Notes: generated by a model not told the origin, from the sequence alone. A stretch of DNA of 32,974 nucleotides from a bacterium (GCA_030426865.1 JAUHXN010000001.1:1-32974); one strand, 5' to 3'. Shown: positions 1 to 32,974, numbered from the stretch's first letter. Numbers and translations are program-made.

Positions 1-17
1 TGAAATAATTGCCTTAG

Positions 18-37
18 CCCCCCTTGTCAAAGGGGGG
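18..37. other. GC-rich perfect hairpin (cccccctt-gtca-aagggggg) followed by ttgggggga. Possible extragenic repeat unit or terminator.
   Basis: An 8-bp perfect stem with a 4-nt loop, read directly. It stands out from the AT-rich context. The window edge truncates the surrounding sequence. Confidence 0.35.
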
Positions 38-142
38 TTGGGGGGATTGGACAAAACAATTTGGTTTCGAGTCCTTTCAACCGAGTGAGAATACAATGCC
101 TGAGCGGAGTTGAAGGTAAGGGGGCTACATGGTGTCGATAGA

Positions 143-715
143 TTATTGTTTTATTCTATAAATAGGAATTGGAATTCTATAAAGATCTAAGCCGATTAAT
201 TCTTCTATTTTTTTAAGTTCTATATTATTTACTTTTTGTGTTCTGTGGCATATATCTGTCCAAAACCTAGGGTACGGGTCAGAGTCAAATGAGAGTCTTT
301 CATTACCATATTTATAAACCTCTTTTCGTCCATAAATAATATAAGTTTCACCTATCTCGAAACGAAAACCACAATCACCACTATGTCCTCTAGATGTATA
401 TATAATTAGTGTGTCAGTAGTTAAGTTTCTTTTGAAATCTGTAATAACTTCTATCTTTACCCTTTTTAAAAAATATCCATTAAAATAATTTTTTTCTATT
501 GAATCTATAGACAAATTTTCTTTTTCTATCTTTTCAATTGTATAAGAATAAGGTCCCCATATTTCATTTATTGATAGTACATTAGATTGTATTACAATAT
601 CAGAATAATTGTAATCATCTTCAATATTACTATCCCCTATGCAAGAGCATGCATTGACAACTATATAAGAAGTTATTAAAATTATTAATATCAGTGTTAA
701 GAATAAATATCTCAT
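143..715 (-). CDS. Small secreted protein with a TIMP/NTR-like pattern (mature N-terminus CSC)
   Basis: The N-terminal hydrophobic signal ends in VNA, followed by CSC. Only four Cys are present (23, 25, 115, 156). Motif order is CSC...SDIVIQ...LIIYTSRGHSGDCG...ETYIIYG...TDIC, which parallels the TIMP N-domain. The start ATG abuts the stop of the upstream gene (TAGATG). Confidence 0.75.
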   Translation of the reverse strand: MRYLFLTLILIILITSYIVVNACSCIGDSNIEDDYNYSDIVIQSNVLSINEIWGPYSYTIEKIEKENLSIDSIEKNYFNGYFLKRVKIEVITDFKRNLTTDTLIIYTSRGHSGDCGFRFEIGETYIIYGRKEVYKYGNERLSFDSDPYPRFWTDICHRTQKVNNIELKKIEELIGLDLYRIPIPIYRIKQ

Positions 716-1753
716 CTACACCATCCTTCCATAATCAACGACCTCGTCTATCGCTATACCTTTCTCGATACTATCTATTAGCATATCCGAATAGAAAGGT
801 GCATACATAACGCCCTTAGTACCTAGACCATTCATTATATAGGCGTTTACTTGTACAGATGATTTGCCGATTATTGGTCGGCGGTCAAACGATGAAGGTC
901 GTATACCAGCTTGATGGTCAATTACTTTATAGTCAAGCTCTAGGAAATCACTGAGATTGTAAAGCAACTTCTTCCTAGCTGTTTCAGTTGAGTCTTCGGT
1001 CATATCTTCCCAATCGTAAGTGCTACCAACTATGAACTGCTGATTGCCGAGCGGTATTAGCCCAGCACTTTTTGCGAACGCAAAGTCTTGCGATAAACCT
1101 GGAATTTCTAATATAAGCAATTCACCTTTGGTTGGCTTTAGTCGTAGCTCTGGGAATAGAGGATTATGAACTGCGTGGTAACCCTCGCAGTATATGACTT
1201 TCTCATACTTCTTACCGCTGAACCCAGCATAATCGGGAGTATATTCTATCTCTGAATAATCGATTTTCTTATTAATAAATGAGCCGTTTGACTCGAAATA
1301 CTCGAATGATTTTTCTATATACTCGACCGTGTCTATATAGCCAGTACCAATTACTTTGCCCATACCGAATGGAGCTTTTATACCCTCGATTTTTTCTATC
1401 GGCTCTTCATCTAGAAATTGACTAACTTCGGAAACTATTGCTTTATCTATGAATCTATGTCGTTCTTCTTTCGTACTGAATACCTTGAGTTGTGGGGTAT
1501 TGTGAACGAACTTAGTTCCTAATTTCTGCTCAACTTTTGGATAATAATCTTTCAGTTTTGCCATCAGAATATCTGCATTAAAACTCATAGTCAATCGTTT
1601 GAAGACAATCGGATTCCAAAATCCAGCTGCTACTTTGGTGGAATTGTACTTTGGGCAATTGTCAACTAAGTCGAAAGTTAGGTTGCGGTTTTCGAGTTGG
1701 TGAGCAAGAGTAACACCTGCTATTCCTCCACCGATTATTAAGTAGTTTTTCAT
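716..1753 (-). CDS. FAD-dependent oxidoreductase (DAO/glycine oxidase-like family)
   Basis: N-terminal Rossmann dinucleotide motif YLIIGGGIAGVTLAHQL. Length and the C-terminal GLGTKGV motif are typical of DAO-family flavoproteins. I moved the start to the ATG at 1753 (MKNYLIIGGG) because the 16 upstream codons in the ORF track precede the Rossmann fold. Confidence 0.8.
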   Translation of the reverse strand: MKNYLIIGGGIAGVTLAHQLENRNLTFDLVDNCPKYNSTKVAAGFWNPIVFKRLTMSFNADILMAKLKDYYPKVEQKLGTKFVHNTPQLKVFSTKEERHRFIDKAIVSEVSQFLDEEPIEKIEGIKAPFGMGKVIGTGYIDTVEYIEKSFEYFESNGSFINKKIDYSEIEYTPDYAGFSGKKYEKVIYCEGYHAVHNPLFPELRLKPTKGELLILEIPGLSQDFAFAKSAGLIPLGNQQFIVGSTYDWEDMTEDSTETARKKLLYNLSDFLELDYKVIDHQAGIRPSSFDRRPIIGKSSVQVNAYIMNGLGTKGVMYAPFYSDMLIDSIEKGIAIDEVVDYGRMV

Positions 1754-1806
1754 ATCATAGATAAAGTTTATTTTAGAATTACAATTTACGACAATTATCA
1801 AATACT

Positions 1807-3120
1807 ATGAATCCAGAACACTCAAAACAAGAAGTTTTAATAGCATTAGAAAAATTAATCAAAAGCAGTAATGGGCGGATTGCACCGCAGGATGCTGCTG
1901 CTGCAACGGGCTATTCTACACAAGATGTAGAAGACTCACTAGCACGGCTAATGGAACTCTACAAATGCAAAGTAGAAGTAGATGAGGAAAATGCTAGACC
2001 TATTTTCAACTTCGATATACCATTCAAGAAGCGTGGTGAAAAAACATTCCAAGAAAAGCTAGCAGTAGCTCTCAACTTTTTCTGGGAAGTATTTAAGAAA
2101 ATCTACAAAGTAGCAATAGGTGTTATACTGATACTCTATACGCTCATATTCGTAGTTATAATAATGGTTGCCGCTAGTCAAGGTGGAGACAAAGATAGAC
2201 GGAACAATAATTCAAGTAGAATGATTTCCAATATTTTCTCAGCTATTTTCCATGGGATGCGATTTGCAGCTATTAATAAGCACTATAGCACTGCGGTTGA
2301 TAGAGACAATATGCACTATCGATATTATGAGAAACCCGAACACAAAGGTAAGAAGTTCATACAGTCCGTTTACGACTTCGTTTTTGGTCCCGAAAGACCC
2401 GAATTCGACCCACTAAACGATACGAAAGAAGTAGCAACATACATAAGAGATCATTCCGATAAAATAACTTCTGCAGATATTATAAATCTATCTGGGGTTG
2501 ACTACGACGAAGCAGATAGCCGATTAGCCGAGTATGCATCGAAGTTTCGTGGCAGTATAGATATAACAGAAAACGGTACAGCTGTTGCAGATTTCCGTGA
2601 TTTGAGTGTAATCAGCTCAAAGCTAGAAGGCGGCAAGGTGGAATATTACATAGACGAAGTAGAACCACCTTATGAAATGACTGGCAATACATCTGGTCGT
2701 AATTTTGGGATAGGGTTTATGAATCTATTCAACCTACTAATGTCAATTGCTGTGATACAAGGAGCCGCTCAAATAGAATCTGGACTAGTTACATTCGCAC
2801 TAGGTTGGTTTCCGTTAATCTTCTCAATTCTCTTCTTCCTAATACCAATAGGTAGAGCCCTAACACATAAGAGCAAAGAAGCCCAAAGAAGCAAGAACGT
2901 AGTCCGCAAAATATTAGTCGGACAGATAATAGCTGCCAATGGAGGCCCTCTGACTATGGAACAGGTCATCTCAAGAATTAACTTACAGAATCACTCTATC
3001 AAAGAAGTAGAGGAAGTGCTCAGCAAAGTAGTCCTTGACCTTCGAGGCGAGATAGTAATTGCAGAAAACGGCACTCCTATGTATAATTTCGATAGGTTGA
3101 AAAGAGAGTTGGTGGCGTAG
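1807..3120 (+). CDS. Membrane protein with three copies of a ~50-aa winged-helix-like module; function unknown
   Basis: The 437-aa ORF has hydrophobic segments near residues 100-125 and 300-345. Three internally similar modules each end in G-x-I-x-[IV]-x-E-N-G-x...F-[DR]: residues ~20-70, ~215-265 and ~385-435. Confidence 0.7.
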   Translation: MNPEHSKQEVLIALEKLIKSSNGRIAPQDAAAATGYSTQDVEDSLARLMELYKCKVEVDEENARPIFNFDIPFKKRGEKTFQEKLAVALNFFWEVFKKIYKVAIGVILILYTLIFVVIIMVAASQGGDKDRRNNNSSRMISNIFSAIFHGMRFAAINKHYSTAVDRDNMHYRYYEKPEHKGKKFIQSVYDFVFGPERPEFDPLNDTKEVATYIRDHSDKITSADIINLSGVDYDEADSRLAEYASKFRGSIDITENGTAVADFRDLSVISSKLEGGKVEYYIDEVEPPYEMTGNTSGRNFGIGFMNLFNLLMSIAVIQGAAQIESGLVTFALGWFPLIFSILFFLIPIGRALTHKSKEAQRSKNVVRKILVGQIIAANGGPLTMEQVISRINLQNHSIKEVEEVLSKVVLDLRGEIVIAENGTPMYNFDRLKRELVA

Positions 3121-3124
3121 GGAT
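3041..3124 (+). repeat. Direct repeat copy 1 (true 3' end of the 437-aa gene, its TAG stop and 4 nt beyond)
   Basis: The 84 bp match 5106-5189 with mismatches only at 3048, 3051 and 3061. Positions 3062-3124 are identical to 5127-5189. Confidence 0.95.
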
Positions 3125-3171
3125 TTTTGTTATATTGTGGATTAATAAATAATAAAGTCAACTAAAATATT

Positions 3172-3284
3172 AAACATTCGTATAACGAAATAAGAAATTT
3201 CAATTAACTTATTAAATCCTAAGGCGATAGAAATATCATTTTAATTGATATACGAAAGTAATAATGGTAGGATATACGAATGTT
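3172..3284 (+). promoter_or_regulatory. Repeat-rich leader upstream of island ORF1; possible operator or promoter region
   Basis: A 12-bp inverted repeat aacattcgtata (3173-3184) / tatacgaatgtt (3273-3284). The direct repeat gatatacgaa occurs at 3247-3256 and 3271-3280, with a related tataacgaaa at 3181-3190. Confidence 0.3.
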
Positions 3285-3315
3285 CGTTTATCCAGATAGT
3301 TAGCCACTATATAAA

Positions 3316-4188
3316 ATGACACTGCTCGATAGCATAAAAGACTTGTTCAAGGAGAAGCCAAAAGGACTTCAAGGAGAGCGTTTGAATACAATCCGTCAAA
3401 TTGAAAAGCTCTACAAATTCTTGATTGATGATTTTGGCTATCAGCTTGAACTTACAACACGGACCGACAAATATCCAGGCGGACCAAAATTCTATTTCAT
3501 AAAGTACACCAATAAGGACATTGACCGACAGGTCGAAATTGTGCTACACCGAAATAGCACCGTTGTATATCGACATTTAAAAAAACTAAATGACGGAATA
3601 GAACCAAGCTATAAAGACTACGAAAATTGTATCCCGTTTTATCAGCTTGACTTTTACAATGGAATTGACGACCACAACAGGTCTAATCCTTACAATCCGC
3701 CTGACTATGAATTGGCAATTTTAAAATATGGAAAGGAAACACTTCTAAATAATGTGTCAATCATTAATGGCGAAAAGTGGATTGACTATGAAAAGCTGAA
3801 TGAAATGTATTTATCTCAAAAAGGATATGAAGCACCTGACGGAGAAAATTCGCTTTTCAGCGAGCTTATTGAAAAATTCCAATTCTTAACTACGGAGTTT
3901 GACTTCAGTATAATTCACAATTACAATGACTTGCCACCATTTGAACAGGATTTAGGCGGCAGTTTGGTTTATTCCAATGACAACACAGTAGTTGGATTAT
4001 CAGTCGACTTGAGAGACCAGTATTTGTCGGTTTATATATTAGACAAGAAGGACTACGACCTTGACTCATTTTGGCAGAAAGGAGAAGGTATCTTTAATGG
4101 TTCAACGGGAGACAATGACCTTAAACAAGCAGTGAATCGAACGAAAAATAAAATAAATACAGTGGCTAACAATGGCTATAAAAAATAG
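3316..4188 (+). CDS. Hypothetical protein (island ORF1) with an internal two-module duplication
   Basis: A 290-aa ORF with an ATG start. The N-half (IEKLYKFLIDDFGYQLEL...) and C-half (IEKFQFLTTEFDFSIIH...) share a helix followed by beta-strand-like segments. I recognise no catalytic motif. Confidence 0.65.
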   Translation: MTLLDSIKDLFKEKPKGLQGERLNTIRQIEKLYKFLIDDFGYQLELTTRTDKYPGGPKFYFIKYTNKDIDRQVEIVLHRNSTVVYRHLKKLNDGIEPSYKDYENCIPFYQLDFYNGIDDHNRSNPYNPPDYELAILKYGKETLLNNVSIINGEKWIDYEKLNEMYLSQKGYEAPDGENSLFSELIEKFQFLTTEFDFSIIHNYNDLPPFEQDLGGSLVYSNDNTVVGLSVDLRDQYLSVYILDKKDYDLDSFWQKGEGIFNGSTGDNDLKQAVNRTKNKINTVANNGYKK

Positions 4189-4335
4189 GGCATACAAGAT
4201 TGGATAACTCAGCAATGGGTCATACTTTTTGGTGAAAAAATTGATGAAATTAATCACAGGTGGCTTTTAGGTCCCTTTGGGTGCACAAATGGCATTGGTC
4301 AAAAATTTATCAATCAATTAGTAGAAAAAGAACAT

Positions 4336-5034
4336 TTGGTTATTGATAATCAAAAAATAAACAAGGGATTAATTGAATCAATCGACCAACTAAATCTGTC
4401 TGCAAAAGAATTAAACGCATTATCTCAAGATGTTATTGACTTTTATCTAAATACATCTAATTATGACCTTCGATTAAAAGCAAAATGGAATCCATTTTTT
4501 AAAGTGTTCGGCATTTTGATAACAAAAATTTTCAGTAAAAGAATTGAGCAACTAAATGTTCCTATTCAAAACGTAGAGGATTCATCGGGATTAACGAATG
4601 AAATAATAAAACTACTAGACTCTAAAACAAATGAAGTTAGAAGAACAATATGGCTTCGAGCATTTAAATCAACAGGTCAAGTAGTTTACTCAGGTGTTTA
4701 TGAAACTTGTATTATACCATCAGGCACGACATGTATCAAAGCAATTTTTCCTTTACCAAATGGAAATGCTACAGTCATTCTAAAGCCAAAAATTGGAAAA
4801 AATGGAGAACTGATTTTAATTTCCGAGGGACAAAAAATTGGAGATAGCGGGTTTTACTTTTTGCTAAAAGACTCAAAAGGTCAATTATGGACTAAGTTTA
4901 TAAAATCATTTAAAGACAAGCTAGTCGTTAGAAGTGAAAACGATAGAATTACTGCCACTCAAACTTTAACTTTATGGAATTTAAGAGTTCTACAGTTTGA
5001 ATATGATATACAAAAATTCCGCAATGTAAAATGA
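4336..5034 (+). CDS. Hypothetical protein (island ORF2); the reading frame stays open upstream to 4189
   Basis: The first canonical start is the TTG at 4336. The 49 codons between the TAG at 4186-4188 and 4336 contain no stop and are in the same frame as ORF1. The C-terminal two thirds look beta-rich. Confidence 0.55.
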   Translation: MVIDNQKINKGLIESIDQLNLSAKELNALSQDVIDFYLNTSNYDLRLKAKWNPFFKVFGILITKIFSKRIEQLNVPIQNVEDSSGLTNEIIKLLDSKTNEVRRTIWLRAFKSTGQVVYSGVYETCIIPSGTTCIKAIFPLPNGNATVILKPKIGKNGELILISEGQKIGDSGFYFLLKDSKGQLWTKFIKSFKDKLVVRSENDRITATQTLTLWNLRVLQFEYDIQKFRNVK

Positions 5035-5105
5035 ATAATAAAAAGTCAAACAGCATGATGGTAAGGATCTCTTATTAGTTAAATAAGTTACAAATATTCA
5101 AGCTC

Positions 5106-5189
5106 TTCGAGGTGAAATAGTAATTACAGAAAACGGCACTCCTATGTATAATTTCGATAGGTTGAAAAGAGAGTTGGTGGCGTAGGGAT
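5106..5189 (+). repeat. Direct repeat copy 2 (orphan 27-codon tail plus stop of the 437-aa gene)
   Basis: It translates as LRGEIVITENGTPMYNFDRLKRELVA-stop. Relative to copy 1 it has two synonymous changes and one Ala-to-Thr change. No upstream gene body is attached. Confidence 0.95.
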
Positions 5190-5194
5190 AAAAT

Positions 5195-6115
5195 TTACTT
5201 ACATAGATTCTTTTGATTTTCTGCGGCTTCCTTATGACCAAGAGCCTCAGCTTTTTCTAAGTCTTTACAAACCATATTTAATATTCCAATATTATACCAT
5301 GTAAATGCTCTTTGAAAATATGCATCAGCAAAATCCGGGTATAACTCAATTAATTTATCAAATGTATCTTTTGATTTTCCTAAATCATCTTCTTCTCTAT
5401 ATAATATCCCATTATATAAGTAAGAATATTTATTTTCAGGCCAGATTTCAATACTTTTTTCTAGGTCACTATGACCTTGTTTAGAATTTTTAAATTGAGT
5501 TGCATAAAGTAGACCTCTGTTAAAATATGCATCATAGTAATTACTATCAAGTTTGATTGCTTCATTATAATTAAGTAGAGCTTTATCTTTCTCAGGTGAT
5601 GAGAAAGAAGCATAACAATATCCGAGTTGAAAGTAAGAATATTTGTCATTTGGCTCAAGCTTTAAAGTTAATTCAAAAAACTCAATTGCCTTATTTATAT
5701 CACCAAGTCCGAAATAACATTTTCCAATATTGAAGGAACCGTGTGAATTTTGTAAATCTGTTAATTCAAATGCTTGAATAAAATCATCAAGTGCTTTTCT
5801 ATGTTGACCTAATGATAAGTAACAATGACCCCTTTGGTATAAAGCAGTTGAGTCATCTGGTACTATATCCAAAGTTTTGTTACAATACGAAATAGAACTT
5901 TCTACATCACCTATATAGAAATGTAGTAAACTAAGTTTATTATAAATATGATGATTATTCTCATCTAGTTGAAGTGCTTTGTTATATAAATCAATCGACT
6001 CCTTAAAGTTCTTTTCTTCTCTTGCTTCAGCAGCAGATGATACTAACTCTTCGAAAGTCTGACCTAATGTTGCCGATGTTATAATGAGAAATAATGCTAA
6101 TAGTATTTTTGTCAT
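5195..6115 (-). CDS. Secreted tetratricopeptide (TPR) repeat protein
   Basis: An N-terminal signal peptide is followed by about seven 34-aa repeats with the TPR pattern (A/Y/F at conserved positions, e.g. AIEFFELTLKLEPNDKYSYFQLGYCY). I set the start at the ATG at 6115; the ORF-track start at 6127 is a TTG. Confidence 0.8.
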   Translation of the reverse strand: MTKILLALFLIITSATLGQTFEELVSSAAEAREEKNFKESIDLYNKALQLDENNHHIYNKLSLLHFYIGDVESSISYCNKTLDIVPDDSTALYQRGHCYLSLGQHRKALDDFIQAFELTDLQNSHGSFNIGKCYFGLGDINKAIEFFELTLKLEPNDKYSYFQLGYCYASFSSPEKDKALLNYNEAIKLDSNYYDAYFNRGLLYATQFKNSKQGHSDLEKSIEIWPENKYSYLYNGILYREEDDLGKSKDTFDKLIELYPDFADAYFQRAFTWYNIGILNMVCKDLEKAEALGHKEAAENQKNLCK

Positions 6116-6325
6116 AATAGTTATCAAATTTTTTTTACTTTTTAATTACCAACAAATATAATAAATCTCTTCTAATAACTAGAATCTGGGTATGATAATA
6201 GATAAATTAAAAGCTCACCAGAGTTATTTCCATTATTACAATAAAAACGGTATTTATTCTTATCTTAGTAATCTTAAATGTATAACATTTAGATAAGTTT
6301 ATAAATAATAAATCAAGCGTAAAAA

Positions 6326-8365
6326 ATGAAATTAAAATCTTATGTGCAAGGACAATGGCAAGAAGGCGAGGGCTCAGGTCAAGTATTAAAAAATGCGGTA
6401 ACTGGTGAAGTAGTAGCTGAAGTAAGCTCTAAAGGTGTCGATTACAAAGGCGCAGTAGAATACGCCCGAAATGTAGGCGGTAAAAACTTACGCCAGTACA
6501 CAACTCACGATCGTGCTTATATGCTACGTGATTTGGCAAAGCATTTATTGAGCAAAAAAGATTTGTTCTACCAGCTATCGTATGCTACTGGTGCAACCAA
6601 AGTTGATTCTTGGATTGACATAGAAGGTGGTATTGGTACGCTATTTACATATAGTGGTAAGGCAAGGCGTGAGATGCCAAACGAAAAATTTTACATAGAT
6701 GGTAAACTAGAACATCTTTCAAGAGAAGGCACATTCCAAGGTCATCATATATGTGTACCTAAGGAAGGTGTTGCTGTTCATATCAACGCATTTAATTTTC
6801 CTTGTTGGGGTATGCTTGAGAAGATTGCTCCATCGCTAGTTGCTGGTATGCCGTGTATAGTAAAACCGGCTTCTTTGACTTCGTATCTTACAGAGCTAAT
6901 GGTAAGAGAGATAATAGCATCTGGAATATTACCCGAAGGCTCGTTGCAGTTAATATCTGGCTCTGCTGGGGATATGCTTGACCACCTGGATATGCAAGAT
7001 GTAGTCACTTTCACGGGTTCACATGCTACAGGAGTGAAGCTAAAATCTCATCCGAATATTATCAATAATTCGATTCCGTTTAATATGGAAGCTGACTCGC
7101 TCAACTTCTCTATGCTTGGTATAGACGCTAAGCCCGGCACTGCAGAATTCGATTTATTTGTAAAAGAAGTATCAAGAGAAATGACTGTAAAATCTGGGCA
7201 GAAATGTACTGCTATTCGTCGTACATTAGTCCCTGAGCAATATGCTGATGATGTTATCAAAGCATTGAGCGATAGACTATCAAAAACGACTATGGGTGAC
7301 CCACTGCAAGAAGGCGTGAGAATGGGACCTTTGGCTGGTAGGGATCAAGTAAATGATGTAAGTGCTGCTCTGAAAAATCTTCTTGCAGACGCATCAATTG
7401 CTTACGGAGATTTGGATAATTTTGATCTAATTGGCGGTAGTAAAACGGAGGGTGCGTTCTTCCCTGCTATGTTGCTTTATTGCGATGATCCATTCAACAA
7501 GACAGCACCGCACAACATAGAGGCGTTCGGCCCTATAAGTACTGTTATGCCTTACAAGACAGTAGATGAAGCTATAGAACTAGCTAAGCTAGGTCGTGGT
7601 TCATTAGTCGGCTCTGTATTCACTGCTGACAATGAATTCGCTAAGTCAATTGCTTATGGAACTGCCGCGTACCATGGTCGTCTAATGTTCTTGAACGAAA
7701 AGTCAGCAAAAGAATCTACTGGTCACGGCTCACCTATGCCTCAGTTAGTGCACGGTGGACCGGGTAGAGCAGGTGGTGGTGAGGAACTTGGCGGTGTTCG
7801 CTCTATATTGCACTATATGCAACGTACAGCAATACAAGGTCATCCTGACACACTAACAGCTATAACTGGCGAATATCAAAAAGGATCAACTAGAACAGAA
7901 GAATTAATTCATCCGTTCAAAAAGAATTTCGAAGATTTACAAATCGGTGATAGCTTAACTACTCATAGAAGAACAGTAACAGAGACCGATATAGTAAACT
8001 TCGCTAATATTTCGGGTGACAATTTCTATGCTCATACTGATATTACTTCACTAGGTGAGGGAACGATATTCACTGGTAGAGTGGCTCACGGTTACTTTGT
8101 AATGTCGGCGGCGGCTGGTCTGTTCGTTGACCCTAAGAAAGGCCCAGTATTGGCTAACTACGGGTTGGACGAGCTTCGTTTTATTCAACCTGTGTATGTG
8201 AACGATACTATATACGTGAAGCTAACGGCAAAATCGAAACAAGACAAACAAGCGAAAGAAGATGAAATACCATCGGGTATAGTAAAGTGGGATGTAGAAG
8301 TTCTTAATCAGAATGATGAGCAAGTTGCTCAAGCCACTATCCTAACTTTGGTAGCTAAGAAGTAG
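6326..8365 (+). CDS. paaZ: Bifunctional aldehyde dehydrogenase / MaoC-type hydratase, PaaZ-like (oxepin-CoA hydrolase / 3-oxo-5,6-dehydrosuberyl-CoA semialdehyde dehydrogenase family)
   Basis: The 679 aa are collinear with E. coli PaaZ (681 aa) as I recall it. Shared blocks include GVAVHINAFNFPCWGMLEK, GQKCTAIRR, STGHGSPMPQLVHGGPGRAGGGEELGG and the C-terminal hot-dog block RVAHGYFVMSAAAGLFV. Confidence 0.88.
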   Translation: MKLKSYVQGQWQEGEGSGQVLKNAVTGEVVAEVSSKGVDYKGAVEYARNVGGKNLRQYTTHDRAYMLRDLAKHLLSKKDLFYQLSYATGATKVDSWIDIEGGIGTLFTYSGKARREMPNEKFYIDGKLEHLSREGTFQGHHICVPKEGVAVHINAFNFPCWGMLEKIAPSLVAGMPCIVKPASLTSYLTELMVREIIASGILPEGSLQLISGSAGDMLDHLDMQDVVTFTGSHATGVKLKSHPNIINNSIPFNMEADSLNFSMLGIDAKPGTAEFDLFVKEVSREMTVKSGQKCTAIRRTLVPEQYADDVIKALSDRLSKTTMGDPLQEGVRMGPLAGRDQVNDVSAALKNLLADASIAYGDLDNFDLIGGSKTEGAFFPAMLLYCDDPFNKTAPHNIEAFGPISTVMPYKTVDEAIELAKLGRGSLVGSVFTADNEFAKSIAYGTAAYHGRLMFLNEKSAKESTGHGSPMPQLVHGGPGRAGGGEELGGVRSILHYMQRTAIQGHPDTLTAITGEYQKGSTRTEELIHPFKKNFEDLQIGDSLTTHRRTVTETDIVNFANISGDNFYAHTDITSLGEGTIFTGRVAHGYFVMSAAAGLFVDPKKGPVLANYGLDELRFIQPVYVNDTIYVKLTAKSKQDKQAKEDEIPSGIVKWDVEVLNQNDEQVAQATILTLVAKK

Positions 8366-8387
8366 TAATAAAATACTTGAATTTCAG

Positions 8388-8426
8388 AATCCCTCAATTG
8401 CGAAAGTGGTTGAGGGATTTTTTTAT
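8388..8426 (+). terminator. Rho-independent terminator of the paaZ-like gene
   Basis: A 10-bp perfect stem aatccctcaa / ttgagggatt with a 12-nt loop, followed by a run of T. Confidence 0.8.
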
Positions 8427-8510
8427 TCTCAGTATTTCTAAGTGGGAAGAAGGATCCAGGAAAAGAATTCTTTAGAGATAGTTTAAACATTTAAAATAAC
8501 AAGTTTATAT

Positions 8511-9254
8511 TTAATTCCATAATCTTAGAGTAATAGGATTTAGAATCTCAAGTTCCCCTTTAACTTTTTCTATTGGTATTATAGTCGGATTCCTAAAAGT
8601 CACTTCTTTATTTAGTTTACTATTTCTAAATGCTATTATCTCTGCAGATATAATTTCTCCGAAACTTGTTACAATTCTAACTTTTGTTTCTGGACAGTAG
8701 TATCCATTTCTTCCCTTATATTGCAAGGCATCTTTCTTAACCTCTTCTTTTAACTCGTTAGAAATTAGTTCTACTTCGAAAGTTCTACCAGGTGATTTGG
8801 CAAACAAAACATTATACGAATTATCATTATCGAAATAATACCAACAATTTATCTCTTCTGTCATTGGCTTATATATATAGGAACCAATTCCAAAAATTAT
8901 TAATAACGGAATTAAAAATAATTTTTTGTAATGTCTATTAATAAATCTATACTCGTTTTTAACTGAGAACATTAGTAAAGAACTTAATAATAAAGGAATG
9001 AATGCTATTATCATTCTTTCGTAGTTATCAGGGTCATAAATCATTATAAATCCAATTGTTTCAGCACTAAATATAATCCATAAACAGGCTGAAACAAAGA
9101 AAGCCAAATCAGATTTAACGTGATTACGAACTCTCATGAAAAGTGCTAATATTGTTATTATTGTTAAAAATGGAAATTTAAGAGGAATTGAATATGTAAT
9201 CATCAATCCCCACAATACCAATAATATTGAAAATATATATTTTAGATTTTTCAA
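8511..9254 (-). CDS. Integral membrane protein, function unknown
   Basis: A 247-aa ORF with about five hydrophobic helices in the N-terminal 130 aa and a soluble C-terminal domain. The annotated start is a TTG directly abutting the upstream stop (TAGTTG), so the true start is uncertain; the next Met is residue 18. Confidence 0.6.
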   Translation of the reverse strand: MKNLKYIFSILLVLWGLMITYSIPLKFPFLTIITILALFMRVRNHVKSDLAFFVSACLWIIFSAETIGFIMIYDPDNYERMIIAFIPLLLSSLLMFSVKNEYRFINRHYKKLFLIPLLIIFGIGSYIYKPMTEEINCWYYFDNDNSYNVLFAKSPGRTFEVELISNELKEEVKKDALQYKGRNGYYCPETKVRIVTSFGEIISAEIIAFRNSKLNKEVTFRNPTIIPIEKVKGELEILNPITLRLWN

Positions 9255-10724
9255 CTATTCCTTTATAATCTTCTTAATCTTAGTACCATTGCTGTTCTTG
9301 ATATGAAAATAGTAAATGCCAGCTGCTAAATCAGAGATATCTATATTTGTATTGTTGTCTGTTAATTCAATGCTATAAACTTGTTTTCCTGTTGTATCAA
9401 CTATACTAATCTCACTTGGTAAAATACGTTCTGTGAATTGAATATTTACTTCACCTTTGGTAGGGTTCGGATAAACTGAAATGCTTTCTTCTTCGGCTCT
9501 CTCATAAACCGAGGTTTCGGGGTTGTATCTGAAGACTTTCACATAACCACTTCCACTTACGTTATGCTGAACACCAGAGATAACAATCATATCTCCATCG
9601 GAATTAAAACTAGTAGAAGTTCCAAACCAATCGTTGAAAGCTTCACCAAGTAACACTTGCCCTTTTTGAACCCATTCAGTTCCAACTAAATTATATATTC
9701 TAGTTAAACCAGAATTACTATGTAACGAATCGTTATGAGGATCACCTATTGCCATAACAGAACAATCAGAATTAAAACTTACATTAAGCGGAAGATGATG
9801 AGGTTCAATACTTTCAAGTAAACTATTGCCTGTGAGAATCCAATTATTATCTATATATTTATAAGTTATAATTCTATCTGTTTTTGTTTTATCTTCTTCA
9901 TTAATTACTGAATAACAAGTTATGGAATTACCTTCTGAATATAATTTGATAGACTCTAATTGAATATTTATATCATCTTCACCTATAATAGTTTCACCCA
10001 TTTTAGTCCATTCTCCATTAACAAATCTATATACATCAATTTTTCCAATTCTAGGGTAATCGCTTAAATTTTCATATTTGCCAATAGCAATGGAATTGCC
10101 ATCAGATGTGAAATCTACATAGTACCCGAAACCAGTATTATAACCATCCCCTATTATTTCTTTACCTATTTGTTCCCAATTCTCATTCACATATTTATAT
10201 ACTCTAATATTTCCCATTACATCCTTATTTCCAATACCACCTACAACTAGTGATAGACCATCTGAACTAAGTGATACAAAAAATCCTATTTGCTCAAATT
10301 CAGAATCGCCATAAATTTTTTGACCCATCTGCACCCACTTATTAGATTCTAATCTATAAACTGTTACAAGACCTGCATTTTCTTTCATTTCACTATTATA
10401 AGGTGCACCTGTTACCAGAAATTTCCCATTTGAACTAAATTCAAATTTTAAAATAGAATTACCATTAGTAGTATCACCTACTATACTTTGTCCAACTTGT
10501 TCCCATTGATTGTTTTTGAAAGTAAATACTCTAACTTGTCCAGATGCATTATTATGAAAATCAGCGGAAGCTGCAATTGTTAATCCGTCCTTGCTCATAC
10601 TCACGCGTGATCCAAATGTATCACCATCATTTTCTCCAATTTGCTTATCCCCCAACTGTTCCCATTGGGCATTTACAAGAGTTGGCGTTAGTACGATAAG
10701 TATTATAATTAGTATTTTTTTCAT
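9255..10724 (-). CDS. Secreted seven-repeat (beta-propeller-like) protein with a T9SS C-terminal sorting domain
   Basis: Signal peptide, then seven ~55-aa repeats each starting with a [NE]xW.Q.G..I.G motif (NQWEQVGQSIVGD, NKWVQMGQKIYGD, ENWEQIGKEIIGD, ...). The C-terminus VYPNPTKGEVNIQF...GIYYFHIKNSNGTKIKKIIKE is typical of T9SS type A CTDs. Confidence 0.8.
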   Translation of the reverse strand: MKKILIIILIVLTPTLVNAQWEQLGDKQIGENDGDTFGSRVSMSKDGLTIAASADFHNNASGQVRVFTFKNNQWEQVGQSIVGDTTNGNSILKFEFSSNGKFLVTGAPYNSEMKENAGLVTVYRLESNKWVQMGQKIYGDSEFEQIGFFVSLSSDGLSLVVGGIGNKDVMGNIRVYKYVNENWEQIGKEIIGDGYNTGFGYYVDFTSDGNSIAIGKYENLSDYPRIGKIDVYRFVNGEWTKMGETIIGEDDINIQLESIKLYSEGNSITCYSVINEEDKTKTDRIITYKYIDNNWILTGNSLLESIEPHHLPLNVSFNSDCSVMAIGDPHNDSLHSNSGLTRIYNLVGTEWVQKGQVLLGEAFNDWFGTSTSFNSDGDMIVISGVQHNVSGSGYVKVFRYNPETSVYERAEEESISVYPNPTKGEVNIQFTERILPSEISIVDTTGKQVYSIELTDNNTNIDISDLAAGIYYFHIKNSNGTKIKKIIKE

Positions 10725-10780
10725 ATTTCAATAGTCCAATTCAAATCAATAGAACAAAATAGGAAAGTTCTTAACTTTTT

Positions 10781-10817
10781 CAAAACAAAAAAACCCCACT
10801 GTAATAACAGCAGGGTT
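10781..10817 (-). terminator. Rho-independent terminator downstream of mscL
   Basis: On the minus strand, an 8-bp stem ccctgctg / cagtgggg (two G-U pairs) with loop ttatta, followed by tttttttgtttt. Confidence 0.65.
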
Positions 10818-10843
10818 GTAAAAAAGTAAATTTTATAAAGCGT

Positions 10844-11275
10844 TTACTTTTTAAGTAAATCACGGATTTCTGTCAATAATTGCTCTTCTTTAGAAGGTGG
10901 AGGAGGCGGTGCATCTACAGGCACTTCCTCTTTCTTTCTTCGCATATTCATGAACATTTTTACCATCATGAATATAGCAAAAGCAATAATTAAAAAATCT
11001 ACTGCAGTTTGGATAAAATTACCATAGAAAATAGCTACTTCTGGAACAGCTGCTACTGCAGCGCCGGCTGCATCAGTCGTTTCTGCTACACCTTCTTTCA
11101 ATACTATTTTCAAATCGGTGAATGAAACTCCTCCTAACAGCATACCTATCGGAGGCATTATAATATCGTTAACTAATGAGCTAACTATTTTACCAAATGC
11201 TCCACCTATGATGATACCCACTGCCATATCAATGACATTACCTTTCATCACAAACGCTTTAAAATCGTTTAGCAT
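10844..11275 (-). CDS. mscL: Large-conductance mechanosensitive channel MscL
   Basis: The N-terminus [40 protein letters not shown] matches the MscL signature. The 143-aa length and two TM helices fit the family. Confidence 0.93.
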
Positions 11276-11330
11276 ACACCCTCTCTAATAGTTTTACATA
11301 ATAAGCTATATGTAATATATGAAATTTTTT

Positions 11331-12026
11331 TTATTTAACAGTAGCTGTCATACATTTATGAAAATTTTTTTCCAAAATTTCCATATTTGATTGTATTGGC
11401 TCTATTACTTTTCCATCGACTGTGAAAAATGATTCGGCGCTCATTTCTATTGACAAGTTTCTGTTAGTATTATACCAAAACCTACTATCTTCATCAATTA
11501 ATGCTCCTATTTTACCTTCGTAAACAGAATTCAAAGTGTAATTACGAAGTTGACCATTTTTCCTGTAGTAACCAGTAACGACTAATGAATATCTTTGAGG
11601 TGATTTAACAAATTTATATCTCAAACTATCTTCGTATTTGTTCGCTTCTAGATCGTCCATTCTATCTAGACTGAATTCTATTTTCTTATAGTCTTCCGAA
11701 TACAAAATTAGATTTTTCATTATTAACCTATTCCACGTAGGATACTCACTATCATGGAAAATACCAGTAGTATAAAAATTAGAAGGATTTTTTTTATTTG
11801 GAACAGGGTTACGGTAGTAAAGTTGATTAGAATCTGTGAAAAAATAATAATTAAGAAGTACTATGTTATCAATCCCTGTTTCTGGGTCATTTACATAGTA
11901 TGTATCATTATTAACTATATTGATTACTCTATAAGAGATTGTATCGACGAATGCTTCTGGTTGTACCGATTCTTCTTCACAAGAAAATAGAAATAGTGTA
12001 ATAATAATAGTTAATAAAGCTTTCAT
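11331..12026 (-). CDS. Lipoprotein, function unknown
   Basis: Signal peptide with a lipobox-like LFLFSC followed by an acidic stretch. 231 aa with no motif I recognise. Confidence 0.6.
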   Translation of the reverse strand: MKALLTIIITLFLFSCEEESVQPEAFVDTISYRVINIVNNDTYYVNDPETGIDNIVLLNYYFFTDSNQLYYRNPVPNKKNPSNFYTTGIFHDSEYPTWNRLIMKNLILYSEDYKKIEFSLDRMDDLEANKYEDSLRYKFVKSPQRYSLVVTGYYRKNGQLRNYTLNSVYEGKIGALIDEDSRFWYNTNRNLSIEMSAESFFTVDGKVIEPIQSNMEILEKNFHKCMTATVK

Positions 12027-12175
12027 CGTATATAGTTTTTATTGGTTTGTAGGTCAATTCGGGTTTAATTTAGCAAAAGCCGTTGAGAAATTATAAATAT
12101 TCTAAGGTTTAATTATCCTAAAAATGTGTTAATTTTGTAAATAATCTAAATCAAATACACTTAAACAAGATAATC

Positions 12176-13429
12176 ATGATAGATATAAATATACTTAGAG
12201 AAAATCCAGAATTAGTTAAACAATCTGCTGAAAACAAAAATGCAAAGGTTGATATAGACAAAGCTTTGGAATTGGATGAGAATAGAAGAAAATTAATAGT
12301 AGAAGTAGAGAACCTAAAAGCTCTGAGAAACAAAGTAACACAAGAAATAGCTGACGCAAAGAAAAACAAAGTAGATGCGCAATCTAAAATAGATGAGATG
12401 CGTGTTGTATCCGGTAAAATAAAAGAATTAGATTCGCAATTAGCTGAAGTTGAATCAGACTTTAATGGATTATTACTTCAAATTCCGAATATTCACGATG
12501 AATCTGTCCCAGTTGGTAAAACAGAAAACGAAAATGTAATTACTAAAACTGTAGGCGAAACTACATCTGAAACTAAGCCAGATCACATAGAAATAGCAAA
12601 ACGATTAGGAATATTAGATTTTGAGCGTGGTGCGAAAGTATCTGGTAGTGGATTTGCCTTCTATACTGGTAAAGGTGCTGCACTAGAAAGAGCATTGATT
12701 AACTTCTTTTTAGATGAAAATACATCTAGAGGCTATTATGAGATGATGACACCATTTATGGTAAACGAAGAGTCTATGCGTGGAACTGGGCAATTACCAA
12801 AGATGGCAGAGGATATGTACCACATGCAAGAGGATAATATGTATATGATACCTACTGCAGAAGTGCCGCTAACTAACTTTCATAGAGACGATATGATACC
12901 ATATAGTGAATTAAACAAACAGATATGTGGTTATTCACCGTGTTTTCGTAGAGAGGCAGGGTCTTATGGCAAAGACGTCAGAGGATTCCTTAGAGTGCAT
13001 CAATTCAACAAAGTTGAGTTAGTCAAATTTACAAAACCAGAAGATAGTTGGACAGAATTAGATAAAATGGTTGAAGACGTAGAGAATTTACTTTCTAAAC
13101 TTGGTTTCACTTATAGACTTAATCAACTGTGTACTGGTGATACTAGCTTTGCTTCAGCTAAAACAATAGATTTGGAAGTATGGTCGGAAGGTGAACAAAA
13201 TTGGCTAGAAGTATCTAGTTGTTCTAATTTCATAGACTTCCAAGCTCGTAGAGCAAACATAAGATTCAAACGAACAGCTGATAGTAAACCAGAATTCGTA
13301 CATACATTGAACGGTTCTGGACTAGCTACTCCTAGAATCTTAGTAGCTCTGATAGAAAAGTATTATGATGGAGAGAAAATAAATATTCCAGAATGCCTTC
13401 ATCCTTACCTTAGGTTCAAGACAATCTAG
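12176..13429 (+). CDS. serS: Seryl-tRNA synthetase
   Basis: An N-terminal coiled-coil arm precedes class II motifs: SPCFRREAGSYGKDVRGFLRVHQFNKVE (motif 2) and NGSGLATPRILVALIE (motif 3). Confidence 0.95.
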   Translation: MIDINILRENPELVKQSAENKNAKVDIDKALELDENRRKLIVEVENLKALRNKVTQEIADAKKNKVDAQSKIDEMRVVSGKIKELDSQLAEVESDFNGLLLQIPNIHDESVPVGKTENENVITKTVGETTSETKPDHIEIAKRLGILDFERGAKVSGSGFAFYTGKGAALERALINFFLDENTSRGYYEMMTPFMVNEESMRGTGQLPKMAEDMYHMQEDNMYMIPTAEVPLTNFHRDDMIPYSELNKQICGYSPCFRREAGSYGKDVRGFLRVHQFNKVELVKFTKPEDSWTELDKMVEDVENLLSKLGFTYRLNQLCTGDTSFASAKTIDLEVWSEGEQNWLEVSSCSNFIDFQARRANIRFKRTADSKPEFVHTLNGSGLATPRILVALIEKYYDGEKINIPECLHPYLRFKTI

Positions 13430-13491
13430 ATTGTTTATTATATATTAATGTTCTTCTTTTTTAAATATAAATCTAATGTTTTTAATAAGGC

Positions 13492-13700
13492 GGTGGATAA
13501 GGTGTAAAATTTTTTGTTGCATCGTATTCTAATCTATAAATACCATAAGTTTGAATATACCGAAAAACTATAAAAAACGATGTAGATAATTCTGTATAAA
13601 AAAGTGGAAATGTTGGATTAATGTTAACAAACACGATGCAAATTTATTTACCCATATTTATTCCACATAAAGTTAAAATTGTGGATATATGAAATCCACA
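13492..13700. promoter_or_regulatory. Cluster of DnaA-box-like 9-mers in a 358-bp AT-rich intergenic region
   Basis: Three 8/9 matches to TGTGGATAA in one orientation: ggtggataa 13492-13500, tgtagataa 13581-13589 and tgtggatat 13680-13688. There are 7/9 matches at 13659-13667 and 13692-13700. The palindrome tgtggat-atatga-atccaca spans 13680-13700. Confidence 0.25.
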
Positions 13701-13787
13701 GAAATATGCATCTATGTTGAGAAAGAAACGGTTCTGTGTTTAAAATTTAGTAAGTTAAAGTTTATCAAATAATTGAATAAAAATAGT

Positions 13788-14228
13788 ATGAAAATAGCAA
13801 TATCTGCAGACCACGCTGGCTTTGAATTAAAAGAATTATTAATTAATGAGCTAAAAGAATCAGGATATGATGTAGCAGATTACGGTACAAATAGTACAGA
13901 TTCGATTGACTATCCCGATTATTCTTATGTAGCTGCAAAATCTGTAGCTGAAGGTGACAATGAGTTGGGAATAATTATCTGTGGATCGGGTGTAGGTGTA
14001 TCTATAACTGCAAACAAAGTTAAGGGTATAAGGGCAGCAAACTGCTTCAACTCCGAGATGGCTGCATTAGCTCGTCAGCATAATAATGCAAATGTAATAT
14101 GCTTAGGCGCTAGGTTTTTAACTACAGAACAAGCTACAGAAATGGTTAATATATTTCTTACTACCGAGTTTGAAGGTGGTCGCCACCAAAGAAGAGTAGA
14201 TAAGATTCACAGTTTGACTGGTTGTTAA
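13788..14228 (+). CDS. rpiB: Ribose-5-phosphate isomerase B (RpiB/LacA/LacB family)
   Basis: MKIAISADHAGFELKE..., GIIICGSGVGVSITANK and a C-terminal EFEGGRHQRRV block are typical of RpiB. I set the start at the ATG at 13788 rather than the TTG at 13773. Confidence 0.92.
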   Translation: MKIAISADHAGFELKELLINELKESGYDVADYGTNSTDSIDYPDYSYVAAKSVAEGDNELGIIICGSGVGVSITANKVKGIRAANCFNSEMAALARQHNNANVICLGARFLTTEQATEMVNIFLTTEFEGGRHQRRVDKIHSLTGC

Positions 14229-14258
14229 TACTCTGTATATCAGCCAATCTATTAAACA

Positions 14259-14284
14259 TAAAAAGTCCATCTAGTCAGATGGGC
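14259..14284 (-). terminator. Probable terminator of the 885-aa T9SS cargo gene
   Basis: An 8-bp stem (gcccatct / agatggac on the minus strand, one G-U pair) with a 4-nt loop, followed by ttttt on the minus strand. Confidence 0.45.
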
Positions 14285-14334
14285 ATAATTAATAAAAATA
14301 TTGCATTTATTACAGCTTTTAAAATAATTTAAGA

Positions 14335-16992
14335 TTACTCTACAAACACTTTGAATAATTTGTTTTTATATTTGTTGCTTATGCTTAGATAATACAAACC
14401 ATTAGCAATATTATTGATATCAAATGTATTGAAATATACCTCAGTATTTTTCTCTATTACAATTCTCTTAACTACTCTACCCATATAATCTATTAATTCT
14501 AAATCGTAAATACCTCGGAAATCTCCACTACTTTCAAAAGTAATGTTCTTCGCAGATATAGTTATATTTGCGTCACTTTCTATAATAAAATCAATTTGTC
14601 TATATTCTTGAACACAGATTTCATTTGTAATCAAAGACCCATTCTCAATTTCAAAGTTATAATTTGTTGTGGTATCTAAAACTATTATTGCTGTAGAATC
14701 AATATTAGCTAACAAAACGGTACCAATCAAACTTCCAATTTTAACTCTACTATTTGTTACTAATTGATTTTCTTTATATCTGAATCTAACATTGGTATTC
14801 TCGCTATCTTCCCATTTATTCATCAGATTTATACCTTCAACTCTTTCTATATAATACTTACTTTTAAGAAGGGAAATAGTTGCTTCAAAACTTAAACTGT
14901 CTATATTTTCTAAACAAGAAGTTGTTAAATAGATAGGGATTTCAAAATTTCTTTCTCCTATATTTGCTTTCAAATGCGGAATTTCCAATCTGAATGACGA
15001 ACTTTTGATATTGATTTTTATCGGTATCTCAATCACTTTGTAGCATTCTGAATAAATAAAGATTTCTAACGTATCATTTATTATTCCAACATATGAATTA
15101 TCGAAGATTAAGTTTATATTTTTATTGAAACTTCCATTAATATAAGCACCAATTAGAGCTGGTTCATTCGTAACAGTGATTTGGTTTCCTTTCCGAAATT
15201 TCACACTATCGACTCTTAGTTCAAAATCTGATTTAATTGGAAAAATAATAGATTCTATTTGTTGTATTCCGCGGCATACTGTTATTTCAGAAGTTGTATC
15301 TGCATTAAATTCAATTTTTGGAATCTCTATTCTATATTCAGTAATGCCACTACAGCCGCTGTTTGAAGATACTTCTACATTCAATAATCCTAGTTGTGTT
15401 ACAATAACAGTGTCTTCATTACCCAATTGAGTTTTGGTATTTGTTATTGGGTCAGTTATAAACCAATTATAATTATCGTATTTTTCTTTAGTTGTGAACT
15501 TTATCTCTTCAAAAGGATTGCTACATAGGTTCAATTCTTGTGGGCTTACTAATACAATTTCTGGGGTATAGCCATCATATACTTCAATCTCAAATGTGTC
15601 ATTGAAAATTTGGTTACAACTTCTGAAATTATAGAAGTAAGATCCAGCATCATCTTTGCTGATTATGTCGAACAGCAAATCTTTTGAATATACTCTTTCG
15701 CCATTAGACTTTACCCAAGTATGATCACCGCAAGGGTCATCTATTCCTTCGACAATGGCTTGGCTATTTACACAAAATTGTAGCTTATCGAGTAATCGGT
15801 CAAACACTGTATAAGGTTGTGGCTCAGCAAGAAAGTTCGTAGGTATATTCTGAAAATGTGGTGCATTAATCCTATTATCTGTCAAAGCCAACCCCAAATG
15901 TTGGTAACCCACATAGGGGGCTTCAGAATTTGGACAATTAATTACTCCGAGAAAAGTACTGTCCTTCCTACCCGTGTAATTGTATAGATATTTTATATAT
16001 AATCGATTATTGGGTGCCAATTGGAATTCCCAAAACAAACAATCAGCACAAGAGGATTCTGAACTCCATATTATTTTCATTGAGTTAAGAAAAAAATCTT
16101 TATCACCCCAATTTTTTAAATCGAACTGATGAATTATATGTTTTTGATACCCACTTTGTGTATAAAACTTCGTGCCATCTTGAGAAAAATCAAACCTACC
16201 TCGAATGCTGTAATTCAACTCTTTATCAAGCTCTAAATCAAATAATTTTGTTACCTCGCCATTTGAGTTGTCGAAGTCAAAGAATTTGAACTTACATGCG
16301 TGATGGTTCATTATCAACTTATCTCCTTGGGGTGAGAACTTAACAAGAAAGCCAGCAAATAAACTTTGTTCATTTAAAGTGTCTAAATTGTCAAAAGTTT
16401 TTTTAATAATTCGTTCGTCTGCGAAAAGTTGAGTTATATGAATGAAGTTTGGGTTTGAAATTAAAGTAGCTAAATAATAACTTTTTTTGTCTTGACTAAT
16501 AGTAGCGGTGAGTAAATATCTCGACATATCTTTCTCTATCAGTGTCTCTGTTTTAATAGTTGTACTACCAGAACTATTATCTATTTTTATATAATTAAGT
16601 GTACCAGTTTTCTCATAGTCTATTGCAGAGACATAAACATAATAATAAATATCATCTGAATAGAATGGTAATACTATAGATTCAATACCAGTTCTTGCCT
16701 CCTGATTATCAAAATTATGCTCGAATAATACTACATCATTACTATCACGAATTACAATTTTCTTATCGTAGTTATCAAAACTAAAAAGTAAATCGCCATT
16801 TTCATCAGTTAAAACATCAGTATTCTGATATCCAATTTCTTTTTTTGAATCGTCTGTTTTGATTTCATATTGGCATTCTTCTTTTCCAAATTCAATCTGT
16901 GTTTCCCTATCGAATTGCCATATTGAAAACGGTTTGGATGAAAATAGATTAATTGAATTTAAAAAGAGTAAAGTAATAATTAGAGATTTCAT
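14335..16992 (-). CDS. Large secreted protein with a T9SS C-terminal sorting domain, function unknown
   Basis: An 885-aa ORF with an N-terminal signal peptide and a Cys-containing middle region. The C-terminal ~80 aa end in GLYYLSISNKYKNKLFKVFVE, which is CTD-like. Confidence 0.7.
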   Translation of the reverse strand: MKSLIITLLFLNSINLFSSKPFSIWQFDRETQIEFGKEECQYEIKTDDSKKEIGYQNTDVLTDENGDLLFSFDNYDKKIVIRDSNDVVLFEHNFDNQEARTGIESIVLPFYSDDIYYYVYVSAIDYEKTGTLNYIKIDNSSGSTTIKTETLIEKDMSRYLLTATISQDKKSYYLATLISNPNFIHITQLFADERIIKKTFDNLDTLNEQSLFAGFLVKFSPQGDKLIMNHHACKFKFFDFDNSNGEVTKLFDLELDKELNYSIRGRFDFSQDGTKFYTQSGYQKHIIHQFDLKNWGDKDFFLNSMKIIWSSESSCADCLFWEFQLAPNNRLYIKYLYNYTGRKDSTFLGVINCPNSEAPYVGYQHLGLALTDNRINAPHFQNIPTNFLAEPQPYTVFDRLLDKLQFCVNSQAIVEGIDDPCGDHTWVKSNGERVYSKDLLFDIISKDDAGSYFYNFRSCNQIFNDTFEIEVYDGYTPEIVLVSPQELNLCSNPFEEIKFTTKEKYDNYNWFITDPITNTKTQLGNEDTVIVTQLGLLNVEVSSNSGCSGITEYRIEIPKIEFNADTTSEITVCRGIQQIESIIFPIKSDFELRVDSVKFRKGNQITVTNEPALIGAYINGSFNKNINLIFDNSYVGIINDTLEIFIYSECYKVIEIPIKINIKSSSFRLEIPHLKANIGERNFEIPIYLTTSCLENIDSLSFEATISLLKSKYYIERVEGINLMNKWEDSENTNVRFRYKENQLVTNSRVKIGSLIGTVLLANIDSTAIIVLDTTTNYNFEIENGSLITNEICVQEYRQIDFIIESDANITISAKNITFESSGDFRGIYDLELIDYMGRVVKRIVIEKNTEVYFNTFDINNIANGLYYLSISNKYKNKLFKVFVE

Positions 16993-17093
16993 AACTTTTC
17001 CTGCTAACTTTTAATATTGTATTTTCATATTAAAAGATAAGGATGAAAATAGTTACATAAAAGGTGGAAATATTAGTTTAAGTCCTATGGCAC

Positions 17094-17131
17094 ATTGAAA
17101 CAAAAATGGGTTAGTAATATACTAACCCATT
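17094..17131 (-). terminator. Rho-independent terminator of the 1451-aa gene
   Basis: A perfect 12-bp stem aatgggttagta / tactaacccatt (17105-17131) with a 3-nt loop, followed on the minus strand by tttttgtttc. Confidence 0.85.
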
Positions 17132-17148
17132 AGATATTGTTTCTCAAT

Positions 17149-20100
17149 TTATTCTTTCACAAGCTTAATAGTCTTGATACCACTTTCAGAAACCAATCTA
17201 CAATAGTAAGTTCCACTAGGGTACTTAGACCCATCTAGATTAACGCTGAATGTACCTACACCATAGTCTTTAGTATTGATAAAATCGAATCTTCTACCTG
17301 TGATATCCACTACTTCTATAGAGAATGATTCTGGCTTATCGAGGTTAAACTCGAAGTTCATCACGTTCTTGAATGGATTTGGTCCATATTCAACGTTGTT
17401 GATTAGAAATTTGCTGTCAACATTGTTAGTACCTTGAGGTACTATTATTCCAGCTACCCAATCACTAAAATGGTCTGTATTGCCACATAAGACCGTATTG
17501 TCGTTCTTATTATGAACAGAAGGGTACTGTGGCTTCCATTCGTCGTTTTCGTCCTCTCTCCAGCACATTCCGATTAAATTAGGTAATTCTGGAATTAATT
17601 TCTCATATTGTGCTCTCAATTGGAAAATCAAATCAACACTAAAATCCTTGTTAATTCCACTTGATTTCAATGTCCACATCCTCGAACCAGAAAGTTCAAT
17701 TATTCTCTTATCAGTGAATGTGTGTTTTTTCTGATCAATTGACATTTTAGATTTGTATGTAAAGCCCAGCTCAGCACCGTCAACCCCTTGTACTAGTACA
17801 TCAGTCCCTTTGAATTTGATTTCTTGTTCAATATCGTTAATAGTTCCATTAGCAACTACAGTAATTGTTGGACATTGTAGAGTATCGATTTCTTTTTGCT
17901 GTTCTATTACCCAATCATAAGCTTCACCAAAATCAACATGATCGTCATTATTTTCATCAGCATCTGATTCACCATAGCATTTCAAGAAATGGTGAGAAAA
18001 TAATCCATAACCTTTTAGTTCATCTTCTGAAGGTCCCGCATACTCAGTATTTGCTAATTTCTTTTCATTGGCAGAAGTAACTACTGTGATATCAGAATCT
18101 TCGAATTGATCATCTTTTATGGCTTGTTTTGCCAAACCAGAGAAACAAGCATCTATAACAACGCAATTGTCATCTGCACCTATATCGCTTAGTTTTTTCA
18201 TCAGATCATCGTAGCTGAGCCAATCGGAAGTACTATCTCCTGTACACATTTTTCCATCATTGCTTCCGTGACCTGTGTAATAGAAATAGACCTTTTTGTA
18301 TTTACCTACCATACCTTCTAATATCGCGCATATACTATCCTTACCTATTCCTTTCTCTTGTCTTATATTATCGTCACCTAGTTGAGCGCCTAATTTTTCA
18401 CTAGTTAAGTTTTCCGCAAAGTCCTTTATATCACATTCAAAAGCTTCTTGTTGTCTAGCTTTTTTCTTATCTAAACCAGAAACCAAGATAGCACAAACGG
18501 AATCTTTACTTTCCCCTTCCACATTCTCTGTAATAGTACTTGGTACTTCGGGTCCAGAAGGATTATCTTTAGAACCATGTAACTGAACATCATCAGGAAA
18601 GCGTTTATCGCCAGTTTTACTTTCTAATACTGGGTACCAATTTGCATCTGTGGTGTTAAACTCTTCAGTCACAGGATTGTAAGTAAACAAAATAGTAGGA
18701 TGTTCGAATCTACTCAGAGGCTGCAAGTCAATCCAACCTACATACATTGGGTCAGTTATCGGTATTAAAAGCTCTGGTTGGTGCAAAGGATACATAAACC
18801 AATCTGCTGGAATAGGGATTGGGTCATAATATACTCTTACGTTCAATGGGTCAGAATCATAATATGATTGTGTTAGCGATTTTAATATAGCTTCAATATC
18901 TAATGAGGTAGTATCACGAGTATCATCGACAAAACCTTGTGGGTTTTGAGTTGTATTTATACTATCGCTACCATAAGTTGGGTTTTGATTTCTTACCCAA
19001 TCAAATGCTTCTTGGAAAGTGATAATCGAGTCCTTATCCTTATTGGCTAATGAATCTGTACTACATAACACAAAATTACGAGTGAAGTAACCTTGGCACC
19101 ATCTATTAGTTGTGTCAGTTGTTGATCTGTACCACACGTTTTTAGATGTTTTAGTAGAATCAGAAGCGGTGAATACACTTACTTTTCGTTTGCCTCTTGT
19201 AGTGTCATTTTTGGCAGCAGATACTGCTAATCCAGAATAACAAGCATCGAGTACCACAGTTATATCAGAGGCCTTCGTGCAGTAAAGTTCCATAAATAAT
19301 TCTTGATATGATAGCCAATGTTGCGAAGAGTCATTTGTACATATTTTTCCAGATTTAGAACCATGTCCAGCATAGAAGAAATATATTTTGCTATAATTCT
19401 CTTTCAATTTTTTTATTGCAGCTATTATTTCTGCTTTGGTTGCTTTATCTAGAACTTCTACATTTCCATCACCTAATTCTTCACCAACATTATTTTTCTG
19501 TAAGAACCATTTTATCCAATCTCTATCATAGTCAAAAGCACCTTGCATAGTAGAGTCGTTTCCAGTTACTATTATAGCACATACAGAATCTTGAGTTGGA
19601 TTAGGAACTGGTCCCGTTATATCCAATGGCGGTAATGGTGGTGGCAAAAATATAGGAGGTTCACCGATTAATATTGGTGGTGGAATAAGTGCAAAAGGAT
19701 CTGGATGCCACGTATTACCATCAATTACTGGAAACCAATTAACATCTTCTATTATCGGTTGATTAATATCATCACCAAAGAAGAGATATTGTACCGGTTT
19801 GGAATATTTACTTTGTGGATCCCAATCTAACATTATGAACCACGAATCGTCTACAAGAGTTGTACTATACTCATCGGTATCGAATGTTACTATATCCGTA
19901 CCTGCAGGTAGTAAAGTAGGGTAAGCATATCCTAATATCTTAGTGAGATCTAACTCACCATAATTTTCATTCAAATAGTCAGTTAACCAATTTTTAATTG
20001 ACTCTAATGTAATTCGCGAATCAGCAGTAAAAGATTGAGGATTTTGTCTTTTATTGAGTGAATCAGAACCAAACGTTGGATTTTGTTTCCTTGCCCAATC

Positions 20101-21504
20101 GAAAGCTTCTTTGAATGAAATAACGGTATCCTTGTCTGTGTTTGCCAAAGTGTCTTTACTACATTGGGTTATAGCTCTGGTAAAGAAACTCTCACACCAT
20201 TTTACATTAGTATCGGCAGTTAGATGATACCAAACTACTCTTGATGTTTTGTTGCTATCGGATGAAGTAAAAACTTCAACTTTCTTTCCTTTCTTATCCT
20301 TATTGTCTTCGGCTGCTTTTAGAGCAGTACCAGCATAACAAGCATCTACCACAACTACTATTTCTGTTGCGTCTGTTCCAAATAGATCCTTGAACAGTTC
20401 ATCATAAGTCATCCAATTTTTAGACGAGTCATTGGTACACATTCGCCCATCTTTGGCTCCGTGACCTGTGTAATAGAAGTATATTTTTTTATAGTTCTTC
20501 TTAAGCTCCTCTATGGCAGCTTTTATCTCAGCTTTTGTACCACCATTCAGACACTTTACATTATCATCAGAAAGTTCTTGCCCGTTACCATTCTTTTGAA
20601 GTATCCAGAGCAAATTCTTCTTGTCGTAGTCTAATGCAGATTGCAATACAGAATCTTTTCCAGTGACTATTATAGCACAAACCGAATCTGTCTTTTCTGT
20701 TGGAACTGGTACCTCGTAATCTATCTCTATAGTTTGAGAGAGAAATAGTGGTGGATCACCGAAAATAATTCCATCAGGATTAAATGGGTCAGGAACCCAT
20801 AACCAATCATCTACGTAAGGATACCAATTAACATCGTGAAAAATATGATCTTGACCTTCACTTAGTATCATATAAGTTACTGGCTTCTGGTATTTGGAAA
20901 CAATATCCCAATCAAGTAATACTAACCAAGAATCATATTCTAATGTAGTTGTAAATTCTTCGGTATCAAATGTTGTTAATACAGTCCCAGCTGGGTAAAA
21001 ATCCATTCCCATATAAGCATGTGTACTTTGAAGCTCCATTTGAGAAAAGTTCTCTGTCAAATACTGATCTACTTGACCAATTACAAAGTCCCTGTCGAAT
21101 GGAGGTAAAAGGAAAAACTGATGTTCTCCATAATTGTTAGTTAAGTTTTCATCGAATTCTTGTTGAGTATCGAACGCTAATACATACTCAGTATTAGGGT
21201 CCAAATTTAGATAGTCTAACGGGCCAAAATTAACTTGTGTTGTTTCACCCGCTTCAAGTGAATCTAAAGCTTCCTGCCTTTGGTCCATTACTTGTTGGTC
21301 ACTTGTTCTAATCAATGTCATCTGAAATTGAATCTGATAAACGCTGAAATTTGTATTCAGATTTTCATATTCAACTACTATATCTTCTTGATTTCCGTGA
21401 TGCAATTCATCAGGAAAGAAAGCAAATTTGAAACTCAGATCTCCAGCAGTAGAAATATTGAGAGAAAATAGCATAATTGCTAGAAGAGTAAATACCGTTC
21501 TCAT
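17149..21504 (-). CDS. Giant T9SS cargo protein with three tandem legumain/caspase-like (clan CD) cysteine peptidase-like modules
   Basis: Signal peptide, then three ~365-aa units each with Y[FY]Y[TA]GHG...(41 aa)...DAC[YF][AS]G: His348/Cys389, His714/Cys755 and His1079/Cys1120. The C-terminal CTD ends in GTYYCRLVSESGIKTIKLVKE. Confidence 0.75.
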   Translation of the reverse strand: MRTVFTLLAIMLFSLNISTAGDLSFKFAFFPDELHHGNQEDIVVEYENLNTNFSVYQIQFQMTLIRTSDQQVMDQRQEALDSLEAGETTQVNFGPLDYLNLDPNTEYVLAFDTQQEFDENLTNNYGEHQFFLLPPFDRDFVIGQVDQYLTENFSQMELQSTHAYMGMDFYPAGTVLTTFDTEEFTTTLEYDSWLVLLDWDIVSKYQKPVTYMILSEGQDHIFHDVNWYPYVDDWLWVPDPFNPDGIIFGDPPLFLSQTIEIDYEVPVPTEKTDSVCAIIVTGKDSVLQSALDYDKKNLLWILQKNGNGQELSDDNVKCLNGGTKAEIKAAIEELKKNYKKIYFYYTGHGAKDGRMCTNDSSKNWMTYDELFKDLFGTDATEIVVVVDACYAGTALKAAEDNKDKKGKKVEVFTSSDSNKTSRVVWYHLTADTNVKWCESFFTRAITQCSKDTLANTDKDTVISFKEAFDWARKQNPTFGSDSLNKRQNPQSFTADSRITLESIKNWLTDYLNENYGELDLTKILGYAYPTLLPAGTDIVTFDTDEYSTTLVDDSWFIMLDWDPQSKYSKPVQYLFFGDDINQPIIEDVNWFPVIDGNTWHPDPFALIPPPILIGEPPIFLPPPLPPLDITGPVPNPTQDSVCAIIVTGNDSTMQGAFDYDRDWIKWFLQKNNVGEELGDGNVEVLDKATKAEIIAAIKKLKENYSKIYFFYAGHGSKSGKICTNDSSQHWLSYQELFMELYCTKASDITVVLDACYSGLAVSAAKNDTTRGKRKVSVFTASDSTKTSKNVWYRSTTDTTNRWCQGYFTRNFVLCSTDSLANKDKDSIITFQEAFDWVRNQNPTYGSDSINTTQNPQGFVDDTRDTTSLDIEAILKSLTQSYYDSDPLNVRVYYDPIPIPADWFMYPLHQPELLIPITDPMYVGWIDLQPLSRFEHPTILFTYNPVTEEFNTTDANWYPVLESKTGDKRFPDDVQLHGSKDNPSGPEVPSTITENVEGESKDSVCAILVSGLDKKKARQQEAFECDIKDFAENLTSEKLGAQLGDDNIRQEKGIGKDSICAILEGMVGKYKKVYFYYTGHGSNDGKMCTGDSTSDWLSYDDLMKKLSDIGADDNCVVIDACFSGLAKQAIKDDQFEDSDITVVTSANEKKLANTEYAGPSEDELKGYGLFSHHFLKCYGESDADENNDDHVDFGEAYDWVIEQQKEIDTLQCPTITVVANGTINDIEQEIKFKGTDVLVQGVDGAELGFTYKSKMSIDQKKHTFTDKRIIELSGSRMWTLKSSGINKDFSVDLIFQLRAQYEKLIPELPNLIGMCWREDENDEWKPQYPSVHNKNDNTVLCGNTDHFSDWVAGIIVPQGTNNVDSKFLINNVEYGPNPFKNVMNFEFNLDKPESFSIEVVDITGRRFDFINTKDYGVGTFSVNLDGSKYPSGTYYCRLVSESGIKTIKLVKE
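17866..18921 (-). repeat. Internal repeat unit 3 (residues ~862-1213), more diverged
   Basis: It retains DSVCAILVSG, VYFYYTGHG (His codon 18268-18270) and VVIDACFSG (Cys codon 18145-18147). The N-terminal pre-domain is divergent. Confidence 0.7.
18922..20019 (-). repeat. Internal repeat unit 2 (residues ~496-861)
   Basis: Same architecture as unit 1. The His codon is at 19363-19365 and the Cys codon at 19240-19242. Confidence 0.8.
20020..21117 (-). repeat. Internal repeat unit 1 of the 1451-aa protein (residues ~130-495)
   Basis: It aligns by eye with unit 2 along its whole length (PAGT..TFDT.E..TTL..DSW...LDWD..SKY.KPV.Y...DVNW.P...DSVCAIIVTG...GHG...DACY.G...NP[TS][FY]GSDS). The His codon is at 20461-20463 and the Cys codon at 20338-20340. 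Confidence 0.8.
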
Positions 21505-21679
21505 AACACACCTCGAAATATATTTTAGACATTGGCACTTCCAAAGTATATTTTTTTTATAACATTTGCAAACTTTAGAATCTATATCTACTTGATAAAT
21601 AGAGATATACGGAGCTGTATCGCTTTATAATAGGGAGTTTGTAAGAATTTTGTTAAGTTAGAAAAAAAAAGGATTTGCA

Positions 21680-23137
21680 ATGCAGCTTACTAAATTGATA
21701 GAGAACTTAGATTATATAGAAGTAATTGGAAATATTGATATTACAATAAATAGTATTCAGTTTGATAGTAGAAAAATAGAAGATGGAGATGTATTTGTAG
21801 CTGTCAGAGGTACAGAGTCGGACGGTCACGATTATATAGAATCAGCTGTTAGTTTCGGTGCTAAAGTGATTATTTGCGAAGAAAAACCAAAAATTTTATA
21901 TGATAATGTTACATTTATAATAGTAGAAAAAGCAAGAAAAGCATTAGCAAGAATAAGTGCAAACTACTACCATAATCCTTCTAACGAAGTACGTATAGTT
22001 GGAGTAACTGGAACTAACGGTAAAACAACAGTAACATTTCTCATCAGTAAACTTCTTGGTAAACTCGGATATAAGTCTGCTATTATAGGCACCACAGGTA
22101 TTTATATAGGTGATGAAAAATTAGATGCTACTCATACTACTCCTGATCCAATTAATACGAACAAAGTACTACGCGAAGTAGCCGACAAGGGTATAGAATA
22201 TGTAGTTATGGAAGTTTCTTCGCACGCATTGGAGCAAAACAGAGCCGATTATATTGACTTTGATTTGGCAATATTTACTAATATAACACATGATCATCTC
22301 GATTATCATCGAACATTTGAAGCTTATTCAGAGGCTAAGAAGTTGCTCTTTGATAATTTGAAAAGCTCTGCTAATGCAATAGTAAATGTGGACGATGCTG
22401 GATATAAAGTAATGATAGATGATACGCAAGCCAAAGTTTCAAAAGTAGGTTGGGATGTTGATGCAGATTACAAGATAATGAATGAGGAGTTTGATCACAC
22501 AGGTAGCAATTTTATTATAGAAGATAGTGGAACCGAAATAAAAATCCACTCACCTTTAGTAGCTCAATTCAACATAATTAACCTCTCACTTTCATTAGTT
22601 GCAGTTTCTAAACTTTGTGAAGTAGATTTGAATAAACTCACTAGCGATTTGTCTTATATATCTTCTGCTCCAGGTAGAATGGAGCGAGTACCATTGGTCA
22701 ATGGAGCAATAGCAATTATAGATTATGCACATACTCCAGATGCATTAGAGAAAGCAGGAAAAGCATGCAAAGAGCTTATAGTGGGTGATGCTAAGCTACT
22801 GATAGTGTTCGGTTGCGGAGGTGATAGAGATAAAACTAAGCGTCCTCTAATGGCTGCCGCTTCAGAGAAATATGCCGATAAAGTAATAGTAACAGACGAC
22901 AACCCTCGTACTGAAGAAAGAGATAAAATATTCGAAGACATTGAAAAAGGGTTTACTAAACCCGGAAGTTATATGATAATAAAAGATAGAGCTGAAGCTA
23001 TAAAAGATGCCGTTCGAATATCTAATTCGGGTGACATAATACTAATAGCTGGGAAAGGCCACGAAGATTATCAAATAATAGGAACACAGAAAATCCACTT
23101 CAATGATAAAGAGGTAGTACTTAACGTCAGAATTTGA
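21680..23137 (+). CDS. murE: UDP-N-acetylmuramoyl-L-alanyl-D-glutamate--2,6-diaminopimelate ligase
   Basis: Mur ligase P-loop VGVTGTNGKTT, the central EVSSHAL block and the C-terminal DDNPRTE motif (the DNPR motif of meso-DAP-adding MurE). Confidence 0.93.
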   Translation: MQLTKLIENLDYIEVIGNIDITINSIQFDSRKIEDGDVFVAVRGTESDGHDYIESAVSFGAKVIICEEKPKILYDNVTFIIVEKARKALARISANYYHNPSNEVRIVGVTGTNGKTTVTFLISKLLGKLGYKSAIIGTTGIYIGDEKLDATHTTPDPINTNKVLREVADKGIEYVVMEVSSHALEQNRADYIDFDLAIFTNITHDHLDYHRTFEAYSEAKKLLFDNLKSSANAIVNVDDAGYKVMIDDTQAKVSKVGWDVDADYKIMNEEFDHTGSNFIIEDSGTEIKIHSPLVAQFNIINLSLSLVAVSKLCEVDLNKLTSDLSYISSAPGRMERVPLVNGAIAIIDYAHTPDALEKAGKACKELIVGDAKLLIVFGCGGDRDKTKRPLMAAASEKYADKVIVTDDNPRTEERDKIFEDIEKGFTKPGSYMIIKDRAEAIKDAVRISNSGDIILIAGKGHEDYQIIGTQKIHFNDKEVVLNVRI

Positions 23138-23152
23138 AGTTGAGAAAATAAT

Positions 23153-23515
23153 CTACAACTTCTTCAAATCCTTATGAGTGTATTCGTTTTCTGTGTTGCC
23201 AGTATTGAGAGTGCTTATTGGCTCAAAAAGTAACACATGAGCTTCTTCTTCGGATATTGGGCTATGATCTATTCCCTTCGGTATTACTATGAATTCACCC
23301 TCACCAATAGTCTTAGTGGTATCTTCGAATTCTATTTGTATCTCACCTTTGATGACTAAGAACATCTCGTCTTCGTCGTTGTGTTTGTGCATAGGGAATT
23401 TCCCTTTGAACTTCGCGGCTTTTACGTGCTGACCGTTCAGCTCGCCAACTATGTGGGGTTGCCAATACTCTTTTATCTGTGAGAAGATTTCATTTAGCTT
23501 TTTAACTTCTATCAT
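23153..23515 (-). CDS. Cupin domain protein
   Basis: A 120-aa ORF. Cupin motif 1 is PMHKHNDEDEMFLVIKG and motif 2 is GEFIVIPKGIDHSP. Confidence 0.8.
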   Translation of the reverse strand: MIEVKKLNEIFSQIKEYWQPHIVGELNGQHVKAAKFKGKFPMHKHNDEDEMFLVIKGEIQIEFEDTTKTIGEGEFIVIPKGIDHSPISEEEAHVLLFEPISTLNTGNTENEYTHKDLKKL

Positions 23516-23526
23516 TTTCTACCTCT

Positions 23527-25215
23527 TTATTGTACCCAATTGTGATATACCCAAGTCACCCAATAGTCATAATTATAATACGGCTCATACTCGAAAACCT
23601 GTGGCTCTGTTATCTGTTCGAGAGTACCGTCGTAGTAATTCCAAATATATAACCGCTTTGCTGTGAAATGCTCCGCTCTATTGTAGAAGAAATTCTTGTC
23701 TATTTTCTTAGCTTCTTCTTCTAATCCGTAACCTTGATATAAAAACTCACCGTCCCAATATATTTGGTAATGTTCGCCACTAACGGGATGTACTACTCCC
23801 CTTCCCACTACAAATTTAGCATCTGTAGCTCTGACTAATTCATCGCCTTCGTAGAATGATTTACCGTATCGCATCTGATTTTTGATAGACCACGGTGCAT
23901 CGAATTGTGAAATCCTCTGATGGCGGAATGGTGCTACTATCACGACCATATCATTTGTATCTAAGTGAGCAACTTGCTCCGCTGGGAATTTCATTATCAC
24001 ATCTTTTTGTTCACTCTCAGCTTCTATCCAATCGAATTTATTCACTAATAATGCAGCAAAAGAAAGAGTGAATAATGTAAAAGCTATTCTGGTTTTCATA
24101 GCTCTGCTAATGCTATTAAGCTGTGCTATTTTGGCTGCGATTATCACTACGATTAGAGGTATATAGAACGAGGCTACGAACATAGTCCTACTCCGAGAAC
24201 CCATGCCCCACATAGTATAGCCAGCAGCAGAGTACAAGAAAAAACCAGCGAAAATACCAGATGCTAATAGTAGTAATATCTTAAATTTCTTAGTGCGGAA
24301 TAGCGGTTTTAATCCACCAGCGTTTCTCTTCAGCTTTATAATAAAATAGATTATAGTAGGAACAAATACCGCCAAAGCTAATAATTCAAAAACCCCGAAG
24401 CTAGCTATTAGCACATAAGGGAATGATACTATGTTGACTACCAACGTTTGCAAGAAATATGGGTTAATAACTTTGTTAATAACTGCGTCGAATATAGAAG
24501 GTGCTATTCTATTCCAAATGACTGTCATTGCTACTATCACTGAGAGTATTATGAAATGGTTTATGAGTACTTTTTTGTCAATTCCTTTCTCTTTGATAAA
24601 TAGCCAAGCTATAGCAATGAATATGAAATACTGGAAGAAAAAGCTCTCATAAGTTAGCACCGAAAGCAAATAGAATAACCCCACCTTCGCAAAGCTATGC
24701 TTTCCTAATCGGAGCCCACGAAAAAGATAGTAAAGTGATAGTGAAAAGAAGATAAAAGATATTAGATTAATAGAGCTAGAAAACCACGCAGTTACTCCCA
24801 AAGTCCAAGGGGAAACCAGCCAGATGAGCGCCGTAAGAGCTGCAACCATACTCGCCTTTCGAATAGATAGAAACTCAAAGAACTCCCTTGTAAATAAGTA
24901 GTATGAGTACAAAGCAGCGAGTATCCAACTGAGCATAAATGTATGCACAAGCGCAATATTATGCCCACAAATAGAGTTCACCAAATAGAACATAATGCCT
25001 GACATTGGCCTATTGGCATATACGGTCATAAAGTGGGTCAATCTATCGAGCGAGAACGGAGCTGATATATTCGGTGTTTCGGTGAAATAGCTAATCAGAA
25101 ATACCCAATCATCTGAATACATACCGGCGAAAAATGGCTGCCAAATATATATAAACACGAAGAAGACAATTACTATCGAAAATGGATGATTTTCTATATA
25201 TGATTTAATATTCAA
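23527..25215 (-). CDS. Polytopic membrane protein, possibly a GT-C-type glycosyltransferase
   Basis: About 12 hydrophobic helices, an acidic motif (YSDDW) in the first predicted loop as in GT-C enzymes, and a C-terminal ~170-aa soluble domain. The start is a TTG; the functional call is weak. Confidence 0.45.
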   Translation of the reverse strand: MNIKSYIENHPFSIVIVFFVFIYIWQPFFAGMYSDDWVFLISYFTETPNISAPFSLDRLTHFMTVYANRPMSGIMFYLVNSICGHNIALVHTFMLSWILAALYSYYLFTREFFEFLSIRKASMVAALTALIWLVSPWTLGVTAWFSSSINLISFIFFSLSLYYLFRGLRLGKHSFAKVGLFYLLSVLTYESFFFQYFIFIAIAWLFIKEKGIDKKVLINHFIILSVIVAMTVIWNRIAPSIFDAVINKVINPYFLQTLVVNIVSFPYVLIASFGVFELLALAVFVPTIIYFIIKLKRNAGGLKPLFRTKKFKILLLLASGIFAGFFLYSAAGYTMWGMGSRSRTMFVASFYIPLIVVIIAAKIAQLNSISRAMKTRIAFTLFTLSFAALLVNKFDWIEAESEQKDVIMKFPAEQVAHLDTNDMVVIVAPFRHQRISQFDAPWSIKNQMRYGKSFYEGDELVRATDAKFVVGRGVVHPVSGEHYQIYWDGEFLYQGYGLEEEAKKIDKNFFYNRAEHFTAKRLYIWNYYDGTLEQITEPQVFEYEPYYNYDYWVTWVYHNWVQ

Positions 25216-25406
25216 ATAAGTAGATCTTAGCTTGTTGGTATCAAAAAAAGCAATTTAATCAATAGTTCGCAAATAGGAGCCAAGGTGTAGATTAGTATAA
25301 TTGATAAGGGATGTGTAACTTTCTTTATCCTTATGTGTTTATTGTTCTATATGTCTTTTAAATTGCAATGAAAATAGCAGTATTACTAATTTTTTGAGGA
25401 TTTTTT

Positions 25407-26156
25407 ATGAAACGGGTTCTACTATTTCCACTTTTGTTGCTGTTTGCATTTACAGCCTATTCTTACTCACCACCTGACTCATGTTTAAAAATCTATGATA
25501 TACCAGAGGATGAAACATTTGAAAATCCTTATAATGTCCGAGTAGATAGTTGCAACGGCTCAGGTACATTTGGTGAGTTTTATGCTAAAGGTTATTTTTC
25601 TGTTAAATTTGACTACAATATTATACCAAGATCAGGATTATTTCCTGAGGATACTTTAATTGAGTATGGTATAGGTGATATTGATACAATTTATAATGAT
25701 GCAATAATTGAATTCCAAAATCTTGAGACTCAGTATGGTTCTTTTAAATTCATAGAAGAAAAACCTCACCTCCCTGACACTACTACTTTACTTTCTAGAA
25801 AATTATCTATTAACTTTGATAATTTTGTTAATATAGATTCTGCTGACAATTCAATCGACAATATTAATATTGTTTCGTCAGTTGGATTTGCACACTGGTT
25901 TAGAGTTCTTTCAAACATTGAAACTGAAGACCATAACCTTAGCATCTACCCAAATCCAGCGAAGGAAGAAATAAACATAAACTACGACAAGATGATTAAT
26001 TCAATAGAAATACTTGACCTAAATGGAAAGGAAATATTATCAAATAAAGACCTAGCTCCTCAGATGGAACAGAGTATTAAAATAGATTATTTGAATGCGG
26101 GTACTTACTTCATCAGGATAAATGATAACGTATATAAGCGATTTGTTAAAGAGTAA
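25407..26156 (+). CDS. Small secreted protein with a T9SS C-terminal sorting domain
   Basis: Signal peptide, with C-terminal LSIYPNPAKEEININ...GTYFIRINDNVYKRFVKE. Confidence 0.7.
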   Translation: MKRVLLFPLLLLFAFTAYSYSPPDSCLKIYDIPEDETFENPYNVRVDSCNGSGTFGEFYAKGYFSVKFDYNIIPRSGLFPEDTLIEYGIGDIDTIYNDAIIEFQNLETQYGSFKFIEEKPHLPDTTTLLSRKLSINFDNFVNIDSADNSIDNINIVSSVGFAHWFRVLSNIETEDHNLSIYPNPAKEEININYDKMINSIEILDLNGKEILSNKDLAPQMEQSIKIDYLNAGTYFIRINDNVYKRFVKE

Positions 26157-26168
26157 CCAGAGGAAACT

Positions 26169-26720
26169 ATGAAAAAAATATTACTAATCTTAGCACTTAT
26201 TGCTTTCTGGGGATGCGATGAAAACACTCCCACTAAAAACGAAGTTAAAGAAAATCTTGATAAAAAATACACATTAGAAGAACTCGAAAGTGACCCCAAT
26301 TGGGTGGAGATAACTGATATTGATACTTTAGATATACCATGTATCTGGTATGATTTATATGAAATGGGTAAACTGATAAGGACTGATGCCGAATTTAAAA
26401 ATTTGTATAATGAGTCCAAAGCTTTAACTAAACATTCTGAATTACCATGTGAAAACGATACTAATTATATGGATGTGGATTATTCCAATAGGGGTTTAAT
26501 ACTATTCGAGTTTGGTCCAATTGGGGGTAGTCCATTGTTCAAAAGGAAAATTTTTAAAAATTCGAATTTGAATCAATTTAGGTATGTACTTGAAATAACC
26601 ATTAGAAGTGCATCAAAAGTAGGTTATAATTTTACAGAAGCGATCTCTTTACCTAAAATTTCTAAGGATACGGAGATGATATTTGACACATTAAGAAATT
26701 ATGGTGAGTGGATAGAATGA
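26169..26720 (+). CDS. Lipoprotein, paralog A of a tandem pair
   Basis: Lipobox LIAFWGC. It shares the block Y[TI][LI]EELESDPNWVEITDIDT and later F..G.IGG.P...R.IF.N with the next gene. Confidence 0.7.
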   Translation: MKKILLILALIAFWGCDENTPTKNEVKENLDKKYTLEELESDPNWVEITDIDTLDIPCIWYDLYEMGKLIRTDAEFKNLYNESKALTKHSELPCENDTNYMDVDYSNRGLILFEFGPIGGSPLFKRKIFKNSNLNQFRYVLEITIRSASKVGYNFTEAISLPKISKDTEMIFDTLRNYGEWIE

Positions 26721-27274
26721 AAAACCTAATACTAATCCTAGCACTTATTGCTTTCTTGGGGTGCGATGAGAACGTATCTACAGTTAATATATATCAAGAA
26801 TATATTGATAAAGAATACACAATAGAAGAACTCGAAAGTGACCCAAATTGGGTTGAGATAACCGATATTGATACCATAAAATCTCCTTGCATTGATTGGG
26901 AACTTTATGAAATGGGCAGGGTATTTAGAGATAGAGAGAGTTTGGAGAAATTAGTTCTTTTATACGACACTACAAGTGTTTTCTACAAGAATGATTTATG
27001 TGAGAAAAATATAGACTTGTATAACATTGACTATAATAAAAGCGATGTTATTCTTTTCAATTGTGGTATTGGAGGAGGTCAGCCTATCACTATTCGCAGA
27101 ATATTTAGAAACGATAAATACAAAGTAATCTATTATTACCTCAGTGTAGAACCAACATCAGGAACTTTTGAATATATAGTATATGGCGATGCTATTGTAA
27201 TTGATAAGATTCCATCAAACTACACATTTGTGTCTGATACTGTCTTCATTTATGATCGAATTATGACCGAGTAA
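26717..27274 (+). CDS. Lipoprotein, paralog B of a tandem pair
   Basis: Lipobox LIAFLGC. I set the start at the ATG at 26717 (MKNLILILALIAFLGC) by analogy with paralog A. That start overlaps the stop of paralog A as ATGA. Confidence 0.7.
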   Translation: MKNLILILALIAFLGCDENVSTVNIYQEYIDKEYTIEELESDPNWVEITDIDTIKSPCIDWELYEMGRVFRDRESLEKLVLLYDTTSVFYKNDLCEKNIDLYNIDYNKSDVILFNCGIGGGQPITIRRIFRNDKYKVIYYYLSVEPTSGTFEYIVYGDAIVIDKIPSNYTFVSDTVFIYDRIMTE

Positions 27275-27281
27275 GAAAGTC

Positions 27282-27896
27282 TCACTTCCCTCTAGTTCGG
27301 AATATAATATCCCAGAGTGGTGAGCTAACTCCGTAGCCCTCGTGTGGCTCTACGTAGTGGTGCTTCATGTGGTGTAGTTTTATCTTCTTGAAAATACTAC
27401 TTTTGAAAGAGAAATGATGCATAGCATAATGCCCAATATCATATACCAAATAACCTAGCAAGAAACCTGCGAAATAAGGGTATAAGCTTGGTACAGGTAT
27501 CAATAAATAAAAGAAAAGGAAAAATGCACTAGCAAATATTAAGCTCAGACCCGGTGGTAGTACTAGTCTTTTAGCGTCCTGAGGATAATCGTGGTGTACT
27601 CCGTGCATCAGCCAATGGAAACGTTTCCCCCAATCGGTCTTCGGTTCATAGTGGAAGACAAATCTATGCATAAAATACTCTGCAAATGTCCAAACAAATA
27701 AACCGAGCAGAAACATAAGTACAGATGAACCTAAGCTCAAATCATTGCTAAACCCTAAGTACAGAAAGTATGAGATAATAGGTACGTAAACAAAAATTGG
27801 CAATGTCCAGTGCGTTTTAGACAATGCTTCGATTATGTCCCATTTGAACATTCGTACCGATTCGTTCTTATTTGATATGAAGTGTTTCTCTTTCAT
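27282..27896 (-). CDS. Fatty acid 2-hydroxylase-like membrane di-iron enzyme (FA2H/Scs7 catalytic domain, no cytochrome b5 domain)
   Basis: His boxes HRFVFH, HGVHHDYPQDAKRLVLPP, GHYAMHH and LHHMKHH, with C-terminal GYGVSSPLWDIIF. These are collinear with the eukaryotic FA2H catalytic domain as I recall it. Confidence 0.8.
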   Translation of the reverse strand: MKEKHFISNKNESVRMFKWDIIEALSKTHWTLPIFVYVPIISYFLYLGFSNDLSLGSSVLMFLLGLFVWTFAEYFMHRFVFHYEPKTDWGKRFHWLMHGVHHDYPQDAKRLVLPPGLSLIFASAFFLFFYLLIPVPSLYPYFAGFLLGYLVYDIGHYAMHHFSFKSSIFKKIKLHHMKHHYVEPHEGYGVSSPLWDIIFRTRGK

Positions 27897-27974
27897 TGCC
27901 TACTAAGCCGTACTAACAGAGTAATTGTTGCAATCTAATAAATTTTGAAATTTAGTTCAAATGCTATTTCTAGA

Positions 27975-28946
27975 TTACTTTATCAATTCGTTTATTATTT
28001 TTACTGAATCTATACCTTCAGCTTCAGCGTTGAAGTTTGTTACTATTCTGTGTTGAAGTACAGATACAGCTACTTCTTTTACGTCAGCTATTTCTGGGGA
28101 AGAGTTACCTTTTATACCAGCTCTTGATTTGGCACCAAGTACTAAGTATTGACTAGCACGCGGTCCAGCACCATAGCTAATGTATTTCTTAACTAATTCG
28201 GAATCAGTATAATCTGGTCGAGTACTTCGCACTAGATTTACAGCATACTCTACTACATTGTCCGCGACAGGAATACGACGTATTAGGTTTTGGAATTCGA
28301 TAATCTTGTCTGCGCCTATCACCTGATTGATAACAGCTTTAGTCTCAATAGTAGTAGATTTTACGATCTCTACTTCTTCTTTTAGAGAAGGGTAATCAAG
28401 CTTTATGTTAAACATAAATCTGTCTAATTGTGCTTCCGGTAGTGGGTAAGTCCCCTCTTGCTCTATCGGGTTTTGAGTAGCTAAAACGAAAAATGGCTCT
28501 TGCAAGCTCAGAGTTTTCCCTGCTGCCGTTACCTCATGCTCTTGCATGGCTTCTAGCAGAGCGGCCTGAGTTTTAGGAGGAGTTCTGTTTATCTCATCGG
28601 CTAATACGATATTCGAGAATATAGGCCCTTTTACGAATCTGAAAGTTTTCTTTCCAGTTGACAAATCATCTTCTATCACCTCAGTACCAGTAATATCACC
28701 AGGCATTAGGTCTGGAGTAAATTGGATACGTGAGAAATCTAAGTGTAATGATTCGGCTAGTGTACGGATAAGCAATGTTTTCGCTAATCCCGGTACGCCT
28801 ACCAAAAGACAATTACCTTTAGCAAATAGTGATATTAGTAGCTCTTCGACTACTTTATCTTGACCAATAATTACTTTCGCAACTTCACTTTTTACTTTAT
28901 TTATCGATTCTGAAAGCTCTTTTAGAAGCTCGATATCATTTGCCAT
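27975..28946 (-). CDS. MoxR-family AAA+ ATPase
   Basis: Walker A GVPGLAKT, Walker B VLADEINR, FFVLATQNPIEQEGTYPLPEAQLDRF and C-terminal GAGPRASQ are characteristic of MoxR. Confidence 0.9.
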   Translation of the reverse strand: MANDIELLKELSESINKVKSEVAKVIIGQDKVVEELLISLFAKGNCLLVGVPGLAKTLLIRTLAESLHLDFSRIQFTPDLMPGDITGTEVIEDDLSTGKKTFRFVKGPIFSNIVLADEINRTPPKTQAALLEAMQEHEVTAAGKTLSLQEPFFVLATQNPIEQEGTYPLPEAQLDRFMFNIKLDYPSLKEEVEIVKSTTIETKAVINQVIGADKIIEFQNLIRRIPVADNVVEYAVNLVRSTRPDYTDSELVKKYISYGAGPRASQYLVLGAKSRAGIKGNSSPEIADVKEVAVSVLQHRIVTNFNAEAEGIDSVKIINELIK

Positions 28947-28991
28947 ATTCTTTATCTGATTATCATATTAAAATACATATTACGAATGGTA

Positions 28992-30386
28992 TTAGTTATT
29001 GTTTTCGTAACGTCCTAAAATCTTACCTTCTTTGTCCAATATATCGTATCTATCGAAGTATCCATCGAATTGATCGACTAGCTTTTTCTCGTTCCCAGCT
29101 ATTGCTATAGATAGCCCTTCGGGTTTGAATAGGTCTATCTGAGTGCTGAATAATTCGTCGCTTCTTATATTTTTTATTTTTCTATAAAATTGATTGTAAT
29201 AGTCATCATCCAAATCATTGAGAGCTATCGTAGTCAGCATTTTTGAGATTTGCTTGTGGCTCTCTGCACTACGAAGAAAACTGCCTAAGTAATAATTCTT
29301 TGCTCTTTGAAGCTCATCCTCTTCTAGCATCTCATTCGATATTTTTGACATCTCTTCTAATATATCGCTAACTACTTCTCTAGTTTTATCTAGATTAACG
29401 GAAGTCGAAACCCCCAATAGACCCGTATGAACAGCCGAACTAATAGAGGAATGTACTCCATAAGTCAATCCCTTTTGTTCACGGATCAAGTGATTCAATC
29501 TAGAAAGAAAATAGCCACCAAATATAACATTGATTAAGCTGAGCCCAGCATAGTTCTCGTGTTTGATATTTATAGTGGGTTTACCAACGCTGATAACGGA
29601 TTGCGAACTTGAGTTGAAGTTTACTATAACCAGTTTGTTTTGTTCACGTACGAGTATATTGTCAACTTCTTCATTGTCTATATCATCTGCCATTTGATTG
29701 ACTAACTGATTAGCATACTTCAGTGCTGTTTCTTCACGCATATTGCCAGTTGCAACTATCGAGATTTTAGAACCATAAATATACGATTCCCAACAGTTTT
29801 TTATATTTCTACGTGTGAATTCCTCTATTTCATCACTATATCCGTATTCGGGATTACCATAGGGGTGCTCACGGAAAAGCGACGCCATCATAGCAGTAGT
29901 GCTTAGGTAGTTGGAGTCAGCTTCTTCCTGTTCTTTTGCAGATTTGAATTTTCTGATTGTTTTATCAATTTCCAGTTCATCAAACTTTGGATTGAATAAA
30001 GCATCTTTAAGCAATTCAAAAGCTGTGTCGAACACTTCTTTTAAGCAATCTAATTTACAGACAGCATAATCTTTGCTTTCAGTAAAGTTAAGCGATGCTC
30101 CTAGATAATCTAGTTCTGTTGCGAAATCGAGTGCAGTTTTGCTTTCAGTACCTGCAGAAAGTAACTCGAACATAATTTTAGAGATTCCAGAGTATTCTTC
30201 TTCAGAGGTTCCTTTGTGAAATATAATCTTGAAAGAGACTAAAGGATGATTATTGCTATAAAAATGCAACAACTGTGAGTCATTGATAATATTAATTCTC
30301 TTCGTATCAGGAGCTAAAAAAGCAGGAATGTCAGTACTAGCAGGCGGTACAGACCAATCAATTGTTTTATTATTTAAGTCATTCAT
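28992..30386 (-). CDS. Peptidase M16 (pitrilysin) family protein lacking the zinc-binding motif
   Basis: Length and block order fit M16. The position of HxxEH reads SKIMFELLSAGT, so the His, Glu and His residues are all absent. Confidence 0.65.
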   Translation of the reverse strand: MNDLNNKTIDWSVPPASTDIPAFLAPDTKRINIINDSQLLHFYSNNHPLVSFKIIFHKGTSEEEYSGISKIMFELLSAGTESKTALDFATELDYLGASLNFTESKDYAVCKLDCLKEVFDTAFELLKDALFNPKFDELEIDKTIRKFKSAKEQEEADSNYLSTTAMMASLFREHPYGNPEYGYSDEIEEFTRRNIKNCWESYIYGSKISIVATGNMREETALKYANQLVNQMADDIDNEEVDNILVREQNKLVIVNFNSSSQSVISVGKPTINIKHENYAGLSLINVIFGGYFLSRLNHLIREQKGLTYGVHSSISSAVHTGLLGVSTSVNLDKTREVVSDILEEMSKISNEMLEEDELQRAKNYYLGSFLRSAESHKQISKMLTTIALNDLDDDYYNQFYRKIKNIRSDELFSTQIDLFKPEGLSIAIAGNEKKLVDQFDGYFDRYDILDKEGKILGRYENNN

Positions 30387-30397
30387 AGTCGCACAAA

Positions 30398-31039
30398 TTA
30401 CGAATTATTTTCCCTAAACTCATTAACTAAATAAATAAATTCGCTCATAACTATTGCTGTGGCTCCCCATAGTGGTACGCTGTGGTGCACATCCCAATAT
30501 GGATATGCGAATGGTTTACCATTATAAACAGTGTTCTTAGTTTTCAATTTTTCATCACTTAAGAAGCTCTCCAAGGGTACATAGAACGCTTCTTCAACTT
30601 CATCGGGGTTTAATAGCAAATCTATATTACTAGGTATTTTGCCAATTATGGGTTGGATTATATTATTAGAAGGGGGTACATATAGTCCGGACATTCGCCC
30701 CATGAGCTGGATTTTACTACTGCTTATGCCTACTTCTTCTTCAGTTTCTCGAAGAGCCGTTTGCTCATAGGTCTCGCCTTCATCTGCTCTACCACCGGGG
30801 AAAGAGATTTGTCCGCTATGTTTGCGTAACTTGCTACTTCTTAGTGTGAACAAAAGTTCCATTTGTTCGTTTATGAGTAGGAGAACTGCGCTTTTTTTTG
30901 CGTCAGTTCTTGGTATATTATTATTTAATCGCTCCAAATCTCCGAATGGTGCCATTTTGATGTGAGCCTTCGCTCCCGGCAAATCAGCTTTGAGTCGGTT
31001 ATTCAAGAAATCGAAAAATTTTATTTGATCAGTTATCAT
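30398..31039 (-). CDS. Nudix hydrolase, CoA pyrophosphatase type
   Basis: Nudix box GGRADEGETYEQTALRETEEEVGI preceded by LLFTLRSSKLRKHSGQISFPGG (the CoA-pyrophosphatase signature). I moved the start to the ATG at 31039, which removes the overlap with the divergent gene. Confidence 0.8.
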   Translation of the reverse strand: MITDQIKFFDFLNNRLKADLPGAKAHIKMAPFGDLERLNNNIPRTDAKKSAVLLLINEQMELLFTLRSSKLRKHSGQISFPGGRADEGETYEQTALRETEEEVGISSSKIQLMGRMSGLYVPPSNNIIQPIIGKIPSNIDLLLNPDEVEEAFYVPLESFLSDEKLKTKNTVYNGKPFAYPYWDVHHSVPLWGATAIVMSEFIYLVNEFRENNS

Positions 31040-31043
31040 AATT

Positions 31044-31358
31044 ATGTCTGTAAACGAAAATATATTTGAATTAGTGAAGCATATACCAATTGGCAAAGTA
31101 ACAACTTATGGTGCAATTGCCAAAGCGATTGGATTGCAATCATCTGCAAGATATGTAGGATGGGCACTCAATAGTACCAAATTGTCAGGTGAAATACCTG
31201 CACATAGAGTTGTAAATAGGTTGGGTGAGCTGACAGGAAAAATGCACTTCCCAACTCCTACCTATATGCGAGAGTTACTAGAATCGGAAGGGATAGAGTT
31301 TATAAATGATAATGTAAATATGAAAAAGCATTTATGGATTCCACCATTAATTAATTAG
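31044..31358 (+). CDS. Alkyltransferase-like (MGMT DNA-binding domain) protein without the acceptor cysteine
   Basis: The helix-turn-helix block TTYGAIAKAIG...ARYVGWAL is followed by IPAHRVV. Authentic O6-alkylguanine transferases have IPCHRVV here. The Ala codon gca is at 31200-31202. Confidence 0.75.
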   Translation: MSVNENIFELVKHIPIGKVTTYGAIAKAIGLQSSARYVGWALNSTKLSGEIPAHRVVNRLGELTGKMHFPTPTYMRELLESEGIEFINDNVNMKKHLWIPPLIN

Positions 31359-31448
31359 GTGTGAATATCTTATGTTTTTTCTGTGAACTATTATTTGATT
31401 ATATTTGTTTTTTAAAATTGAAACAGAAGATTAGGAAAAGAGGTAAAA

Positions 31449-32642
31449 GTGGATTTATTCGAAAAAGCATATCATTTTCATGTGGCGGATGAAGCAAAAG
31501 AAAAGGGTATTTATCCTTACTTTAGAGCTGTAGAAGAGAATGAAGGTCCAGTTGTTAGTATGGAAGGTCGTAAAGTTATTATGGCAGGTTCCAACAATTA
31601 CCTCGGACTAACTGCGCACCCTGAAGTTAGGGAAGCAGCTATAAAAGCAATAGAAAAATATGGTACTGGTTGTTCGGGTTCTAGATACTTGACAGGTACT
31701 CTTGATTTACATATTGAGTTAGAACATAGATTAGCGAAATACTTAGGTTTTGAAGAAGTATTACTATTTAGTACTGGTTACCAAACAGGTATTGGTACTA
31801 TCTCTGCCCTACCTACTAAAGGCGAATATATCATAATGGACAAGGAAAATCATGCTTGTCTTATTAATGGTGCTATGATGGCAAAAGGTGCTTTCGTTGA
31901 TTTAGTGCGTTACAAGCACAATGACATGAATGACCTAGAAAGAGTATTAAGCAATTTGCCGCTAGATGCTGGTAAATTATTGGTTACAGATGGAGTTTTC
32001 TCTGTTACTGGTGAGCTAGTAAAGTTGCCTGAATTATTGGAATTAGCTAAGAAATATAATGCTAGAGTATTAGTTGATGATGCTCACGCTACTGGTGTAG
32101 TTGGTGATGGTGGTCGTGGTACTGCTAGTCACTACGGATTAGTAGAAGAGACTGATATGATAATGGGAACTTTCTCTAAGACATTTGCTTCACTAGGTGG
32201 ATTCGTAGCTGGACCGAGTAAGGTAATAGATTTTGTCAAACATACTTCTCCAGCACTTATATTTAGTGCTAGTCCTACTCCTTCCTCTTGTGCTGCTACA
32301 TTAGCTGCGCTTGATGTATTGGAAAGAGAGCCAGAGAGAGTAACTAAACTAAAAGAAAATGCAGACTATATGCGTGCTGGATTCCATGAACTTGGTTTCG
32401 AAGTAATAGATAGTTTAACTGCTATTGTCCCTGTTATCGTAGGCGATGTCGAAAAAGCATTGATGATGTGGAGAAGACTATATGACGCAGGTGTATTCGT
32501 TAATGCGTTTATACCTCCTGGAGTACCTCCTACTATGAGTATGATGCGTACTAGCTATATGGCAACTCACGAAAAACAACACTTAGATAAAATCCTAGAA
32601 GTGTTCGGTGAAGTCGGAAAAGAATTTGGGTTAGTTAAGTAA
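31449..32642 (+). CDS. PLP-dependent alpha-oxoamine synthase, serine palmitoyltransferase-like (alternatives: KBL or BioF)
   Basis: GTG start. The PLP-lysine block is GTFSKTFASLGG. GIYPYFR, GSNNYLGL, GTGCSGSRYLTGTLDLH and YKHNDMNDLE resemble Bacteroidota Spt as I recall it. Confidence 0.7.
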   Translation: MDLFEKAYHFHVADEAKEKGIYPYFRAVEENEGPVVSMEGRKVIMAGSNNYLGLTAHPEVREAAIKAIEKYGTGCSGSRYLTGTLDLHIELEHRLAKYLGFEEVLLFSTGYQTGIGTISALPTKGEYIIMDKENHACLINGAMMAKGAFVDLVRYKHNDMNDLERVLSNLPLDAGKLLVTDGVFSVTGELVKLPELLELAKKYNARVLVDDAHATGVVGDGGRGTASHYGLVEETDMIMGTFSKTFASLGGFVAGPSKVIDFVKHTSPALIFSASPTPSSCAATLAALDVLEREPERVTKLKENADYMRAGFHELGFEVIDSLTAIVPVIVGDVEKALMMWRRLYDAGVFVNAFIPPGVPPTMSMMRTSYMATHEKQHLDKILEVFGEVGKEFGLVK

Positions 32643-32669
32643 AACTAAAAACTTAGAATGAATATGAAT

Positions 32670-32707
32670 AAAGCAGAGTCCCGCAATGGTATTCTGCTTT
32701 TTTTTTA
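32670..32707 (+). terminator. Rho-independent terminator after the alpha-oxoamine synthase gene
   Basis: Stem aagcaga / tctgctt with a ~15-nt loop, followed by nine T. Confidence 0.6.
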
Positions 32708-32819
32708 TCGACTTTTGTTTTTTAAATAAATGAAATAATAAATACATTTTTCTCTTATTTTACTAAATTATTGTTATCTAAATCGTCAATAACTATATAA
32801 CAGTTTACAAGTGGACATA

Positions 32820-32974
32820 ATGATAAAAAAAATAATCTTTACAATAATGCTGATTACGTTGATTTCTTGTGGGAAAGAAGAAGAATCTGTAAAGCCAGTA
32901 GTTCAAAATCTAACTGAGTCAGTTTATGCCTCAGTAACAGTTCAACCAGAAGAGCTTTACGATGTGTATGCTTC
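32820..32974 (+). CDS. Lipoprotein, 5' partial; possibly an efflux periplasmic adaptor (HlyD/MFP family)
   Basis: It translates as MIKKIIFTIMLITLISCGKEEE... with the lipobox LISC. The segment LTESVYASVTVQP resembles the N-termini of Bacteroidota adaptor subunits. It is truncated by the window end. Confidence 0.4.
   Translation, partial: MIKKIIFTIMLITLISCGKEEESVKPVVQNLTESVYASVTVQPEELYDVYA

Follow-up and report, generated by a model that had tools for sequence, protein, structure and literature searches.

The locus is the spacer between two core genes, M437 and paaZ, in a 32,974-nt stretch of bacterial DNA (GCA_030426865.1 JAUHXN010000001.1:1-32974; hereafter the window). M437 encodes a membrane protein that contains three internally repeated units of ~45 residues and has no Pfam or NCBIfam family match. 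Its orthologs are 78-99% identical in 10 Kapaibacteria/Ignavibacteriota-type MAG loci, where a DAO oxidoreductase gene always adjoins it. The paaZ gene is likewise found downstream in L001, L003, L008, L018 and L019 (L numbers designate loci used for comparison). The intervening features are listed in Table 1. ORF2 and the TPR-repeat gene have a GC content of 0.28-0.33, against 0.38-0.43 in the core genes, which we count as a sign of foreign origin; the islet was most likely acquired horizontally.

Table 1 Features of the M437-paaZ locus (positions counted from the first nucleotide of the window).
Feature	Position	Strand	Remarks
M437, 437-aa membrane-protein gene	1807..3120	+	ORF; conserved left flank of the hot spot
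Direct repeat copy 1, functional M437 end	3040..3124	+	
AT-rich leader	3125..3301	+	
ORF1 segment	3302..4191	+	ORF1 at 3316-4188, 290 aa
ORF2 remnant	4189..5034	+	281 codons of a ~290-aa conserved protein
Spacer between ORF2 and orphan tail	5035..5104	+	70 nt; common to L008 and V1
Direct repeat copy 2, orphan M437 tail	5105..5189	+	
TPR-repeat gene	5195..6127	-	Pfam TPR; cargo of a second variable slot (about 5199-6234)
paaZ, bifunctional aldehyde dehydrogenase/hydratase	6326..8365	+	NCBIfam TIGR02278, 984 bits; conserved right flank

The 3' end of M437 is present twice. A repeat search finds an 85-nt direct repeat of 96% identity, comprising the last 27 codons of the gene, the stop codon and 4 nt beyond it, and thus confirms the tail duplication of the original prediction together with its three mismatches (3048/5113, 3051/5116, 3061/5126). 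Two of the differences are synonymous (GGC/GGT, GAG/GAA) and one exchanges Ala for Thr (GCA/ACA), while the final 63 bp, including TAG and GGAT, are identical. Chance can be excluded for a repeat of this size, because no other direct repeat in the first 9 kb exceeds 35 nt or 90% identity. A repeat within M437 (2546-2579) resembles the tail at 74%. Copy 2 is an orphan, with 9 nt between its TAG and the stop codon of the TPR gene, which is convergent to it. The same duplication is found in the GenBank MAG contig JBFHKR010000122 (L008) and in the JGI contig Ga0209475_10000130 (L020 and L018, together V1).

The leader that follows copy 1 is itself divided. Its first 24 nt (3125-3148) are common to all strains, and the remainder (3149-3301) is shared only with L004, at 97% identity that stops exactly after ...GATAGTT at 3301, where different genes follow in L004. 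It contains a predicted promoter-like match at 3245-3273 and folds into local hairpins only (z about -2.5). The adjoining ORF1 segment is gene-sized, running from 14 nt before the ATG to 3 nt past the stop. The 3' end of ORF1, including TAGGGC, is native, being 97% identical in L023, which then diverges.

ORF1 is the sole intact cargo gene and is a rare accessory gene, with a family of 17 representatives (best identity 48%). The predicted model (pLDDT 89.8) gives no significant fold match in the PDB, and its BFVD matches are marginal, of low TM-score and to uncharacterised proteins. The two halves of the protein are related to each other (hhalign 89%). One homolog adjoins a DUF4062-NACHT STAND NTPase (L021); another (L025) tightly follows a large protein that has no Pfam match and whose C-terminus looks PD-(D/E)xK-like on reading the translation. 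The putative product is probably no enzyme but a binding or immunity-like protein, and a role in defence or toxin immunity is possible.

ORF2 shares the frame of ORF1. A single TAG (4186-4188) separates the two, after which the reading frame stays open over 4189-5034. Full-length ORF2 homologs begin MGIAxKKQxxQDW, whereas the window copy begins G-I-QDW directly after the TAG and is without the native start codon, about nine N-terminal codons and hence the conserved family motif MG(I/T)...KKQ..QDW. The first canonical start within ORF2 is TTG at 4336, and an ATG at 4172 is out of frame. The copy is a truncated homolog at 75-98% identity. Its family has at least 1607 members (70-88% identity), and intact versions are present in L008 (1853-2773) and V1. 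The predicted ORF2 model is beta-rich (pLDDT 76.7) and has no significant fold match. We infer that ORF2 has lost its function in the window. Its pN/pS of 0.36-0.67, calculated from 7 differences, is higher than the 0.02-0.12 of core genes and gives a weak hint of relaxed constraint. The original prediction overlooked the shared frame, the missing native start and the composite nature of the insert.

In L008, V1, L011-L017, Zobellia and Aequorivita, a CrtA-like gene of 233-237 codons lies directly upstream of ORF2, and the pair is widespread in marine Bacteroidota. A tblastn search finds no copy of this partner in the window. Residues 59-226 of the partner protein align with the CrtA model (E 1e-8 to 1e-10) at 34-41 bits, far under the 300-bit equivalog cutoff, and the protein may be classed as a distant member of the CrtA superfamily. 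It resembles the CrtA and CrtA-OH carotenoid oxygenases (PMC13488962; PMC11855829) in size and in conserved His and Arg residues in the C-terminal half; unlike them, it is not encoded in a carotenoid cluster in Zobellia or Aequorivita.

Comparison of about ten related Kapaibacteria/Ignavibacteriota MAGs shows that the M437-paaZ spacer is hypervariable, with insert-free sites and other cargo at the same place. The insertion is thus genuine and lies at a recombination hot spot, as had been proposed. In L001-L007 and L009, a single tail is followed by unrelated genes. V1, which is ~97% identical to the window, has M437, the 237-aa gene, intact ORF2, the orphan tail, the TPR gene and paaZ in this order. 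It has no counterpart of window positions 3149-4170 and instead has 808 nt with the 237-aa gene. The left part of L008 is arranged as in V1; in L008 and L019 a DUF559 gene replaces the TPR gene, and homology between L008 and the window resumes at 6235. The junction between spacer and orphan tail is the same in the window, L008 and V1.

The orphan tail of L008 and the sequence downstream of it are collinear with the undisrupted M437 end and downstream sequence of L003 (75% over 229 nt) and L002. This agrees with the earlier proposal that the orphan marks where the gene would end without the insert, and suggests that copy 2 is most likely the displaced original end of M437. The copies differ by 4.7-9.4%, which equals ordinary inter-strain divergence in the same part of M437 and is thus expected if they represent a donor and a recipient allele.

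Taken together, the comparisons point to a recombination scar in a strain-variable spacer into which foreign genes were inserted twice, a reading of the type known as homology-facilitated illegitimate recombination (HFIR) to which we assign a probability of roughly 60%. In a first step, common to the window, L008 and V1, an operon of the 237-aa CrtA-like gene and the ~290-aa ORF2 would have entered linked to an M437 3' end from the donor. On the left, the incoming DNA would have recombined homologously inside M437; on the right, 70 nt past ORF2, it would have been joined illegitimately to the recipient M437, 27 codons before the stop. The outcome would be an intact M437 with the recipient's own tail left behind as an 85-bp orphan. 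The right junction (...AAGCT followed by CTTCGAGG, 5104/5105) has no homology or clear microhomology, and we did not find the donor arrangement. HFIR as the mechanism of this step is inferred from the geometry.

A second step would be confined to the lineage of the window. Here a 1.0-kb segment, consisting of about 150 nt of leader (also present in L004) and ORF1, would have taken the place of 808 nt that comprised the 237-aa gene together with the initial ~9 codons of ORF2, which would explain why ORF2 is a start-less remnant in frame with ORF1. The left end would again be homologous, and the right end would have been joined 3 nt past the ORF1 stop at a 2-nt GC microhomology: homology to ORF2 begins at GCATACAAG and overlaps the TAGGGC end of ORF1 by GC at 4190-4191. 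The left boundaries of the inserted DNA fall within M437 and the post-stop leader, in sequence that is homologous between donor and recipient. The original suggestion of a cassette swapped in by homologous recombination comes close to the data, but the single 2.07-kb insert has to be replaced by two nested events, an older operon and a later 1.0-kb replacement, each with one end that was probably joined illegitimately. The composite structure and its breakpoints are shown directly by the comparisons.

Divergence from V1 is distributed unevenly along the locus. The pS is 0.087 in the DAO gene, 0.091 in M437 and 0.168 in paaZ, against 0.017 in ORF2 and 0 in the TPR gene, whose protein is 99.7% identical. 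Likewise, positions 4190-6370 have 16 mismatches (0.7%), whereas the figure is about 7% for 6371-6970 and about 5% for 2715-3114. The ORF2-tail-TPR tract thus appears to have spread recently between strains, probably by ordinary homologous recombination. The repeat alleles have also been shuffled. V1 and L008 have two orphan-specific variants, GGAGGCG and GGGGT, that are erased in the window, and variants in the 5' part of the repeat are swapped between copies across strains. Judged from these alleles, copy 2 has apparently been partly homogenised with copy 1 by gene conversion.

HFIR was defined in PMC3240628, and displacement that leaves orphans has been ascribed to it in PMC5361080. As in HFIR products of naturally transformable bacteria and the orphan scars of Vibrio T6SS and Rhs loci (PMC3240628; PMC5361080), one end is anchored in a conserved gene while the opposite end joins non-homologously or through a 2-nt microhomology, resident sequence is displaced downstream and kept as an orphan, cargo differs among close strains at one place, and homologous recombination spreads the variants. 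In T6SS/Rhs loci, however, it is the 5' part that stays constant, and variable 3' tips and immunity genes make up the orphans. Here, the orphan is the extreme 3' end of a non-toxin membrane-protein gene, the tail is the conserved part, the cargo is not an effector-immunity pair and HFIR is a putative mechanism. The DUF559 gene that occupies the same locus in L008 is bracketed by 51-nt direct repeats, which hints that some process generates repeats here recurrently; this is no specific prediction of HFIR.

Some integrative elements insert at a gene's 3' end and bring a replacement copy of it, with attL and attR as direct repeats; integrase-less, cis-mobilisable remnants are known as CIMEs. The 85-bp repeats could accordingly be attL and attR of a CIME-like element or decayed island that carried a copy of the M437 3' end, restored the gene on integration and was mobilised by a recombinase encoded elsewhere, an alternative that we consider unlikely. 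The geometry is exactly that of such elements: repeats derived from the target 3' end bracket foreign DNA and the gene is intact. Variants occur on either side of the central ~40 bp of the repeat, but these ~40 bp themselves do not vary among the six copies, which is what an att core would show, and the islet is nearly identical across strains with diverged flanks. However, neither the insert nor the whole 33-kb window contains an integrase, transposase, recombinase, tRNA or Rfam family (domain scan of ORFs of at least 100 aa), as the original prediction had stated for the insert, and in 8 related loci, inspection of the ORFs listed downstream of M437, backed only in part by family scans, revealed nothing integrase-like. 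Neither conserved ends nor flanking repeats accompany the operon where it occurs elsewhere (L011, L015, Zobellia, Aequorivita); homology to L011 and L015 is confined to coding regions (L008 1180-2762). In addition, an internal illegitimate replacement, rather than an exchange of elements, altered the content between the repeats, IMG/VR viral contigs do not contain the tail sequence, and the differences between the copies are those expected of donor and recipient alleles. The miniature element mobilised in trans of the original prediction thus finds no positive evidence. A transposon, IS or MITE was rejected, there being no transposase domain and no inverted repeat at the insert ends; an 85-bp duplication is also far longer than typical target-site duplications.

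It is quite unlikely that ORF1 entered as an integron-type cassette, inserted at a secondary GTT site of the leader by an integron integrase in trans, and that a later deletion removed the attC site, the 237-aa gene and the start of ORF2. In CP156677.1, the first ORF behind a Xer/IntI-like recombinase is an ORF1 homolog (P0011, 44% identity); downstream of it come three attC-like sites (R'' ACCTAAC ... R' GTTAGAT/GTTAGGT), 750-800 nt apart, whose strands fold with paired ends. Integron-type crossovers fall after GTT, and the window and L004 diverge exactly at this point, GATAGTT being followed by AGCC in the window and by GTGC in L004. In its size, and perhaps in this junction, the ORF1 segment resembles the cassettes of attC arrays (CALIN, sedentary chromosomal integrons), and one ORF1 family member does lie in an integron-like array (L022). 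The junction fits two of the three R positions of the GTTRRRY core, but, being only one junction, this may be fortuitous; we estimate a coincidence of ~10% for one GTT among the about six junctions examined. Unlike such arrays, the window has neither an attC site 3' of ORF1 nor an integron integrase, and the leader lacks attC-like, end-to-end folding. In L023, the 136 nt downstream of ORF1 likewise lack an attC-like fold (z +0.76), the L022 recombinase scores under both NCBIfam cutoffs, and the extra deletion is required.

A functional unit of ORF1 and ORF2, either a defence or toxin-immunity pair or a 571-aa fusion made by read-through of TAG 4186-4188 or near-cognate reinitiation, is highly improbable. 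The single stop in an otherwise common frame, the remaining ORF2 coding sequence, intact and 98% identical to functional copies, and the NACHT and PD-(D/E)xK-like neighbours of ORF1 homologs would be in keeping with it. However, ORF1 ends natively at the same TAG in L023 and M437 also ends in TAG, and in-frame placement has a 1-in-3 chance. The two ORFs are not a pair and never occur together elsewhere: ORF2 always accompanies the CrtA-like gene, its partner lost from the window, and ORF1 homologs never lie beside ORF2. The cargo proteins have no PADLOC match and PHROGs matches no better than E 0.005, neither ORF matches a Pfam family, and the raised pN/pS of ORF2 points weakly the same way. 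For ORF2, the earlier idea of defence or toxin-immunity cargo finds no support either, given its conserved family, ordinary chromosomal contexts and enzyme-like partner.

An assembly artefact, in which co-occurring strains were collapsed into a chimera at shared sequence, has a negligible probability. The window evidently comes from a metagenome-type assembly, and public data include several co-existing strains that differ in cargo at the locus. Misassembly, which the original prediction had wished to see checked, is nevertheless ruled out: the duplication is seen independently in L008 and V1, so that, with the window, three assemblies made independently in different projects agree in the orphan junction; the repeat copies differ by substitutions; and the 2-nt overlap at the ORF1/ORF2 junction is too short to make a k-mer chimera likely there.

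A more far-reaching, though very unlikely, interpretation is that the last ~85 bp of M437 are a recombination site that is reused by a recombinase encoded elsewhere to capture integrase-less cassettes, namely the CrtA-like/ORF2 operon, ORF1 and perhaps DUF559, with ORF1 as a new defence or anti-defence gene. If true, Kapaibacteria would possess an att-based, integron-like capture site. Under the HFIR-type reading that we prefer, the locus is most likely an ordinary flexible islet of a Kapaibacteria/Ignavibacteriota-type bacterium, rather than a new mobile element or defence system.

The feature in the spacer between a 437-aa membrane-protein gene (M437) and paaZ is one more flexible genomic islet scarred by recombination, and does not represent a mobile element or defence system that has yet to be described. 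Two rounds of illegitimate and homologous recombination at this strain-variable spacer account for it better than the miniature integrative element or defence cargo among the first suggestions, and we give this overall picture, an islet of composite build that sits at a hot spot and lacks a recombinase, a probability of about 85%. A direct-repeat search confirms the predicted duplication of the M437 3′ end, proposed as 84 bp, and finds no other direct repeat longer than 35 nt in the first 9 kb. Copy 1 comprises the last 27 codons of M437, its TAG and 4 nt; copy 2 is an orphan tail, and 9 nt separate its TAG from the stop codon of a convergent TPR gene. Of the mismatches between the copies, two are synonymous and the third replaces Ala with Thr. 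As expected from the initial reading, the insert holds no tRNA, integrase or transposase, nor any Rfam family, and this extends to the whole 33-kb window. M437 is conserved across the clade, though it matches nothing in Pfam or NCBIfam. A ~45-aa unit with the ending '…G.I.I.ENGT..Y.F' occurs three times in it (near residues 24-68, 208-254 and 390-430), and these internal units explain a 74% similarity of 2546-2579 to the repeat.

Coordinates of the features discussed, in window numbering unless a locus is named
Feature	Coordinates	Strand	Remarks
M437	1807-3120	plus	left flank of the variable spacer
Direct repeat, copies 1 / 2	3040-3124 / 5105-5189		85 nt, 3 mismatches, 96%
Leader	3125-3301		AT-rich
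ORF1	3316-4188	plus	290 aa
ORF2	4189-5034	plus	remnant of a ~290-aa protein
TPR gene	5195-6127		convergent
paaZ	6326-8365	plus	right flank
Segment missing from V1	8425-10532		no flanking direct repeats
247-aa membrane protein	8511-9254	minus	inside 8425-10532
489-aa FG-GAP/Kelch protein, T9SS Por_Secre_tail	9255-10724	minus	mostly inside 8425-10532
Segment missing from V1	14285-17149		no flanking direct repeats; another strain-specific insertion
885-aa ORF	14335-16992	minus	no Pfam family; inside 14285-17149
1451-aa caspase-domain (Peptidase_C14) protein, T9SS sorting tail	17149-21504		
DUF559 gene copies	L008:2980-3537; L001:9367-9925; L019:8571-9026		131 aa
CrtA-like/ORF2 module copies	L027:6285-7870 (Zobellia galactanivorans FP476056); L028:6284-7870; L008:1188-2773		two genes
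Integron-like array	L022:4849-8400 (CP156677.1 ~1375255-1378800)		ORF1 homolog plus two or more other cassettes

With M437 as query we obtained about ten related loci from Kapaibacteria/Ignavibacteriota-type MAGs, variously titled Ignavibacteriota, Chlorobiota, Bacteroidota or Ca. Kapaibacterium. The DAO gene upstream of M437 is conserved across them; the downstream content differs in almost every genome and includes single-tail sites, the kind of variation proposed as a check at this junction. M437 is followed by DUF559, a 440-aa gene and paaZ in locus L001; by the window's 177-nt leader and then SDR and AraC-type genes for >6.7 kb in L004; and by unrelated genes in L002, L003 and L005-L007. 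In L008 it is followed by a 237-aa gene, an intact ORF2, the orphan tail, DUF559 and paaZ, and in the close relative V1 by the 237-aa gene, an intact ORF2, the orphan tail, the window's TPR gene (99.7% at the amino-acid level) and paaZ. The second M437 tail is limited to the three ORF2-carrying strains (window, L008 and V1); L019, whose stretch ends 28 nt into the tail, was left out of the empty-site classing. The DUF559 gene (Vsr/restriction-endonuclease-like) occupies the L008 slot where the window has the TPR gene. Bracketed there by 51-nt direct repeats (96%) holding the hairpin CCCTCTTAAATCTTTAAGAGGG, it is the second case of a gene set between repeats at the M437-paaZ hot spot. The hairpin was rejected as a dispersed REP-like repeat because it is tied to the DUF559 gene, which it also accompanies in L001 and L019, and is missing from the window.

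The orphan tail of L008 and its downstream flank are collinear with the undisrupted M437 end and downstream sequence of L003 and L002, and the orphan is therefore the displaced original gene end. In a first step, donor DNA carrying M437 and the operon would have been anchored in M437 and joined illegitimately at its far end 27 codons upstream of the recipient stop, which would have duplicated the tail. Homology-facilitated illegitimate recombination (HFIR) as described in PMC3240628 is a reasonably probable route for this step; the same mechanism has been invoked for displacements after which orphans remain downstream of conserved genes (PMC5361080). Counting against the recombination reading, no microhomology is evident at the step-1 junction, no donor arrangement came to light, the repeat has an invariant central 40 bp, as expected of an att core, and the DUF559 gene of L008 also lies within direct repeats. 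An integrative element mobilised in trans is unlikely: there is no recombinase at the site in the window, none was noticed in relatives, and in other genomes the operon has neither conserved ends nor flanking repeats (L011 and L015 have no flanking direct repeats). A scan of viral contigs for the M437 tail gave no match. We consider it very unlikely that the tail is a reusable capture site for a recombinase in trans and ORF1 a new defence gene.

V1 matches most of the window at ~97% identity, but 3149-4170 has no counterpart in V1, which carries 808 nt with the 237-aa gene in its place. The first 24 nt of the leader are common to all strains; past these, its sequence agrees with L004 at 97% identity as far as position 3301 exactly (…GATAGTT), where the two diverge. 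In the short JGI contig L023 the 3′ end of ORF1 is 97% identical through "…AATGGCTATAAAAAATAGGGC" and an unrelated 136-aa gene follows, so ORF1 ends natively at TAG 4186-4188. Homology of the window to L008 and V1 begins at "GCATACAAGATTGG", and the ORF1/ORF2 join lies 3 nt past the ORF1 stop, with a 2-nt GC overlap, at about codon 10 of ORF2. From these boundary matches (L004 on the left, L023 and L008/V1 on the right), a ~0.9-kb ORF1 piece (3302-4191) behind an L004-type leader replaced the 237-aa gene and the ORF2 start in the window lineage. This second step has one end in strain-shared sequence (M437 and leader) and the other in a microhomology join deleting resident DNA, and so bears the hallmarks of HFIR. 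Integron-type insertion of ORF1 at the leader GTT draws on the exact GTT junction and on the array in L022, but the window has no attC 3′ of ORF1 and no IntI, and the leader, rejected by folding as an attC-like site, does not fold end-to-end; we regard such an insertion as quite unlikely.

ORF1 and ORF2 lie in one frame, which only the TAG interrupts and which stays open from 4189 to 5034; sharing the frame is most simply a 1-in-3 coincidence. The 49 codons ahead of the first canonical start of ORF2 (TTG 4336) encode conserved protein (…QDWITQQWVILFG…WLLGPFG…). Full-length homologs begin M-G-I-A-x-K-K-Q-x-x-QDW, and the window ORF2 lacks those ~9 codons and a usable start. A functional pair or read-through fusion is highly improbable, since ORF1 has its native end at the TAG and the two families, whose co-occurrence had been proposed as a test, never occur together elsewhere. 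A programmed -1 frameshift at A_AAA_AAT (4180-4186), with ORF2 read from ATG 4172, was rejected because the -1 frame meets the TAG at once and L023 assigns the sequence to ORF1; TAG reassignment was rejected because TAG is the native stop of both M437 and ORF1 and none of the core genes is disrupted. Misassembly, raised as a concern at the outset, is excluded because the same duplication and orphan junction recur in two independent public assemblies (GenBank JBFHKR010000122, L008; JGI Ga0209475_10000130, loci L020 and L018, together V1), and with the duplication in three independent assemblies the chance of an artefact is negligible.

Between the window and V1, pS is 0.087 for DAO, 0.091 for M437 and 0.168 for paaZ, 0.017 for ORF2 and 0 for TPR; mismatch density is 0.7% in 4190-6370 but reaches ~7% over the opening 600 nt of paaZ and ~5% over the closing 400 nt of M437. 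The islet diverges far less than its flanks, so its exchange between strains postdates their own divergence. GC is 0.28-0.33 in ORF2 and TPR vs 0.38-0.43 in core genes. The V1 and L008 orphans share two orphan-specific variants, GGAGGCG and GGGGT, which in the window have been overwritten by the genic allele; the repeat copies thus recombine, and this accounts for the perfect 63-bp identity of the window copies seen in the initial reading. The three 5′ repeat variants are distributed differently between genic and orphan copies in each strain. Divergence between the two copies is 4.7% in V1 and 9.4% in L008, of the same order as that usually seen between strains in this part of M437, which fits putative donor and recipient alleles.

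Of the two ORFs that the initial reading could assign to no family, ORF1 is an intact member of a rare family and the only intact cargo gene of the window islet, and ORF2 is the decapitated remnant of a large conserved one. Searches of M437, ORF1 and ORF2 against Pfam, NCBIfam, PADLOC and PHROGs gave nothing above noise, and profile searches of the ORF1 and ORF2 families found no match among PDB sequences. An exhaustive HMMER search returned 17 ORF1 relatives among 1.84 billion representatives (best 48% identity, mostly 260-290 aa). The high-confidence ORF1 model (pLDDT 89.8, pTM 0.83) has no significant match among PDB folds (E 0.055 or worse) and nothing better in BFVD than marginal, low-TM matches to uncharacterised viral proteins. 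ORF1 is built from two alpha+beta units, related to each other (hhalign 89%, E 2.6e-6) and placed around a helical middle, each opening with an 'FxFL..(D/E)(F/Y)G(F/Y)' motif. The family has only four or five near-invariant positions, mostly hydrophobic, which suggests a binding or scaffold protein over an enzyme. ORF1 homologs sit in accessory or mobile surroundings: one comes directly after a DUF4062-NACHT STAND NTPase (L021); one lies 3 nt past a large protein with no Pfam match and, by reading of the translation, a PD-(D/E)xK-like C-terminus (L025); and one is the first ORF past a Xer/IntI-like recombinase, with three attC-like sites behind it at intervals of 750-800 nt, the strands of which fold with paired ends (L022). 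Such settings are suggestive of a defence-island or cassette gene, in a small sample and with PADLOC negative. In the L022 array, attC-like sites of ~135-150 nt (ACCTAAC…GCGTTAGAT/GGT) separate the cassettes, and the tyrosine recombinase, below NCBIfam cutoffs, has the same orientation as the first cassette.

The ORF2 family numbers at least 1,607 proteins by profile search, many 75-88% identical, including proteins from cultured marine Bacteroidota such as Zobellia, Maribacter, Aquimarina, Tenacibaculum, Aequorivita, Algoriphagus and Balneola. A 233-237-aa gene precedes it in every context examined (L008, V1, L011-17, Z. galactanivorans FP476056 and A. sublithincola). In the gene calls of the MAG and metagenome loci the two overlap by ~50-60 nt; in Zobellia and Aequorivita they lie 14-15 nt apart, and the Aequorivita neighbours include trmD and rplS. 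Neither gene has a Pfam family. The partner matches NCBIfam NF045923 (spheroidene monooxygenase CrtA) at E 1e-8 to 1e-10 and 34-41 bits against a cutoff of 300 bits. CrtA is a haem-dependent alpha/beta-barrel oxygenase (PMC13488962), and CrtA-OH of flavobacteria acts as a carotenoid 2-hydroxylase (PMC11855829); the partner is far more distant from CrtA than CrtA-OH is, and we regard it as a distant relative, claiming superfamily membership alone. The ORF2 model (pLDDT 76.7) has a helical N-terminal part and a beta-rich domain, with no significant match among PDB folds (E 0.02 or worse) and weak lipocalin-like hints. The module looks metabolic, not defensive, and is a candidate new lipid- or carotenoid-modifying module; in the window it is probably dead or crippled, with partner and start lost. 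At window position 4708 (Cys174) ORF2 keeps a family-invariant Cys ('…YETC…'), which is replaced by Ser (YETSI) in the intact copy of L008; V1, too, carries a different nucleotide here.

Elsewhere in the window, the Peptidase_C14 protein holds internal paralogous repeats of ~64% identity (18931-20689, blastn vs V1).

The main value of these results is negative, in that an att-like geometry without a recombinase resembled a new miniature mobile element or defence cassette. Two by-products are perhaps worth following up: the very conserved, unannotated module of a CrtA-like haem-oxygenase relative and a ~290-aa beta-rich protein in marine Bacteroidota, and the rare ORF1 family, with its confidently modelled fold and its presence in an integron-like array. 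The locus itself is a clean natural example, from uncultured Kapaibacteria/Ignavibacteriota populations, of the way in which a short stretch of a gene's tail becomes duplicated and gene conversion then homogenises the copies.
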